A stretch of DNA of 64,000 bases, from NCBI GenBank assembly GCA_016704485.1, contig JADJAA010000001.1:1554824-1618823 (forward strand), given 5' to 3'. Shown in pieces: positions 1-64,000 of the stretch (positions are counted from its first letter, which is position 1; each line of letters starts with the position of its first letter). The notes beneath the pieces were generated by a model. It was not told the origin of the DNA, did no database searches, and saw only the letters and a list, made by a program, of their open reading frames with translations. The DNA is from Flavobacteriales bacterium (lineage in GTDB: Bacteria > Bacteroidota > Bacteroidia > Flavobacteriales_F > PHOS-HE28). The position numbers and the translations under genes were made by a program.

Positions 1-1266
1 TACTGCAAACGCATAGTCGGTGCCATCGTTCGCGTATCCGGCCACAATGATGTTGCCGTCCGGTTGAAGCGCACTCGAATTGGCCATGTCATCGAAACCG
101 TTAAAGTCGGTGATCACGATACCGACCGAGCCAAGATCTGGATCAGGCGTTCCATCCGCGTTGTATCGGACCAATGCAAAATCGGTACTTGCAGCATTAT
201 AGGAAGTCCCTGCCAACAACACTTTCCCGTCCGGCTGCAAGATGACAGAATTGCCCGTATCATCGAATCCGCCCGCGATGTCAGTTGTAATATGGCCGTC
301 CGTTCCGAAATCCGTGTCAGGCGTGCCATCGGTGTTATAGCGGATCAAAACAAAATCACTTGCTGAACCAGAACCGATGCTTCCGGCCAACAGGATCTTC
401 CCGTCCGGCTGGATCACTACTGAATTGCCGTTTCCCTGATCATAACCCAGATCGGTGGTCAATTTTCCATCATCACTAAAGCTGTTGTCCAAGCTGCCAT
501 CAACGTTGTATCTGGCCAGTGCGATGTCAAAGGTCGGAGACCAGTGTGAAACGCCCACCGCTACGATCTTCCCGTCCGGCTGAATGGCGACTGATCGAAT
601 GCGGGCAAAATTATAACCGAACTCCGTTGTCGATCTACCGTCAACACCGAAGTCGGTATCGAGCGTTCCATCCGGGTTGTAACGTACCAGGGCGAAAACC
701 CCGCTTACAATTTGTGACACATCTTCGTACGCACCCCCTGCAGCTATGATCTTCCCATCCGACTGGATCGCCAGTGATCCGACCTCAGCAGGCCCTCCAC
801 TTCCAACGGCAGTTGTCACTTTACCGTCCGTACCAAAACTGGTGTCAAGGGTGCCATCCGGGTTATACCGTGCCAACGCAAAGACGTACGTAGAGCCAAT
901 GTAAGCACCTCCGGCCATGATGATCTTTCCATCCGATTGTACCGCTACTGCATATACGGAGGCATTATTCAGTCCCATGTTGGTAGCCACCTTCCCATTG
1001 GTCCCAAAATCAGTGTCGAGGCTACCATCAACGTTGTAACCGACCGCACCGAAAGCGAAAAGCGAATTGTTCGTTACTGTTCCGACTACGACCAGCTTTC
1101 CGTCCGGCCTAATTGCAACAGATGCTCCTTGAGCATTCATGGATCCAAAATCGGTAGTCACCTTTCCATCTCCATCAAAACTGGCATCCAAGCTACCGGG
1201 TTGTGCGAATGTTGTTGGGCCAAGTGCGAGGAACAATGCGCAAAGGGTTGTTGCTGCGTAGTTCAT
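1..1266 (-). CDS. Secreted delta-60 repeat (beta-propeller-type DxxFGxxGK repeat) protein; C-terminus lies beyond the window start
   Basis: Reverse-complement translation from ATG at 1266..1264 gives MNYAATTLCALFLALGPTTFAQPGSLDASFDGDGKVTTDFG... There are about 8 tandem ~50-aa repeats of the form RYNxDGSLDTxFGxDGKVxT...IQxDGKI, preceded by a signal peptide. The frame stays open to position 1, so there is no stop in the window and the ORF track omits it. Confidence 0.75.
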   Translation of the reverse strand, partial: MNYAATTLCALFLALGPTTFAQPGSLDASFDGDGKVTTDFGSMNAQGASVAIRPDGKLVVVGTVTNNSLFAFGAVGYNVDGSLDTDFGTNGKVATNMGLNNASVYAVAVQSDGKIIMAGGAYIGSTYVFALARYNPDGTLDTSFGTDGKVTTAVGSGGPAEVGSLAIQSDGKIIAAGGAYEDVSQIVSGVFALVRYNPDGTLDTDFGVDGRSTTEFGYNFARIRSVAIQPDGKIVAVGVSHWSPTFDIALARYNVDGSLDNSFSDDGKLTTDLGYDQGNGNSVVIQPDGKILLAGSIGSGSASDFVLIRYNTDGTPDTDFGTDGHITTDIAGGFDDTGNSVILQPDGKVLLAGTSYNAASTDFALVRYNADGTPDPDLGSVGIVITDFNGFDDMANSSALQPDGNIIVAGYANDGTDYAFAV

Positions 1267-1395
1267 GGTGTGTGGGTTTTGCTTGGGAATATAAAAAGCT
1301 TTCGTAAGTAAATTGGTAACAGTTCGGCTCTATGCGCGAGTATGGGCTGCATCGGATGTGTTCATGGGAACATTCGATCTGCTAACGGGTTTTCC

Positions 1396-1695
1396 TCAAT
1401 GCCAATATCGTTTAGCGTTATAACAGATATTCGTTCCGGGATCTTCTTTTACAATGATAGCATTTACTGCTGGCTCTTGGTTCGTAACAAAGTACATCTC
1501 CATTTCACCCTTGCCCTTCGCTTGAACTTTGCCTCTTGGAGTGAAGGTAAGTCCAGGCTCGCTCTTTACCAACGCATAGGTCGCCTCACTGATGTTGACT
1601 TGGCCAACCTCACCGCTGCTCTCCATACGACTTGCCGTGTTCACCGTATCGCCCCAGATGTCGTACTGGAATTTCTTCACGCCTACGAGCCCGCA
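1396..1695 (-). pseudogene. Remnant of the C-terminal ~100 aa of an adenylate/guanylate cyclase catalytic domain (paralog of the 3' end of the 21999..23375 gene)
   Basis: ORF 1396..1782(-) contains GLVGVKKFQYDIWGDTVNTASRMESSGEVGQVNISEATYALVKSEPGLTFTPRGKVQAKGKGEMEMYFV. This is ~75% identical to the C-terminus of the cyclase at 21999..23375 (GIVGVKKFQYDIWGDTVNTASRMESNSEVGQVNISQSTYELVKNVPGLAFTSRGKIPVKGKGELEMYFV). Upstream residues do not match a cyclase, so there is no N-terminal catalytic half. Confidence 0.6.
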
Positions 1696-1819
1696 GTGGG
1701 CGGCTGCCGCGCGGATACCGGATCGCCACGCACAGTTGCCTGCCGAGCTGCTGTGACGCACATAAAAGAACTGGATCATCACTGCACCGCTACCTGCCTA
1801 ACTGCTGCGCCGCGAAGAA

Positions 1820-3292
1820 TTAAAGCACTACTTGCTGAAGAACCCCTAACACCTCCACCATCGCAAGCGTATCCATCTTGCAATAGGCCAACAGGTCGGT
1901 CCGCAGTTGGGGTACGTTGCCGGTGTAGGTGCCGCTGGCGAGTTGCGTGAAGCGCAGACTGGCGGTGCCGCCTTCCTGCACGTTGAGGGTCTTGTAACTG
2001 AGTGTTGGCACTAAGGCAGGGAGTACCGTCTTGATGCCGTACTTGCCGTTCATTTGCGGGGCGTAGTACCAACCGTGTCTGAAGGCATCCATCAGGTCCT
2101 TGATGCGCGGTAGTAGTTGCTGGATGGCTGGTGCATGGTGTGGAAGGTCGCGCGCTAGATCGCGCAGCACCATGCGTTCGAAGGTTGCGTTGTACGCGAG
2201 GATGTCGCCCGTTGGACCAATGTCCTTGAGCAATTGCTGCACGAGTGCTTCGCGTGGATCGCTGGTGCCATCCGCTAGGAACTCATGGTGCGTTGCCGGT
2301 GCACTTGGTGCGGACTGCACATGCAAGCTGTATTGGAAGGGCATCTGCTGGAACGGACGTGTGCCGTCATAGAGCGGTATGCTCGGCATCATTGTCTCGA
2401 AATCGAAATGATGCACCGGGTATTCCAGCGCCGCCAACCACTGGTGTAGCGGTTCGTGCTGGATGTGTCCTTCGCCACTTTTCCATGCATTCACTTGCCG
2501 ACGTTGTGCAGCGCTGAGCTTTTCATTTTCCGGAATGTCCACCAGCTTCAGGATGCCCCGTTGGTACAACGACCATTTCTGTTCAGTAGCACCTGTTAGC
2601 TCGAATACCGACCGCTCCGGAATGTGCAACCAACAGTGTGGTTTGAAGTCGCACGGGTAGGGTGCATCGCATTGCGGACCAATGTCGACAACGGGTGCTT
2701 GCTCTTGTTGCACCACCTGTTTCAGCGCTTCGATGCGCGCGGGTATCGCCGCTTGCTCACGCAGTACCTCCGCAAGTACGGAGGTGCGGTTGAAGAGCTG
2801 CTGCACATCCACCGCGCCCTGTTTCACATAGCTGTTGTTCAAGTACACAATGCTGACATCCGCCAACGCGATGCTGCCCGAGATGACATAGTACTGCAAC
2901 GCAGCATCCTGCACATACACATCCTTCACGCCTGTGCTGCCTTTCACTTCAAATGCTTTCCATCCCTCGGCCGTATGCACCAGCAGGTCCAACGCGGCCA
3001 ACACACCGTCGCGCATGAACGCCGCTTCGTAGATCACCCGCTCACCGCGCGCAATGGCCGCTGCGGTATCCACCACGCTCTGCGCGAACTCGAACGGCGA
3101 AGGCGGCGCACAGTCCACTCCTCCTGGAAAAAGCTGCTGCGCCATCAACCCTACCGACGTGCCCGAATCAAAGATGGCCTGCTGCTGCGCACCGATGGGT
3201 GGCAACAGATCGCGCCGGTGCTTGTACAACCACAACGCCTTGGGACATTGCTTGCCCCGCATGTACGTGCTTTTGGAGAGTAGGTGGGACAT
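1820..3292 (-). CDS. DUF2779-like protein: PD-(D/E)XK / Cas4-like nuclease with a Cys cluster plus a C-terminal RNaseH-like exonuclease fold
   Basis: 490-aa ORF. Its N-terminus MSHLLSKSTYMRGKQCPKALWLYKHR is characteristic of DUF2779 proteins. It has the Cys cluster CDAPYPCDFKPHC and a C-terminal DEDD-like region. Confidence 0.6.
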   Translation of the reverse strand: MSHLLSKSTYMRGKQCPKALWLYKHRRDLLPPIGAQQQAIFDSGTSVGLMAQQLFPGGVDCAPPSPFEFAQSVVDTAAAIARGERVIYEAAFMRDGVLAALDLLVHTAEGWKAFEVKGSTGVKDVYVQDAALQYYVISGSIALADVSIVYLNNSYVKQGAVDVQQLFNRTSVLAEVLREQAAIPARIEALKQVVQQEQAPVVDIGPQCDAPYPCDFKPHCWLHIPERSVFELTGATEQKWSLYQRGILKLVDIPENEKLSAAQRRQVNAWKSGEGHIQHEPLHQWLAALEYPVHHFDFETMMPSIPLYDGTRPFQQMPFQYSLHVQSAPSAPATHHEFLADGTSDPREALVQQLLKDIGPTGDILAYNATFERMVLRDLARDLPHHAPAIQQLLPRIKDLMDAFRHGWYYAPQMNGKYGIKTVLPALVPTLSYKTLNVQEGGTASLRFTQLASGTYTGNVPQLRTDLLAYCKMDTLAMVEVLGVLQQVVL

Positions 3293-3469
3293 GGGGGAGA
3301 ACTGATAGCACGCTCTCCGGGTCGGGGCCCGGAGTGACAGAGTTTAAAGGTGGGATAAACGCAGATAGAAATAGTGAAGGAGAGACCGCGTTCGCTGTCT
3401 TTTGCGAGGCAAGGAGGCTAGGCTCGAAAGCACGTTGTGAATGGTGAACGCACTTGTAGTCCCTCTGCG

Positions 3470-3814
3470 CTACTCGGTATCGATCTTCTTTGGTTCCTTC
3501 ACCGGTTCAGCGGTGCCGGTACCGGTCTCCTTATGCTCGAAGATGAAGTTCAACGGACTCAGTTGCTCTGCTGCAACTGCCACTTCCTTTTGTTGCACCA
3601 CAGCTTTTTCGCCGGTGCCATAGGTTACGTGTACCATGTGATCGCCAACGGGTGCATTGTGCATGAAGGGCGTGCCGGCCACTACTTCACCAACGGCGGT
3701 GCTGTCCACCATCACCTGGGCGTTCACGTTGGACATGACCAGGATCTTGCCGGTGGTCTGCGCTTGGATGAGCGAAGAAAGGAAAACGGTAATGATGATA
3801 ATGGAAGTGCGCAT
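3470..3814 (-). CDS. Small secreted hypothetical protein
   Basis: ORF 3470..3859(-). An internal Met at 3814 starts a signal peptide MRTSIIIITVFLSSLIQAQ. The overlapping + strand ORF lacks such features. Confidence 0.4.
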   Translation of the reverse strand: MRTSIIIITVFLSSLIQAQTTGKILVMSNVNAQVMVDSTAVGEVVAGTPFMHNAPVGDHMVHVTYGTGEKAVVQQKEVAVAAEQLSPLNFIFEHKETGTGTAEPVKEPKKIDTE

Positions 3815-3928
3815 CGGTTGAAATTTTGCGTGGTTTGGTTCCGGTATTTCGGTTGGCATGTCCGAACTTATCGGAATGCGGAGGTGAAGGTATAGTGTAT
3901 GATCACCATCTGCGGTTGGGAGATCGTG

Positions 3929-5674
3929 TTACTGCACCACCACGCTCAAGGTCCGCACGCGTTCACCTGCACGCACCACCACTAGGTAGCGACCTGCTGC
4001 GGCATCGGGCAACTGGATGGCTTGGCTCGGCGTGTTGCGCTGCTGTCCGCTCCAACACACCTTGCCACTTGCATCGAATACGTTGATGCTCGCTTGGTGC
4101 ATGTCCGATGGAAGCACCAAGTTGAAGCGCCCGGTGTTCGGATTCGGAAAGGCGATGATCATCTCCGCATCGACTTCCTCGTTGAGTGCAGTGATGACCA
4201 ACATGTAATCAGTAGTGAGCGTGCAGCCCGTTGCGGTGGTGACGGTAACACTGTATTGCCCACCTGTTGCAGCCACCACGAAAGGGGCGTCCGAGCCGGG
4301 CAAGGGTACGCCGTTCAGGCTCCACGCGTAGCTCTCGAAATCGCCTTGAACCAACAGCACTTGTCCGCTTGCTTCAATGGTGACCGATGGACACACCACG
4401 ATGGTATCGCTGTTAGCAGTACAGCCGAATGCATTCGTTGCAACACCCCACCACAAGCCGGTGCTATCCGTGGGAACGCAAGGGCCGTTCACGTTGGGCA
4501 CCGTGTCGCCGTTGTTGTACCAGACGTAGGTCAACGGAATGGTATCCGTGGCGCAGAGCAATGCTGCGGCGGTGTCATAGCTCGTGGAAAGTTGGGGTAC
4601 AGGGAACACACGGACCGTATCCGTATCGGTGAAGACCAATTGCGGTACCACGGAAATGGTGAGGCTGCCGAAGGTGCCGTTGCCCAACGCGAAAGGTACT
4701 ACGCCATTGCTGCCGGTCGGGATGTTGAACGTGCCGAGGTCATCGTCCTGGCTCACGGGATCTTCATCGAAGAAGGCGATCGAATACGGTGGGTTCGCTA
4801 AGAGGTGGCCCACATCGTTCCAGGTCATGCTCGTGCTGTTGTCTCCAGTGCCACTCGTGGTGCTGTTGCCGTTGCCATCGGTGAGCACGTAGTACAGATC
4901 CGGATCGCCCGTGCACGCACCGAAGAGCGATGGTTCCTCTACATCGCCGCACCAATTGTCGCTCACGCCGCCCAGCACTACATCGTTAAGTACGAAGCCG
5001 CCGATCGTTGTGGTGAGCGCTACCACATGATCGCCCGGCGTATCAAAACTTGCGCTCGGCGTGGCACTGTTGCTCGTGTTCCCGTTGCCAAGGTCCCACG
5101 CATAACTTGTGGGTGCCGGAGCGCCATCGAGCAACGCGGTGAACTGCACATCGGCACTTCCGCATCCGCTGCTGGGTGTGAATGTGAAACTTGCATTTCC
5201 ACCACTGCCCGCTTGCACTACCAACGTGACACCAAACGTCTGCGACACGTTCAACGTGAAACCGCTCGCTTCCACCTGTGCAATGATGTTGATCGCGATG
5301 GTGTACGTGCCACTTCCAATGGGTGTGCCGCACAGCCGCGCGCAACCATACTGGTTCACCTGCGGATAGTAGATGCCCAACGGTTCGTTCGACGTAAGCT
5401 CCATGCCGAAGGGCACCCCCGTGACACTGGTGATCGTCATCTGCAAAAAGTTGACGTTCATTCCCGTTCCCGGATCGGTGAAGTTGGCCGGTAACCAAAA
5501 GGTGATGTCGCTTGCATACGCTTCACCTGCCGTAGCATCGGGTGGTTGCAACGGACACAGGGTAGGGTAGGCCGGCGTGGCAAAACAAGTGGCATCGATC
5601 GCGCAGCTGATGCATTGCGCGTGTACGCTGCCCAACGCGAGCAGCGCAATAGTGAGGAGGAGTGTTCGGATCAT
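3929..5674 (-). CDS. T9SS C-terminal sorting domain-containing secreted protein (PKD/Ig-like repeats)
   Basis: ORF 3929..5743(-). The likely start at 5674 gives signal peptide MIRTLLLTIALLALGSVHAQ. The C-terminus ...AAAGRYLVVVRAGERVRTLSVVVQ is a typical Por/T9SS CTD. The protein is Thr/Gly/Asn-rich with beta-repeat composition. Confidence 0.75.
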   Translation of the reverse strand: MIRTLLLTIALLALGSVHAQCISCAIDATCFATPAYPTLCPLQPPDATAGEAYASDITFWLPANFTDPGTGMNVNFLQMTITSVTGVPFGMELTSNEPLGIYYPQVNQYGCARLCGTPIGSGTYTIAINIIAQVEASGFTLNVSQTFGVTLVVQAGSGGNASFTFTPSSGCGSADVQFTALLDGAPAPTSYAWDLGNGNTSNSATPSASFDTPGDHVVALTTTIGGFVLNDVVLGGVSDNWCGDVEEPSLFGACTGDPDLYYVLTDGNGNSTTSGTGDNSTSMTWNDVGHLLANPPYSIAFFDEDPVSQDDDLGTFNIPTGSNGVVPFALGNGTFGSLTISVVPQLVFTDTDTVRVFPVPQLSTSYDTAAALLCATDTIPLTYVWYNNGDTVPNVNGPCVPTDSTGLWWGVATNAFGCTANSDTIVVCPSVTIEASGQVLLVQGDFESYAWSLNGVPLPGSDAPFVVAATGGQYSVTVTTATGCTLTTDYMLVITALNEEVDAEMIIAFPNPNTGRFNLVLPSDMHQASINVFDASGKVCWSGQQRNTPSQAIQLPDAAAGRYLVVVRAGERVRTLSVVVQ

Positions 5675-5739
5675 GGTGCAATGGCCTGCCCGAAGATCGG
5701 GTTCGGCGGGGGAAGATACTAGGATACAGCGCCCTTCGT

Positions 5740-6642
5740 TCATCGTGTTCTCCGGAGCCGAGAAGGCTCTTCAGACGTTGGCTCTTCGCCCCCGCGCAGA
5801 CCGTGCGCATCGCGCTCATCCAGAGTCCATTTGGGTTTGGCGGTCTTCAATCGCTTTTCCACTTTCTTAATGTGTTCGGCAGGTGGAATGTTCTCCGGTA
5901 GTGTGCCACCAATACGACGGATGGCATCACGCACCTCCTTGCCTACTGACTCGTGTGTGCGTATTGCCTGCTGATCCCCATGCACACCTTCCCGGGCCAA
6001 TTTGTCACGGGTCTGCGTCATGCGGAATTGGTTCGCAGCGAGTTCGGTTGCGTTCATGCGGTCCAGCAATTGCTCTTTGCCAGGGATGCCCTTGCGCTGT
6101 TTGATCTGTGCGTTACCAATACCTCCGTAGAGCCCTTTGTAACCAGCATCGTGGAATACACCGAACATGCGCCCGTTCACCCCAGCCTGTTGTGCAGCAC
6201 CGCTCAATGCTTTGAATTCTTCGGCTGTTTGCTTGCGAATTTGCAGCCGTTCTTTGTCTGCGGCCAATTGGTCATTCACTTCTTGGCGTCTCGCTTGCAC
6301 AACAAAATACTGCTGCGCTAAGGCGATCTCCGGCTTGCGAGGGTCGCCGTTGATGGCGATTAGATAGCAGGCGAATCGGGAGAGGTGGAAATCGGCCAAC
6401 TGGCGCTCACTGCCCGATCCAAGAGGGACCATTTTGCCGGCGCCGGCAAAATGGTCGGTCGGCTCATTCCCTGACTCTCTACACGCATCTTGTGCCCGTT
6501 TGATGGCCTGTTCAAATCGCCGCCATTGGTCATAACCTAACAACGGTTGCAGCGCTCTGGCACTCCAGAACTCGGCACCATGTGAATTGACCTGCTTCAG
6601 TTCTTCGAAGCTGGGCGGGGTAGGGTTCGGTAACTCACTCAT
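5740..6642 (-). CDS. dinD: DNA damage-inducible protein D homolog
   Basis: 300 aa. It is collinear with E. coli DinD: FWSARALQPLLGYDQWRRFEQAIKRAQDACRESG..., LSRFACYLIAINGDPRKPEIALAQQYF, GLYGGIGNAQIKQRKG, ELAANQFRMTQT. Confidence 0.75.
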   Translation of the reverse strand: MSELPNPTPPSFEELKQVNSHGAEFWSARALQPLLGYDQWRRFEQAIKRAQDACRESGNEPTDHFAGAGKMVPLGSGSERQLADFHLSRFACYLIAINGDPRKPEIALAQQYFVVQARRQEVNDQLAADKERLQIRKQTAEEFKALSGAAQQAGVNGRMFGVFHDAGYKGLYGGIGNAQIKQRKGIPGKEQLLDRMNATELAANQFRMTQTRDKLAREGVHGDQQAIRTHESVGKEVRDAIRRIGGTLPENIPPAEHIKKVEKRLKTAKPKWTLDERDAHGLRGGEEPTSEEPSRLRRTR

Positions 6643-6849
6643 TCTGCTGACCGCTTTCTCGTCAACGCGGTTTGCACAATATACAGGCTTTGGACCAACA
6701 AATGAAGCTAACTACAATCCTCTAAAACCTTAATTCAGGAGCCGACCGCTTCGGCGTCTCCACAATCACAATGATCTCACAAATTGCCTACCTTTCATAG
6801 CGGTGTATTTGTAGATGAGGGTGGCATGGTGCAACCAAGATGAGGGAAC

Positions 6850-9003
6850 TTGAACGATCTTCGACCCGAACTAGCGCCCAATGTTACTAGCGCCCCACAA
6901 ACCCATGGATCCTGTCCTATGCGCACCTTAGAGGAAGATGCCTTGCGCTTGTTGCGGAGTTCGGTAGGGGATACCAAGGCCACCTTCAGGGAAGGTCAAC
7001 TGGAAGCCATCGTCGCCCTGGTCCGTGAGCGAAAGCGCTTGCTGGTGGTGCAATGTACCGGCTGGGGCAAGAGCAATGTGTATTTCATCAGTGCGAAGTT
7101 GCTGCGCGAAAAAGGGCATGGACCCACCGTTATCGTTAGTCCGCTATTGGCTTTGATGCGCAACCAATTGCAGGCCGCAGCGCGCATGGAGCTGAAGGCT
7201 ATCACCATCAACAGTGCCAACACGGATGAATGGGAGACGCTGCAAGAGCAGGTGGTATCCGGTGAAGCCGATGTGCTCCTGATCAGTCCGGAACGACTGG
7301 CCAACGAACGTTTTATCGCCGAGGTGCTGTTGCCCATCGCTGGACGCATCGGCATGCTCGTGGTGGACGAAGCGCATTGCATCAGCGATTGGGGGCACGA
7401 TTTCCGGCCCGACTATCGGCGCATCATCGCGATCCTGAAACAACTGCCTGCCAACCTACCGGTACTGGGTACAACCGCCACTGCCAACCAACGCGTGGTG
7501 GACGATCTGAAGGTGCAACTTGGCGACCTCACCATACAACGTGGGACCTTAGTGCGTGACAGTTTGATGCTCGATGCTGTGCAACTCCCCGACCAAGCCG
7601 CACGCCTCGCTTGGCGGACGCACTACCTGCCCCTGCTCCCCGGATCCGGTATCGTGTACACCCTTACCGTGCGCGATGCGGAGCGCGTTGCCGAATGGTT
7701 GCAACAGAACGGGATCGAAGCAAGGGCCTACCATGCCTCCGTCGTTGATACCGAAGATGGCGATCTGCGCGAGCGCTTGGAGCAGCAACTGCTCGATGGA
7801 AGCATCAAGGCCTTAGTTGCCACCACGGCACTCGGCATGGGCTACGACAAGCCCGACCTGGGTTTCGTGATCCACTTCCAAGCTCCCGGCTCCATCATCG
7901 GCTACTACCAACAAGTGGGGCGCGCCGGAAGGGCGATCGAGAAGGCCTACGGGATACTCCTACATGGCGAAGAAGATGCTGAGATCCATGCCTACTTTCA
8001 AGAGAACGCTTTCCCGAACGAGTCGAATGTGCTGCAGATACTGAAGACTTTAGAAGGTGGCAACGGTCTTTCCATCCGGCAACTGGAGCCGACCATGAAC
8101 CTGCGCTACGGGCAGTTGGAACAGGCCTTGAAATTCCTGAGCATGGAGGACCCTGCGCCGGTGGTGTTGCAGGACCATCTGTGGAAGCGCACACCGGTGG
8201 CCTACACCTTGGACCATGCGCACATCCAGCGCCTCATGGAACTACGAGAGCGCGAACGTGAGCAAGTTGTGGCCTACGTGCAACACACTGGCTGCCGCAT
8301 GGAATTCCTTCAACAGGCCTTGGATGATGTCGTGCATGCACCCTGTGGACATTGCGCCAATTGCTTGGACAAGCACTTCAAGGCGGACATGCCCCCAGCG
8401 GAAGTGGCCCGCGCGGCTACCTTTCTGCGCAGCGCGGAGATGGTACTCACCTGTCCGAAGGCACTACCCGCAGGTGGCTTGGATGCGCTCGACATTAAGG
8501 GCAACATACCGCTGGAGTTGCGCCCGCAGCCCGGAAGGATCCTCTGCCGTTGGGGCGACTCCGGTTGGGGCAAGTTGGTGGCGCAACAGAAGCACGACGG
8601 ACACTTCAAAGACGAACTCGTCCACGCCCTTGCCGAAATGGTGAACGAGCGCTGGTGTCCGGATCCGCCCCCAATGTGGGTGACCTGTGTGCCCTCCCTT
8701 CGCCATCCGGAATTGGTTCCCGATCTTGCACGCCGATTGGCCGCCAAGTTGGAACTTCCGTTCCACAACGTGGTGGAAAAGACCCGCCAGAACGAGGCGC
8801 AGAAAGCCATGCAGAACCGCTACCACCAGTGCCATAACCTCGATGGCGCCTTCGCCATCGGTACGGTGCCCGAAGGGCCTGTGCTATTGGTGGACGATGT
8901 GGTGGATTCCGGCTGGACCATTGCCATTCTTTCGGCACAACTGCTACAGGCCGGTTGTACCTTGGTGTACCCTATCGCACTAGCAAGCACCTCCCATACC
9001 TGA
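6850..9003 (+). CDS. RecQ-family SF2 DNA helicase fused to a C-terminal ComFC-like phosphoribosyltransferase (PRTase) domain
   Basis: 717 aa. RecQ motifs present are VVQCTGWGKSNVYFI (motif I), LLISPERL, LVVDEAHCISDWGHDFRPDYRR (DEAH box), and the helicase C region ...YYQQVGRAGR. The C-terminal 130 aa carry the PRTase signature VLLVDDVVDSGWTI. Stop TGA at 9001..9003 overlaps the next start (TGATG). Confidence 0.8.
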   Translation: MNDLRPELAPNVTSAPQTHGSCPMRTLEEDALRLLRSSVGDTKATFREGQLEAIVALVRERKRLLVVQCTGWGKSNVYFISAKLLREKGHGPTVIVSPLLALMRNQLQAAARMELKAITINSANTDEWETLQEQVVSGEADVLLISPERLANERFIAEVLLPIAGRIGMLVVDEAHCISDWGHDFRPDYRRIIAILKQLPANLPVLGTTATANQRVVDDLKVQLGDLTIQRGTLVRDSLMLDAVQLPDQAARLAWRTHYLPLLPGSGIVYTLTVRDAERVAEWLQQNGIEARAYHASVVDTEDGDLRERLEQQLLDGSIKALVATTALGMGYDKPDLGFVIHFQAPGSIIGYYQQVGRAGRAIEKAYGILLHGEEDAEIHAYFQENAFPNESNVLQILKTLEGGNGLSIRQLEPTMNLRYGQLEQALKFLSMEDPAPVVLQDHLWKRTPVAYTLDHAHIQRLMELREREREQVVAYVQHTGCRMEFLQQALDDVVHAPCGHCANCLDKHFKADMPPAEVARAATFLRSAEMVLTCPKALPAGGLDALDIKGNIPLELRPQPGRILCRWGDSGWGKLVAQQKHDGHFKDELVHALAEMVNERWCPDPPPMWVTCVPSLRHPELVPDLARRLAAKLELPFHNVVEKTRQNEAQKAMQNRYHQCHNLDGAFAIGTVPEGPVLLVDDVVDSGWTIAILSAQLLQAGCTLVYPIALASTSHT

Positions 9004-10223
9004 TGGACCTAAGACCGGACGACCAAGCCACCTTGCTGCTTACCGCGCACCTGCCCGGAGGCAACGCCGTGCAGCCGCTCTCCACCGGCGAATGGTCACG
9101 GTTCAGTGCGTGGTTGCTTGCACATGAGCACACACCGGGCGACCTGTTCATTGGCGATCCGAAGCACACGCTGGCCACCTTTCAGGACAAGACCATCACC
9201 CTGGAGCGTATCGCACCGTTGCTGGATCGCGGTTTCCAAGTTGCCTTGTTGCTGGAGAAGTGGCAACGTGCAGGGCTCTGGGTGATCACGCGCTCCTCGC
9301 CGGATTATCCGCAACGGCTCACCACCATGCTCGGCGACCAAGCGCCGCCCTTGTTCCATGGTGCAGGCGACCGCCGCAAGCTGGAGACCAAGGCACTTGC
9401 TGTGATCGGATCGCGCAACGCCGCCGAGGCCGATCTGCACTTCGCCCGCCAACTGGGCCACGCCGCCGCACAACAGGGCTGGTCCATCGTAAGCGGTGGT
9501 GCGCGCGGTGTGGACGAAGCCTCCATGCGCGGTGCCATCGAAGCCAGTGGTACCGTGATCGGGGTGGTGGCCGATAGCCTGCTGAAGATGGCCACCAGTC
9601 ACAAGTACCGCGATGCCATCCAACGCAGTGACATCGTCCTGCTCTGTGCCTCGCACCCCGAAGTGGGTTTCTCCGGGGCCAATGCCATGGCGCGCAACAA
9701 GTATGTGTACTGCCTAAGCCGTGCGGCCGTGGTGGTGTGCTCCGATGCCAACAAGGGAGGTACCTGGGCCGGCGCCACTGAGGACCTGAAGAAGAAGTGG
9801 GTGCCCGTGTGGGTGAAGCACCATCCCGATCCACGCAGCGGCAACCGCGCACTGGTGGATCGTGGCGCACAGCCTTTGCCCGATTCCGATCCGCATGCCT
9901 TGGACATGGAGGACCTCGCCAAGGGTAAACTCTCCAGCGCTCAACTCTTCGAACTGCCCATTGCCTCCGACGTTGCCGCCGTATACCAAGCCTCCGGAAC
10001 CACGGCCCCGAAAGAGCTCACCGAAGCGGATGAGATGGAAGCCATCCTCAAGGCACTTGCCACTCCCATGACCGTGAAGGCCCTTGCCAAACATATCGCC
10101 ATGGACGAGGCCCGCATCAGCCACCTGCTGGACCAATTGGTACACCTGCACAAAGTGGAACCACCAACTGGCCGATCACGCAGCTACGCCCTAGCGGGTC
10201 CGGATCTTTTTAGTGGGGAGTGA
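9003..10223 (+). CDS. dprA-like: DprA/Smf-family DNA-processing protein (SLOG/Rossmann-like fold + C-terminal winged helix)
   Basis: The DprA core is LAVIGSRNAAEADLHFARQLGHAAAQQGWSIVSGGARGVDEASMRGAIEASGTVIGVVADSL...NAMARNKYVYCLS. Start ATG 9003 overlaps the upstream stop, which suggests translational coupling. Confidence 0.8.
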   Translation: MDLRPDDQATLLLTAHLPGGNAVQPLSTGEWSRFSAWLLAHEHTPGDLFIGDPKHTLATFQDKTITLERIAPLLDRGFQVALLLEKWQRAGLWVITRSSPDYPQRLTTMLGDQAPPLFHGAGDRRKLETKALAVIGSRNAAEADLHFARQLGHAAAQQGWSIVSGGARGVDEASMRGAIEASGTVIGVVADSLLKMATSHKYRDAIQRSDIVLLCASHPEVGFSGANAMARNKYVYCLSRAAVVVCSDANKGGTWAGATEDLKKKWVPVWVKHHPDPRSGNRALVDRGAQPLPDSDPHALDMEDLAKGKLSSAQLFELPIASDVAAVYQASGTTAPKELTEADEMEAILKALATPMTVKALAKHIAMDEARISHLLDQLVHLHKVEPPTGRSRSYALAGPDLFSGE

Positions 10224-10663
10224 GTCGTGTCGCTCAGTACAGCTGGATCATGCTCTTCCCGGTTGAATTGGTAGTACGGTGTTTCTGGCATCGTGGCGTT
10301 CGTTCAAGTATGAACTTGCCGTATCTCGAATGATCGTTCCGGCCACGCGGCCTTTGATAGTGTTCTTTGAGAAAGTTAGCTAAGAGCTCTACTGCGTCGT
10401 TTTTCTATTGGTAGTGTTCAGCTCTCACCCCGCCATCAATAGTCATTATGTTCCAAGATCACCTCCGGCGATAGATCCCATACCATGCTCCCCACGTGGT
10501 AACTGAACCATGCGTTAAAGACTTTCCAGCTCCGGTCCACAGGCCAAGTATCCTCATCCGGGCAAGTGCCGAACAGTTCCATCTCGAAAATGAACGGAGC
10601 ATACGGCTTCACCACATCGGCAATGTCCTTCACGGTATTTGATGTTGACCAGCCTTTACCCTG

Positions 10664-13600
10664 TCAACCCAACGTGAACTGCACGCGAGGCAATACCACT
10701 TCATAGCTCTTATCCTTCTCCTTATCGTACCAATGCACAATGTATTCTGCCGTAGCGCCTGAAACACGATATCCCTCATTTGCGAAACGGGGTAGTGTCG
10801 AGTCAATGAACTTGCGCGCGTAGAGCAGCACATTGCCGTTCCCGGTGCCAAGACCAAGTGCACTTCCGTTCGTGAATTGTTTCTCATCCGGCACCATATT
10901 GGAGCCCGCAGAAAGGGATGTGATCCGGTCGGAGTTATATGAACACGATCCCAGGTTCACCTCCTTCATACCAAGCACGTATTCAAGTTTATTGGGCCGA
11001 GGGTATACCACCTCATTCGTTTCTCTGATCAACGAGGCATGTTTGTAGGTGGGAAGGAACTGATCATTCGTGTGGATCACTAATTGGTCCATTGATCTTG
11101 TGCAGGCCACATAGAGTAGGCGGAGGTCTTTGTCCTCCTCCATCGGGTAGTTCTTCTGGTATACGAACACGTTATTGAACTCCTTGCCCTTGCTCTTGTG
11201 CATGGTAGATACATGCACCACTCCTTTCTGTGGTTTCACGGCGTCGCTGATCCTGATCTCACGCACGAAAGCATCCCATTCTGATAGGTCATGTCGCCCT
11301 TGGTTCCCTTTCTTGAAGAGCGCAAGTAGGTCTTTCATGTCCGCCCGCAATGGATTCCCCTTGAGCCCTTCTATATATTCCTTAACGGCATTGTCCCAGA
11401 CCTCCTTGGGAATAACACCAATTCCTGGATGGCGTTCACGAACGAATTGGCCGAACGCTCGGACCTCGCGCAAGCGACCTACGGGGAAGTCATCCGAGCC
11501 ACCGATGTAGCGCGCCTTGACGCCATGTTGCTCCAGCATGGCCGTTGCCATGATCGCCTCATTGTTCGTGCGGGTCAATACACTTGTCGTGCCGGTGAGC
11601 GTCGACCGTGCGACGTCCTTTACCAGTCCTGTCAAATGATAGCCGCCGGAATATCGGACCACACGTTGCACTCCCGGCCGATCGTCATTTGCTACAAGTT
11701 CCTCACCATCTTTTATCCGGACTTTGATCTTGGAGGCAATATGATTCGTCAATCGAACGATCGTCTCCTTGCTCCGGTAATTCACAAGTAGGCTATGCGA
11801 TCGCGCCTTGAAGCGGGTTCGGAATTCCGACATGAATCTTGGCGATGCACCGCGCCATTCATAGATGTTCTGGTCGTCATCACCCACTGCGATGATGCGT
11901 GGTTTCTCTGCGGTCTCAGCAAGCATCTGGATCAGTTGCCATTGCTCCTGATCAACATCTTGGAATTCATCCAATACGATCACGCTTTTGTTCGCAATGG
12001 AGGTGACATCCACTTCGCCGGCATGGATAGCCGCCATGGTGCGGCTGATCACAGTTTCCGACCGGTCCAGATCGCCGAGCTGACCCATCAGTTCAAAACA
12101 CAAGCCATGGAATGTCGTGATCCGGATAAGGCCTCGATACTCCGGAACCATGGCATGGACGCGGTCGCGGAACTCCATTGCCGCAGCCTTCGAGAACGTG
12201 AGCATAAGGAATTGCTCAGGCTTCACATCCTCAATGAGCAGAAGGCTCGCCACCTTATGGACAAGGACCCGGGTCTTACCGCTCCCCGGACCCGCAGCAA
12301 CAAGGATCTGGTCCGTACTATCATTGACCACTCCCAATTGCTTCGTATCCAGATCCCCGAAAAGCTCAGTGAATCTGCTTCGGGTGATAGGCCGTGTGAT
12401 ATCGGTGCTGCGCTTCGGAAAGTATTTCTGCACGAAGACATCGTGCTCGAAGCGGAAATAGTCATCTACGAAAGATAACGCGGCCTGAACGCTTTCCATA
12501 CGGCGTGCTGCATACTCTCCCACCATATGGATCTGTTCCACCCTGTTCTGGTAATGATGCCTCAGGTTACCGTAATCCTCTTGGGTGTATTGCTTCCGTA
12601 CGTTCTGCTCCACGCGCTCCACATTCATCCGTTGGTACATGACCATGAACCCGTCCTGCAGGCTCAGTACATTCATGCCGTGTAGGAACAGCAATGCATC
12701 GGCAATGGCTTTCAGGTCATGCTCTTTGCCGAACATCCCTTCGGCCATTGCCGCTCTCAGCCCCAACAAGGAGAATTTCACACGCAATTCCTGCTTGGCA
12801 TCGTCAGCGAGCTTCGACGTATCGGGTACTAGTTTCTCAAGTTGTTCGAAACAAGCCAAGGCAAGTGCTTGGCGCGCTTCCACCTCCTTCCGTAGTTCTT
12901 CCGGGTCCTTCAATAGTGTTATCCTGTAGCTATCTGCTTGCCGGTCCAGGCGCTTGATCCCTACCAGTCTTCGTTTCTTCCAGATCAGGAACAGTGGCTT
13001 CAGATCCTCTATCCTGCTGTCCACCCCCTGGTCAAGAATGCCTTGGTTCAGCGCGCGATAGGTCACGGTCATTTCCTGTTCGGCCAGGAGCCCTACCAAT
13101 GCCTTTTCGGTATTCAGGATGCGTTGCAACCGTGCTTTGGAACCCGCACGTGGTCGACCATCCACATAGGCGGTCAGGTCCTGCTCATCGTTCAAGACCG
13201 CGATGTTCCGCAACAGTTGTACGGTCTCGATCACATCACGCAACTTCATTCCGAGATGACCCGCGACCACATCGACTTGCGATACACCCACTCCATCCTC
13301 ATCCGGTTTCACTAGTCGCTGCAATACCCGTATGCAATTCTCCTTCTGTTTTTCTGTTAATCCGGTATTGTCCCGTACTATCCGTAAGGCATCCTCCAGT
13401 CCTTTGACCATTAGACCGGTAGCGAAAACCTGCGGGGAGTTCAGCGTGCGCTTTATGTAGCCTCGGTCCTCTAGGGCTGCAAGGGATGCGGCCACGCGGT
13501 TCTGGATATCACGCATCTCTTCATCCCATCCCGCGGCTTTGGCAAGCTCCGAAGCCGAACGACTGATCTTGTCCCGGATCTTGGTCATGCCTTTTACCGC

Positions 13601-15496
13601 ACGCCATACCTGCTGTATCTCCTTTTGATTGAGCTTGGTCCGTTGAAGCAAGTGGAAATGGCCGCCCAGGTCATTCTCATTGTATAGGATGTAGCACTTG
13701 GCATCAATGTCTTTGTTGCGGCCAGCGCGACCGGCTTCCTGTACGTAGCTCTCCAGCGAACTGGAGATGTTGTAGTGGATGACGGATCGCACATCCTCCT
13801 TGTCCACACCCATACCGAAAGCCGAGGTTGCCACCATGACATCCACCTCACCATCCATGAAGCTCTCCTGATTGAGCTGCTTCTCTTCGCGCTCCATCTT
13901 GCCATGAAATCCGCGGACCGATATCCCGATCGCCTTGATGCGATCTACAAGCTCATCAACGCGTTTGGTCCGGCTTGCATACACGATCGCGGGTTTCTCA
14001 CAGGTGTTCAGCAGGCCCAATAACACACGTTGACGGGCTTCGGCAGTGGTGTCCTCCACAGGAAGGACCTCGTACTCCAGGTTCTCCCGCCGCGCTTGGC
14101 TTATATAGGGAATAAGGTCCAGACCAAGGCCATTCTTGAAATAGTTCCGGATGTCTTCCACCACTTGCGGCTTGGCGGTGGCAGTAAAACAGGATACGGG
14201 TATGGGCTTCTCGCGCCCAAGGTCGATCTGAAGCTGTTTCAGATAGGGCGCGATGTACAAGTAGTCCACCCTGAAATCATGCCCCCAACTGGAAAAGCAA
14301 TGGGCCTCATCTATAACGAACCGCGAGATCTGTCTCTTCTGCAGCAGACGGGAAAGCGTGGGAGAACGAAGCGTTTCCGGAGCGATATACAACAGGTGGA
14401 TCCCGCCATCCTCTACTTGCTTCAGGACTTCTTGCCGCTCCAATGGGGAAAGTAGTCCGCTCAGATGGGCCGCACGCACTATCTGGTGCCGATGTTCCAG
14501 CACCTCCACCTGATCTTTCATCAGCGAAACCAACGGCGAGATGACCACGGTGAGCGAACGGGTAAGCGCACCTTCCATTAGAGCAGGCAGCTGGAACGTG
14601 AGCGACTTGCCTCCGCCAGTGGGGAAGACGGTCAGGACCGACTCTCCGGCCAACGCTGAACCGACGGCCTTTTCCTGCACTCCAGCCTGGCTTTCACCGT
14701 CGAACAATCGGAAGTGATCATACCCGAAATACTCCTTCAGTCCGCGCTTTGCATCCATCCAGGTCGCACAGTACTCGCAGCCCGCATCATTACACTGTGC
14801 GAACCGCAGGTTATGCAGTACCTGTTGGGTAAAAGGCAAGCTATGTACGACCCAAGGGGGTAGGATGGATGCTTCATCGGTCGTGTCGATCAGGGCCAGC
14901 GCATGCGCGAGCTCTACAGGTCTATCAGTAGTAAAGCGTTGCAGCGGAGCAGAAGCGCAAATGAGGCCTGAGTAACGCGAGGTGATCAAGTCGGCTACGT
15001 CTGTCTTGTCCTGCTCATGTGCCGCAAGCTCGATCATGCCATCGTACCCTTCCTGTCCGGAAAGCAAACCGGCATAGACCGAACGCATGACAACAGGCAA
15101 ACAATTGAATGTACCTAAAAGTTCTTCCAATAGTTCGCGACACAGTTTTGCGTCACTGAGCGGATCGTTGTCGCCGTCCTCGTTGCGGATCTTGTAGCCC
15201 TTCACCAACTTGTGATAGGGCTTATTGGCGTACAGCAATGCACTCCAACACAAAGTATCCAAGAGCACCTTACCCTTTAATACATTCTGCCCCATGTGCT
15301 TCCGAAGCACAGGCGCATCATGGCCAACAAGGTTGTGCCCGGCGACAATGGTTGCCCTGTCTATCAGCTTCTTAAGTCCATCCAGCTTACGCTTGTGGAA
15401 TTCGCTGCTCCCGAGCACAGCTCCTACGTCCAGGAGTTTTTTACTCCGCTGATCTAACTCGAGATCCAGAATGAGGACCTTGTCCAGTGCGTTCAT
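10664..15496 (-). CDS. 1610-aa multidomain protein: N-terminal DEDD (DnaQ-like) 3'-5' exonuclease + RecQ (SF2) helicase + C-terminal UvrD/PcrA (SF1) helicase
   Basis: Exonuclease motifs: ILDLELD and VAGHNLVGHDAPVL. RecQ motifs: FGYDHFRLFDGESQ, VFPTGGGKSLTFQLPAL, VIDEAHCFSSWGHDFRVDY, and helicase C ending YVQEAGRAGR. UvrD motifs: VAAGPGSGKTRVL (I), LTFSKAAAMEFRDRV (Ia), LDEFQDVD (II), GDDDQNIYEWRGA (III), VNYRS (IV), VSTMHKSKGKEFNNVF (V), LLYVACTRSMDQLVI (VI). Confidence 0.8.
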   Translation of the reverse strand: MNALDKVLILDLELDQRSKKLLDVGAVLGSSEFHKRKLDGLKKLIDRATIVAGHNLVGHDAPVLRKHMGQNVLKGKVLLDTLCWSALLYANKPYHKLVKGYKIRNEDGDNDPLSDAKLCRELLEELLGTFNCLPVVMRSVYAGLLSGQEGYDGMIELAAHEQDKTDVADLITSRYSGLICASAPLQRFTTDRPVELAHALALIDTTDEASILPPWVVHSLPFTQQVLHNLRFAQCNDAGCEYCATWMDAKRGLKEYFGYDHFRLFDGESQAGVQEKAVGSALAGESVLTVFPTGGGKSLTFQLPALMEGALTRSLTVVISPLVSLMKDQVEVLEHRHQIVRAAHLSGLLSPLERQEVLKQVEDGGIHLLYIAPETLRSPTLSRLLQKRQISRFVIDEAHCFSSWGHDFRVDYLYIAPYLKQLQIDLGREKPIPVSCFTATAKPQVVEDIRNYFKNGLGLDLIPYISQARRENLEYEVLPVEDTTAEARQRVLLGLLNTCEKPAIVYASRTKRVDELVDRIKAIGISVRGFHGKMEREEKQLNQESFMDGEVDVMVATSAFGMGVDKEDVRSVIHYNISSSLESYVQEAGRAGRNKDIDAKCYILYNENDLGGHFHLLQRTKLNQKEIQQVWRAVKGMTKIRDKISRSASELAKAAGWDEEMRDIQNRVAASLAALEDRGYIKRTLNSPQVFATGLMVKGLEDALRIVRDNTGLTEKQKENCIRVLQRLVKPDEDGVGVSQVDVVAGHLGMKLRDVIETVQLLRNIAVLNDEQDLTAYVDGRPRAGSKARLQRILNTEKALVGLLAEQEMTVTYRALNQGILDQGVDSRIEDLKPLFLIWKKRRLVGIKRLDRQADSYRITLLKDPEELRKEVEARQALALACFEQLEKLVPDTSKLADDAKQELRVKFSLLGLRAAMAEGMFGKEHDLKAIADALLFLHGMNVLSLQDGFMVMYQRMNVERVEQNVRKQYTQEDYGNLRHHYQNRVEQIHMVGEYAARRMESVQAALSFVDDYFRFEHDVFVQKYFPKRSTDITRPITRSRFTELFGDLDTKQLGVVNDSTDQILVAAGPGSGKTRVLVHKVASLLLIEDVKPEQFLMLTFSKAAAMEFRDRVHAMVPEYRGLIRITTFHGLCFELMGQLGDLDRSETVISRTMAAIHAGEVDVTSIANKSVIVLDEFQDVDQEQWQLIQMLAETAEKPRIIAVGDDDQNIYEWRGASPRFMSEFRTRFKARSHSLLVNYRSKETIVRLTNHIASKIKVRIKDGEELVANDDRPGVQRVVRYSGGYHLTGLVKDVARSTLTGTTSVLTRTNNEAIMATAMLEQHGVKARYIGGSDDFPVGRLREVRAFGQFVRERHPGIGVIPKEVWDNAVKEYIEGLKGNPLRADMKDLLALFKKGNQGRHDLSEWDAFVREIRISDAVKPQKGVVHVSTMHKSKGKEFNNVFVYQKNYPMEEDKDLRLLYVACTRSMDQLVIHTNDQFLPTYKHASLIRETNEVVYPRPNKLEYVLGMKEVNLGSCSYNSDRITSLSAGSNMVPDEKQFTNGSALGLGTGNGNVLLYARKFIDSTLPRFANEGYRVSGATAEYIVHWYDKEKDKSYEVVLPRVQFTLG

Positions 15497-15552
15497 TAGC
15501 TGGGCGCAATGGCGTGGTGGATGAAACGGGCTGCGGAAGAGCTATGCATGGA

Positions 15553-15696
15553 TCACAAATTCAACACTCCTTCAATAACCCGAAAACTCTCCAACCCACT
15601 TTCTAGATCTTCCACGACCTCGGTGGTGCATTCCGTGGTCTGCGCTTGAACCAGCGTAGAAAGAATTACAGTTAGGAAGAGTAGGAGAGTTCGCAT
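15553..15696 (-). CDS. Possible 47-aa secreted small protein
   Basis: Manual translation of the minus strand from ATG at 15696 gives MRTLLLFLTVILSTLVQAQTTECTTEVVEDLESGLESFRVIEGVLNL*. It has a clear signal-peptide-like N-terminus, lies in the gap between two defense genes, and is below the ORF-track length cutoff. Confidence 0.3.
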   Translation of the reverse strand: MRTLLLFLTVILSTLVQAQTTECTTEVVEDLESGLESFRVIEGVLNL

Positions 15697-15719
15697 GGGG
15701 TGGTGCTGGTTGTTGAAAT

Positions 15720-17534
15720 TTACAAGCCTTCGTAATAGCCCTTGATCTTTTGTGCCATCAGGTGTTTGCGTTCCTCCAAAAAGGTCTGGTAGCTTTTTAC
15801 ATCATAGTCGAAGATAGCTGTTGGGATGCAGTTCTCGCGCATGTTCTTGCGCAGGTCGGCCATGTTACGCAGACCACCGATGTCACCTTTGCCTTGCTCA
15901 AGCTTGTCCGCAACGGTCGTAAAGTATACCGCTGGCGTTTTGTCACCGATCTTGATGTTTCCGGGTTGGTCCATGTACACCAGATTGCTCACGCGATTGT
16001 ACAGACTGCGACCCAAGCCATTCTTCTTCAACAAGCTGCGGGGGAAGATGTGGTGTACATCTCCGCGTGTAAGCAACATGTCGTTCACGGTGAGGTGCCG
16101 ACTGAACAGACCATGGTCGTTCGCGTTGGCTTGGGCAGCTAGGAATACGCCGAAGAACGGACTGCTCATCACTGGGCTTTCCAAATGCCCTGGAAGTACA
16201 GAATTCCAGAACGCATCACTCAGGTCACCTGCTTCGATCTCGGCTAAGTAGTCGGAAGCATTGCGTTCGTTCAGCCGTTTGATGTCAAAGTCGAATTGGC
16301 TTTCGAAGCTGCCCGTTGCACGTTCGGTCAAGATGCTCATAACGTACCAACGGCGCACCAAGCTTTGTAATTCATTGCCTCGGTCCATTCCTTGACGACG
16401 CAAATGCAGGTACAAGAAATAGGCGAAGTTGATCGCGTTCTTACTGCGCATCAACTTGCTGCGCACGAAGCCTGCCGACCGAAGGATCAACGTGAAGAAC
16501 TTGAAGTCAGTCTCATTCATGAAGCGGGCCACACCAGCGTCCAACTGCTTGAAAGAATTTTCCATAATGGTCTCCTCGAACGTGCGGTTCACGAAATCGC
16601 GTCCACTAAGTAGGCTGACCAGGTCGCTCATTTTACCACGACCGAATTCCACACCGCTGGCAACACGCAACATATCCGTGTAGGCCGGGTCATAGAGATC
16701 TTCGGTTTCGCTGCGTAGCCACTTCATGTTCTTGAAGTGCTCCGTGGCTGCGAACTCGGGGTCGTTCTCCTTGATGTGCTCGTAGTACTGCGGCTCTTTG
16801 CTCAGGTGGCAGAAGTAATCGATGGCCTTGCGCAGAACCGGACCACCATGGTGCTCGTTGCTGGCGATCTTGCTCATGGCAAAGTCCGCTTGGCTCAATA
16901 CGACTCCTTTGCTGTTGATGCGGATGAAGATCTCCGTTACCGTCTCTATGTCCAGTTCGTGGTTCAGTTCGATCACGCCGATCTGCCGCTTGGCTAAATT
17001 GGCCAATTGCCCAAGGCTGCTCTCCACAAGCTCGGCATCTGCATCCGGGTTTGCTGCGGTGTATGCTTTGTTCAATTTGATCAAGCTGAAACCACTCCCA
17101 AAGAACACCGCGATATCCGGCAACCACGCCTTGTCCTTTTGGATGATGGGCGTTTGCACCTCGAACTTCTGGGTGATGGGATGGAACGCGATCTTGATCT
17201 TGATCCGCGCATAATCCTTGTCCACCACGTATTCATCCATTAAAGCAGCACGCAATGCTGTTATGCGTTGTTGCCCATCGATCAAGATCTTCTTGCCGCT
17301 GCCAATGCTGCCATCTTTCAAGCGCACATCCGGGTTCTTCCATGTAATAATGTAGCCCACTGGAAAACCTTGGTAGATGCTATCCATCAGATCGCGGACT
17401 TTGCTCTTATCCCAAACGAATGGGCGCTGGATCTCGGGTATCGCGATCTCTTTCTCTTTCACCCACGACAATAAACTTTCGATAAGCGGCTGTTGGATAC
17501 TGTATTTCTGTGTTTGCATGATCGTGTTGAACAA
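15720..17534 (-). CDS. GmrSD/BrxU-like type IV (modification-dependent) restriction endonuclease, DUF262 (ParB-like NTPase) + DUF1524 (HNH-like)
   Basis: 604 aa. The N-terminus IPEIQRPFVWDKSKVRDLMDSIYQGFPVGYII...IDGQQRITAL is the DUF262 DGQQR motif. The C-terminus ...GDVHHIFPRSLLKKNG is the DUF1524 His-Me finger. Confidence 0.75.
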   Translation of the reverse strand: MFNTIMQTQKYSIQQPLIESLLSWVKEKEIAIPEIQRPFVWDKSKVRDLMDSIYQGFPVGYIITWKNPDVRLKDGSIGSGKKILIDGQQRITALRAALMDEYVVDKDYARIKIKIAFHPITQKFEVQTPIIQKDKAWLPDIAVFFGSGFSLIKLNKAYTAANPDADAELVESSLGQLANLAKRQIGVIELNHELDIETVTEIFIRINSKGVVLSQADFAMSKIASNEHHGGPVLRKAIDYFCHLSKEPQYYEHIKENDPEFAATEHFKNMKWLRSETEDLYDPAYTDMLRVASGVEFGRGKMSDLVSLLSGRDFVNRTFEETIMENSFKQLDAGVARFMNETDFKFFTLILRSAGFVRSKLMRSKNAINFAYFLYLHLRRQGMDRGNELQSLVRRWYVMSILTERATGSFESQFDFDIKRLNERNASDYLAEIEAGDLSDAFWNSVLPGHLESPVMSSPFFGVFLAAQANANDHGLFSRHLTVNDMLLTRGDVHHIFPRSLLKKNGLGRSLYNRVSNLVYMDQPGNIKIGDKTPAVYFTTVADKLEQGKGDIGGLRNMADLRKNMRENCIPTAIFDYDVKSYQTFLEERKHLMAQKIKGYYEGL

Positions 17535-17620
17535 CCTATGTATTGTCCTTCGTGTGATTATTGTTCAGCGCTGTATCAGTTAGCTGCGTGGCGAAGATGC
17601 GCCTAAAGTATTTGTTCAGA

Positions 17621-20600
17621 TCAAGCACTGCGCTCACCCGGCTGTGCGTTCCCTTGCACCCACTCCACTACCGAGATGATCTTATCCTGATCATTCTCAT
17701 TCGGGAATAGGCCGAAGATCCCTTCTTGGTGTAGGTCCGTGAACGTTGAACCCGGCTCTGCGAGCATGCGTTTGTCGATCACGCCGTTCACCGTGAGGTG
17801 CCGAATGATGGAATCGATGAAGTGGATCTGCGTAGCACTGAAGATGGAGCCGGACAAGAATTCGCCGAAGGCTGCTTTTGCTGCGCCTTCATCAAGGCCG
17901 ATGATGCTGCGAATGAAATAGCCTAGTGGCCGTTCCTCGCCAAGTTCCTTCATCAAAGCCTCCTTCGTGCCGCGTTCGTCTCCATCGAACAGGATGCGTT
18001 CCAGTTCCACTAGCTCAGCGGTCGTGATCGGCTCATTGGTGTATAGTTTGTGAATGGTAAGCTGGTGTTTGTGCGAGCGGATGAACTCCTCTACACGCAT
18101 CCGATAGCTACGCATGGTGTAGCTACCTGGCATGGAGATGATATCCTCACCCTCGCTCACCAACTCATCTCTCAGGTCCGAGTATACCACTTTGCGTTCC
18201 TCGCGCGGTATCAAGCGCACTAGATCGCGCAATTGTTTTCGTGTGAATTCCAAGGCTTCCAGACCGAACACAGCGGCTCGTTGTTGTTGATCATTTGCGA
18301 CATCAAGAACTGCTTTGATCGCTGGATACCGCTCCTGCACTACGGGAATGTTGGAGAGCCGGGCAAGCTGTGTGGCGGTTGAGGCCAACGTGCGGAACAG
18401 GCGATCTACTGACGGCGCCTCTTGGGCCACAGCAATTTCCAGATCGAGCATAAGTAGGTCAAATCGTTTGGCCAGCTCGTCCTTGTCCGGTAGTTCGATC
18501 AAGTGACCAACGGTCTCGAACAGATCACTGATCCCGCTTTTTGATAACGCATTCCATGCGGTACGTTCACGGTAGTGATCGAGCACACGTTGCGCAGGAC
18601 GAATGCGCACGGTGTGCCGCAATTCCCAAAGTGCCTGGACCCAACTATGCGCACTATTCAAAAGCTCAACGCGTAGTGCTTGATCTTTTGGTACCTGATG
18701 GGCTGGTTCACGCAGTTGTTCACTAAGTAGGATAGTTGCTTCAAAGATCCGTTGCGATAGGCTGGGGGAGCGCACAGGTTCAATGCCTTCCGGCCGCAGG
18801 TTGAAGAAGCTGTAGTTGCCACAGAGATCGAAGATCCTGAAGTTCTCCTTGTGCTGGCCGGGACCGAACAGATCCGGGCATAAGCGTGTGCCGCGGCCAA
18901 CCATTTGCCAGAACTTGGACTTGCTATAGACCGGTTTAAAGAACACCAAGTTCACGATCTCAGGAATATCAATACCCGTATCCAACATATCCACACTCAC
19001 GGCGATCTGTGGATACCGGTCCTTATCACTGAAATTATCTATGATGCTCTGGGAGTATTGCTCCTTACTGTGTACCACCGACATGAAATGCCCACCGTAC
19101 TGCGGGAACTGATCTTCAAAACGGTTCTGTATGGCCCGGGCATGGTCTATGTTCCTTGCAAAGACAACGGTCTTGCCCAGCTTCTCACCACCTTCCACTT
19201 TGATCCCGTTCTCCATCACATAGGCCAACACCTGATCGATGGTGTTCGAGTTGAAGAGCCAGTTATTGATCGCGGGCGCTCCGATCTCTTCGGGTATATT
19301 CCCTTGGTCGTCCCGGAAGGTCTCTTCGTAATGTGTCCTATCGCTCTCACTCAGGTCATCGTAGCGGATACCGCGTTGCAGAAAGCCGAAGTCCACTGCT
19401 TTGCCAATGGGCGGCACCAGAAAACGATCGGCTACGGCCTGCCCTAATTCATAGAACGATGTCGGGTTATGCTCTTCGCAATCGAACAAGGCATAGGTAT
19501 CCCGATCCCCTTGGTCGTGTGGTGTTGCAGTAAGGCCGACCAACAAGGAATCGAAATAGGTGAAAATAGCACCGTACCGATCGTACACTGAGCGATGCGC
19601 CTCATCCACAATGATCAGATCGAAGTGACCGACACCGAAGGTCTTCACATCATCACTCCGCACTTGGTCCACGCGGTTCATTACCGTGGGGTAGGTGCTG
19701 AAGACCACCCGTGCGCTTTCATCATAGCGCTGTTTGGTGAGATCCAATGTGGTAACATTCGGCAGGTTCTTCTCAAAGGCCCGTTTTGCCTGTGTGACCA
19801 AGGCATTGCGATCAGCGAGAAAGAGCACACGCTTCGCCCAATTCGCTTTCAGTAGAAGGTCCACTAACGCGGCAACGGTACGCGTCTTGCCAGCCCCAGT
19901 GGCCATTACGATCAATGCTTTTCGCTTAAGACCGCGCATGCCATCTTCATCCACCCAACTTTCTGCAACCCGCTTGATCGCTTGATGTTGGTAATAGCGT
20001 TCCACGATCTGCTCATCGATCGGCACATGCCGAATGTTCACACGACCGATACGCCGATCAACGACCCGTTGCAATTCGTCCCGCGTGTAAATGCCCTGTA
20101 CAGCGCGTGGACCATAAAAGGTGTCATCCCAGATCCACGTATCGAAACCGTTGCTATAGAATATCACCGGGCGCTGTCCGGTCATGCGTTCCAGGCAATC
20201 AGCGTAAAGGCTTGCTTGCACACGGCCTTGTTGGGCATCGTGGGTGGTGCGCTTGGCCTCTACTACGGCCAGCGGTTTACCATCTGCACCCCAGAGCACG
20301 TAATCTACCTTGCCGTTGCCGTTGGGATTGGTGCTCAATGGCATCCCTGTTACCGGGTATTCGATCACGTTGGATGCGGCAGGGTCCCAGCCTGCTTCGC
20401 GCAACAGTTCATCAATGAAGAGTAACCGTGTATCCGCCTCCGAATATTCAGAAGCAGGTATGGGTATGTTCTCATGGCGCTCCTTGCGCTCCTGGATCGC
20501 TGCCAGGCGTTCTGCCAATATCTGCTTTTCTCCTTCTAATTTCAACCGTTGCTCGCGCTCGGTCTCCATCGCTACACGTTGCGCTTCATAACGCTCCTGT

Positions 20601-21079
20601 AACTGTTGAAGCTCCGCGCTGTTCGGAACTTCCTTCACTTTCACTTGTACTATGAGTGCCTCCTCTTGGAATGTTCCTACCTCGATGTCGAATGCGCTGT
20701 ACGTACGACCCATCCATTTCAAGAACCGGAACAAGAGGCGCAATGAGGCTACGCTCTGGCTCTCCACCACCTTCTTATCATGCGCAGCGGCATTGCCGGT
20801 ACGCCGGATGTACTGCAGGTCGATGTAGATGGGTGGTGGTATCAGTACCCGGAAGGACCGTTCATCCATCAACGCGCTCAACTGGCTGTTGTAAGGGCGC
20901 TGTAGGTCACTGTCGTTATCATACAGCCAGTGCACGGTACGTTCCAACGCACGGCGGGCATACACGGCAGAGGCGATCGGTGCGGCCAAGGCATACCGCT
21001 CCGCGTCCATGGCCTCCTTCGCAATGGAGGGCCACTCTTCAACGAGGAAGCGGAAGTTGCTCGGGGTGCTCAACGACAT
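17621..21079 (-). CDS. hsdR: Type I restriction enzyme R subunit (EcoEI/COG4096-like, with EcoEI_R_C C-terminal domain)
   Basis: 1152 aa. The N-terminus is SNFRFLVEEWPSIAKEA. The PD-(D/E)XK nuclease motif is GKVDYVLWGADGKPLAVVEAKRT. The SF2 helicase motifs are VMATGAGKTRT and LIIVDEAHRS. A long C-terminal helical domain is present. Confidence 0.8.
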   Translation of the reverse strand: MSLSTPSNFRFLVEEWPSIAKEAMDAERYALAAPIASAVYARRALERTVHWLYDNDSDLQRPYNSQLSALMDERSFRVLIPPPIYIDLQYIRRTGNAAAHDKKVVESQSVASLRLLFRFLKWMGRTYSAFDIEVGTFQEEALIVQVKVKEVPNSAELQQLQERYEAQRVAMETEREQRLKLEGEKQILAERLAAIQERKERHENIPIPASEYSEADTRLLFIDELLREAGWDPAASNVIEYPVTGMPLSTNPNGNGKVDYVLWGADGKPLAVVEAKRTTHDAQQGRVQASLYADCLERMTGQRPVIFYSNGFDTWIWDDTFYGPRAVQGIYTRDELQRVVDRRIGRVNIRHVPIDEQIVERYYQHQAIKRVAESWVDEDGMRGLKRKALIVMATGAGKTRTVAALVDLLLKANWAKRVLFLADRNALVTQAKRAFEKNLPNVTTLDLTKQRYDESARVVFSTYPTVMNRVDQVRSDDVKTFGVGHFDLIIVDEAHRSVYDRYGAIFTYFDSLLVGLTATPHDQGDRDTYALFDCEEHNPTSFYELGQAVADRFLVPPIGKAVDFGFLQRGIRYDDLSESDRTHYEETFRDDQGNIPEEIGAPAINNWLFNSNTIDQVLAYVMENGIKVEGGEKLGKTVVFARNIDHARAIQNRFEDQFPQYGGHFMSVVHSKEQYSQSIIDNFSDKDRYPQIAVSVDMLDTGIDIPEIVNLVFFKPVYSKSKFWQMVGRGTRLCPDLFGPGQHKENFRIFDLCGNYSFFNLRPEGIEPVRSPSLSQRIFEATILLSEQLREPAHQVPKDQALRVELLNSAHSWVQALWELRHTVRIRPAQRVLDHYRERTAWNALSKSGISDLFETVGHLIELPDKDELAKRFDLLMLDLEIAVAQEAPSVDRLFRTLASTATQLARLSNIPVVQERYPAIKAVLDVANDQQQRAAVFGLEALEFTRKQLRDLVRLIPREERKVVYSDLRDELVSEGEDIISMPGSYTMRSYRMRVEEFIRSHKHQLTIHKLYTNEPITTAELVELERILFDGDERGTKEALMKELGEERPLGYFIRSIIGLDEGAAKAAFGEFLSGSIFSATQIHFIDSIIRHLTVNGVIDKRMLAEPGSTFTDLHQEGIFGLFPNENDQDKIISVVEWVQGNAQPGERSA

Positions 21080-21301
21080 GGAGGCGCAATTGACGATATT
21101 CTAAGCACTTGTACAATTACAAGATGCGAATAAGTCGAGCCTATGATGTGCGGCTTGTGATGGTAACTGCCGCGTGTGGCCCTTTACGGCTCTAAAATAC
21201 ATGTGGATACTTCAGAACCGGTCTTCTTGCTGCTAAGAGAATGCTAATTCCTCTGAAGCACTACATTGCGGACATGTGCACCCACACACGCCTGCTATTA
21301 G

Positions 21302-22063
21302 TTGCGATCGCCATTTTTGGTCGTAGGGCTATGCACGGCGCAACAAGATGGACCAACCGAGGAGGAGCAGCCAACAATTATCACGGCGGAACAACTGCAG
21401 GACTTTAATTCGGTAGTGCCCGGCATGGGTCGACAGATCCCGGGAATATACTTGTCCAACTACGGGCTTCTGTGTTACCACTTTGGGGATGATGGCACAT
21501 TCGCATCGCGCGACTTGAATGATTCCGGTTGGGTCGCAGCCGGTTCATGGTATGCGCCCATCACGTTGCCAAAGGAACAATTGGACACTGCGCAAGCCCT
21601 GTGGGTGCGGTACCATCTTCTCTGCGACAGTTCCCTGCGCGGTAGCCCATTGACACTAAGTTTGGGATCCATTGCCGGTATTGAGATCTTTTTGAACGGC
21701 CATCGGTTGGTGCACGTCCGGGAATTGCCGCCGGTTGTTCATGATCTTGATCAACCAATTTGGGACACGCTGCGGCGCTTTACCCTACCGATCACATTCG
21801 CGTGCCAAGGCGAACCAGAAGTGCTCGCTATTCGGATAGATCCGGCAAGGAATGGAATTCCCTACCCCACTTTGCACTATACGAACTTCGCCTACAACGT
21901 ACAGCTGTCCGCGATGCACTATGGTGTCTTCATCGGGGTCAACGCCATCATCTTTTGCTCGCCTTGGTCCTCTGGTCTTTGGACCGGAATGATAAGCAGT
22001 GGTGGCTACTGGCCCTGCTGGCCTTCGTTACAGGATCAGGGTATGCGCCAAGTTGACCAGTGA
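21302..22063 (+). CDS. 7TMR-DISM extracellular (DISMED2-like) sensor domain; probably the N-terminal part of a single frameshifted gene with 21999..23375
   Basis: 253-aa ORF ending in a first TM-like segment HYGVFIGVNAIIF. The downstream ORF, in another frame, supplies 6 further TM helices. That gives 7 in total, as in 7TMR-DISM receptors. Confidence 0.5.
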   Translation: MRSPFLVVGLCTAQQDGPTEEEQPTIITAEQLQDFNSVVPGMGRQIPGIYLSNYGLLCYHFGDDGTFASRDLNDSGWVAAGSWYAPITLPKEQLDTAQALWVRYHLLCDSSLRGSPLTLSLGSIAGIEIFLNGHRLVHVRELPPVVHDLDQPIWDTLRRFTLPITFACQGEPEVLAIRIDPARNGIPYPTLHYTNFAYNVQLSAMHYGVFIGVNAIIFCSPWSSGLWTGMISSGGYWPCWPSLQDQGMRQVDQ

Positions 22064-23375
22064 GATGGGCTTGTTGGGTTTGCCGTGGCCCACCATCCAG
22101 GTCATTGGCATTATTGACAAGATCCTCCTTCTATGGCCTATGTATGTGCTTATCATGGTCTTGTGGCGCATGCTAGGTGGGTTATCAAGTCGGCGCGCCT
22201 TTTGGCTCACCTTCGGTGTCTTGTTCGTTTCGGCAACCAGCGCTGGCCGCTTGTACTTTTTCGGGAAGATCTCCTGGTCATTTTCGGAGATCACGGGGGA
22301 ATACAGCATAGATGCAGGTTTGTCCGATGATCAGTGGCCACTTTTGGTCGCACTGGTGGTTGGTGCGGTACTGCGCTATTCCATAGCGCTCTGGTTCGCG
22401 ATCGAATTGATCCGACTTGGCATTCGCCTGGTGCGTAAGAAGGGTTTCGGACGTTGGATCGGGGCAGGGGCGCTTGTGTCCAGTCTGTTGAGTTTCCTCT
22501 TGACGTGCTTCGGCCTGGTCACTGAAATACCATCTACGACATGGCTCACACTTTCCGATTATCTCGCCTATGTTGCTGTGCCGGTTTCAGTCGTCATTTA
22601 TCTGGCCGTCACTGCCGCTCAAAACAACAAGCTGGTAGCGCGTCAACGGGATGATCTTGATCGCGAGGTGGACGACCGTACCGCCGAACTTGTAGCGGAG
22701 AAACAAGCGGTGTTGCGCGAGAAAGAACGCAGCGATGAACTACTCCTCAACATCCTGCCATCCGAAGTGGCGGAAGAACTAAAAGCCAACGGTTCGGCAA
22801 AGGCGCGGGACTTCGATCCCGCCACCATCCTGTTCACCGACTTCAAAGGCTTCACGGAGCTATCCGTGCAATTAAGTGCTCAGGATCTGGTGGCCGAGAT
22901 CAATACGTGTTTCGAGGCGTTCGATGGGATAATTTCCCGGTACGGTGTGGAGAAGATCAAGACCATTGGCGATGCTTACATGGCGGCAGGTGGCGTGCCT
23001 GATCCTCTGCGCGGATCACCGGCAGGTGTTGTAGAGGCCGCGTTGGAGATGCAGGAATTCATGGTCAGGTACAAAGCGCAACGAACAGCCTTGAACAAAC
23101 CGGCCTTCGAGATGCGTCTCGGTGTTCACACCGGCCCAGTGGTGGCGGGCATCGTGGGTGTGAAGAAGTTCCAGTACGATATCTGGGGCGACACCGTGAA
23201 CACGGCCAGCCGCATGGAGAGCAATAGCGAAGTGGGCCAAGTAAACATCTCGCAGAGCACCTATGAACTGGTGAAGAACGTGCCGGGACTTGCCTTCACA
23301 TCGCGAGGCAAAATACCAGTGAAAGGGAAAGGAGAGCTGGAAATGTACTTCGTAAAGAGAGGGCCGGTCGCATAG
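21999..23375 (+). CDS. 7TMR-DISM_7TM membrane domain + class III adenylate/guanylate cyclase catalytic domain
   Basis: There are six hydrophobic helices, followed by a coiled-coil and the cyclase core FTDFKGFTELS...KTIGDAYMAAGG...GVHTGPVVAGIVG...WGDTVNTASRMES. Confidence 0.75.
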   Translation: MVATGPAGLRYRIRVCAKLTSEMGLLGLPWPTIQVIGIIDKILLLWPMYVLIMVLWRMLGGLSSRRAFWLTFGVLFVSATSAGRLYFFGKISWSFSEITGEYSIDAGLSDDQWPLLVALVVGAVLRYSIALWFAIELIRLGIRLVRKKGFGRWIGAGALVSSLLSFLLTCFGLVTEIPSTTWLTLSDYLAYVAVPVSVVIYLAVTAAQNNKLVARQRDDLDREVDDRTAELVAEKQAVLREKERSDELLLNILPSEVAEELKANGSAKARDFDPATILFTDFKGFTELSVQLSAQDLVAEINTCFEAFDGIISRYGVEKIKTIGDAYMAAGGVPDPLRGSPAGVVEAALEMQEFMVRYKAQRTALNKPAFEMRLGVHTGPVVAGIVGVKKFQYDIWGDTVNTASRMESNSEVGQVNISQSTYELVKNVPGLAFTSRGKIPVKGKGELEMYFVKRGPVA

Positions 23376-23382
23376 CCATTTC

Positions 23383-23470
23383 CGATCCCTACTCCCCCCA
23401 AAACGCCCCCTGCAGCAAAAGCCCGAACAAGTCCTCGCTCCGGCGTAGGTTCGCAGTGGAACACCGGTAG
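23383..23470. repeat. Direct repeat copy 1 (~60-80 bp, ~80% identical to copy 2 at 24305..24395) flanking the 23477..24274 gene
   Basis: CCCCCCAAAACGCCCCCTGCAGCAAAAGCCCGAACAAGTCCTCGCTCCGGCGTAGG here versus CCCCCCGGAACGCCCCCTGCAACAAACTCCCGAACAAGCCCTCGCTCTGGTGTAAG at 24319. Confidence 0.6.
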
Positions 23471-23476
23471 TGCTGT

Positions 23477-24274
23477 CTATCCACTCCACTTCACGATATC
23501 CGCCACTACCGTCTTGTAGCTCAAGCCACGCAGCCGTTTCACCACCACGATGCGGGTATCTCCGTACTGCTCTGCGCGTTCGACCGACGAGTCAGTTGGT
23601 CTACTTTCCTTGATCCCCAGCCCCGTGCGAAAATGCGACCACCACGTATCGTTGGTGAGCACCACACAGAGTTTCGGCTGTAATTCCTCCAGTTCCATGC
23701 GCACCAGATCCACGCATTCGGGTCGTTGCAGGATGCGCTCGTCCACATCCGGATTGGCCACTTCGCCACGGTTCTGCGGTGCGATCTTGTAGAGGTTGGA
23801 CCATACCAGTTGACGGTTCCATTCCCACGCGTCCTCATTTGTGATGCCGTGCCGAACCTGCATCAGCTTGACCGTGGCCTGCCAGAAGAACGATGACCAA
23901 GCGCGGTAGTTCTTCTCCCGTTCGGTATACCAGGCTTGTTCTTCCGGGCTACACTTGTTCAAGGTAGTGTTCGTCCACAACACGTTCACCCAATCCAACG
24001 GGGAGTGGTCTTTGAAGGGTTCGTTGGAGTAGCGCTTGCTCTCTTCTATGCGGCCCCTCGGTACTGCCTTCGTGAAGTCCCACTCCGGGTGCCAACCACC
24101 CACGGCCTGGCCGTAGACCAGCACATCAACCGGTTCATTCGTTCGCGTACCGATGCTCGGATAGAAGTCTGTGAAGTGGGTGCGTTGCGGAAAGGTGCGC
24201 GCCAGTCGACGTTGAAAGGCTTCCAAGTGTTGCTGGTAGGCGGCGTTATAGGTTGGTGAGAGGGTGCGATACAT
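23477..24274 (-). CDS. Hypothetical protein (cassette-like gene flanked by direct repeats, between hsdS and the cyclase gene)
   Basis: ORF 23477..24451(-). The first 59 codons read through repeat copy 2 and look non-coding (Arg/Gly/Ser-rich). Probable start MYRTLSPTYNAAYQQHLEAF at 24274. No family recognised. Confidence 0.5.
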   Translation of the reverse strand: MYRTLSPTYNAAYQQHLEAFQRRLARTFPQRTHFTDFYPSIGTRTNEPVDVLVYGQAVGGWHPEWDFTKAVPRGRIEESKRYSNEPFKDHSPLDWVNVLWTNTTLNKCSPEEQAWYTEREKNYRAWSSFFWQATVKLMQVRHGITNEDAWEWNRQLVWSNLYKIAPQNRGEVANPDVDERILQRPECVDLVRMELEELQPKLCVVLTNDTWWSHFRTGLGIKESRPTDSSVERAEQYGDTRIVVVKRLRGLSYKTVVADIVKWSG

Positions 24275-24302
24275 TATGTCCGTGCTGCGTGATCCTCTTC
24301 CG

Positions 24303-25448
24303 TTAGTTCCCCAACTCCCCCCGGAACGCCCCCTGCAACAAACTCCCGAACAAGCCCTCGCTCTGGTGTAAGCTTGCTGCAATGCAGGTGCGCTGCTTTT
24401 GGATGTTATGGAGTAATGTTCCGAACCGTTCCTGCGCTTTGAGTGGAACAAGTGGAATACGCATTCTTCGGATCTCTTCTGTTGTGATATTCTTGAAGAT
24501 GGCTCCCACCGACTTATCGCTGACCCCTACGGCGAGCATATTCAGATAATGGTAAATGAACCTCAGGTCAAAGCCTTTGTCAAAGTCACGAAATCCTGCA
24601 AATCCATCGTGTATGCAACAGTCGACCATCAGGATCGCTGGCAGGCCTGGCTTCCCACTTACAGCCATCACCAAGTCACCACGTTTCATTGGACGACTGC
24701 GCTGTGAGCCTTCAATCGTGAGTGAATCGATCTGAGGTGTCACATACATCCCATCACGGGTCAAGTCTGCAACCATTAGGCGAGGCACGGGACCTCCAAA
24801 GTATCGCGCATCACCCTGTGGTCTTGGACTGCTCCCACGGACGACCTCACACAACGAACCCAAGTCTACAGTTTCCCACCCCCTCTCATTCCGCACCGGA
24901 TCCCCGAACAGCTCCAAGAACAGGCTCTTGGCAAGTTGGTCGTAAACCGCCAAGGTTCGCCGGTCGTTGGCCACCAGCGCCTGCGCCTTGTCCAAGATCG
25001 CCGCGATGCGACGCTGCGTGGGGAGGGCGGGCGGAGCAAAAGGTAAGCTGCGGATATCTTCTATCTTGAAGCCTTTCACCGTCGCTCCGTTTCCACGCGA
25101 AATGAAGTAATTCTCTTTCGCAAATAGAAAGTAATAGAGATAGGTCTGGTCAACCTTGCCATTTATAACAAGCGCCTTCAGATCCTGATTGAATGCCATC
25201 GGCACGTTCGTGATCGACATGCGCCCAAGAGCCATGCGTGTTGCAATCAATAACGTTCCGGCTGGAACTATCTGTGTCGCACAATTATCTACACCGCGTT
25301 CAGTGATCGACTCGTACGTCTCCGAAATATGCTTTGATGTAAGATCCTTCACCGTAGCCCATGGGACATCACCTTCCCAATAGCCCTCGATATCGCGATT
25401 AGGAGTACCACCACCAAGTATCTGGATATAATTGCCCAGCACGCTCAT
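24303..25448 (-). CDS. hsdS: Type I restriction-modification specificity subunit (two TRDs)
   Basis: 381 aa. Two target-recognition-domain halves are each followed by the conserved HsdS helix LPTQRRIAAILDKAQAL. Its start overlaps the hsdM stop by 4 nt (25445..25448). Confidence 0.8.
   Translation of the reverse strand: MSVLGNYIQILGGGTPNRDIEGYWEGDVPWATVKDLTSKHISETYESITERGVDNCATQIVPAGTLLIATRMALGRMSITNVPMAFNQDLKALVINGKVDQTYLYYFLFAKENYFISRGNGATVKGFKIEDIRSLPFAPPALPTQRRIAAILDKAQALVANDRRTLAVYDQLAKSLFLELFGDPVRNERGWETVDLGSLCEVVRGSSPRPQGDARYFGGPVPRLMVADLTRDGMYVTPQIDSLTIEGSQRSRPMKRGDLVMAVSGKPGLPAILMVDCCIHDGFAGFRDFDKGFDLRFIYHYLNMLAVGVSDKSVGAIFKNITTEEIRRMRIPLVPLKAQERFGTLLHNIQKQRTCIAASLHQSEGLFGSLLQGAFRGELGN
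24305..24395. repeat. Direct repeat copy 2 (partner of 23383..23470)
   Basis: See copy 1. It lies immediately downstream of the hsdS stop (24303) and upstream of the proposed start at 24274. Confidence 0.6.
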
Positions 25449-27004
25449 TTCAACAACGCCTCCAATTCGTCCAACAATTTCACACGGTCGGCGGCCAATT
25501 GGCGCAGGCCGGGTTCTCCCTTTTTGCCGTTGATCAGCTCGGCGGGCGTGGCATACTTCACTTGCTCGTACACCACCTCCTTGTAGCGGTTTATGCTGAG
25601 GTCCCAGTTGTTGGCCTTCAAGTCCGCAAAGGGCACCAGAAAGCTCTGGTCGGTTCGTGCACGTTTGCTTTCACCTTTCGCACCGAAGCGCGCTAGGATG
25701 TCGGCGATGTTGCTTTTCTCGTGCAGCGTTTTCGCTCCCTTGGTGGGCTCGGTGTATTGGAGTTCAAGCTGTTCTTCGGTGAGTTGCGGTGTGCGCTTAT
25801 CATCCAACGAGAAACCGTCGGCACGCATGTCGTAGAACCACACGTTGTCGGTACCGCCGCTATCGGTCTTGGTAAAGATCAGCACCGCGGTGCTCACCCC
25901 TGCATAGGGTTTGAATACGCCGCCGGGCATGCTGATCACCGCTTGCAATTGCTGGCGTTCGATCAGTTCCTGCCGCAGTTGCTTGTGCGCCTTGCTGCTG
26001 CCGAAGAGCACACCATCGGGCACGATCACAGCTGCGCGGCCACCTGTGCGGAGCATGCGCAGGATCAGACCTAGGAAGAGCAACTCGGTCTTCTTGCTGC
26101 TCACTGTGCGCAAGATCGCAGGGTCCACAGCGTCGTGGTCCAAGCTGCCTTTGAACGGCGGGTTCGCTAACACCAGCGAGAAGCGCTCACTGATGTGGCC
26201 TTGCTCTTTGCTAAGCGCATCCTGCCCGATCAGTTGCGGGTGCTCAATGCCGTGCAACATCATGTTCATGGCACCAATGCGCAACATGCTGGAGTCGAAC
26301 TCGACCCCGGTGAAGAGGTTGGTGTTGTAATGCTCGCGGAACTTCTTCTCGTGGAAGCTGTCCGGGTGCGTGCGCCGTATCTCTTCGCTTGCCGCCACCA
26401 AGAAACCGCACGTGCCGGCACTGGGATCGCAGATGGTATCGGTGGGTTGCGGAACCATCAGTTGCACCATCATGCGGATGATGTGGCGCGGTGTGCGGAA
26501 CTGGCCGTTGCGTCCTGCCGTAGCGATCTTGCCCAGCAGGTATTCATAGAGGTCGCCCTTGGTGTCGCGGTCGGCCATGTCCAGCGCGGCGATCATTTGC
26601 ACGGCGCGGTCCAGCAACCGCGCGGAGGGGATCATGAACGTAGCACCCTTCATGTGCTCACTGAACACGCTGCCCTCGCGCCCCATCTGCTTCATGAAAT
26701 CGAAGACCGTGAGGTTATCGTTCTTCGCATCAGGCCGCGTAAAGAGCGCGAACAATGTATCCGGGTCCTTGTCCTTGAAACTGCTCCACCGCAACGCCTT
26801 GTACTTGGGCGGGTAAATGGGATCCTTGATGGGCCCACCGAGCTTGGCGCTCTGCTTCTCTTTGGTGGTCTGGATCTCATCCATCCGGCGCAAAAAGAGC
26901 AAGTAGGTGATCTGTTCGATAACCGTGAGCGGATTGGCGATGCCGCCAGTCCAGAAGGCCTCCCAGAGGCGGTCGACGTCGGAGCGGAGTGTTCCGTTTA
27001 TCAT
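25445..27004 (-). CDS. hsdM: Type I restriction-modification N6-adenine DNA methyltransferase subunit
   Basis: 519 aa. It has the HsdM N-terminal domain, GQFRTPRHIIRMMVQL, motif I DPSAGTCGFL, motif IV LANPPFKG, and the C-terminus AAVIVPDGVLFGSS...AVISMPGGVF. Confidence 0.85.
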   Translation of the reverse strand: MINGTLRSDVDRLWEAFWTGGIANPLTVIEQITYLLFLRRMDEIQTTKEKQSAKLGGPIKDPIYPPKYKALRWSSFKDKDPDTLFALFTRPDAKNDNLTVFDFMKQMGREGSVFSEHMKGATFMIPSARLLDRAVQMIAALDMADRDTKGDLYEYLLGKIATAGRNGQFRTPRHIIRMMVQLMVPQPTDTICDPSAGTCGFLVAASEEIRRTHPDSFHEKKFREHYNTNLFTGVEFDSSMLRIGAMNMMLHGIEHPQLIGQDALSKEQGHISERFSLVLANPPFKGSLDHDAVDPAILRTVSSKKTELLFLGLILRMLRTGGRAAVIVPDGVLFGSSKAHKQLRQELIERQQLQAVISMPGGVFKPYAGVSTAVLIFTKTDSGGTDNVWFYDMRADGFSLDDKRTPQLTEEQLELQYTEPTKGAKTLHEKSNIADILARFGAKGESKRARTDQSFLVPFADLKANNWDLSINRYKEVVYEQVKYATPAELINGKKGEPGLRQLAADRVKLLDELEALLK

Positions 27005-27017
27005 GGGGTGAAGATGG

Positions 27018-28226
27018 TCAATGTTTGGTGATGGTGGTAAATTCCCATTTAGACTGTCCGTTCAGTTCGACTTGTTTGACTTGGCCGGAAACGAGGTCGC
27101 CATCCACAAGGCTGTGTAGTTTTATCAGATCCTTGTTGATGTAGGCATCGCCAGCATGGGCGTAGGTGTTATCGTTGCGTTTCTTGACCACGACGCGGCC
27201 CAGTTCTTTGGTATCACCGTCGAGTAGGGGAACTCCGTCGCTGCCTACCGCTTCCTCGTGTAGCCAGGTTCGGTTCGCCTTGGGGTCTGGATACTTTGCT
27301 GCGAACTTCTTGAACCAGACCAACACGTCCATGAGCTGGAACACGATGGTGCTCAAGAGGTAAGGCGTTACACCATGCTCGTGTAGTGCTTCGAGATTGT
27401 CCAAGCTGTAATTGGAATCCTCAGCGGTCTCGTCCGCATGCGAGCTTTCGCTGGTTACCCGCAGAATATTGTCCAGTGCATCGGCAACGATCCGGGGCAT
27501 CATCGGGCGGTCACACTTCAAGGCCACCGTGGCCGAAGAACGGCTCGGATAAAGCACGCGCTCGCCCCGCAGGAACAGTGCTGACAAGCGTTGGTTGACC
27601 CTCGGCTTTACAAGGACATCGGGTAGTAACCCGTGCCGATGCGCGGCATAGAAGAAGTGCTCCACTACCTGACGCAAAGGATTCATGAATAAGCGATCAC
27701 TACCGGACTTGTCCCCGCGATCCACAAAGCGCAATGCGTCCATGAACATAGGGTCGGCAACGGCATCCAAATAAGGAACTTGGAGCACTGCGAACACATC
27801 GGCATACCTATCACGAAGCGCTTGCTCGTTGCTTCGATCAACAAGGCTCTGTAGTTCCGCGTATAGGTCCTTCTCGTTCCCTTTCAAGTACCGCCGCTCA
27901 TCACGACGGTTCTTTGTTGCACCTTCGTCAAAGCCGGTATTGATCACATACGGAATATGAATGTTCGCTCCTTTCCATTGGTCCAGATCCCTGCGGGCTT
28001 CATGCAGGTGGTCGATGTCCTCGGTGGGTGAATGTTCATCCACCTGCCCTCTGGCATCGAGGATCAAGGCTTTGAAACGCTTTTCTCGGATCGGTTCCTT
28101 AGCCTCGGCCCAGGTCTTGAACCAAGTCACTTCGAAACCGTGCGCGACCGCCTTAGCAATTTGGGCTTTGGCGTATGCTTCATCGTCATCTACTAAGGCG
28201 ATCGGAACCAGGTCAAACAGTGTCAT
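27018..28226 (-). CDS. Response-regulator receiver (REC) domain protein with an uncharacterised ~280-aa C-terminal (effector?) domain
   Basis: ORF 27018..28289(-). Start at 28226 gives MTLFDLVPIALVDDDEAYAKAQIAKAVAHGFEVTWFKTWAEAKEPIREKRFKALILDARGQ, with an acidic pocket DDD and a phospho-acceptor-like D in ILDARG. The remainder has no recognisable family. Its start overlaps the stop of the upstream kinase gene by 14 nt. Confidence 0.65.
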   Translation of the reverse strand: MTLFDLVPIALVDDDEAYAKAQIAKAVAHGFEVTWFKTWAEAKEPIREKRFKALILDARGQVDEHSPTEDIDHLHEARRDLDQWKGANIHIPYVINTGFDEGATKNRRDERRYLKGNEKDLYAELQSLVDRSNEQALRDRYADVFAVLQVPYLDAVADPMFMDALRFVDRGDKSGSDRLFMNPLRQVVEHFFYAAHRHGLLPDVLVKPRVNQRLSALFLRGERVLYPSRSSATVALKCDRPMMPRIVADALDNILRVTSESSHADETAEDSNYSLDNLEALHEHGVTPYLLSTIVFQLMDVLVWFKKFAAKYPDPKANRTWLHEEAVGSDGVPLLDGDTKELGRVVVKKRNDNTYAHAGDAYINKDLIKLHSLVDGDLVSGQVKQVELNGQSKWEFTTITKH

Positions 28227-30909
28227 GCGAAATGGGAAGGTCAATGGTGAAGTGGACAAACATTTGAGTGGATACAGCTTCCCGGTCAAATGGTATCCAA
28301 TGATTCTCGTCTATACGTTGATCGCGTTCAAAACTCGATCGGTACTTGTCATCGCTCACTGGCAGGTTACCCGACACGAACTTTCCGCCGTGGTTGGCAA
28401 TGATCCGATCGATCAGATAGCCGCCTATGCCATTGCCCTTTTTCATGTCCAGACGCTTGCCAAAGGTGATGAAGTGCTCATGGGTAAAACCTTCCGGAAA
28501 GGGTTTGCCGTTGTTCTCGATGGTGATAACCAATCGCGTTCGTTGAGGTTCAATACGCGTTGATACCCTCACCCGTACGACCAATTGTTCCTGATCCGAT
28601 CGAAGGCCGTGTTTGGCCATATTGATGAACAAGTTCTGGATGACAAGTGCGAACTGTTGTTGATCGACATGTGCGATCACTCCTTCAGTGGTTTCTAGTC
28701 CAGCTTCACATTCGAAAATGACCATAAGCGCTTTCACCTGGTCGGCAAGTCCGCGCAATTCCGTTCGGAACAGTCGACGAAGGTCGATGGGCACTGGTCT
28801 TAGACTCTCCTTATCTGATCGGATCACCGCATTGATCAATTGAAAGAGACCGCGCATGCGATCCAATCCACTATTCATTGTATCTAGGGCGGTGGTGATC
28901 GTAGACTTTTCAACTGGGCCCAAACTGTTGAGTACTGCATGGATCTCGGCCATGGGTTGCTCCAGAAGCGCCACCACCGGGCGGAAGCTGTGCTCCACTG
29001 CACCAAGGATCTGCCACTCATCAGTGGAGAGGCCATGCTGTTTTTCCTGCCTAGCGATCTCCTCCTTCTTCGCCAATAGAATGGATTCCTTCCGTTCGCG
29101 AACAATGCGCAGTTGATCCTTGAGTTCGGGTAAGCGAACCCGAATTCTCAGAACGTCTGCTTTGGCTATGAAAGCGATCGTACTTCCTTGGTGGTATGCG
29201 TCGAGCTGATCTTGGATCGTGGGCGTTCTTAGTTCTGTTGCGAGGTATTCGGTATTAGCACGAGCCGCATCCACACGGAACATGAATACATTGCTTCCCA
29301 CGGCGATCGGTCCATCTACCGGGTCGAATAAGGTCGGCTTCAACTTTCCGCCCACCCGTGCAAGTAGCAGTGCTGGCACATCCAATCTCTTCAGTCCCTT
29401 CTTGACAGAACCGGTTTCATGTTGCCCATCACGCGCCGTGCGCCTCATGTCGAGGACATCCGTTGAAAGCTCGGAGACCTGGAAGAGCGGCAGACCGGCG
29501 AGGTCGCCCATGGAGAGGATATCGTCCGAAAGCACGGTGCCGAGTTCAACCACGTCCACACCATCCGCTTCGGCCACGATATGGGCTTGTTGAAGCAGGC
29601 TGGCAAACCGACTCATGCTCCAAGACACATGCTCGTCGGAACGGATGTCAGAAACCTTCACGTCCAAAACACCTTGTAAGGTATAAGTGCTATCCAACGC
29701 CTGCAGCACGCTGCTAACATCGAGTGTTATTTCGGATCGCGTCTTGTATGTGACATGCAAACCCGCATCCACGAATCGGACAGGCGCATTCGTTGGCCGT
29801 GATCCATTCAAAACAATGATCGAGGTCTTTATCCCTGAGTAGGGTGTGAAGGATCCTGCTGGCAACGAGATCACTGCTTCGAGCAACCCTAGGTCAAGAA
29901 TCTGTTTGCGTAGATGCGCTCTGTTGATGCCGAACAACATACTCTCGGGCACAAGGATCACCGCCTTCCCCTCGGGTGCAAGCCGCTTGAGGATCTGGTT
30001 GATCGCTATCTCATAGGGTTCTATCGCGCGTAGCCTTCCTTCCTCTTTCACTCGACCACCGAAAGGTGGTGCACTAATGCAATGCGTATACTTCTTGTTG
30101 GAAGCACCGGGTGCTGATGGTTCGTTCAAGGCGGCGTTCAGGTCTGCCCCGAGAATACGTGCTTGCAGCGTATTGAAGAAGAATGCGAATTGGTTGAAGA
30201 ATACCGCGTCGAGCTTTACAGAATGTGGCGCACGCGCTGCGAGCACTGCTGGCAATACGCTCGCATCCGCAGCTGGGTCGAATACCTCTTCCACGTCTCC
30301 GAGCAGCCGCGCCATAAGCATTGCAACGGACCATGGCGTACAGAACTGGCCCATGTGACTATCGCGCAAGAGGAGGCTACGCATTTCTTCCACATACTCG
30401 ATCGGTTCCAAACCCGCTGATGCCATGAGAAAAAGCTCAGTTTGTACTGGGCTTGTTGCCAGTGCGCCGCCATTTTTAAGAAGATACGAATGCTGCTCCC
30501 CAAAGTCCTTAAACTCCTCTGCCAATTCATTCAAGGTGGACCATAATCCTTCTCCTCTTTGAGCGATCGTAGGCAACACTCCTGCTGGGCGCACGGCCAA
30601 GGCATAAATGAGTGCCAGCTCCAAGCCAACGGTCTGCGCGAAGGGCATGGATCGTAGCGCATTGCGCAATTCCCATGCGTGGGCCTGAAAAAAACGGACC
30701 CGGTTCAACATACGTTCTGGATCCAACTGTAAACTACCGTCATCGGATATACTAACACGCCCACCAGACAACTCCACCTCAGCAAGCAAGCTCGATGGCT
30801 CAACGTCCTTCTGGCTCAATAAGACCTTGACGATATTACAGACACCCTCCAAAGTATCCGAGCCGTTCTTCAGGCGAAGGGCACATATTATGGCGTCTAT
30901 CAGTTTCAT
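28213..30909 (-). CDS. Fusion protein: HsdM-like N6-adenine MTase domain (degenerate catalytic motifs) + HsdS-like target-recognition domain + HisKA/HATPase_c histidine kinase
   Basis: 898 aa. It has an HsdM N-terminal helical domain. Motif X is GQFCTPWSVAMLMARLL. Motif I is degenerate, VFDPAADASVLP (no GxGxF). Motif IV is CISAPPFGG, APPF instead of NPPF. The HsdM C-terminal region is AVILVPESMLFGINRAHLRKQILDLGLLEAVISLPAGSFTPYSGIKTSIIVL. The HsdS-like conserved helix is VRLPELKDQLRIVRERKESI. The H-box is AVEHSFRPVVALL. The GHKL ATPase region is LFINMAKHG (N-box), ...IENNGKPFPEGF...GNGIGGYLIDRIIANHGGK (G1/G2). Confidence 0.75.
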   Translation of the reverse strand: MKLIDAIICALRLKNGSDTLEGVCNIVKVLLSQKDVEPSSLLAEVELSGGRVSISDDGSLQLDPERMLNRVRFFQAHAWELRNALRSMPFAQTVGLELALIYALAVRPAGVLPTIAQRGEGLWSTLNELAEEFKDFGEQHSYLLKNGGALATSPVQTELFLMASAGLEPIEYVEEMRSLLLRDSHMGQFCTPWSVAMLMARLLGDVEEVFDPAADASVLPAVLAARAPHSVKLDAVFFNQFAFFFNTLQARILGADLNAALNEPSAPGASNKKYTHCISAPPFGGRVKEEGRLRAIEPYEIAINQILKRLAPEGKAVILVPESMLFGINRAHLRKQILDLGLLEAVISLPAGSFTPYSGIKTSIIVLNGSRPTNAPVRFVDAGLHVTYKTRSEITLDVSSVLQALDSTYTLQGVLDVKVSDIRSDEHVSWSMSRFASLLQQAHIVAEADGVDVVELGTVLSDDILSMGDLAGLPLFQVSELSTDVLDMRRTARDGQHETGSVKKGLKRLDVPALLLARVGGKLKPTLFDPVDGPIAVGSNVFMFRVDAARANTEYLATELRTPTIQDQLDAYHQGSTIAFIAKADVLRIRVRLPELKDQLRIVRERKESILLAKKEEIARQEKQHGLSTDEWQILGAVEHSFRPVVALLEQPMAEIHAVLNSLGPVEKSTITTALDTMNSGLDRMRGLFQLINAVIRSDKESLRPVPIDLRRLFRTELRGLADQVKALMVIFECEAGLETTEGVIAHVDQQQFALVIQNLFINMAKHGLRSDQEQLVVRVRVSTRIEPQRTRLVITIENNGKPFPEGFTHEHFITFGKRLDMKKGNGIGGYLIDRIIANHGGKFVSGNLPVSDDKYRSSFERDQRIDENHWIPFDREAVSTQMFVHFTIDLPISHDTV

Positions 30910-30971
30910 GCAACGGGGGTCAAAGTAAGCGGTGGAGGGTTATGGTGTAGATGTGTTTGCAGGTTATGATC

Positions 30972-32234
30972 TCAAGCGACTTTCTCCAGTCGGTTTGTCG
31001 GCAGAAGTTGGGCAGCCATACGATCCATGACCTCCCATTCCGGACGTGTGTACGAGTTGCTCTCCGTGACCACCGGGATCCTGAATTCGCCCATGGCATC
31101 CTCGCGCATAGCCCATTGATCCTTCTGGTCGTAGAGCTTTGTTCCGGGCAAAAGCATCAGCGGCCAAGCCTTAACGTCCCTGCAGCCTTTGGATAAGAGG
31201 TGGTCGATACTACGCTGGAAACTTTCCAAGGTCTGTCCGGGCAACCCGTAGATCAAACTCACTTCGAAAGGAATCTCGCGCTCCACAAGCTGTTCAATAG
31301 CAGCATCGACAAGATCCATCCGATTGGCGCGGTCAATTTTCTTGGACACTGCATGGTCCGTGGTCTGCAACCCGAACTCCAAGTGGAAGTTGGCTTGCGT
31401 ACAAAGGTCCAGGAATGCATTAACCTGTTGGCCTCGGATATTCTCAAAGCGCGATTGCAGGGTGAAGGTGGAGCGCGTACGGAGTTGAACGATCTCTTGC
31501 ATTATATCCAGGCACTCCTTCCCAGCGTTGAAGATGGGGTCGAGTATGTTCACGCGTTGCACACGATGTTCAGTGAGAAATGCTAACTCTTTAAAGACTT
31601 TATCCAGTGGGTGCTTATGCACGCGGTGAGTGGCGAGGTCGCGGTGTGCGCAAAATGAACACCGGTAGGGGCAGCCGCGTTTGGTCTCCAACCGTACCAT
31701 ACCGGCTCCCATTGGTACAGGCAATTCGCCAGTGAGATACGGTGAGGCCAGTTGTGTGAAGTCCACTGGTACGTTCACGAACACGGGTTCGTCGGCATCG
31801 AGATGGTCCGTCAATTCGGCAAAGGCTTGTTCGGCTTGTCCGGAGATGAAGACCTGGCAATCCGGATACCGACGCAGCAATTCTGCTCGGTTCCCGTAGG
31901 TGACTTGATACCCTCCGAGGACCACCTTGCCAAGGAACCCAAGACGACGAAGCAATGCGATGATGCCATTGGTGAGGTACTCGTTCCAGATGTAAGCCGA
32001 GAGCGCGATGGCGTTAAAGCGGCTCACATCAAGCGCCGCGAGTTGCACTTCGAATTGCTCGGGTGTGGCCGTGCCGCCGTGTTCGAGCATGTTGATCGAG
32101 AGGTGTTCCACGTGCATCTGTCCACGCAGCCGTTCATTACTCCGTTGGTGTGCCAAGAGAGATGCGATCGCCAAGGGCTTGGTGATCTCACCGTGCCGGA
32201 TCAGGTCGAAGGATATGATGAGCGTGTTCGTCAT
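30972..32234 (-). CDS. B12-binding domain radical SAM protein
   Basis: ORF 30972..32282(-). There is an N-terminal cobalamin-binding-like Rossmann region. The radical SAM cluster motif is RGCPYRCSFCAH (CxxxCxxC). It sits 62 bp upstream of the MTase-kinase gene, which is co-oriented. Confidence 0.75.
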   Translation of the reverse strand: MTNTLIISFDLIRHGEITKPLAIASLLAHQRSNERLRGQMHVEHLSINMLEHGGTATPEQFEVQLAALDVSRFNAIALSAYIWNEYLTNGIIALLRRLGFLGKVVLGGYQVTYGNRAELLRRYPDCQVFISGQAEQAFAELTDHLDADEPVFVNVPVDFTQLASPYLTGELPVPMGAGMVRLETKRGCPYRCSFCAHRDLATHRVHKHPLDKVFKELAFLTEHRVQRVNILDPIFNAGKECLDIMQEIVQLRTRSTFTLQSRFENIRGQQVNAFLDLCTQANFHLEFGLQTTDHAVSKKIDRANRMDLVDAAIEQLVEREIPFEVSLIYGLPGQTLESFQRSIDHLLSKGCRDVKAWPLMLLPGTKLYDQKDQWAMREDAMGEFRIPVVTESNSYTRPEWEVMDRMAAQLLPTNRLEKVA

Positions 32235-32343
32235 TGGTCCTCGCCACCAAGGGTCTATATGGTTGGATAATCGCTCAACCAACGAACTTCCCTATGGCAA
32301 CGGACCAAAAGTCCCGGTCACCTGTGCAGTCTATCTGCACAGT

Positions 32344-33354
32344 TCATTTCGCGTAGTTCTTCTTCATTTCCATCACCCGCAAAAGCAGCGCTTGGCGTAG
32401 TTCTTCCGGCGCAATAACCTGTAGCCCTTCTCCATAAGATAACAACAAGGCTTGTAGCTCGTAGTTCAGCTTCACTTCTAAACGAATAGTCGCGCCGCCG
32501 TCTTTTCTCTTCACTACTTTCTGCGAACCGTGTATAGGCTTTGACTCCAAATAAGGCCAAAGTCTATCCGTGACTTGGATCTTGACAACAACAGCTTCTT
32601 GATCCGCAGGTACACTTACACCAACAACATCCTCAAAATACTCCGTGAAATCCACCTCATCGTTCGGTATGTATTTCACCTTACTGGGTACAATATCCCG
32701 GATCCGGTCCAAGGCCATATTGACAATACGCCCCTCTTCCTCAAGACCAAAAACAAACCAACGGTTGTTATACTGTTTCAAGTAATACGGATGGAGCAAC
32801 ACAATGCTAGGCGCATTTTGCTTGAAGCCTTGGTAAGATATTTCCAAGGCTTGCTCATTGATGATCGAATGAAATAATGTGGTAATGTGCTCGGCACCTT
32901 TCAAATACGGGTTCTGCTCAAACTCGATGACCTGAGCAGCCCCTTGTTTCAGCCCGAAACCAGCTTCCAACCGAGCAACTAATTCATCTACCCATTCAAA
33001 CTGCGGCATGCCCTTAAATCGGCTCAGCGTTAAGAGCGCCTCCTTCAATTGTTCCGCTTCGCTCTCGTTCAGCGGTCGCTTGTTGATAGAGAATTCAAGG
33101 TCACTGTACCGGTAAAAAGTACGCTTTCCGTCTTTGTGTTTCTCCAGCGGGATAGCCCATCCTTGTTCGCTCTCCATGTACTTGATGTCCTCGAAAACTT
33201 GGCGGCGGCTGATGCTTGCACCTGCTCCGGTGAACTCCTCCAACGCCATGTTGCAAGCTTCCATCAGGTCTTCGATGAAATACTCGCGCCCACGGTTCGC
33301 AAAGCAACGGTCCATTGTCTGATAGCGAATAAGGGCATTCTTATTTACGGGCAT
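32344..33354 (-). CDS. WYL-domain transcriptional regulator (N-terminal wHTH + WYL + C-terminal WCX-like)
   Basis: 336 aa. The WYL signature is LLHPYYLKQYNNRWFVFGL, with an N-terminal HTH-like region. It has BrxR/CapW-like architecture. It is the first gene of the co-oriented block 33354->24303. Confidence 0.75.
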   Translation of the reverse strand: MPVNKNALIRYQTMDRCFANRGREYFIEDLMEACNMALEEFTGAGASISRRQVFEDIKYMESEQGWAIPLEKHKDGKRTFYRYSDLEFSINKRPLNESEAEQLKEALLTLSRFKGMPQFEWVDELVARLEAGFGLKQGAAQVIEFEQNPYLKGAEHITTLFHSIINEQALEISYQGFKQNAPSIVLLHPYYLKQYNNRWFVFGLEEEGRIVNMALDRIRDIVPSKVKYIPNDEVDFTEYFEDVVGVSVPADQEAVVVKIQVTDRLWPYLESKPIHGSQKVVKRKDGGATIRLEVKLNYELQALLLSYGEGLQVIAPEELRQALLLRVMEMKKNYAK

Positions 33355-33487
33355 CTCGGGTGGCTGAAATTAGGGCTGAACGGTGTTACCAGCCTCGTCT
33401 TTTATGGTCCTTCAGAAATACAAAAAACGGACTAATGCTTCTGCGCTCACTTTTCAAAAATCAATTGCATAGAGCAAATTAATCTTC

Positions 33488-33900
33488 CGCTGCCAGCTGG
33501 GTGGTAACCTGCACCAAGCTTGATGGTACCACACACCAAGCTTAGTGGTACCCTGTGCCAAGCTTAGTGGTACCTTGCACTAAGCTTGATGGTACCCTGC
33601 ACTAAGCTTAGTGGTACCCTGCACTAAGCTTAGTGGTACTCTGCACTAAGCTTAATGGTACCCTGCACCCAGTTGGGTGGTACCCTCCACCCAGCAGGGT
33701 GGTACCCTGCACCCAGTTGGGTGGTACCCTGCACTAAGCTTAGTGGTACCCTGCACTAAGCTTAGTGGTACTCTGCACTAAGCTTAATGGTACCCTGCAC
33801 CCAGTTGGGTGGTACCCTGCACCCAGTTGGGTGGTACCCTGCACCCAGTTGGGTGGTACCCCGCACTAAACTTAATGGTACCCGACACCAAGCTCAATAG
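33488..33900. repeat. Tandem array of ~19 copies of a 22-bp unit GGTACCCTGCACTAAGCTTAGT (variant units GGTACCCTGCACCCAGTTGGGT)
   Basis: Read directly from the sequence. Each unit contains the palindrome GGTACC plus either the 10-bp palindrome CTAAGCTTAG or the near-palindrome CCCAGTTGGG. A ~90-bp higher-order block (A-A-A-B) is itself duplicated. There are no unique spacers. It is non-coding because the unit length is not a multiple of 3. Confidence 0.9.
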
Positions 33901-33984
33901 TGCATTCCATTGATCTTGAGGGAGTTCACCTGAACCAGCATTGCGCTTGTGCCTCGGGAACTTGAGGAAGTAAAAGGTGAAATG

Positions 33985-34202
33985 GTCCGCTATCTATACC
34001 ATACTACTATAGGGCACATTGAACCTTAGTCTGGACTTCCGCCTTCGGAACTGCATTCGCTGCCAGATGATCATTGGGGTGCAATTATCCCAAACCTATA
34101 CCATATTACTATAGGGGGCATAAGCCTCCATCTCCGGCTCGTGAACTTTGGAGGTAAAGATGGTGTGATTTGACCTACTACCTATACCATATTACTATAT
34201 GG
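33985..34202. repeat. Three dispersed copies (~100 bp spacing) of a 20-nt near-palindromic motif CCTATACCATAYTACTATAGGG
   Basis: Copies are at ~33985 (ctataccatactactataggg), ~34089 (cctataccatattactataggg) and ~34178 (cctataccatattactatatgg). They lie between the two tandem arrays. Confidence 0.7.
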
Positions 34203-34287
34203 TGCTTTGCACCGTGCGCCTCGTGGTGCACACTTGTGGTTCAGAACTGCTTCATGTAGGCCTGGTGCAAGAGGCTGTATTTGTTCC

Positions 34288-34758
34288 ATTGGTACATGGC
34301 CTTGTCCCGTAAGTACATGTACTTGTGCCTTTGGTACATGTACTTGTCCCGTGAGTACATGTACTTGTCCCGTAAGTGCATGTACTTGTCCCGTGAGTAC
34401 ATGTACTTGTCCCGTGAGTACATGTACTTGTCCCGTAAGTACATGTACTTGTCCCGTAAGTACATGTACTTGTGCCGTTGGTACATGTACTTGTCCCGTA
34501 AGTACATGTACTTGTGCCGTTGGTACATGTACTTGTGCCGTTGGTACATGTACTTGTGCCGTGAGTACATGTACTTGTGCCGTGAGTACATGTACTTGTC
34601 CCGTAAGTACATGTACTTGTGCCGTTGGTACATGTACTTGTCCCGTAAGTACATGTACTTGTCCCGTAAGTACATGTACTTGTCCCGTAAGTACATGTAC
34701 TTGTCCCGTAAGTACATGTACTTGTGCCGTGAGTATGTGTACCTGTACCATGTGTAAC
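34288..34758. repeat. Tandem array of ~22 copies of a 21-bp unit TACATGTACTTGTCCCGTAAG (variants GTGCCGTTGG / CCGTGAG)
   Basis: Read directly from the sequence. Each unit contains the perfect 10-bp palindrome GTACATGTAC. Because 21 bp equals 7 codons, all frames are open, which explains four overlapping artefactual ORFs in the track (34182..34788). Confidence 0.9.
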
Positions 34759-35042
34759 GATACTTCAAGTTACAGTACACTTACTTGATACAGAGGTGCT
34801 TATGCCATTGCGTGGGGTATGCCTGCTTGTAACACGGGGACTGATAACCCACTCAGCGTCAGGCGTAAAGAGTGATCCGAACGTTGCCCGTGCTGCATAA
34901 CCCATCCTCGAGCGGCCGCGTGCGGGCTACAGTAAATGAAAAGAACCCCGGCCAGTTGTGCTAGGATTCTTCCGTTCGGGGATGGTGTATGAGTGGCAGG
35001 GTCGTCTGCTATGCGGCAGACTGACCCTGAGCGGGTTTAAAA

Positions 35043-35327
35043 ATGCGCCGCTGCACTACGCAATGGGTAGCGGATGCGCAGTTCGCTTACCTGGTGGACC
35101 CCGCATCGCCCGAAGCGGAACTTCCGCACAAAGCAACCCTCTTGGTGCACTGCCCGGAACGCGGCGAGATCCGGCTGAATATATTGTCCAACGGTTCCAT
35201 CGCCGAACTACAGTTCACGGACTGCTATGAACCGATGTCCAGAACCACCAGCATAGCAGAAGAATCCGATCCGATGTCTCCTTTTACCGTGGTACATCGG
35301 CATTGGGATCACGGCAGTGAGGTGTAG
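35043..35327 (+). CDS. Possible small protein (94 aa), followed by an intrinsic terminator
   Basis: The ORF has mixed amino-acid composition and ends 22 nt upstream of a strong hairpin + T8 terminator. No homology recognised. A 13-bp-stem hairpin (34996..35028) lies just upstream. Confidence 0.3.
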   Translation: MRRCTTQWVADAQFAYLVDPASPEAELPHKATLLVHCPERGEIRLNILSNGSIAELQFTDCYEPMSRTTSIAEESDPMSPFTVVHRHWDHGSEV

Positions 35328-35348
35328 GTGTGCCCCTCATTTGAATGG

Positions 35349-35389
35349 AACGACCCCGCTGTTTTTGCTGGGTCGTTTTTTTTGCTGGG
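35349..35389 (+). terminator. Rho-independent terminator (stem ACGACCC/GGGTCGT, 13-nt loop, T8 tail)
   Basis: The sequence reads aACGACCCcgctgtttttgctGGGTCGTtttttttg. Confidence 0.6.
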
Positions 35390-35457
35390 GGGCGCGAGAG
35401 ACGAGCTTCCATTCTTGCAGACCATGGATCAATGGGCATTGGATGGAATGTAAATTG

Positions 35458-36426
35458 TCAAGCCTTTATGAACTCGTTCACAAAAGCTTGTACAAATTGC
35501 TTGGCTAAAGCAGAGTAAGGCTTGGTCGGCTCTGTCAGTTGCATCAGCAATTCCACCTCTTGCTCGATCATCGCCTCAATTGTTCCTGTGGTCTTTTTTA
35601 CAAGTTTGTTCAATGTACGTGTTGGTACTTTATCCTTGAATGATCTGATATCCTTACCGATCTCGTTCGATAGGTCGATCAATTTCAAGATCATCTCAAA
35701 ACGCATTTTTAATCGCAGAATGTATTCTCTGCGCATATCGACCAACCCCTTTCTATTCAAGCCGTAGATCTCAATGGAACGGATCGCTTTTTGCCAATGG
35801 ATCTCCCTTTTTATCACGTTCTCTGATGAGGGCAAAGCAATGGCCTTCATTACTCCTGAGTCATCGTATTCCAAGTATTTGCTAGGTTCGTCCGTACAAG
35901 GGTTCAACAACAAACATTGTTCGCCTGAAATATCGAACAGCGGCGCACTCGCACGCATTGTTTCATCAAACAATGGAAAAGAGTTTGCCTTTCCTTGTTT
36001 TAGCTTTTTCCATTGATAGGACCCATCTATGGGGTTCTTTCGATACACATATTGATAGCGCGCTCTATTGCAGTCTATGCATGAAGGGAGTAGATTATCC
36101 CATTCCATTGCGAGCTTAGCATATACACCTACTTTAGTTTCGGTCTTGTTCGTCAATTCTACGAGCACTTCGGATTTGGGTCTGAAATGCTCAATATCCA
36201 GCGGTTGTGTGCGCGTGTAAGGTGATTCGCAATATGCACATTTACCATGGAACATAAGCTCCAACAACTCAGGCACTTTTTCGTGCTTGTAAAGCTTGAA
36301 ATCGGGCTTTAGGTCCTTGTGGAAATCGCTTCGAAGCCATGCTTCCACCTCTTCCTTTTCTTTGTTGAAGGCATCCGAGGTTATGGTAAGTGCCTGCGGG
36401 GCATTTACGCGTTTTCGTTTGATCAT
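35458..36426 (-). CDS. HNH endonuclease-domain protein, PtuB-like (TIGR02646-type)
   Basis: 322 aa. The HNH motif is GKCAYCESPY...DIEHFRPKS...NLLPSCIDCN. The central region is paralogous to the N-terminal domain of the upstream 795-aa protein. Confidence 0.7.
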   Translation of the reverse strand: MIKRKRVNAPQALTITSDAFNKEKEEVEAWLRSDFHKDLKPDFKLYKHEKVPELLELMFHGKCAYCESPYTRTQPLDIEHFRPKSEVLVELTNKTETKVGVYAKLAMEWDNLLPSCIDCNRARYQYVYRKNPIDGSYQWKKLKQGKANSFPLFDETMRASAPLFDISGEQCLLLNPCTDEPSKYLEYDDSGVMKAIALPSSENVIKREIHWQKAIRSIEIYGLNRKGLVDMRREYILRLKMRFEMILKLIDLSNEIGKDIRSFKDKVPTRTLNKLVKKTTGTIEAMIEQEVELLMQLTEPTKPYSALAKQFVQAFVNEFIKA

Positions 36427-36434
36427 TGAAGAGC

Positions 36435-38822
36435 TCAGTTGTTCAGGCGCCAGGAAGCATCCGTTAAAGCCTCTATTATCTTCTTAGTGGGTTTGGGAAA
36501 TCGTACGTTGGTCGGTGACTTCATCAAGTGCTCATCGATCAGCCTCAACAAGTACATATCACGCCGACTACTACCGAGAATGCTCTTTCTGTTGAGTCGT
36601 TCATGTAGATCCTTCAGTTGTGCCTTACCCGAATCATCTAACGCCGATGCCTTCGCTATGAGGTTGTAATAGCGGTCAAAGAATTCAGCTGTGCGCGGGT
36701 CCAGGGTTGTACTTAATCCGAATAATTCTGAGGTAAGGAGCTGGTCGGAACGTAAGCCAGCCGGCGAATCCATGTCGTCGTGTACTGTAGCCATGGAAGG
36801 GTCGTCCACATTTCTCTTGACCAATGCTACTTCACCAGCACCCAGCCCATGCAGGCATAGTGGCTCATGGGTGCTCGCGATGAATTGGATAAGCGGAAAT
36901 GTCTGTTCCAATCTTCTTAAGATGCTCATGCGCCAACTCGGGTGCAGATGTGCACCGATCTCATCAATTAGTACCACGCCTCTAATTTGATGCGTATCCG
37001 TTGGATTGCCTGCCATTATATCACAGGCTAGACCAACCATGGTCTTGTAACCCGCACTAAAATGCTTTAAGCGGGTGAATGACCCGTTCACGAAAAGCCC
37101 GAATTGTGTTGGCTTGTTGTTTTCAAATTGAAAGTCGAGACGTGTAGAATTATCTGTAAGATCCAGCAGGTCCTTCAAGGCCACACAAACATCGAAGAAC
37201 TGCTGTTGATTCTTTACCACTATGGTACGTAACCACTCTTCGGCATCTACCATGGGATAGAACGGGTCAAAGAGGTTCTGGATGTTCTTATTCACTCCCC
37301 TTTTCTCTAACAGATCAGAACTCTTGCCTTTTTGCGGCAGCAATCGAACAGGCCCGTATGCACGAAGAAATATATTCGGGACCTCACCTTGCTCCCATTT
37401 TAATCCGCTATTCGTGATGTTCACTACGATAGGATCTGTTCGCTGATGAAAGTAGACTTCAATTCTACCTGACGTAGCTCCACGCCTCAAGCTAGTGCTG
37501 AAATGCTCCTTCATCTTACTCAAGGCTTTCTTGCCGCTGAGTATCAATGCAAGTGCTTCGAGCAGCGAACTTTTTCCTGACCCGTTCTCACCCAGCAGCA
37601 TTTTCCAACCGCTGTGTCGAAAGGTTTCCTGTTGTGGAGATTCGGAGCCGTTTTCGTCGATCGTCTTCCGGCGTTCCTCTTGATTGCCTCCCGCTGTTTC
37701 CGTGTTCAAGTCTAAGTTCAGTTCACGTTCTGTGTCTACTAGGTCTTTCGGGCGTTCTTGGGGGATCAAGAATACAGCCTTCTCGAAGATCCTGTAATTC
37801 TCAACTATTAATTTGCTAATGGTCAGCGCTTGATGCGCGACTTTCTCCTTGGACGGCGCATTCTCTGTGGCGGTTTTCGGAGGAGTTCTTTGCGCCTCGG
37901 AACTCGTCTTCTTTGGAGACTCCTTATTAGCGCGTGTTGATCCCGGTTTCGTACGCGCTCCGGTCTCAGCTTCTAATAAGGACCCAGGCTTATTGAGCCC
38001 TTTGCTTATTGTTTCGACGTGCAGGCCGTCGCCTTGAATGAGGATTTTTAGTCCGAAGTCCTCCTTAAGAACATGGTTACTCAGATTCCGCATTGGACTT
38101 TGCGGGTCTATCAGTCCTTTCAAGAAGTGATCTTCTTCTACGGTTCGAGGTAGTTTCTCACCCTTTTTTTTAAGAACCAGAGACTTTGTCAAGTCGCGAA
38201 CTCGGTGAACCATATCACTCCTTCTATTGATGGCGGATTTCCGGTTCAGGTCCAGAGTTTCAATGGTCACCTCGGCTCGTCGCTTCTGCATGTGCCCTAA
38301 AGTGGAACGAGGCTTTATCATTCCATTAGATGAATAGTCGAAGTACTCCTCCGGATCGTCTTCATAAGGATTCAGCAAATACGGTTCTTCTTTCTCGAGC
38401 GCACTCCCCCGAGGCTGGTCATCAGCATGCTTGATAGGAACACGTTTTCCGGCGATGGGAAACTGTGCTCCCTTTGCAAAACTGCACTCATTGCATATGG
38501 GTAGCATGTTCTGCCAATCAAACAATAGCCACCAATAGTGGTCGCCAACCTGCTCATTTGGTTCCACTTTTACCGGTCGGTACAGGTCGATGTGTACCGT
38601 CTTTTCATTCAAGGGTGCTTCGCAATACGCACATGCATTATTGGAGGTTTCCAGAAGATCTCGGTTTACATCACGAGAATACTGTGGAGCCTTGTGTCTT
38701 ATCTGGCTTCGCTTCTCTAAAGGTTGCGCATAAAACTTCCGAAGTTCATTGAACGTCTTCTCTCCTTCCGTACTGTACTGTAGGTCTGGTGGAGATACTT
38801 TACTTCGGTTCAGTTTTCTCAT
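36435..38822 (-). CDS. Fusion of an N-terminal HNH (PtuB-like) domain with an AAA15/ABC-type ATPase (PtuA-like)
   Basis: 795 aa. The N-terminus has NACAYCEAPL...HIDLYRPV...NMLPICNECS (HNH). The ATPase has Walker A LLGENGSGKSSLLEALALIL, Walker B VVLIDEIGAHLHPS, and ASTHEP (a D-loop/H-motif region). Its stop (36435) is 9 nt from the downstream HNH gene start. Confidence 0.7.
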   Translation of the reverse strand: MRKLNRSKVSPPDLQYSTEGEKTFNELRKFYAQPLEKRSQIRHKAPQYSRDVNRDLLETSNNACAYCEAPLNEKTVHIDLYRPVKVEPNEQVGDHYWWLLFDWQNMLPICNECSFAKGAQFPIAGKRVPIKHADDQPRGSALEKEEPYLLNPYEDDPEEYFDYSSNGMIKPRSTLGHMQKRRAEVTIETLDLNRKSAINRRSDMVHRVRDLTKSLVLKKKGEKLPRTVEEDHFLKGLIDPQSPMRNLSNHVLKEDFGLKILIQGDGLHVETISKGLNKPGSLLEAETGARTKPGSTRANKESPKKTSSEAQRTPPKTATENAPSKEKVAHQALTISKLIVENYRIFEKAVFLIPQERPKDLVDTERELNLDLNTETAGGNQEERRKTIDENGSESPQQETFRHSGWKMLLGENGSGKSSLLEALALILSGKKALSKMKEHFSTSLRRGATSGRIEVYFHQRTDPIVVNITNSGLKWEQGEVPNIFLRAYGPVRLLPQKGKSSDLLEKRGVNKNIQNLFDPFYPMVDAEEWLRTIVVKNQQQFFDVCVALKDLLDLTDNSTRLDFQFENNKPTQFGLFVNGSFTRLKHFSAGYKTMVGLACDIMAGNPTDTHQIRGVVLIDEIGAHLHPSWRMSILRRLEQTFPLIQFIASTHEPLCLHGLGAGEVALVKRNVDDPSMATVHDDMDSPAGLRSDQLLTSELFGLSTTLDPRTAEFFDRYYNLIAKASALDDSGKAQLKDLHERLNRKSILGSSRRDMYLLRLIDEHLMKSPTNVRFPKPTKKIIEALTDASWRLNN

Positions 38823-38823
38823 C

Positions 38824-40638
38824 TTAACTATGTGCTATTCTGTGGAACGTGTTCGCCAAATAGTGCTTCGGGTTAGTCCTGGCGATCAGGTCGAATTGTG
38901 CTTCGCTCAGGCCGGCCAGCATATTGGCATAGAGCTCCTTTTCTGATAGGTGGTTCCTCACGACAAAAAAGTCTGTACCGAACAGGACCCGTTCACCGAG
39001 TTTCTTCACTGAATGGTCGATCGTCTTTTTCAGTAACGGTTGTATCCACGGATCGTGCAATATGTAACTGATATCTGCATAAACGTTCTCATAGCGCAAC
39101 ATCATACTGCAAATGATCGTGTACCAGTCAGCTTCCATCCAGTGAGCGTAGACACGTGTCCATTGGATGCGCTTGTGTTCGTTGTCATAATACGATCGAT
39201 GAAATAATCCGCTTTCAGCATGCAGGTTCAGATCTTGGTTGTACTGGTCATTATCGGCTTCTAAATGTCGTTTCCATTCATCAACACCACCAAAATGTGC
39301 CAAGCAGATCTTCAATTGAGAAAGTGATCGGAATTTTTCATCGGGACCTTTTTCGAACAACGTTTGAATTCGGGGTTGGCAGCTCACGAGGTGCTCCCTC
39401 AAGAGGTCATCATCCAGCAGGCAGAGGTAGTTCAATGGATGTGTGTAGTTCTTTTGAAAGTCGATTCCGCGAAGTTCCAACAGGTCAATGGGTGCGATCA
39501 CCGTATCGTCATGTGCGTCCTCTATTCCGGTTGAACGCTTGAAGACAGGATGCTTTGCCATTTCATCAGTGATCTTGTCTCGGGAATATATTGTGCCATG
39601 CACGCAATGGGTCATGATCGGTAAACCTTCCTGAGCTGCATACGCCCACACGGGCAATAGGTCTTCATCGAAAGGATAATAACCTAAAGCCGGGTAGATC
39701 TTGAATCCGCAGCAACCATTGCTTAGATACTTCTGGACTTTACATTCAAGCAAGACTACTTTACCGTATTCTACTTTCCACTTGAAGAAGTCATCCTCTT
39801 CACGAATTCGGCGTGGATCAATGAAGATGAAAGGCAGTATTTGATGTCCATGATCTTCACCTTTGGTAAGTTTTACAAGCCCTTCCATTTGTTTGTGGAA
39901 ATCACCTAATCGGTGGACCTTCCCCGCACCCATGTATTTCATATCCATTGGTAGAACAATGAATTTGGTTTCGGCTGGGTACTGGGCCCGGAGTTTTTGA
40001 AAGAGTAGACTTAGTCGCCTTTGGTCATCACCGGTTTTCGCACTTTTCGTCTCGTAACCATAAGAGCTGAAGCGTGCGATAAGTACGTATCGCTCCAAAA
40101 GGTCCATGTACTCCGTAGCAGGAAAGCTCTTGATCATTGGAACAAACTTTTGTAGAAGGAACCAGATCTGTCTTCGAACGGCTGGGATGAATGCAATAAT
40201 TGCTGCTACGAATATGGTCTTGATCGCCCAGTGTAATTCATGAAAGTATAATTTATACTTTACAAGTAACGCCAAGAACGCCGCGATATATTTCGACCCG
40301 CCATAGAAGGTGCTTTCAACCAAAACTTCATAAAGGAATAATAACACATAGATCGTAACGATCAAATTAAACGCACCTCGTACAAACTTCAAGAAGCTGT
40401 TTCGTTGGATCCTGTTCTGCGCCTTTACCTTGTTTATGCGTATGGTTTCTTGTGCCGGTTCATACCGCTCGGCATACTTCCGTCGGTTGCACTTCACGTA
40501 AAGTTTCATGAAGTAATCCATTCGCGCCCACTTGTACAACGGCCACGGAAGAATACCCTTTGCATGCTCTGGAGGCACGTGATAGTTGTTGAACAAGTGC
40601 ACGTGGCAGTTCACTATGGGGTCCTTCACTTTACTCAT
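38824..40638 (-). CDS. Membrane-anchored amidohydrolase-superfamily (metal-dependent TIM-barrel hydrolase, Amidohydro_2-like) protein
   Basis: 604 aa. The N-terminal metal-binding motif is VNCHVHLF. A ~80-aa insertion carries 2-3 TM helices (LIVTIYVLLFLY, IFVAAIIAFIPAV). Then come IMTHCVHG, CLAHFGG and VLFGTDFF. It ends 2 nt before the start of the HNH-ATPase gene. Confidence 0.6.
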   Translation of the reverse strand: MSKVKDPIVNCHVHLFNNYHVPPEHAKGILPWPLYKWARMDYFMKLYVKCNRRKYAERYEPAQETIRINKVKAQNRIQRNSFLKFVRGAFNLIVTIYVLLFLYEVLVESTFYGGSKYIAAFLALLVKYKLYFHELHWAIKTIFVAAIIAFIPAVRRQIWFLLQKFVPMIKSFPATEYMDLLERYVLIARFSSYGYETKSAKTGDDQRRLSLLFQKLRAQYPAETKFIVLPMDMKYMGAGKVHRLGDFHKQMEGLVKLTKGEDHGHQILPFIFIDPRRIREEDDFFKWKVEYGKVVLLECKVQKYLSNGCCGFKIYPALGYYPFDEDLLPVWAYAAQEGLPIMTHCVHGTIYSRDKITDEMAKHPVFKRSTGIEDAHDDTVIAPIDLLELRGIDFQKNYTHPLNYLCLLDDDLLREHLVSCQPRIQTLFEKGPDEKFRSLSQLKICLAHFGGVDEWKRHLEADNDQYNQDLNLHAESGLFHRSYYDNEHKRIQWTRVYAHWMEADWYTIICSMMLRYENVYADISYILHDPWIQPLLKKTIDHSVKKLGERVLFGTDFFVVRNHLSEKELYANMLAGLSEAQFDLIARTNPKHYLANTFHRIAHS

Positions 40639-40766
40639 TTTTGATCCAGTGCGTACTGATCACTTATAGAGATCTTATGATGCCAGTACTATCGGTCAGA
40701 AATGCATTGACTTGCCACCACATTATTGTGATGGCTCATGGTCGAATGGAACGTAAATCTGTGGAG

Positions 40767-41864
40767 TTAAGAATTAGGTACTATCTGCACACCAAACCGG
40801 AACTGGAAATTCTTCTTCACGAAATCATCTCCGGAATACCAATTAGCCACTATTCGAACGACGCTATTCAATGCTAAACCTGCGCTGAATTGCCAAAGAT
40901 CGATACCTCCCTCTGACGTACGATCAAGATTATGCCAAAAAACAGCATTTCCACTTATGTGAGAATAGCGCACTTGACCAAAAAGAGCCATGCGATCCTT
41001 AATCCCAGTAAGTGAAAATACCATTTCTGCACCATTATCAAAGTTTTGGCCAACGACATTTGTGTCTACCCCGATCTTAGGAAGATCGAAGGATAATCGA
41101 GGTGCATAATGCAAGCGAATGGACAATCGACGGTTCAGTGAGGTAAATCCGACAATTGGCACACCGAAATTCAAAACCCCGTTTCCGCCACCGCCAAGAA
41201 TACGTTGCACCTGATCTTGGAAAGTGGCGCTGGAGTCTGAAACTGGCACTGTATCTGGCTCACTCGTCTTGTTGCTGATCAGCGCACCAAAACCCATTCG
41301 CACTGGTCCGAAATAATCATAAACAACCTCCGAGTATAGAGATGCTTTCTGTGCTTGCCCACTATACGTGAGGAGATTATTCTTTAGGAGTTTTCCCCGT
41401 TCCTCTTCAGAACTGAAACCATCGTAGAAATATTCCGTCGCAATTCGCCGGACCGCCAAGCCATAAAGCCCTTCTGTTACATCCGGATCGAACCGGATGC
41501 GCAACAATTCTTCTCTGTACGACTGGAAATCCTGCCTTCGCTGTCGATATGCGGCTTTCAGTGAATCGATCAGTTCTTTTGAATCGGCGGAGCGGTCATT
41601 ATCCAGTGCTTGGAACGAAGCTCTTCGGAATGCTTGTTTGTGTTTCTTGTTTTCGGCTCGATCGTCTTTCAAAAATGCATATACACTCTTTACTTGTATT
41701 GACGAATCAGACGGTTCAAGGAATTTATTCAGTTCAACTTTTGTTAAGTCTATGTTGCTTTTCCGAGACTCACTGTTTGGAAAAACAAATGGCCCCGTTT
41801 GTGCGAACATTGTGCATGAGGTTGAAAGCAGGAATATCGCAATTGTTGTTCGTCTCATTGTCAT
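40767..41864 (-). CDS. Secreted hypothetical protein (signal peptide; possible outer-membrane beta-rich protein)
   Basis: 365 aa. The N-terminus MTMRRTTIAIFLLSTSCTMFAQ. No family recognised. Confidence 0.5.
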   Translation of the reverse strand: MTMRRTTIAIFLLSTSCTMFAQTGPFVFPNSESRKSNIDLTKVELNKFLEPSDSSIQVKSVYAFLKDDRAENKKHKQAFRRASFQALDNDRSADSKELIDSLKAAYRQRRQDFQSYREELLRIRFDPDVTEGLYGLAVRRIATEYFYDGFSSEEERGKLLKNNLLTYSGQAQKASLYSEVVYDYFGPVRMGFGALISNKTSEPDTVPVSDSSATFQDQVQRILGGGGNGVLNFGVPIVGFTSLNRRLSIRLHYAPRLSFDLPKIGVDTNVVGQNFDNGAEMVFSLTGIKDRMALFGQVRYSHISGNAVFWHNLDRTSEGGIDLWQFSAGLALNSVVRIVANWYSGDDFVKKNFQFRFGVQIVPNS

Positions 41865-41884
41865 ATACTTTTCAGTTCAATTAT

Positions 41885-42676
41885 TTAGACTTCTACACCA
41901 TAAGATTCCGTGAACGCCGCTTCAGCGTATGATTTGCTGGCGTAAGCAAACCCTTTGTCTCCCCACAGAGTGGTTCCCCAACTGTTTCGCACGATGAAAT
42001 GATCAGGCGTGTATCCGACAATAGAGACAGCGTGGCCACCTAGGTTGTCGCTGGCACGGTAGCGCGCTAGTTTGCCCCGTGTCTCTTTCGCATCCATAAA
42101 GGCGTTGTCACAGTTCAGCCGGGTGAGAATGGGGCCTTTGTTGGCGATCCAGCGCCGCCATTCATTCAGGTCTTGGCCTAATGAGAAGTAGCGCATCACC
42201 TTCAACTGCGCAGCAATCGCGTAGAACACATCGGTCTCATCCGGATAGAGTATTCCGCGACCGAAAGGCAACACGCTATCCAGCACTGCGCCGTATTTGC
42301 GCGATACATCGAGTGCTGCTTTCAGACTGGTTCCATCGCTTTCAATGAATGAGGTTGGTTTGTCGGTGAATTCATCGATCTCCTTTGCGGCCATCCATGT
42401 AAAGCGCGTGCTAAGCCTACGGTTGGTGGCGATCCTTCCGGCTTTTGCGAAATGCCAACGCAGCACACCTTCGGCGCAAGCCCAGCCAACGCACGAGCCG
42501 GTACTTCCTTGGTCGCCAATGGTCCACCAATCTTCTCGCAAGTCTTTTTTAGGCGGAGGTGGTGCTGGTGCGCGTAGTGCGCCAGCGGCACGTGCTGTGT
42601 GCAAGTTCCAATCGTTTGCGGTGTTCAATGAAGGAAGGCAATTGAGGACGCGGGGAGGTGATTTCTTTGTTGCCAT
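41885..42676 (-). CDS. Papain-like cysteine peptidase (C1 family)
   Basis: Catalytic Cys context QGSTGSCVGWA. His context GGHAVSIVGY. Asn/Trp NSWGTTLWGDKGFAYASKSY. Confidence 0.7.
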   Translation of the reverse strand: MATKKSPPRVLNCLPSLNTANDWNLHTARAAGALRAPAPPPPKKDLREDWWTIGDQGSTGSCVGWACAEGVLRWHFAKAGRIATNRRLSTRFTWMAAKEIDEFTDKPTSFIESDGTSLKAALDVSRKYGAVLDSVLPFGRGILYPDETDVFYAIAAQLKVMRYFSLGQDLNEWRRWIANKGPILTRLNCDNAFMDAKETRGKLARYRASDNLGGHAVSIVGYTPDHFIVRNSWGTTLWGDKGFAYASKSYAEAAFTESYGVEV

Positions 42677-42708
42677 TTTTTTGAGGAATTTGTTGACTTA
42701 AGCTTCGT

Positions 42709-43362
42709 TCATGCGCTCCACCGCCACCCCAACACATCACTCGCCGGGTAACTACTTACACAAACACTATTACTCTGATTACCGCCTAACACCATGATGC
42801 CGGTACCGCGCGTTTCGAGGTAGAAGGCCACATGGCCACTGGTGGTGCTGTTGCCGCGTTTGAAGACTGCGATGCATCCGGGAACGGGCTCGTTAATTTT
42901 TTTGCCCCATTGCAACCAGCTGCGAGCGGCGGCGGAGTTGGTGCCGCGCAAGTTTGCTTTGGTGATGCACCAGTTAACGAATGACGAGCACCATGCCACC
43001 TCATCGGTGGTTGCTTTGAGACCTGTAGTACTGTGGTATTCAATTATGCGCTGGTTATGCTCAGGACCTGGATATTCCTTAACACCGATCTCTGCACGGG
43101 CGATCTTCAACCAAGCAGGCTCATCTATCGGTGGAGCGGTGGCAACCGGTTCGATGTAGGTGGTGCTTACCCAACCGGTAAGTGTGCCATCGCGCAATTT
43201 TGCGCTCACTTGCGCCCAACCATTCCGCGGTCCTTGCAAGAGGTCCAATGCGGTATGCTGCGGTAGGCGACCGATGATGGATCGATTGGTACTTGGGCCT
43301 TCGCGAAGGCGAAGTACAGAGGCGGTGGTGCGGTGAGTTGGCATGGTGTTTCGTTCGAACAA
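42709..43362 (-). CDS. SH3b domain + TIGR02594/CHAP-like amidase (putative peptidoglycan hydrolase)
   Basis: The N-terminal SH3b region is ASVLRLREGPSTNRSIIGRLPQHTALDLL...GWV. The C-terminal region has EVAWCSSFVNWC...GHVAFY (Cys/His of the CHAP/NlpC-P60 fold). Confidence 0.6.
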   Translation of the reverse strand: MFERNTMPTHRTTASVLRLREGPSTNRSIIGRLPQHTALDLLQGPRNGWAQVSAKLRDGTLTGWVSTTYIEPVATAPPIDEPAWLKIARAEIGVKEYPGPEHNQRIIEYHSTTGLKATTDEVAWCSSFVNWCITKANLRGTNSAAARSWLQWGKKINEPVPGCIAVFKRGNSTTSGHVAFYLETRGTGIMVLGGNQSNSVCVSSYPASDVLGWRWSA

Positions 43363-44064
43363 AAGTCACGAGAGGATGATCTGCTCACAATACCCAGTTA
43401 CAGGTATTCTGATATTACAGCTGGATATGTTTATAGTAGAAACCAAGTTGAAGCCGACGTTAAGCAGTGCAAATGGTACGCATGCGCATTCGGGCTTTAA
43501 TACCTCCCGCCCATTCCCATCCAAGAAACTTCTATCGATCCATTGTGCATTCATGTGGTACTTCTTGTTGGTGTTACACAAGTACTTCTTCCACCACGTC
43601 GCAGGATCATGTGCGGGTTCTTCTGTCAGCAGGCCAGGAACCCATGATCGGTGTGATCAACTTCTTTGCAAAGGCGAAATAAGCGCATTGTTGAATGCGC
43701 CTACTCCCGAAAAACCCTAGGGTACTACTCCCGAAAAATCATAGGGGTGGAGACCTATACTAACAGTGCGGATTGTCGCGGAAAATGTGTATTGCGTTCT
43801 GCGCGTTGCGATGAATTCGTTGTGCTTTTGTGCAGGATACGATCAGGTACATAGAGGGGAATATCCAAGTACAGCAATGGTTATCGGTGGTCGGTCGGTT
43901 ACGGCTTGGCGTTGTGCAGGAGGTTGCATGGTGCATTACGCGCTTTCGTTGGGTTGCATTTTGTCGGGAGATCCGTAACATAATTTCTGGAATAGCACTG
44001 CGTGTTTTTCGGGAGTACCCCCCTATGAAAAACACGCAGTGCCACCTCGAACGGGGCCGGTACT

Positions 44065-44865
44065 TTGGCCGCCAGAATAGAACCACATTCCATGACCCAG
44101 TTCCGGTACGTCCCCAAGAAAGAATTCACGTGTATCTCGCGTGATTTTTCCCTTCATATTCAACGCGGTCCGGTTGCTTCTCCCCAACCGATCGTGGTGC
44201 CCCAGCTGCGCTTTTCGGTCGACGATGTCAGTAGAGCGCTGGATTCGTTGGCTACTTGCGCGGCTGGGCAAGGGAACCTGCGCGGCATCACCGTTCACTT
44301 CGGGTTGGATAGGAATGGCGCGCTGGATCTGGTATTGCAGTTCGTCTGCATGTACCCGGTAAACGGCACGGCCGATACCTACACCTATACGCCTACCGCT
44401 ACCTACTATGTTATTGTTGGTGGTCATTTGGTGCGTGCACCTGATGCCATAACGAATTGGTTGGCGGATAGCGGCGACCGGTATACGAAGGAGGTGGTGA
44501 AACGCCGCACGGACGGCCCAACGTGGGAGCCTTTCCGGTCGGGTGTGGATGTTACGAGCATCACGTTCCTCTACGAGGGTGAGTTGGATCTGTTGATCGC
44601 CGAGAACGGATTGACCGGGAGCGACCTGCTGGAACTGGTGCCTGCTGCGGAGCCGGCAACATGGAAAGAGGATGGTCACGGTGGCATTGAGGAGAAGGAC
44701 TTTTACCAGAGCCTCTGTTGGGTTGGTGTAGGGGTGGAATTGGATGATGTGGATCACACTGAGAAGTTCAAGAACAAGGGGGCGGATCTGGGTTCGCTCT
44801 GCCCGCCGAATTGTGCATTGCTTTATTTACCGGAAAGAGGGCAACCCCGCAGGCCTGGCTGTTGA
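44065..44865 (+). CDS. Hypothetical protein
   Basis: 266-aa ORF with balanced composition. The overlapping minus ORF 44023..44757 is Arg-rich and looks antisense. The true start may be at 44092 (MTQFRYVP). Confidence 0.4.
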   Translation: MAARIEPHSMTQFRYVPKKEFTCISRDFSLHIQRGPVASPQPIVVPQLRFSVDDVSRALDSLATCAAGQGNLRGITVHFGLDRNGALDLVLQFVCMYPVNGTADTYTYTPTATYYVIVGGHLVRAPDAITNWLADSGDRYTKEVVKRRTDGPTWEPFRSGVDVTSITFLYEGELDLLIAENGLTGSDLLELVPAAEPATWKEDGHGGIEEKDFYQSLCWVGVGVELDDVDHTEKFKNKGADLGSLCPPNCALLYLPERGQPRRPGC

Positions 44866-44886
44866 ACGCATGCGGTTCCTGCACAT

Positions 44887-45546
44887 GTGGTATACTTGGG
44901 CATGGGCGCAGCCGATATCAATAGGATACTCCTCTTAGTGAGCATGAGCATAGCGCTGGGTTTTTGGTTACGGATACCGGTACCTCGCCAACCGGCGTTC
45001 CGGGTGGTGGGTCTGCTGATCGGTGCCGGGCTGCTCATGGAACTAATGGGTGCTGCACTGGCATGGCGAAGCGTGAATAACACCGCGTTCTACAATGGTT
45101 ACGCATTGGTCGATTGCTTGATCGCGCTATGGATCTGCTACCTGATGGTGCCTGCACGGATCCTGGTGGTAGCGATCGGTGCAGCACTCGTGGTCAGTGC
45201 AATGGCATGGGATTTTATGGACCGGGACGCTGACCCGAACGTATTTCTTGGTCGCGGTATCGTGCTTAGCGCGGTAGTACTTACTCTGGTGCTTATGGCC
45301 GTGCTGTGGCAGTTGGCGCAGACCAGTGCTGTGCCGTTGCAGCTCGTGCCAGGGTTCTGGCTCTTCATGGGGCTATTGGTCTACTTCGGTTGCATGTCGC
45401 CGATCCTCACCATCATCGATCGCGTGTACGCGCAGGACCATGCGCTTGCCCAACGGCTCTACCAGATCATGCCGATGCTGTGTGTAACGCGTTATGCCAT
45501 CACTGCATTTGCCTGTAAATTGGAAAGCAGTACCGCACATGGATGA
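44887..45546 (+). CDS. Polytopic membrane protein (possible sensor module of the adjacent histidine kinase)
   Basis: 219 aa with 5-6 hydrophobic helices. Its stop overlaps the kinase start by 8 nt. Confidence 0.55.
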   Translation: MVYLGMGAADINRILLLVSMSIALGFWLRIPVPRQPAFRVVGLLIGAGLLMELMGAALAWRSVNNTAFYNGYALVDCLIALWICYLMVPARILVVAIGAALVVSAMAWDFMDRDADPNVFLGRGIVLSAVVLTLVLMAVLWQLAQTSAVPLQLVPGFWLFMGLLVYFGCMSPILTIIDRVYAQDHALAQRLYQIMPMLCVTRYAITAFACKLESSTAHG

Positions 45547-46321
45547 TCCTTCGCTCATATTCGCTATGCTGATCGGCACGTTGCTGCTGGTGATCATGAT
45601 CAGCATCACGGGACTCTTGCTTGTGGTGAATGCGAACAAGCGCCATAAGCACCGTGCTGAAATGGCCGAGGCGGACCTTCGGCGCAAGCAGGAAGTAGTA
45701 AGTGCGGATCGCGATTCGCGCGAACAGACTTTGAGCATCATCGGTCGCGAGCTGCATGACAGTGTGGGGCAGTTGCTCACCGCTGCGCGCATGGGCTTTT
45801 CCACCGTACCGGAATATACGGATGAGCCACGCATCATGGCCATGGGGGCCTTGAAGGAAGCCATTGACGAAGTGCGGTTGTTGGGGAGGACCTTGAACAA
45901 TGATAAGTGGAAGACCCGCACCTTGGCGATGGCGATCACCGATGAGGCCAACCGCATCATGCGCATCCGTACGGTGCACGTGGAGGTGGAGATAGAAGAT
46001 GATCCGTTGGATCCACCTACGGATACGAAGATCATTCTTTATCGCTCGTTCCAAGAGGCGCTGAACAATGCACTGAAACATGCGGATGCCCAACACATCC
46101 GTGTACGCATGAGCGGCGTTGTACAGCACACGCTATCCATTACGGATGATGGGTGCGGGTTCGATCCGCTCGCGGTAACGGAGGGCACCGGTTTGCTGAA
46201 TATCCGCAACCGCTGCGCACTGATCGGTTACGATGCTACCTTGGTGACCGCCATGGGCACTGGTTGCTCCTGGACATTTAGCCCTCTCCCCAATGGAAAC
46301 ATCCGTAGCGCTGATCGATGA
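45539..46321 (+). CDS. Sensor histidine kinase, NarL/DesK-type (HisKA_3 + HATPase_c)
   Basis: One TM helix, then the H-box GRELHDSVGQLL, then ...ALNNALKHA...ITDDGCGF...GTGLLNIRNR. Confidence 0.75.
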   Translation: MDDPSLIFAMLIGTLLLVIMISITGLLLVVNANKRHKHRAEMAEADLRRKQEVVSADRDSREQTLSIIGRELHDSVGQLLTAARMGFSTVPEYTDEPRIMAMGALKEAIDEVRLLGRTLNNDKWKTRTLAMAITDEANRIMRIRTVHVEVEIEDDPLDPPTDTKIILYRSFQEALNNALKHADAQHIRVRMSGVVQHTLSITDDGCGFDPLAVTEGTGLLNIRNRCALIGYDATLVTAMGTGCSWTFSPLPNGNIRSADR

Positions 46322-46961
46322 CCACCACATGGTGCGCAAAGGCCTGGCCAGCATCGTGAACAGTATGGAAGGGTACCGGGTTACCATGGATTTCCCGAAC
46401 GGCAAGGAATTCGTGGACGCGTTGAATGTTACCAACTTGCCGCAGATCGCGATCGTGGACCTGAGCATGCCCGTCATGAACGGGTTCGAGACCATGGATT
46501 GGCTCCGGAAAAATGCGCCTTCGGTGCGTGCGTTGGCCTTGACCTTCGATGCGGCGGAAGATGCCATGGTGCGTGCGATACGCTCCGGTGCACGCGGGTT
46601 CCTATTGAAGGAAGCGCCGCCATCGGAACTAAAGCTCGCACTGGATAGTTTGATGTTGACGGGCTACTACCACACCGAGGATGTGCTGCAGGGCATGATG
46701 AATTCCAATGAAGAGAAGACCGTGTACGAACGCCAAAGCGAAGAACTGGGTGGACTACTGACGGCACGCGAAATGGAGTTCCTGCTATTGGTATGTGCAG
46801 CGGAAGAACATACCTACGAACACGTGGCGGAATTAATGGGCATCCAAGGCCGCACCGTGGATTACTACCGCAAAAGCCTCTTCGAGAAACTCAACGTAAA
46901 GAGTAAGGTGGGCATGGTGCTCTTCGCCGCGCGGCACGGGCTTTTGCCGTTGGACGCGTGA
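46293..46961 (+). CDS. Response regulator, NarL/LuxR family (REC + LuxR-type HTH)
   Basis: The N-terminus is VALIDDHHMVRKGL...IAIVDLSMP. The C-terminus is LTAREMEFLLLVCAAEEHTYEHVAELMGIQGRTVDYYRKSLFEKLNV. Confidence 0.8.
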   Translation: METSVALIDDHHMVRKGLASIVNSMEGYRVTMDFPNGKEFVDALNVTNLPQIAIVDLSMPVMNGFETMDWLRKNAPSVRALALTFDAAEDAMVRAIRSGARGFLLKEAPPSELKLALDSLMLTGYYHTEDVLQGMMNSNEEKTVYERQSEELGGLLTAREMEFLLLVCAAEEHTYEHVAELMGIQGRTVDYYRKSLFEKLNVKSKVGMVLFAARHGLLPLDA

Positions 46962-47054
46962 ATGGAGTTAGTGTTTCTGACTGCTGTTCACGTGTGAAGA
47001 GCAATTGGATAGCGATGCGGCTCGATGTTTATATTTACATATCCCTTTCGAACA

Positions 47055-47822
47055 ATGAAGACCTCCAGCATCCTTATTCTCTGTACATTCCTACTCAGCA
47101 CCTCCTGTCGGAAGGATATCGCGATCGAAGATGATCCGGGGATCGATCCATCGCCGATGACAAGTATTGCCAACATCGGTGATACGATCGAATTCGGGCT
47201 GGTGGACAATATGCTGATCGATAGCGATTCGATCGTGCTTCAGCCTGGCATAAACCAGTCGCTTACGCATAACATGGATGTGGATGCGGATGGGGTCACG
47301 GACTTTCAGATCTTTATGCAAACCTCTGTTTCCTTGGGTGCCGGTTTCCAGGCTTATTCGTTTATGCGGAGCGTGCATCCGAATGCCACAGTGCGCGGTC
47401 TGCTGCGGCCCGATACGACGTTCGTTCATGATGATACGGTAAGTGTCGATAACATCATCCACCGGGTCTACTCGTGCAGACGGGTGGGACCATTGGATCC
47501 GATCAGTTCCATCGTGCCGGACGTTACGAAGATCCTTCCGTTCCAAAGTGGTGACGAGCTCACCGTAATGGATGCGTTCTACGCGGATACGATCGCTTTG
47601 CGTCGCACGAACTATTCATCGCCCGTTCCGAACTATGAACCACCTTACCAAATACAGACTACAGGCGATAGTGATTGCTTCCTGCTTCCACTTGGCGAGG
47701 TGGTGTACATCGGCTTCGCGATGATGGATGGAAGCGGCAGTGAACGCTTGGGCTGGTGGAAGCTGAACCATGTTACCGCTTCCAGGATCGTGATCTACGA
47801 ACAGGCGATACAAGCGCCGTAG
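47055..47822 (+). CDS. Lipoprotein, paralog A
   Basis: Lipobox signal peptide MKTSSILILCTFLLSTSCRK. It is ~70% identical to the 48014..48778 product and shares the C-terminus ERLGWWKLNHVTASRIVIYEQAIQ. Confidence 0.65.
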   Translation: MKTSSILILCTFLLSTSCRKDIAIEDDPGIDPSPMTSIANIGDTIEFGLVDNMLIDSDSIVLQPGINQSLTHNMDVDADGVTDFQIFMQTSVSLGAGFQAYSFMRSVHPNATVRGLLRPDTTFVHDDTVSVDNIIHRVYSCRRVGPLDPISSIVPDVTKILPFQSGDELTVMDAFYADTIALRRTNYSSPVPNYEPPYQIQTTGDSDCFLLPLGEVVYIGFAMMDGSGSERLGWWKLNHVTASRIVIYEQAIQAP

Positions 47823-48013
47823 GGTAGTGTGAACACGATCGTGTGTGCGTACATCGAAACGTTGGGTATCAGCGGCACCGATGAATATGTCGCAGGGTCC
47901 TGAAGGGGAGAGCCGACGAAGGTTTGGTGCGACGGCGAAGGTTGAATTGATCGTGTAGTTCAACAACGCATTCACAATGCATCAGTGCATACATTTACAT
48001 ATTCTCCCATGCC

Positions 48014-48778
48014 ATGAAGAACTCCAGCATTCTAATTTTCTGTGCGATCATTCTCAGCACTTCATGCCGAAAGGAACATGGAATTGAGGATCCTGCGGGT
48101 AGCGGTCCCTCGCCGGTGCAGACAACGATCAACGTGGGTGATACGATCACCTTCGGGTTGGTGGACAATATGCTGATCAACGGAGATTCCGTCGTTCTGG
48201 AACCGATGATCAACCAATCGGTCACGCATGACATGGACGTGGATGCGGATGGGATCACGGACTTTCAGATCTTTCTGCAAACGAACTTTTCCATGGGTGG
48301 CGGTTTCCAGGCCTATTCCGTCCTGACGAGCCAACATGCGAATGCTACCCTGCGCAGTTTTCAACGTTCTGATACGTCATTCGTTCATGACGATACGGTC
48401 AGTGTATCCATGATCCACCGTGTCTATTCCTGTCGGCGCTTGGCACTGGTTGATCAGATCAGCTCCATAGTACCGAACGTTACGAAGATCCTGTGGTTCC
48501 ACACTGACTACATGCTCACCAGTGAGGATGCATTCTACGCGGATGCAATACAATTAAGGCGCACCAATTCAGGAGTATCAACTCCGAACTATGAACCTCC
48601 TTATCAGATCGTGTCGGAAACAATTAATGATTGCTTCCTGTTACCACTTGGTGAGGTGCTGTATATAGGCTTCGCGATGGTGGATGGTAACGGCAGTGAG
48701 CGCTTGGGCTGGTGGAAGCTGAACCATGTGACTGCTTCCAGGATCGTCATCTACGAACAGGCGATACAAGTACCTTAG
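48014..48778 (+). CDS. Lipoprotein, paralog B (tandem duplicate)
   Basis: The N-terminus is MKNSSILIFCAIILSTSCRK. It is collinear with paralog A. Both genes are preceded by the shared upstream motif ACATTTACATAT. Confidence 0.65.
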   Translation: MKNSSILIFCAIILSTSCRKEHGIEDPAGSGPSPVQTTINVGDTITFGLVDNMLINGDSVVLEPMINQSVTHDMDVDADGITDFQIFLQTNFSMGGGFQAYSVLTSQHANATLRSFQRSDTSFVHDDTVSVSMIHRVYSCRRLALVDQISSIVPNVTKILWFHTDYMLTSEDAFYADAIQLRRTNSGVSTPNYEPPYQIVSETINDCFLLPLGEVLYIGFAMVDGNGSERLGWWKLNHVTASRIVIYEQAIQVP

Positions 48779-49019
48779 ATAGGGAGTTGGAGGTCAGTTC
48801 GCGTGCGACCTCAAACCGCTGCTTCAAGCTTTTGCTGGGTATCTCAAAGAGGACCCCGCAGTTGCTGTTCATTGCGCCAATGAGAAACTGGGTCGCTGCC
48901 GGAAGGAAGAAGCCCAGGCAAAGGTTTGATGAGTCGCAGGGTCCTGAAGCGGAGACCAGGCGAAGGTATGAGATCCGGTGAAGGTTTGATGCGAACGTGA
49001 CGATCCAGCGATAGCAGAT

Positions 49020-49253
49020 TCACCCCTTTTTCGGTGGGAAGGGCTTGATCCGCTCCGATATGTATTCGGAGGTCTCTTCCAAGTTGCCGGGTTGTTCGCC
49101 GGTGCCGGAATCCACTCGTCCTAATTCCACTTCATCGTCATCCATTTTCATGCTCGCCATGTAGTAGCCGCCGGGCCCTTTTACGTGGTGGAATCCTGGT
49201 ACACCTTCCGCAGCAACGTTCGGATTAACGGGTGTGTGCTTCTGCTTTTTCAT
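49020..49253 (-). CDS. Small hypothetical protein (77 aa)
   Basis: The ORF has mixed composition. No family recognised. Confidence 0.35.
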   Translation of the reverse strand: MKKQKHTPVNPNVAAEGVPGFHHVKGPGGYYMASMKMDDDEVELGRVDSGTGEQPGNLEETSEYISERIKPFPPKKG

Positions 49254-49437
49254 GGTGATGGTGGTTGGTATTATTTACACGGCATATTCAAAGGTACTAC
49301 TCGCGTGCCATGTTCTTGTGCATAGCTACTGCAAGATCTGTTCCTTTCATTGATTGATCGCTTCTTGACGATCCATTCCTGTTTTAGTTTTTATTTTGTT
49401 CGTTGTGTTTCGCGGGATCATGATGGTGTTGAATGAG

Positions 49438-49470
49438 AATAGGCGGTCTGCTCCCGCAGACCGCCTATTC
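49438..49470. terminator. Perfect 14-bp-stem hairpin (AATAGGCGGTCTGC/GCAGACCGCCTATT) downstream of csbD
   Basis: Read directly. It lies 56 nt past the csbD stop on the minus strand. Confidence 0.5.
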
Positions 49471-49525
49471 CTATTTCTTGCTACTTGCTTTGTAGCAAGT
49501 TCATGTACTGAGGTGATCGGCACGA

Positions 49526-49753
49526 TCAGTGCGCCTGTTTTTCTTTGTTGAATGCAGACCGCATATCTTCTACGATATCGCGCACTTGATCTTTGGTCTT
49601 GCCCAACTTCTGCTGCATCTTACCATATAGCTCATCCTCTTTTCCTTCAGCGTAGGTCAGATCATCATCGGTCAACTCGCCGTACTTCTGCTTTAGTTTA
49701 CCTTTCAGTTCGTTCCAGTTGCCTTTCAACTTGTCTTCGGTTGGTGTGCTCAT
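49526..49753 (-). CDS. csbD: CsbD-family general stress protein
   Basis: 75 aa. The signature is [46 protein letters not shown]. Confidence 0.75.
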
Positions 49754-50082
49754 CTTTATTGGGGTTTTAGTTAATGATTCGTGTTAACACTTTAATGGGT
49801 GCACGTGCCATGCCATGGAGTTCGTAAGGGTGGTCATGCCCACTGTACGCGGGGCTTACGAGGCATTCGGCACCTTGCTCTGGCGTTCCTGAATTGTGGA
49901 ACCAAGCCACACGTTGGGGTGTAGGTTCCACATGATGCGTTCATTCCGGCACGGACCTCGTGATCTTCTTGTTCGTGCTACACGCTTACGTAGATAGGGT
50001 GTGTATGCCGCCGACGCCTATTCGTAAAGGATCGGTACGCGAATGGTAATGAACCCAGCGAACCCTTAAAAACACCAACCAA

Positions 50083-50574
50083 ATGAAAATGTTGAAGAGC
50101 AATTTGATAATGGCCTCGCTAGTAGCCGGGTCTTTTCTTGTAGTGAGCTGCAACAACACGCCAGCAGAGCAGCGCGACGAGATGAATGATAAAGTGGAAA
50201 AGATCGAGGACAAAGCGATCGACGCGACGACCGCACGGGATTGGCAAGCCGAACGCACGGAGATCATGAACGACCTACGCGACCTGCGCACGAAGGTTGA
50301 CAACAAGCTCGCGGAGGTGAATGAGGACCTTGCGAATACGGATATCAAGCCAAGTGTGAAAGCGGACAAGGAGGCAATGAAAGCTGAATTGACCAAGGAG
50401 CTGAACATGTTGGACGAGAAGATCGGTAACGTTGAGAATGCGACCGCCGATGCTTGGGATATGACCAAGTCCGATGCCGAGAACACCTCGAAAGAAGTGA
50501 AGTCCTGGTGGGAGACCCAAAAGGAAAAGGTGGATGCGGAGACCGATGCCGACCATGACAAGGACGGACATTAA
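50083..50574 (+). CDS. Lipoprotein of unknown function (acidic, coiled-coil-like)
   Basis: Lipobox signal peptide MKMLKSNLIMASLVAGSFLVVSCNN. The overlapping minus ORF (49986..50561) is Ser-rich antisense noise. Confidence 0.6.
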   Translation: MKMLKSNLIMASLVAGSFLVVSCNNTPAEQRDEMNDKVEKIEDKAIDATTARDWQAERTEIMNDLRDLRTKVDNKLAEVNEDLANTDIKPSVKADKEAMKAELTKELNMLDEKIGNVENATADAWDMTKSDAENTSKEVKSWWETQKEKVDAETDADHDKDGH

Positions 50575-50637
50575 TTCGAATATGATGTTGAGGTGAAAGT
50601 TGACATCATCACTCCCGTTGAACGTTCGGGAGAAGAT

Positions 50638-52446
50638 CAGAAGGGGCTGTCTCGAAAGGGATGGCCCCTTCTTGTTTTGATGGGGATTGGATGTGGTGCT
50701 GATTCAGAGACCTACCAGATCGGGATTATTTGCGGCCTTGCCCGTGTAAAGGACAGGACCGAACCCAAGGCACTTTTTAGACGTTCCTCAGCCCTTTTTT
50801 GAAGGATCCTGACCAACTTCTTCAGGTTGATCGCAGTTGCAAGTAGTCCGGTTTCCAAGGCGACTTTATCGAGTCCCCTTAGCATGAACCGGGTGAAGCC
50901 TTTGTTCTGCTTGAGGTTACCGAAGGCCGATTCCACTTCCACCGGTCTAGCGCTTCGGTGCATTAGACCTTCTTCGCTGGTGAGCTTTTCTCGGGCTTGG
51001 GCTTTAAGTTCGTTAAGCCGATGGTTCACTTCGATGATCCGGTTACCCTTGGCCTTGTGGCAAACACCATTCATGGGGCATGTGGCGCAGTTGCTTGCTT
51101 GGTAGCGCGATACGGTTTGCACATACCCGGCCTTTGTTGTTGAGCGCTGGTCACCGATATGCCGCATGGGCTGGCCTATGGGGCAGGTATACTCGTTCCT
51201 TGCAGCGTTGTAGTGGAGTCTGTTTTGTACAAAGGGGTGTTTTTCCCAGTAGCTCTTTTGTTGTTCACGGTGGAAGTAGTTGTACTTCACAAAAGCCTCC
51301 ACGCCCTCGCCTTCCAAGTATTCGTAATTCTGCTCCGAGCCATAGCTCCGCCATGCGGCGGACCACAGCCGCTTGGGGCAGTTTGCCCAACTGGGCTTGT
51401 AGTTCCTTGTAGTGGGGATCAGTGTCTTGGTGTCGGTGGTGTCCTGATGTAGGCTGTAGTGTATGATGAACTGGTTCTGGGTGCTCCATTGCACGTTGTA
51501 GCCGGCCTTGAGTTGTCCGTTGCCCATGTGGTCGTCCTTCATGCGCATGAAGGTGGCTCCGCGATCGGTCTTCGAGTAGCTACCGCGCTCGCCCAAGATG
51601 GACTCTTGCATCTTGTACTTGCGCACGTTGTCCGGCCAGTTCCTCTTGGCGTAAGAGAGCTTTTGCTTGGTCTTCGGATCGATCTTCTTGTCCTTGAGCG
51701 CGGCGTTGATCGCATCAATGGTCTGGGCCACTTTCTTCGGGTCGAGTTCTTCCATCTCACCGGGGTCATCGCCCTGTAGTTCTTCAGCGGCTACTCCTTG
51801 GGTGTAGTTCCAGAGCTCCTCCAACTGGGCTTTCATTTTCTTCTTGTTGGTGGCAATGCTCTTGGCCCAAACGAAGGTGTACTTATTGGCATTGGCCTCG
51901 ATCTTGGTGCCATCGGTGTACACTGCTTTGAGATCCACATGACCCGCTTCCATCAACAACAGAACCACTTGGCTGAACACTTCTTTGATGTGGTTCTTGA
52001 GCCGCTGGGCACGGAACCGATTGACCGTGTGGTGATCCGGACGCTTCATCCCGGCAAGCCACATGAAATGGATGTTCTCCTGGATCGCTGCCTCGATCTT
52101 ACGCGAGGAGTAGATGTTGTTCAGGTAAGCATAGACCAATACCTTGAGCAACATACGCGGGTGGTAACTAGAGGTGCCGCCACCCTTGTACGTGTCGGCC
52201 AGCGAACCGATGTCGATCTGGTCGATAACCGAACCAACTACACGTACGGCATGTGTCTTTGAGATGAGTTCTTCCAACGATGGTGGCAAGAGCATCGCTT
52301 GACTCGGGTCGTAGTCCTTGAACACGACTTTTCTTTGTGAAGCCATGCCCGAAGGTCGATCACCCAAAACGAGTTGTCAAGATCAACTTCCAACGGCTTT
52401 TCAACAAAATGAAAAGGGCTGCCTCTTTTGAGACAGCCCCTTCTTT
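50638..52446. mobile_element. IS1182-family insertion sequence (~1.8 kb) with ~19-bp terminal inverted repeats embedded in hairpin-forming ends
   Basis: Left end GAAGGGGCTGTCTCGAAAG (50639..50657). The reverse complement of the right end is GAAGGGGCTGTCTCAAAAG (52425..52443). These are 18/19 identical. A single transposase gene lies inside. Confidence 0.55.
50712..52367 (-). CDS. IS1182-family (DUF772 N-terminal + DDE) transposase
   Basis: 551 aa. The N-terminus is YDPSQAMLLPPSLEELISKTHAVRVVGSVIDQI (DUF772). The DDE region includes VYTDGTKIEANANKY. The C-terminal zinc-ribbon-like region is CPIGQ...CATCP. Confidence 0.75.
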   Translation of the reverse strand: MGDRPSGMASQRKVVFKDYDPSQAMLLPPSLEELISKTHAVRVVGSVIDQIDIGSLADTYKGGGTSSYHPRMLLKVLVYAYLNNIYSSRKIEAAIQENIHFMWLAGMKRPDHHTVNRFRAQRLKNHIKEVFSQVVLLLMEAGHVDLKAVYTDGTKIEANANKYTFVWAKSIATNKKKMKAQLEELWNYTQGVAAEELQGDDPGEMEELDPKKVAQTIDAINAALKDKKIDPKTKQKLSYAKRNWPDNVRKYKMQESILGERGSYSKTDRGATFMRMKDDHMGNGQLKAGYNVQWSTQNQFIIHYSLHQDTTDTKTLIPTTRNYKPSWANCPKRLWSAAWRSYGSEQNYEYLEGEGVEAFVKYNYFHREQQKSYWEKHPFVQNRLHYNAARNEYTCPIGQPMRHIGDQRSTTKAGYVQTVSRYQASNCATCPMNGVCHKAKGNRIIEVNHRLNELKAQAREKLTSEEGLMHRSARPVEVESAFGNLKQNKGFTRFMLRGLDKVALETGLLATAINLKKLVRILQKRAEERLKSALGSVLSFTRARPQIIPIW

Positions 52447-52754
52447 TTGGTTGAAGGTGTTGCCGGTGTTGCGCATGATCGGGGAATTCTCGCACAGGGT
52501 ATTTTTAAGGAAGTGCCTATGCATGCGGCTTCCACCCTTCGGCATGAACTATGTTCCAGTATAGGCATCATGGAAAAGCCATCAATGAAACCCCAAGAAC
52601 GTGGTGATCGAACGGTTCCGAAGAAAGAGCACACGCCACCAATTAAACCCAGAAAGCAGCCGCGCGCACCACGACCGGACCGCGGCGTTGCACCCGGAAT
52701 TACAGGGTGACGTGAACACGATCAACATACACGAACAGTTAAAGAACACATACA

Positions 52755-53318
52755 ATGAACAACGAATTGAAAGGAAAGAAAGTAGCCATACTGGCAACGA
52801 ACGGATTTGAGGACAGTGAACTACGCAGCCCAAAGGAAGCATTGGAAAAAGCCGGTGCAACCACCCACATCGTATCACTGGAAAGTGGTTCCATCAAAGG
52901 ATGGAAAGATGGTGATTGGCACGGGTCGATCGAAGTGGATACGACCGTGAAAGAGACGACGAGCGATGCGTACGATGCCCTGGTTCTTCCCGGCGGAGTG
53001 ATAAACCCGGACCTATTGCGCGCCAACGCCGATGCCGTGAACTTCGTGAAGGCATTCTTCAAACAGAAAAAGCCCGTGGCCGCAATTTGTCATGGTCCGT
53101 GGATGCTTGCAGAAGCAGGCGTACTGGAAGGTAGAGGCATAACCAGTTACAAGAGCATAAAAACCGATATGGTAAATGCCGGCGCGATCTGGGTGGATGA
53201 TGAAGTAGTGGTGGATGAAGGTCTTGTGACCAGCCGCTCGCCCAAGGATCTCCCTGCATTCAATGCCAGATTGGTAGAAGAAGTTGCAGAAGGCAAGCAC
53301 GCGAAACAAACGGCGTAG
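52755..53318 (+). CDS. DJ-1/PfpI family protein (class I glutamine amidotransferase-like)
   Basis: 187 aa. The N-terminus is KKVAILATNGFEDSEL. The nucleophile elbow is AAICHGPWML. Confidence 0.8.
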   Translation: MNNELKGKKVAILATNGFEDSELRSPKEALEKAGATTHIVSLESGSIKGWKDGDWHGSIEVDTTVKETTSDAYDALVLPGGVINPDLLRANADAVNFVKAFFKQKKPVAAICHGPWMLAEAGVLEGRGITSYKSIKTDMVNAGAIWVDDEVVVDEGLVTSRSPKDLPAFNARLVEEVAEGKHAKQTA

Positions 53319-53337
53319 TGCTGGGATATTAAAAAGA

Positions 53338-53376
53338 TAAAGGCGCCATTCGGATCCGGGTGGCGCCTTTTTGTGA
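53338..53376 (+). terminator. Rho-independent terminator after the PfpI-family gene
   Basis: The sequence reads AAGGCGCCAttcggatccgggTGGCGCCTTtttgtg. Confidence 0.6.
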
Positions 53377-53539
53377 TCTCGTAATGGAGTGATTTCCGCG
53401 TAAATCGTATGGCTAACACTGTTCTAGTTGAGCGCGTGTTGAAAACGGGTAAAGCAAGAAGCACAATGGGGAACATTTGCCGCGTTGATAGAGCATCCGA
53501 ACAGGGCATACTAAGAAATATGCGGGGCATAGCATTTGC

Positions 53540-54169
53540 TTGAGTACCATGAATAAAATTCCTCACATGCGCTATTCCATTAAACTTCTCGCTTTTGCTT
53601 CGTTTCTCATGGGTACTTCCGCCGCTGCACAGAATTGGGGCATCGGTTTCCGGCTAGGCGATCCGAGCGGATTGACCTTGAAACACTACTGGAACAACAA
53701 AGCCCTTGAAGTGAGCGTCGGACGCGCCCAGTTCTTTACAGGGAACAGTTTCTACAACAGGCAATATCAGCGGTGGTATGATCGCCGTGGCTATAACTAC
53801 GATAAGCACGAGTTCCTGGGGTACGGTACTTCGGTGCCGATCGGGGTGCAGGTCCATTACCTTATTCAGAACCCTATTGGTAATGTAAATGGTCTGAGTT
53901 GGTATTTCGGTTTCGGAGGGCAAGCACATGTTGCGAGCTATCGGTTCAGCTACCGCTACAAATTACCGAACGACAATGACTGGATCTATGTGAGCGATGA
54001 GCGTGTGAGCAGTGTCGACTTGGGAATTGATGCCGTTCTTGGTATAGAATACACCTTCCCGAAAGCGCCGGTATCCCTCTTTGCGGATGGAACAGTGTAC
54101 ATGGAACTGTTCGATGATCCGTTCGTTTTCTTTTTGCAACCGGGTACTGGGGTGCGGTTCCGGTTCTGA
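53540..54169 (+). CDS. Outer-membrane beta-barrel protein (porin-family-like)
   Basis: Signal peptide (MRYSIKLLAFASFLMGTSAAAQ from the internal Met at 53567). Aromatic-rich alternating pattern with a C-terminal ...VRFRF. Confidence 0.6.
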   Translation: MSTMNKIPHMRYSIKLLAFASFLMGTSAAAQNWGIGFRLGDPSGLTLKHYWNNKALEVSVGRAQFFTGNSFYNRQYQRWYDRRGYNYDKHEFLGYGTSVPIGVQVHYLIQNPIGNVNGLSWYFGFGGQAHVASYRFSYRYKLPNDNDWIYVSDERVSSVDLGIDAVLGIEYTFPKAPVSLFADGTVYMELFDDPFVFFLQPGTGVRFRF

Positions 54170-54239
54170 GGATATGTGATACTATTGACTACAGCGAAAC
54201 GTATATCGTGTAAAACGTGAGAATAGTAATTGGTTGGTT

Positions 54240-55724
54240 CTAATGCGCTACGACCAAACGGCCAACAAGCAGCTCCTTAACGGTTCTCACTATCACTGTA
54301 TAATTTCCGTTTGAAAGGTCGCTAACATACAGCACGTGTTCACGCGCACCGGACATTATCTGCTCTTGGTGTGACATTTTCCCAGTGGCATCGATCACCT
54401 CTATGTGAATTGGACCTGCAAGTGGTGGTATTTGTACGCGCACCTGTTGGTCAGCGGGTACCGGGTAGATTAGAAGTAATTCGTTGTTCAGTTGGTACTC
54501 GGCAATTCCGACGGTGCTGCTTAATGTGTCCCATGTCAAGAATAGACGGGGCGGTACAGAACCCGAATACATATCCTTCGTCCCGAACGCCACGAAACCA
54601 TCATTGGTCACCAGCATGCTCGTTCCCCGGTCACGGAGCGAGTCGCCATAAACCCGTGACCAAATGGAATCGCCATTGGCCGCTACAGCAGTAACACAGA
54701 GTTGATTCATGTCCGGTGTCACAAAGCTTCCGCTTGTTCCAACGAGCAAGTACGTACCGTCCGACAAGGACAGCGCTTGTTGAAACCGGGTGGCATACTG
54801 GCGATCCCATAAGGTGGCACCAAGTGTATCCGTATGGATCAGTCGACTAGTTGAGTATTCGTTGCTCAGCGTCATCAACAGACCATTATCCACCGTAGTT
54901 ATAATGTCCACGACCGTTCTGATCGAGGAATCGGTTACCGTTACAAAACCCAGCGGAACTCCATCATCGTCCAGCTTTCCAAGTCTTACGTAGCTGTTAT
55001 TCTGGCCCACCGTGTCCAACGCTGTGGCCAGTAAATAACGCCCTGCCCGGTGACCCGCACTACCTATGCAGGCCCCAAAGAAAGGATCGGACTCCTGGAT
55101 CATAGCCATGTTAATGGTATTACCCTGTGTATCCAACGTGTAATTCTCGAACCACGTCGGTTGAATATAACCGACCACGATGTTCGGCTCTTGGGTATCC
55201 AGAGCAAGCAGGTGTATTTCCTGATCGTCCGTTTCCCATGCGTCGGCCAATATTCTGGCGCAGGGTAGGTCGTACACATGCCTCCAGAGAATAGTTCCTT
55301 GCTGATCGATCTTCATGGCGAAAACTTGGGGCATAGGGATGGTCGAGTACGCAAAACCACAATAGGTCCAATTCATGCTTGCCGTTCCGGCGATCAGGGT
55401 ATTCCCATCGAATAGATCAACAACATGTGAAATAGTGTAGGGCACCAACGAATCGATCCGTTGGGTCCACAGGGTATCGCCATTGGGCTGTGTTTTCAGT
55501 AAGTACGTAGCGAGGGGTGGGTCCTCGAAAGGAATCCCGCTTCCGGTTGTCCAACCACCATGAATACTGGCGCATAGCAATAAGTTCCCATCGCTGGTAC
55601 GGTGCATGGTATGCGCATAGACACGTCTTCCCGCGTATGGGTATTGATTACTCCAGTCGACCCATTGCGTGCTGGCTGAAATGAACAAAAGGCAACCCAG
55701 TCCAGCTAATACGATCCGTACCAT
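54240..55724 (-). CDS. T9SS C-terminal sorting domain-containing secreted beta-propeller-like protein
   Basis: 494 aa. Signal peptide MVRIVLAGLGCLLFISAST. The C-terminus ...LIYPVPADQQVRVQIP...GNYTVIVRT...GRLVVAH is typical of T9SS type A CTDs. Confidence 0.7.
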   Translation of the reverse strand: MVRIVLAGLGCLLFISASTQWVDWSNQYPYAGRRVYAHTMHRTSDGNLLLCASIHGGWTTGSGIPFEDPPLATYLLKTQPNGDTLWTQRIDSLVPYTISHVVDLFDGNTLIAGTASMNWTYCGFAYSTIPMPQVFAMKIDQQGTILWRHVYDLPCARILADAWETDDQEIHLLALDTQEPNIVVGYIQPTWFENYTLDTQGNTINMAMIQESDPFFGACIGSAGHRAGRYLLATALDTVGQNNSYVRLGKLDDDGVPLGFVTVTDSSIRTVVDIITTVDNGLLMTLSNEYSTSRLIHTDTLGATLWDRQYATRFQQALSLSDGTYLLVGTSGSFVTPDMNQLCVTAVAANGDSIWSRVYGDSLRDRGTSMLVTNDGFVAFGTKDMYSGSVPPRLFLTWDTLSSTVGIAEYQLNNELLLIYPVPADQQVRVQIPPLAGPIHIEVIDATGKMSHQEQIMSGAREHVLYVSDLSNGNYTVIVRTVKELLVGRLVVAH

Positions 55725-55899
55725 GTATTGTGTCCTTTACACGAATGTAGTCGCTTTATTGTAGTGCAAGATCACCGCGGCTATATTAACTCTATGCTAA
55801 GATCATGCACCCGGTTATTAAGGCTGGCGGCAACCCACCCCGTTGCAACGATACTCCTTGGTATCATAATCTCCAAATAATATCAACAGCAACAATCTC

Positions 55900-56727
55900 C
55901 TACCCACCCAACTCCAACACCTCATCCCCATCTCCCCAAACAGCCCCGCGAACTTCCATCTGCTCCAACCCAAGTAGTGGCAACAACGCCGTGAACTGTT
56001 CCGTAGCGCCACTTGTGTAAGCAACCAAGCCACCAACTTGCTTCGCGGGTGCGTTCAGGTCGCGCTGTTCAAGGATCCGGTCGACCTGTTTTGCAACGGC
56101 AGGTGCCGGGTCGATGATGCGGACACTAGGGCCAAGGATGCGTTCGATCAACGGGCGTACGAACGGGTAGTGCGTGCAGCCCAATACCAATGCGTCGATG
56201 TTCTTGGCCAGCATCGGTTCCAGCCAACCGCGCAGCATTTTTTCTGTATGATCGGTCTCTAACTCGCCGGCTTCTATTTGTTGCACCAGGCCGGGGCAAG
56301 GTTGGTGGATCACTTCAACATCCTTCGCAAAGCGACCGACCACACTGGCATAGACAGCGCTTTGGAAAGTGGCCGTGGTGGCGATAACGCCCACGACACC
56401 GCTGAGCGTTTGTTCCACGGCCGGTTTTACTGCTGGCTCCATGCCGACGAACGCGACGGTAGGGAAGTGTGCGCGCAAGTGGGCGAGTGCTGCGGCAGAA
56501 GCGGTGTTGCACGCTATCACAATGAGTTTGCAATCCGCTGCGATCAATACCCGGGTTATGGCGGTGCTGAATTGACGTACTTCCTCCAACGAACGCTGTC
56601 CGTAGGGAATGTGTACCGTATCCGCGAAATAGAGCAGGCGCTCCGTAGGGAGCGCCTGCTGCATTGCATTGGTCACTGTTAACCCACCGATCCCGCTGTC
56701 GAAGATACCGATGGGACGTGGGTCCAT
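55900..56727 (-). CDS. murI: Glutamate racemase
   Basis: The N-terminus is IGIFDSGIGGLTV. Also ...YFADTVHIPYG...IACNTASA...LGCTHYP. Confidence 0.85.
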   Translation of the reverse strand: MDPRPIGIFDSGIGGLTVTNAMQQALPTERLLYFADTVHIPYGQRSLEEVRQFSTAITRVLIAADCKLIVIACNTASAAALAHLRAHFPTVAFVGMEPAVKPAVEQTLSGVVGVIATTATFQSAVYASVVGRFAKDVEVIHQPCPGLVQQIEAGELETDHTEKMLRGWLEPMLAKNIDALVLGCTHYPFVRPLIERILGPSVRIIDPAPAVAKQVDRILEQRDLNAPAKQVGGLVAYTSGATEQFTALLPLLGLEQMEVRGAVWGDGDEVLELGG

Positions 56728-56731
56728 CTGA

Positions 56732-57247
56732 TCAAGGGATCTTCAATTCGGCTTTTACCAACGGTAGAATGTCCTCACCTTTATCGTAGTACAGGACAAA
56801 GCCCGTGCTTACATCGAAGATGTAGACGAAGTTGTTCGCTTCAGCTACTTTCTTGATCGCCGCGTTGGTCTCCGTTACCATAGGACGCAACAATTCCTCT
56901 TCCTGCTTGGCTAGGTCCTCCTGTGCTTTTTCCTGCGCTGCTTGGATGCGTTGCTCCAGATCTTGGATCTCCGTCACAACCATATCTTTTTGTGTCTGGG
57001 TCATGTCCGGGGCATCTTTTTGTGCATCGGCAACTTTTTGCTGGTACTCGGCACCCATCGCTTTCAAGCGATCATCCAAGGTCTTGGCAAAGTCCTGCAT
57101 TTTCGTTTCAGCTGCTTTGCGGCCAGGTAGCAAGAGCATCAATTGCTGGCGATCGATGTGACCGAGCTTCTGTGCGGTGGCCATCGGTACGGTGCTCAGC
57201 AATAAGCCGAGTGCGAGAAATACAGTTTTCATTGTTCGTTTGTTCAT
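56732..57247 (-). CDS. OmpH/Skp-family periplasmic chaperone
   Basis: 171 aa. Signal peptide, coiled-coil core, and the C-terminus FVYIFDVSTGFVLYYDKGEDI. It lies upstream of murI as in many Bacteroidota. Confidence 0.75.
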   Translation of the reverse strand: MNKRTMKTVFLALGLLLSTVPMATAQKLGHIDRQQLMLLLPGRKAAETKMQDFAKTLDDRLKAMGAEYQQKVADAQKDAPDMTQTQKDMVVTEIQDLEQRIQAAQEKAQEDLAKQEEELLRPMVTETNAAIKKVAEANNFVYIFDVSTGFVLYYDKGEDILPLVKAELKIP

Positions 57248-57897
57248 CGTGGTTTTACTTCGTCCTTGCCGCCTCTAGGGTCAATTCCGCCCTTTCCGGG
57301 ATCAGGCTTTTCTTCTTCCGGCGGGTCTTCGCCGAATTTCTCATCGTCGTTCGCGCCATCGGTCCCTTCCTTTCCCGGACGGATACCAAGCTTGCGCAGA
57401 ACAGTATCGCTCTTATCGTATTTCTCACTGGCGAACAACAGATTGCTGCTGCTTCCGCCCAGGTCGAACACAGCGATATAGCTGGTTCCTGCTATTTCCT
57501 TGATCGCATCGTATACGCGGTCCTGGATCGGCTTGATGAGTTCTTCGCGCTTCTTGAAGAGATCACCACCAGGGCCGAATCTGCGTTTCTGCAGGTCACG
57601 TGCTTCGCGTTCGCGACGATCGATCTCCTCCATGCGACTGCGCTTCATCTCTTCCGTAAGGAGGATCGCTTCCGCATTGTACGACTCACGCATCCGTTTG
57701 ATCCCCAGATGCCGTTCATCGATCTCCTCCTGCCACTGCGCACTCGAGCGATCGAGCTCTTTCTGTGCCGTACTGTATTCCGGCATATTATCCATGATGT
57801 ACTTGGTGTTCACGAATGCGATCCGTTGTGCATCCATCTTTGGGGCGAATGCAAAAGCAGCTAGCAGAGCGATCGTATATATGAGGTTGTTCTTCAT
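57244..57897 (-). CDS. OmpH/Skp-family periplasmic chaperone (second copy, extended acidic/Pro-rich tail)
   Basis: 217 aa. Signal peptide MKNNLIYTIALLAAFAFAPKMDAQ. RIAFVNTKYIM...YIAVFDLGG. It overlaps the downstream skp-like gene by 4 nt. Confidence 0.75.
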   Translation of the reverse strand: MKNNLIYTIALLAAFAFAPKMDAQRIAFVNTKYIMDNMPEYSTAQKELDRSSAQWQEEIDERHLGIKRMRESYNAEAILLTEEMKRSRMEEIDRREREARDLQKRRFGPGGDLFKKREELIKPIQDRVYDAIKEIAGTSYIAVFDLGGSSSNLLFASEKYDKSDTVLRKLGIRPGKEGTDGANDDEKFGEDPPEEEKPDPGKGGIDPRGGKDEVKPR

Positions 57898-57926
57898 GCG
57901 GAGCCGTCGAAAATAGGTGATCCGGT

Positions 57927-60467
57927 CTATAACTCGCCAAGATCTATGCCGATCGTGAAATGGAACTGACTTTTGGCCATGCTCGGAAGATTCGGTACAT
58001 CATCCAAACGCCACCCGTAATCCAAGCCCATGGGGCCGAACATCGGGAGGTTCAATCGCAATCCTATACCAGCTGAACGGTATAGTTTGAAGGGGTCGAA
58101 ATCATTGAAACTGCCGTAGCTGTTACCGGCTTCCAGGAACGCAAGGGTGAAAATGGTGGCCGATGGGTTCAAGGAGATCGGGTAGCGCAATTCCGCGGTG
58201 TATTTGGCCACTACGAAATTCCCGGTGTTCGGTGCGAGCGAGAAATCATCATAGCCGCGTAAGCCCAATATCTCACGACCATCCAACTGGAAGCCCGTTA
58301 ACGCACTTCCACCCAAATAGAACCGCTCGAACGGCGAATCGCCCAACGAACTGTTGTACCTTCCCAAGAAGCCGAATCCGGCACGGGTCATCAACACCAA
58401 ACTGCGACCGCTTTTCGGGTTGGTGAGCTTATTGAACCACTGCGTACTGAATTTCCATTTGTGGAACTCCGCCCATTCGTAACGCTGCTCCGGTTCCAGA
58501 TCCGCCCAATCGCGCTCCGGTTGGAAGAGCGAATAGGGTGGGGTGGCCTTCACGGATATCGTGGTGTTCGATCCTGTTCTGGAGAAGAACGGTTGGTCGA
58601 TGGAGCTACGCGATAACTGGAGCGTGTAGGAAAGCACATTGCTGACACCGTTCGTGAACGAGAAGACCACGGCTCCGCTCGAATAGTTCTTCAGATCGTA
58701 CAATTGATAGCCCAAGGTCTGGCGGAGGATGAAATAGTTGTCCGGCCACTGCAGACGCTTGCCGATGCCTAGGGTTACACCTGTAATGATCAAGGATTGG
58801 CGCAATGGGTTTGCTATGCGGCCATCTTCGGTGTCTATGAACCTGTTCTCGCCATTGGTCTGTACACTGCGATACGCGGATATGCTGAGCGCATTCGGTT
58901 TCCGGCCACCCAACCAAGGTTCCACGAAGGATAAGCTGTACGATTGGAAGAACCGTCCGTTGGTCTGTGCTCTAAGGTTCAACGTCTGGCCATCTCCGCT
59001 AGGCAAAGGTGTCCATGCCGAACCTTTGAACAGATTCCGCATGCTGAAGTTGGTGAACGATAGGCCCAATGAGAGCACTACGCGCCCTGCGCCCCAACCA
59101 CCGCTCAATTCCAATCGGTCACTTGGTTTTTCCTCTACGGTGTACTCCAGATCCACGGTGCCGGTACGTGCATCCTGGATCGGATTCACACCCATAGATT
59201 CCGGATTGAAGTAACCCAAGGTGGAGAGCTCCCGCTGTGTACGGATCACATCACTGCGGTTGAACAATTGTCCCGGCTTTGTGTAGATCTCTCTGCGGAT
59301 CACATGTTCCGTGGTCTTCGTATTGCCTTTTATGATCACGTTCCGGATGCGGTATTGTTTGCCCTCGCGGATCCGGATATCGATATCGATGCTATCGCCA
59401 GGTACAAGTAGCTCAATGGGGTCCGGATAGAACGCCAGGTAACCATCATCCATGTACAACGAGCTGATGTCGCGGCCTGCTTGGTTCATGTACAATCTGC
59501 TGTCCAGCAATTTCTTGTTGTAGATATCGCCTTTGTTGATGTTCATGATCTCCGCCAACTGCGCATCCGAGTGCTTGCTGTTGCCGGTGTAGGTGATGTT
59601 GCGGAAACGGAATTCAGGACCTTCATCCATGGCGATCTCCACCCTTACCCGTTTCTCCCTCACGAAATACATGGTATCCGACACGATGGCCGCGTTGCGA
59701 TAGCCTTTTTCATTGTACAGGTCCAACACGCTGTTCTTGTCGTTCCTGTACTCGCTCCATAGGAATTTGCTGCTGCCGAAGAAATTCCACCAGCGCTTCT
59801 GGCGGGTCTTCTTCATCGCCTTGCGCAGCTTTCTCGATTTGATATTGTTGTTCCCGGTGAACACCACATCCTTGATCTTCACTTTCTTGTTCTTCTCCAC
59901 CTCAAGGATCAACAGTACACTATTCTCCGGTGCGGTCTTTACCGTGTCATTGATCTGGATGATGTTCACGCTGGCCTTCAGGAATCCTTTATCGATGTAA
60001 TAGCGTTCGATCGCATTCGAGGCATTGGCGATCAGGGCATCATTCACTTGTTGCCCGCGGACCAATTGGATCTCTTCGCGCAATTTATCAGCTTCGCTCT
60101 TGTTCGGGCCCTTGAACTTGAAACGCGATAGGCGAGGCTTTTCGACCACAATGATGTTCAGGAAGATGACTCGCCCACGGATCTCCGCTGCATCGATGCG
60201 GACATCGCTGAACAACTGCTGGTCCCACAATTGGCGGATCGCGTTGGTGATCCGTTCGCCGGGCACCGTGACCTTATCACCTACTTGCAGCCCTGTGAAC
60301 AGTTTTACGGCGTTAGGATCCGTAGTAACGGTGCCGCTAACGGTGATCCCACCGATCTCATATTCCGATGCATGCGCCGGATCCATGGTAGGCCCGCTGG
60401 TCTGTGCGAAAGCTGAACCGCCGATGAACACTAGAAGAAGTACGATATACCAACGCATTGCTTTCAA
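57927..60467 (-). CDS. bamA: Outer membrane protein assembly factor BamA (POTRA repeats + Omp85 beta-barrel)
   Basis: 846 aa. Signal peptide, five POTRA-like repeats, and a C-terminal barrel ending ...QFHFTIGIDLGEL. Conserved position upstream of the skp genes. Confidence 0.85.
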   Translation of the reverse strand: MKAMRWYIVLLLVFIGGSAFAQTSGPTMDPAHASEYEIGGITVSGTVTTDPNAVKLFTGLQVGDKVTVPGERITNAIRQLWDQQLFSDVRIDAAEIRGRVIFLNIIVVEKPRLSRFKFKGPNKSEADKLREEIQLVRGQQVNDALIANASNAIERYYIDKGFLKASVNIIQINDTVKTAPENSVLLILEVEKNKKVKIKDVVFTGNNNIKSRKLRKAMKKTRQKRWWNFFGSSKFLWSEYRNDKNSVLDLYNEKGYRNAAIVSDTMYFVREKRVRVEIAMDEGPEFRFRNITYTGNSKHSDAQLAEIMNINKGDIYNKKLLDSRLYMNQAGRDISSLYMDDGYLAFYPDPIELLVPGDSIDIDIRIREGKQYRIRNVIIKGNTKTTEHVIRREIYTKPGQLFNRSDVIRTQRELSTLGYFNPESMGVNPIQDARTGTVDLEYTVEEKPSDRLELSGGWGAGRVVLSLGLSFTNFSMRNLFKGSAWTPLPSGDGQTLNLRAQTNGRFFQSYSLSFVEPWLGGRKPNALSISAYRSVQTNGENRFIDTEDGRIANPLRQSLIITGVTLGIGKRLQWPDNYFILRQTLGYQLYDLKNYSSGAVVFSFTNGVSNVLSYTLQLSRSSIDQPFFSRTGSNTTISVKATPPYSLFQPERDWADLEPEQRYEWAEFHKWKFSTQWFNKLTNPKSGRSLVLMTRAGFGFLGRYNSSLGDSPFERFYLGGSALTGFQLDGREILGLRGYDDFSLAPNTGNFVVAKYTAELRYPISLNPSATIFTLAFLEAGNSYGSFNDFDPFKLYRSAGIGLRLNLPMFGPMGLDYGWRLDDVPNLPSMAKSQFHFTIGIDLGEL

Positions 60468-61219
60468 CCCGGGGTCACTTGTTCACTGATAAGGCCGAAG
60501 CGACGCTCACGGTTCTGATAATCGAGTATGGCACTGTAGAGATGCTCTTTCTTGAAATCCGGCCACAGTACAGGCGTGAACCAGAGTTCCGCATAGGCGA
60601 TCTGCCACAGCAGGAAATTGCTGATCCGTTGCTCTCCACTGGTGCGGATCAATAGTTCCGGATCGGGGATACCGGCGGTGGTGAGTTCGTTGCCGATCAT
60701 TTGCTCATCGATCTCTTCCGGATCGATCTCGCCGTTCTTGGCAGCCCTTGCAAGGTTGCGGGCCATGCGCAGGATCTCCCAACGTGAACTGTAGCTCAGG
60801 GCCAGTACCAAGGTTATCCGATCGTTCTTGGCGGTATTGTCGATCGCATTGCGCAGGGTATCCCGGCATGTAGCAGGAAGGCTTTCAACATCGCCGATCG
60901 CTTGCAGCCGAACGCCGTTCTTGTTCAATTCCTCCAGCTCACCCGCTATGGTCTGCACCAAGAGGTCCATCAATGCAGCGACTTCATTCGCTGGTCGGTT
61001 CCAGTTCTCCGTGCTGAATGCGTAGAGCGTTAAGTATTCCACGCCCACCTCCGTAGCAGCAACCAAGGCTTCGCGTACACTGCGTACACCGGTGGCGTGG
61101 CCCACTACGCGGTGCTCGCCGTTCGCCTTGGCCCAACGCCCATTGCCATCCATAATGATAGCAATATGCTTCGGCACCTTGGTGGTGTCGATGCGGCCAA
61201 GTATTTCTTCGGTGGTCAA
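60464..61219 (-). CDS. uppS: Isoprenyl transferase (undecaprenyl diphosphate synthase)
   Basis: HIAIIMDGNGRWAK...LTLYAFSTENWNRP...ALSYSSRWEI. The motifs are canonical. Confidence 0.9.
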   Translation of the reverse strand: MTTEEILGRIDTTKVPKHIAIIMDGNGRWAKANGEHRVVGHATGVRSVREALVAATEVGVEYLTLYAFSTENWNRPANEVAALMDLLVQTIAGELEELNKNGVRLQAIGDVESLPATCRDTLRNAIDNTAKNDRITLVLALSYSSRWEILRMARNLARAAKNGEIDPEEIDEQMIGNELTTAGIPDPELLIRTSGEQRISNFLLWQIAYAELWFTPVLWPDFKKEHLYSAILDYQNRERRFGLISEQVTPG

Positions 61220-61262
61220 GGGCGTATTAAAATGGGGTGCAAAGGTCGCGAAATTCGCGGTA

Positions 61263-62105
61263 TCAATTTCTTCGACGCATCCAGTTGTACTGTTCGTCGC
61301 AATCGGAGAATCTGCTCAGGATGTAAGTGATCGAAAATCCGGTGTACTGGTACCAATCGCGTGTGTTCGTATCGCCCCGTGCACGGCCTGCATTGGAGAT
61401 GCCCGCCTGGGGCAGTCCACTGCGGTCCGCGTAGATCGCAGCGATGGGTCCGTTCTCGAACTCTAGCAATCCATTATCCACGTATTTCCCGCTCACATCG
61501 TCGATATAATCCGTCCAGGTGCGACGTAGTCCCCATTCCAACTGGAAGTCGAACCGGCCCACATTGGCCTTCAACCCGGCACCGAACGGAATGGCGATCT
61601 GATCGATCTTGTAGATGTCCCTATCTGCTACCGTTGTGCCTTGGCCCTCTGTTCCTAATGGTTGTAACCGGATCCAGGTATCACCCAGTTGCGCTTGCGG
61701 GTCGGCCCTGAAATAAGCAAGCCCACCAAAAATGAACGGTGTCCAGAATTTGCCTTCTTTGCCTTTGTCGCGGTATTTGAAGAAATTGATCTCAAATAGA
61801 ACGGCAGCCTCGAACAAGCGGGAACGGAAGCTCAGGTTGCGTAGCTGTTGTAGGCTATCCGGACTATTGCTGTCCGAAGCCTGTAAAGTTCCGTAAAGCC
61901 CTTGAAGGCGAATGGCATAGCGATCGTTGATGTTATGCCGGAACACAATGCCGACCGCTGGTTTAGTGCCTTTTGGATAGTGCCGCGTAGGATTCAGGTC
62001 ACCGATGTAGTACATAAGGCCACCGGTGATGCCGATCTCATTCACTTGGGCGTGAACCTGTATCAGCGAGCCGATCACAATGAGTAGGCAGATCTTGCGT
62101 AGCAT
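61263..62105 (-). CDS. DUF6089-family outer-membrane beta-barrel protein
   Basis: ORF 61263..62210(-). The internal start at 62105 gives signal peptide MLRKICLLIVIGSLIQVHAQ. It occupies the conserved position between uppS and nadK in Bacteroidota. Confidence 0.6.
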   Translation of the reverse strand: MLRKICLLIVIGSLIQVHAQVNEIGITGGLMYYIGDLNPTRHYPKGTKPAVGIVFRHNINDRYAIRLQGLYGTLQASDSNSPDSLQQLRNLSFRSRLFEAAVLFEINFFKYRDKGKEGKFWTPFIFGGLAYFRADPQAQLGDTWIRLQPLGTEGQGTTVADRDIYKIDQIAIPFGAGLKANVGRFDFQLEWGLRRTWTDYIDDVSGKYVDNGLLEFENGPIAAIYADRSGLPQAGISNAGRARGDTNTRDWYQYTGFSITYILSRFSDCDEQYNWMRRRN

Positions 62106-62206
62106 CCCGGTACCAACGTTCGTAGCCCGGAATTGGTATGTCCTAGCTAGCGAGCGCGAAGGTAATCTGGATCCGCAACCTCTGAGTCCTTCTACTGACC
62201 TACATA

Positions 62207-63109
62207 TCAACGTTTAGCGTTCTTTTCCACTTTCGGACTCCGGATATCCAAGCCCCAATTGAGCTTTGCCCGTAACGTGGGTAGGAATTCCCCTTCTTCG
62301 ATCTGGATCATCTTTACCACAAAATCGGCCTTGCGCACGGTGACCATGCTTTGTCCGTGGATCGCATGGCTGCGCGAATCGAGATTCAATAGGCACTTGG
62401 CCGAACGCGCCTCCAGTTGAAGGTGGAGCGTTAAATGATTGGGGACCACAAAGGGCCGCACATTGAGGTTATGCGGACTGATGGGTGTGATGATCAGCGC
62501 ATTGTTCGATGGGTCCAGCACAGGGCCGCCACAACTGAGTGAATAGGCGGTGGATCCAGTGGGTGTGGCAATGATCAATCCATCGGCCCAATACGTGTTC
62601 AGGTAGGTCTCGCCCAAGTGTACATGCACGGCAAGCATGCTCGCACTGTCCCGTTTGTGAAGGGTTACCTCGTTCAGCGCGAAATTCTGCGTGCTCAGTA
62701 TATCCGCATGGTTCGTAACTTCTACCAACGAGCGGTCCAATATGGTGTGCTTGCCTTGTTTGATCACCGCGAGTGCTTCGTCCACTTCCTCTAAGCGAAC
62801 ATTGGATAAGAAGCCCAACCGGCCCAAGTTGATCCCTACTACGGGTACTTCGGATCGGCCTACCATGGCCACGGTATCCAGCAAGCTGCCATCGCCACCA
62901 AGGCTGATCATCATATCCAACCCCTGTGCCTCGAGCGGCGCTTCAGTGAGGACCTTCCACGGAATTGATCCCGCAGTCTCATTGAGCCAAGTGGCCATAT
63001 CGGGAGTCAATGCCAACTCAAGCCCAGCTGCATGGATCTGTTCCAATACACGGATAACAGCAGGTGTGCCGCTAATATCCTTTGCTCTACCATTTACACC
63101 TACGCGCAT
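62207..63109 (-). CDS. nadK: NAD kinase
   Basis: 300 aa. Motifs GGDGSLL, NEVTLH and DGLIIATPTGSTAYSLSCGGP. Confidence 0.85.
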   Translation of the reverse strand: MRVGVNGRAKDISGTPAVIRVLEQIHAAGLELALTPDMATWLNETAGSIPWKVLTEAPLEAQGLDMMISLGGDGSLLDTVAMVGRSEVPVVGINLGRLGFLSNVRLEEVDEALAVIKQGKHTILDRSLVEVTNHADILSTQNFALNEVTLHKRDSASMLAVHVHLGETYLNTYWADGLIIATPTGSTAYSLSCGGPVLDPSNNALIITPISPHNLNVRPFVVPNHLTLHLQLEARSAKCLLNLDSRSHAIHGQSMVTVRKADFVVKMIQIEEGEFLPTLRAKLNWGLDIRSPKVEKNAKR

Positions 63110-63211
63110 CCGTTGGTCGTTGGGTTCCGTCCAAAGATATTGCAGTTGGGTGTATTCCCATTTCGCGTGTTGCGAACATGCTTACATCCAAGAATAAGTT
63201 CAAGGTGCGTG

Positions 63212-64000
63212 CTAGAATGGATGCGTAAAATGCAAAAAGAAACCGCTCTCGCCCAAGGCATTGAAGGTGTATTCCAACCGTGCTACCTGATCATAACTGG
63301 TAACTAGGTCCAGACCAAGGCCATAGCCGGACATGGGTGAATTCGCCAGAAAGTTCTGATCGGCATAGCGGCTATCCCATACGTAACCCGCATCCACGAA
63401 TGCATCCAAGTACAACGCGAAATACACGGTGCGGAAACTCTCAATGGGAATGAACTCCACCCGGAAGGTCTTCGGTTTGAACAACGCGAACAGGAAGTTG
63501 GCCTTGCCCAATGCATAATGATCACCGTCGATCACATAGTACTCATAGCCTCGCACTGAATTGCGGTATCCCAATCCTTGTTGCACATAATAAGGCTGCC
63601 TACCGAAGGTGCGTTTGCCGCGTGCGCCCAGAGCGAAGGTGAAGCGTTCGTTCAATTTGAACCAACGGGTAGCTTCCAGGTAGGCCGTGGTAACTTCCGG
63701 TGCATTCTTGTCCAATAGCCCTAATCCGTAACGGTCCAGTCTTAGCTCAGCAAAATGACCTTTCGTCGGGAACGATCGGAGGTTCCGTTTATCCCAGGTC
63801 ACGGAATAAGTGAGGCTCAGGTAACGGGTGGTGTTGGAGTTGCCGTTGAAATAATCCTCAGCCACGTGTACGATCGTATCCGCCACTTCGGCCTGTGTGA
63901 AGCCCAATCGCCAGCTATGTCGGAAATCATGGGTCTTGCGCAAGGTTGCGCCGATGTCGGCGCTCCACACATCCCTGTTGCTCCCATCCGGGTTCCGGAT
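63212..64000 (-). CDS. Omp85/bacterial surface antigen (D15)-family outer membrane protein, C-terminal part (N-terminus beyond window end)
   Basis: The C-terminal beta-barrel ends ...ESGFFLHFTHPF. The ORF remains open through position 64000. Confidence 0.55.
   Translation of the reverse strand: MRNPDGSNRDVWSADIGATLRKTHDFRHSWRLGFTQAEVADTIVHVAEDYFNGNSNTTRYLSLTYSVTWDKRNLRSFPTKGHFAELRLDRYGLGLLDKNAPEVTTAYLEATRWFKLNERFTFALGARGKRTFGRQPYYVQQGLGYRNSVRGYEYYVIDGDHYALGKANFLFALFKPKTFRVEFIPIESFRTVYFALYLDAFVDAGYVWDSRYADQNFLANSPMSGYGLGLDLVTSYDQVARLEYTFNALGESGFFLHFTHPF

What the first reader, a model, noticed from the sequence alone, without database searches (positions are those of the whole stretch)
35458..40638. 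Septu-like operon with an HNH-AAA15 fusion, a second stand-alone HNH paralog and a membrane amidohydrolase
Classical Septu is PtuA (AAA15/ABC ATPase) + PtuB (HNH, TIGR02646-like). Here the ATPase gene (36435..38822) carries its own N-terminal HNH domain (CAYCEAPL...HIDLYRPV...CNEC). A second HNH protein, with a paralogous central domain, follows 9 bp downstream. A 604-aa amidohydrolase-fold protein with an inserted transmembrane hairpin ends 2 bp upstream, which suggests a three-gene operon. A membrane-anchored metal-dependent hydrolase as an extra Septu component is not something I recognise as described.
Basis: partly seen in the sequence, partly recalled or inferred. Interest (0 to 1): 0.7.

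Follow-up and report, generated by a model that had tools for sequence, protein, structure and literature searches.

The report
Septu defence operon with membrane amidohydrolase
A known two-gene anti-phage nuclease system (Septu) shares an operon here with a membrane-anchored metal hydrolase, and that hydrolase turns out to be a roaming accessory gene found beside several different nuclease-based defence modules in Bacteroidota, which points to an undescribed immune-associated component.

Summary
The three minus-strand genes exist as described. Genes 2 and 3 are a stand-alone Septu system (PADLOC PtuA E 1.6e-157, PtuB E 1.2e-68; no retron). The HNH-PtuA fusion is already built into PADLOC's PtuA models. 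The fused HNH domain is a pseudo-nuclease: Leu replaces the catalytic His (Ec78 PtuB His57). The separate PtuB keeps the His/Asn dyad.

The 604-aa protein is a catalytically intact amidohydrolase-fold enzyme with a two-helix membrane hairpin. Its stop codon lies 1 nt before the ptuA start. It is not Septu-specific. Of 63 informative loci retrieved through it, 8 have Septu directly adjacent on the same strand, in about 8 scattered lineages and both gene orders. A further 15 have metallo-beta-lactamase nuclease modules, and about half have neither. Most close relatives of the fused PtuA lack it. Two family members are fused to STAND NTPases.

The best reading is a Septu core plus a facultative, modular, defence-associated membrane hydrolase. 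I found no description of this partner in PADLOC, NCBIfam or the searchable literature. Its substrate and role are unknown. This is a new variant of a known kind, of moderate interest.

The parts
38824..40638 (-). Membrane-anchored amidohydrolase (604 aa) and first gene of the operon. It is a TIM-barrel metal hydrolase with a helical insert of about 150 residues between strand 1 and strand 2.
40591..40608 (-). C-H12-V-H14-L-F: the HxH metal-binding motif on barrel strand 1.
   Evidence: Invariant in the family. Coordinates.
40306..40371 (-). Hydrophobic helix 1 of the membrane hairpin (residues 90-111).
   Evidence: Hydropathy at least 1.6. AlphaFold helix 81-109. Hydrophobic in all homologs.
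40177..40230 (-). Hydrophobic helix 2 of the membrane hairpin (residues 137-154). It is followed by a basic stretch (RRQ..K), which is consistent with a cytoplasmic catalytic domain.
   Evidence: The topology is inferred from the even number of helices and the flanking Lys/Arg residues.
38965..39708 (-). Remaining invariant active-site motifs: GFK313IYP, IMTH344C, CLAH448FGG, VYAD522ISY, FGTD556FF.
   Evidence: Invariant or nearly invariant (84-85 of 85 family members); identical in all 10 Septu-linked copies. Coordinates.
36435..38822 (-). PtuA with a fused N-terminal PtuB-like domain (795 aa).
   Evidence: PADLOC PtuA E 1.6e-157. The top 50 Foldseek PDB hits are all PtuA chains, E about 1e-15. 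phmmer matches solved PtuA structures.
38028..38822 (-). PtuB-like domain (residues 1 to about 265): an HNH beta-beta-alpha core plus a helical bundle. Predicted to be catalytically inactive.
   Evidence: PADLOC PtuB models E 3e-30 and TIGR02646 at 63 bits. AlphaFold secondary structure.
38574..38594 (-). H-I-D-L80-Y-R-P: the position of the catalytic His (Ec78 PtuB His57) is Leu. The Asn73 equivalent (N105, in WQNML at 38475-38516) is retained.
   Evidence: Alignment of 23 fused domains and 11 PtuBs. Mapping to 9vh1_F. Catalytic dyad His57/Asn73 and loss of defence with H57A from PMC12804668 and PMC12819146.
37836..37994 (-). Low-complexity Lys/Pro/Ser/Thr-rich linker (residues 277-329), predicted to be disordered.
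   Evidence: pLDDT 24-33. Sequence.
36438..37826 (-). ABC-type ATPase body with a C-terminal helical extension (residues 333-795). Motifs: Walker A GENGSGK417S (37566-37592), signature FSAGYK (37041-37061), Walker B VVLID620E621 (36939-36977), H-loop STH652EP (36861-36878).
35458..36426 (-). PtuB, the stand-alone HNH nuclease (322 aa) and the predicted catalytic subunit.
   Evidence: PADLOC PtuB E 1.2e-68. A profile of PtuBs hits solved PtuB structures, E 8e-13.
36178..36198 (-). D-I-E-H80-F-R-P: the catalytic His. The Asn partner is N111, in WDNLL at 36061-36102.
   Evidence: H80 and N111 are invariant in 11 PtuBs. They align with Ec78 PtuB His57 and Asn73.

Best explanation
The locus is a stand-alone (non-retron) Septu system of a subtype common in Bacteroidota. 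It is co-transcribed with a facultative accessory gene for a membrane-anchored amidohydrolase.

Septu core, by homology with solved PtuAB complexes:
- The ABC-type ATPase PtuA oligomerises and docks the HNH nuclease PtuB through its C-terminal helices.
- It holds PtuB in check until a phage cue or a fall in ATP releases nuclease activity against DNA or tRNA, which stops the infection.
- In this subtype PtuA also carries a complete PtuB-like domain on a disordered tether of about 55 residues. That domain has lost the catalytic His (Leu80). I infer that it is a structural or regulatory pseudo-nuclease, perhaps occupying or mimicking the PtuB docking or substrate site. The separate PtuB (His80/Asn111) does the cutting.

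Amidohydrolase:
- It is a catalytically intact metal hydrolase held at the inner membrane by a two-helix hairpin, with its barrel most likely on the cytoplasmic side.
- It is not a Septu subunit. It is a mobile module that repeatedly lands in the same operon as nuclease-type conflict modules (Septu, metallo-beta-lactamase nuclease pairs, trypsin-NucA). It is occasionally fused to STAND NTPases and also occurs alone.
- I think it most likely works as a separate enzymatic, effector-like arm that is co-expressed with these nuclease modules and acts on a small-molecule or envelope-related substrate at the membrane. It probably does not work as part of the PtuAB complex.

Shown: gene structure, domain identities, intact or degenerate catalytic residues, and the recurrent but facultative linkage.

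Inferred: co-transcription, topology, the role of the pseudo-nuclease, any defence role of the amidohydrolase, and its substrate.
For: Septu identity:
- PADLOC, Pfam and NCBIfam hits.
- All top structural matches of the PtuA model are PtuA chains.
- No reverse transcriptase and no Rfam hit in the window.

Pseudo-nuclease:
- All 11 stand-alone PtuBs keep D-[IV]-E-H-[FWY]-R-P. About two thirds of 23 fused domains, including this one, have lost the His.
- That His is Ec78 PtuB His57. H57A abolishes defence, and the catalytic dyad is His57/Asn73.

Amidohydrolase as an enzyme:
- H12, H14, D232, K313, H344, H448, D522 and D556 are invariant or nearly invariant (84-85 of 85 where the residue is present; H14 is Gln and H344 is Asp in one sequence each), and identical in all 10 Septu-linked copies.

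Linkage to Septu:
- 1-nt spacer in the window. Overlapping or very short spacers in L032, L082, L063 and L015.
- 8 of 63 informative amidohydrolase-derived loci have Septu adjacent on the same strand. They fall in about 8 scattered lineages with 34-51% identity, in the orders amidohydrolase-A-B and A-B-amidohydrolase. One further locus is convergent (L091).
- 9 loci carry PtuA within 362 kb of inner flank, against 1 in 397 kb of outer flank.

Not Septu-specific:
- 9 loci have the c4-c2 pair and 6 have the c6 MBL module (PADLOC LmuA 1e-82). 4 have trypsin-NucA and 4 have an M19-like peptidase. 33 have none of these.
- Fused-PtuA relatives P0122, P0123, P0124, P0126, P0127 and P0130 have no adjacent copy.

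Immune flavour of the module:
- Fusions to an nSTAND1 NTPase (P0212) and to a NACHT-like NTPase (P0199).
- The window gene sits inside a 30-kb defence island with reduced GC.

Precedent: PADLOC treated 'Hma', found often with Septu type I but also elsewhere, as a separate candidate system.
Against: - There is no experimental evidence for any function of the amidohydrolase.
- No defence database model matches it.
- In about half of the informative loci its neighbours are ordinary metabolic, transport or conjugative-transposon genes. A non-immune role therefore remains possible.
- Co-phylogeny with PtuA is weak (Mantel r 0.28, p 0.06).
- One arrangement is convergent and so cannot be co-transcribed. 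Adjacency may reflect co-localisation and not joint function.
- The sample is the best-scoring 80 of 349 metagenome hits plus a few genomes. Genes were called with a crude ORF finder and the loci are not taxonomically balanced.
- The two STAND fusions point in different directions. One has intact N-terminal catalytic motifs. The other has lost all metal ligands, which would suit a sensor or anchor better than an effector.
- Promoter and terminator scans were uninformative.
Confidence: 0.6

Rival explanations
1. This is an integral three-component Septu variant. The membrane amidohydrolase would be a required third subunit of this PtuAB, for example tethering it to the membrane or supplying a second obligatory activity.
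For: - 1-nt spacer and overlapping stop/start codons in several loci.
- Adjacency recurs in about 8 lineages.
- The association is mostly with the fused-PtuA subtype.
- Association frequencies of 13-33% exceed those PADLOC used to name Hachiman II, Lamassu II and Thoeris II.
Against: - Six of nine close fused-PtuA/PtuB pairs lack an adjacent copy.
- About 85% of family members have no Septu nearby, and many are tightly linked to unrelated modules instead.
- Gene order is not fixed and one case is convergent.
- Co-phylogeny is weak.
- Classical two-gene Septu is sufficient for defence (literature cited).
Confidence: 0.12
2. The amidohydrolase is an ordinary membrane-associated metabolic enzyme of Bacteroidota with no role in immunity. 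Its adjacency to Septu and other modules would reflect defence genes inserting into the same variable genome regions, or hitch-hiking.
For: - 33 of 63 informative loci show none of the recurrent modules. Their neighbours are mostly housekeeping genes such as ThuA, aminotransferases, FeoB, QueA and GH3.
- No PADLOC or NCBIfam model matches.
- No homologs in phage, plasmid or viral-contig collections.
- The closest folds are catabolic lactonases and decarboxylases.
Against: - The partners are specific (HNH, MBL and NucA nuclease modules) and not defence genes in general. They are immediately adjacent, often with overlapping codons, on either side.
- Septu density is 9 loci in the inner flanks against 1 in the outer flanks.
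- Two independent fusions to STAND NTPases.
- The gene has no fixed genomic position or conserved synteny.
- In the window it shares the low GC of the island.
Confidence: 0.18
3. The amidohydrolase is a sensor or gate, not an effector. It would bind or hydrolyse an infection-linked metabolite or envelope-derived molecule at the membrane and license the neighbouring nuclease module. This would be analogous to the way a retron RT-msDNA was recruited to control PtuAB.
For: - Its partners (PtuAB, MBL nuclease pairs, trypsin-NucA) already have effectors.
- In P0199 a copy with all metal ligands lost sits at the C-terminus of a STAND NTPase after helical repeats. That is the usual sensor end.
- There is precedent for an accessory module taking over control of PtuAB.
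Against: - Catalytic residues are strictly conserved in all 85 unfused copies, so catalysis and not mere binding is under selection.
- P0212 fuses a copy with intact N-terminal catalytic motifs to an NTPase that has no other effector.
- Many copies are solitary.
- There is no evidence of any interaction.
Confidence: 0.1

Closest known systems
Septu type I (PtuA ABC-ATPase + PtuB HNH nuclease; E. coli PtuAB structures 8EE4, 8EE7, 8EEA)
   Same: - Two adjacent co-directional genes.
- PtuA matches by profile and by fold.
- PtuB has an intact His/Asn dyad and a C-terminal domain.
- No retron is present.
- PADLOC names the matching models PtuA1 and PtuB1.
   Different: - PtuA carries an extra N-terminal PtuB-like domain that lacks the catalytic His, joined by a disordered linker. 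This is captured in PADLOC models, but I did not find it discussed in the papers I searched.
- A third, co-transcribed gene for a membrane amidohydrolase precedes ptuA.
Septu type II / type I-A retrons (reverse transcriptase 'PtuC' + ncRNA + PtuAB; Ec78/Eco7, Ec83)
   Same: A PtuAB core accompanied by an additional upstream gene. PADLOC defined this as a subtype from 7.6% of Septu systems. It shows that PtuAB can be co-opted by an accessory module.
   Different: The accessory here is an amidohydrolase and not a reverse transcriptase. There is no ncRNA (Rfam found nothing). NCBIfam retron-type PtuA and PtuB equivalogs score far below their cut-offs (96 against 500, and 58-74 against 150).
PADLOC candidate system 'Hma'
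   Same: The pattern of evidence is the same: a module found frequently next to Septu type I but also often elsewhere, and therefore treated as a separate candidate defence system.
   Different: Hma is a helicase, m5C-methyltransferase and ATPase operon, with no sequence or functional resemblance to the amidohydrolase.
Amidohydro_2 (PF04909) branch of the amidohydrolase superfamily (LigI lactonase, ACMSD and related decarboxylases, uncharacterised barrels 3IRS and 3CJP)
   Same: - (beta/alpha)8 barrel.
- HxH on strand 1, two further His residues and a strand-8 Asp.
- Pfam score above the gathering threshold.
   Different: - Only 11-18% identity.
- An invariant Lys (K313) on a central strand. 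From my own knowledge this is more typical of binuclear members such as phosphotriesterase and dihydroorotase.
- A unique insert of about 150 residues with two transmembrane helices.
- Genomic association with nuclease modules.
- No substrate can be inferred.
Amidohydrolase-superfamily immune effectors: RADAR RdrB and CRISPR-associated Cad1 adenosine deaminases (from my own knowledge, not tested)
   Same: Metal-dependent TIM-barrel hydrolases of the same superfamily, used as effectors alongside an ATPase or sensor in anti-phage systems. They show that such enzymes can serve immunity.
   Different: - They belong to a different family (adenosine deaminase).
- They are soluble.
- The only structural match to RdrB was insignificant (rank 37, E 0.26, probability 0.11).
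STAND NTPase immune receptors (Avs and nSTAND families)
   Same: Two family members are fused to STAND-type P-loop NTPases: P0212 to nSTAND1 (E 4e-32), and P0199 to a NACHT-like domain plus repeats.
   Different: The window protein is not fused to any NTPase. The fusions are rare, with 2 among the 150 best cluster representatives.

Membership tests
Septu (PtuA + PtuB) | PtuA: an ABC/AAA_15-type ATPase that matches PtuA profiles. | tested here: met
   PADLOC PDLC00292 E 1.6e-157. Pfam AAA_21, SMC_N and AAA_15 are above their cut-offs. All 50 best Foldseek PDB hits are PtuA chains.
Septu (PtuA + PtuB) | PtuB: a TIGR02646-type HNH nuclease with a catalytic His/Asn dyad. | tested here: met
   PADLOC PtuB E 1.2e-68. 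H80 and N111 are invariant and align with Ec78 His57 and Asn73. NCBIfam TIGR02646 scores 47.9 bits, just under its 52.15 cut-off.
Septu (PtuA + PtuB) | The two genes are adjacent and co-directional. | tested here: met
   8-nt spacer, same strand. The pairing is conserved in every relative examined.
Septu (PtuA + PtuB) | Intact nucleotide-binding motifs in PtuA. | tested here: met
   Walker A GENGSGK417S, Walker B D620-E621, signature S589-x-G591 and H652 are invariant in 12 relatives. Whether it hydrolyses ATP is not testable here. Type I PtuA is reported to be hydrolysis-deficient.
Septu (PtuA + PtuB) | Protects against phage. | not testable with these tools
   Needs plaque or efficiency-of-plating assays.
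Septu type II / retron type I-A | A reverse transcriptase and a retron ncRNA next to ptuAB. | tested here: not met
   No RT domain in neighbouring ORFs. No Rfam family in the whole window. The retron-type equivalogs NF041760 and NF041761 score far below their cut-offs.
Amidohydrolase superfamily (Amidohydro_2) | A (beta/alpha)8 barrel with HxH, His, His and Asp metal ligands. | tested here: met
Hypothetical 'three-gene Septu' with an obligatory amidohydrolase subunit | The third gene is present in most systems of the same PtuA clade, and the third gene is largely restricted to Septu neighbourhoods. | tested here: not met
   Adjacent in 3 of 9 fused-PtuA contexts: the window, L009 and L091 (convergent). 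About 10.5 kb away, with five genes between, in one more. Only 8 of 63 informative amidohydrolase loci have Septu adjacent on the same strand.
Known defence-system proteins (PADLOC-DB v2) | The amidohydrolase matches any model of a known or candidate defence protein. | tested here: not met
   No hit at E up to 0.01.

The most novel reading that the evidence does not exclude
The membrane-anchored amidohydrolase is the founding member of an undescribed immune module of Bacteroidota. It would be an enzyme (or, in degenerate copies, a sensor or anchor) that plugs interchangeably into unrelated nuclease-based systems (Septu, MBL nuclease pairs, trypsin-NucA) and into STAND NTPases. The window would then carry a new three-gene Septu subtype in which nucleic-acid cleavage is combined with a membrane-proximal hydrolytic activity.
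Probability: 0.4. Interest if true: 0.75.

Novelty: new variant of a known kind. Interest (0 to 1): 0.55.

Why it matters
Septu is one of the most widespread anti-phage systems, and the only accessory module known for it so far is the retron. If the amidohydrolase contributes to defence, three things would follow:

- It would add a new enzymatic class, a membrane-tethered Amidohydro_2 hydrolase, to the bacterial immune repertoire.
- It would give a second example of PtuAB being combined with an extra module.
- It would provide a handle on several uncharacterised Bacteroidota modules (protease + MBL nuclease pairs, and the c4-c2 pair) that share this partner.

Separately, most fused PtuB-like domains have lost the catalytic His. 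That suggests a built-in pseudo-nuclease which may regulate PtuB docking, and it is directly testable against the existing PtuAB structures. If the amidohydrolase turns out to be metabolic, the locus is simply a database-recognised Septu subtype.

Tried and rejected
- **Retron-type Septu:** rejected. There is no RT and no Rfam hit.
- **Fused HNH domain as a second active nuclease:** rejected. The catalytic His is replaced by Leu.
- **A conserved fourth gene:** rejected. The 365-aa, Peptidase_C1 and SH3-CHAP genes upstream have no relatives at any other amidohydrolase locus. The genes flanking other Septu-linked copies belong to unrelated clusters with no Pfam match.
- **Single inherited cassette:** rejected. 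Septu-linked amidohydrolases are scattered over the family tree. PtuA and amidohydrolase distances correlate weakly. Related PtuAs (L015/L089, L060/L078) have the gene on opposite sides.
- **Amidohydrolase as a fixed core gene flanking an integration hotspot:** not supported, because both flanks vary.
- **Sigma-70 promoter and terminator scans:** at chance level, and not designed for Bacteroidota.
- **Homologs on plasmids, phages or viral contigs:** none found.
- **Single-sequence genome scan:** returned only 3 loci because the patterns were too specific. The alignment-based metagenome scan was needed.
- **phmmer of PtuB alone against the PDB:** found nothing. A profile was needed.
- **One context without DNA:** the P0002/P0122 contig could be read only as a gene table.


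Full report
**Observation.** The first stop codon (TAA) is followed by a single base and then the ATG of the second gene. The second stop (TGA) is followed by 8 nt and then the third ATG. The source is a Flavobacteriales MAG, because identical proteins P0001 and P0121 carry that name. The genes sit in a stretch of reduced G+C (0.44-0.48, against 0.50-0.59 around it). They lie at one end of a 30-kb defence island. The island holds a DpdF/UvrD-like helicase, GmrSD, a complete type I R-M system, an N6-methyltransferase-HATPase fusion, the PADLOC candidate PDC-M51A radical-SAM gene and a WYL regulator.

**Genes 2 and 3 are Septu.** The 795-aa protein matches PADLOC PtuA models (best E 1.6e-157) and passes the Pfam AAA_21, SMC_N and AAA_15 thresholds. 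It matches solved PtuA chains by sequence. Its AlphaFold model has only PtuA chains among the 50 best PDB matches (E about 1e-15). The Walker A, signature, Walker B and H-loop motifs are intact and invariant among relatives. The 322-aa protein matches PADLOC PtuB models (E 1.2e-68). A profile of it and ten relatives finds the solved PtuB structures (E 8e-13). No reverse transcriptase lies nearby and no Rfam family is found in the window. It is therefore a stand-alone Septu, type I in PADLOC's terms. Type II is the retron-associated form whose 'PtuC' is a reverse transcriptase (PMC8565338).

**The fusion is real but already known to databases.** Residues 1-220/238 of the ATPase match nearly full-length PtuB models (E 3e-30) and pass TIGR02646 (63 bits against 52.15). 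The region is 30% identical to the downstream PtuB over 181 residues. The model shows a PtuB-like domain (HNH core plus helical bundle, residues 1 to about 265), then a disordered linker (277-329, pLDDT about 25-33), then the ATPase. The architecture is not new to databases, however. The stand-alone PtuB matches positions 1-209 of PADLOC PtuA model PDLC00292, and also PDLC00288 and PDLC00291. Those models were therefore built from fused proteins. I found no paper that discusses the fusion.

**The fused domain has lost its catalytic His.** All 11 stand-alone PtuBs examined have D-[IV]-E-H-[FWY]-R-P. Roughly two thirds of 23 fused domains have Thr, Asn, Ser or Leu at the His position, and the window protein reads H-I-D-L-Y-R-P. 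Alignment to Ec78 PtuB shows that this His is His57. His57 forms the catalytic dyad with Asn73 (PMC12804668), and the H57A mutant abolishes defence (PMC12819146). The window's PtuB keeps both residues (H80, N111). The fused domain keeps only the Asn (N105). I infer that the fused domain is a pseudo-nuclease with a structural or regulatory role. In solved complexes the PtuB C-terminal domain docks on the C-terminal helices of a PtuA dimer. A tethered inactive copy could therefore compete for, or complement, that site. This last step is speculation.

**The amidohydrolase as a protein.**
- Pfam sees only the C-terminal third (Amidohydro_2, 43.7 bits).
- An AlphaFold model built on 34 homologs is confident (pLDDT 86).
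- The metal-ligand set H12-x-H14, H344, H448 and D556, together with K313, D232 and D522, is invariant or nearly invariant (84-85 of 85 homologs where the residue is present; one sequence has Gln at position 14 and one has Asp at 344), and identical in all ten Septu-linked copies.
- Between strand 1 and strand 2 every member carries a helical insert of about 150 residues. It has two strongly hydrophobic segments (residues 90-111 and 137-154 here).
- An even number of membrane helices, basic flanks and the lack of a signal peptide suggest a cytoplasmic barrel tethered to the inner membrane (inference).
- No PADLOC or NCBIfam model matches it.
- The family comprises 355 clusters (at 50% identity) with E up to 1e-30. 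All named members are Bacteroidota.

**Is it a Septu component? Evidence starting from the amidohydrolase.** I collected 86 loci through the amidohydrolase itself. Of these, 63 have at least 3 kb on one side or the other.

| Neighbour within 3 kb | Loci (of 63) |
|---|---|
| Septu, directly adjacent on the same strand | 8 (7 non-redundant) |
| Septu, opposite strand about 2 kb away | 2 |
| c4-c2 pair (c2 is a distant MBL) | 9 |
| c6 MBL nuclease module | 6 |
| Trypsin-Endonuclease_NS protein | 4 |
| Peptidase_M19-like protein | 4 |
| None of these | 33 |

- In 7 of the 8 adjacent cases PtuA is of the fused type. Spacers run from a 14-nt overlap to +42 nt in six of the eight clusters; L060 shows a nominal 41-nt overlap that probably reflects an over-extended start call, and L089 has a 276-nt gap.
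- Both orders occur: amidohydrolase-PtuA-PtuB in L015, L032, L082, L060 and L035, and PtuA-PtuB-amidohydrolase in L063, L078 and L089.
- The Septu-linked copies are scattered over the family tree and share only 34-51% identity.
- PtuA genes are concentrated next to the amidohydrolase. Nine loci have one within 362 kb of inner flank. Only one has it in 397 kb of outer flank, and that one belongs to a system whose PtuB is 2.1 kb away.
- Pairwise distances of amidohydrolase and PtuA correlate only weakly (Mantel r 0.28, p 0.06). Related PtuAs have the gene on opposite sides. This argues for repeated re-association and against a single inherited cassette.

**Is it a Septu component? Evidence starting from PtuA.** I examined nine fused-PtuA relatives.
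- Three have an adjacent amidohydrolase: the window, L009 and L091. In L009 the '551 aa, no Pfam' gene is a divergent family member. In L091 the gene is convergent, so it is not co-transcribed.
- One (P0122) has the closest amidohydrolase homolog, P0002, on the same 21-kb contig. It is about 10.5 kb away, with five defence-type genes between.
- Five have none. Every one of them still has PtuB directly downstream.

**What else it associates with.** The same tight, either-side adjacency is seen with other modules.
- The c6 MBL protein matches PADLOC LmuA, RTasMBL and Avs1a (E 1e-82). It is paired with a subtilase, with a caspase plus Y4kD_C protein, or with an unknown 760-aa protein.
- The c4-c2 pair is an unknown protein of about 700 aa plus a distant MBL.
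- In the 33 loci with none of these modules, the neighbours are mostly ordinary genes, with some conjugative-transposon genes and only sporadic defence hits.
- Two family members are fused to STAND NTPases. P0212 is an nSTAND1 NTPase (E 4e-32) followed by a copy with intact HxH and D232 motifs. P0199 is a NACHT-like NTPase with helical repeats followed by a copy that has lost every metal ligand.
- No homolog was found in plasmid, phage or viral-contig collections.

**Interpretation.** The linkage is nonetheless far from random. It is immediate, recurs in many lineages and in several arrangements, and is specific to nuclease-containing modules and not to defence genes in general. The STAND fusions give the module an independent immune flavour. 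The pattern resembles the one PADLOC reported for 'Hma', which is often found beside Septu type I but also elsewhere and was therefore treated as a separate candidate system. The association frequencies here (13% from one side, about 33% from the other) exceed those used in that paper to name the Hachiman II, Lamassu II and Thoeris II subtypes.

My best reading, at confidence 0.6, is a Septu core plus a facultative, modular, defence-associated membrane hydrolase. That hydrolase would act as a separate enzymatic arm co-expressed with nuclease modules. The remaining rivals are:
- it is an integral third subunit (0.12);
- it is a sensor or gate (0.10);
- it is simply a metabolic enzyme that happens to lie in variable regions (0.18).

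**Novelty and score.** I found no mention of an amidohydrolase partner of Septu. I also found no mention of this family in defence, in PADLOC-DB v2, in NCBIfam or in the searchable literature. The Septu part is already known. The accessory gene and the pseudo-nuclease observation make the locus a new variant of a known kind. I score interest at 0.55. A specialist would find the recurrent, promiscuous partner and the dead fused nuclease noteworthy and easy to test, but nothing here yet shows that the amidohydrolase contributes to immunity.

Noticed in passing
window 33501-33894 and 34292-34746: Two non-coding tandem-repeat arrays lie between the WYL regulator gene and ptuB. One is 22 bp x 17.9 copies (83% match, with a 132-bp higher-order unit). 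The other is 21 bp x 21.7 copies (91% match). The long 'ORFs' at 34182-34788 in four frames are artefacts of the second array. There are no spacers, so they are not CRISPR-like.
   Followed up: partly
P0212 (699 aa, truncated by its contig end) and P0199 (1475 aa), from the representative-protein search: These are fusions of the membrane amidohydrolase to STAND NTPases. P0212 is nSTAND1 plus a copy with intact HxH and D232 motifs. P0199 is a NACHT-like P-loop plus helical repeats plus a copy with all metal ligands replaced (H12/H14 to N/N, K313 to Y, H344 to N, H448 to G, D556 to G).
   Followed up: partly
L011, L023, L027, L031, L040, L058, L064, L070, L075, L076 (c4-c2 pair); L004, L030, L037, L055, L074, L081 (c6 module): Uncharacterised two-gene modules sit tightly beside the amidohydrolase. 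One is a protein of about 700 aa with no family plus a distant metallo-beta-lactamase of about 490 aa. The other is an LmuA/RTasMBL/Avs1a-like MBL nuclease paired with a subtilase, a caspase plus Y4kD_C protein, or an unknown 760-aa protein. These look like undescribed conflict systems in their own right.
   Followed up: partly
P0122 contig (gene table only), L088:9317-10786, L078:11663-13636: A DUF2779/Cas4-like nuclease recurs next to fused-type Septu, and on the P0122 contig it is followed by a UvrD helicase. EEP-family nucleases (Exo_endo_phos) and patatin also recur in these islands.
   Followed up: no
window 28213-33354: A block of three co-directional genes: an N6-adenine methyltransferase fused to specificity-like and histidine-kinase-type HATPase domains (898 aa), a B12-binding radical-SAM protein matching the PADLOC candidate PDC-M51A (E 6.6e-117), and a WYL-WCX regulator. 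This is possibly a candidate modification-based defence system with its regulator.
   Followed up: no
window 10664-27004: The rest of the defence island: a 1610-aa double helicase (a DpdF-like DEAD helicase plus a UvrD/GajB-like helicase), a GmrSD-type restriction enzyme, and a complete type I R-M system (HsdR 17621-21079, HsdS 24303-25448, HsdM 25445-27004). Two unannotated genes lie alongside (23477-24451 and 27018-28289).
   Followed up: partly
window 40767-43362: Upstream of the amidohydrolase on the same strand lie a 365-aa lipoprotein-like protein with no family match, a papain-family Peptidase_C1 protein and an SH3_3-CHAP peptidoglycan hydrolase. None recurs at other amidohydrolase loci. 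The 365-aa gene shares the low G+C (0.44) of the amidohydrolase.
   Followed up: partly
L035:8069-9922: One Septu-linked locus has an unfused PtuA, with no N-terminal HNH domain, split into 445-aa and 147-aa ORFs. This could be a frameshift or an assembly error. It shows that the amidohydrolase association is not strictly limited to the fused subtype.
   Followed up: no
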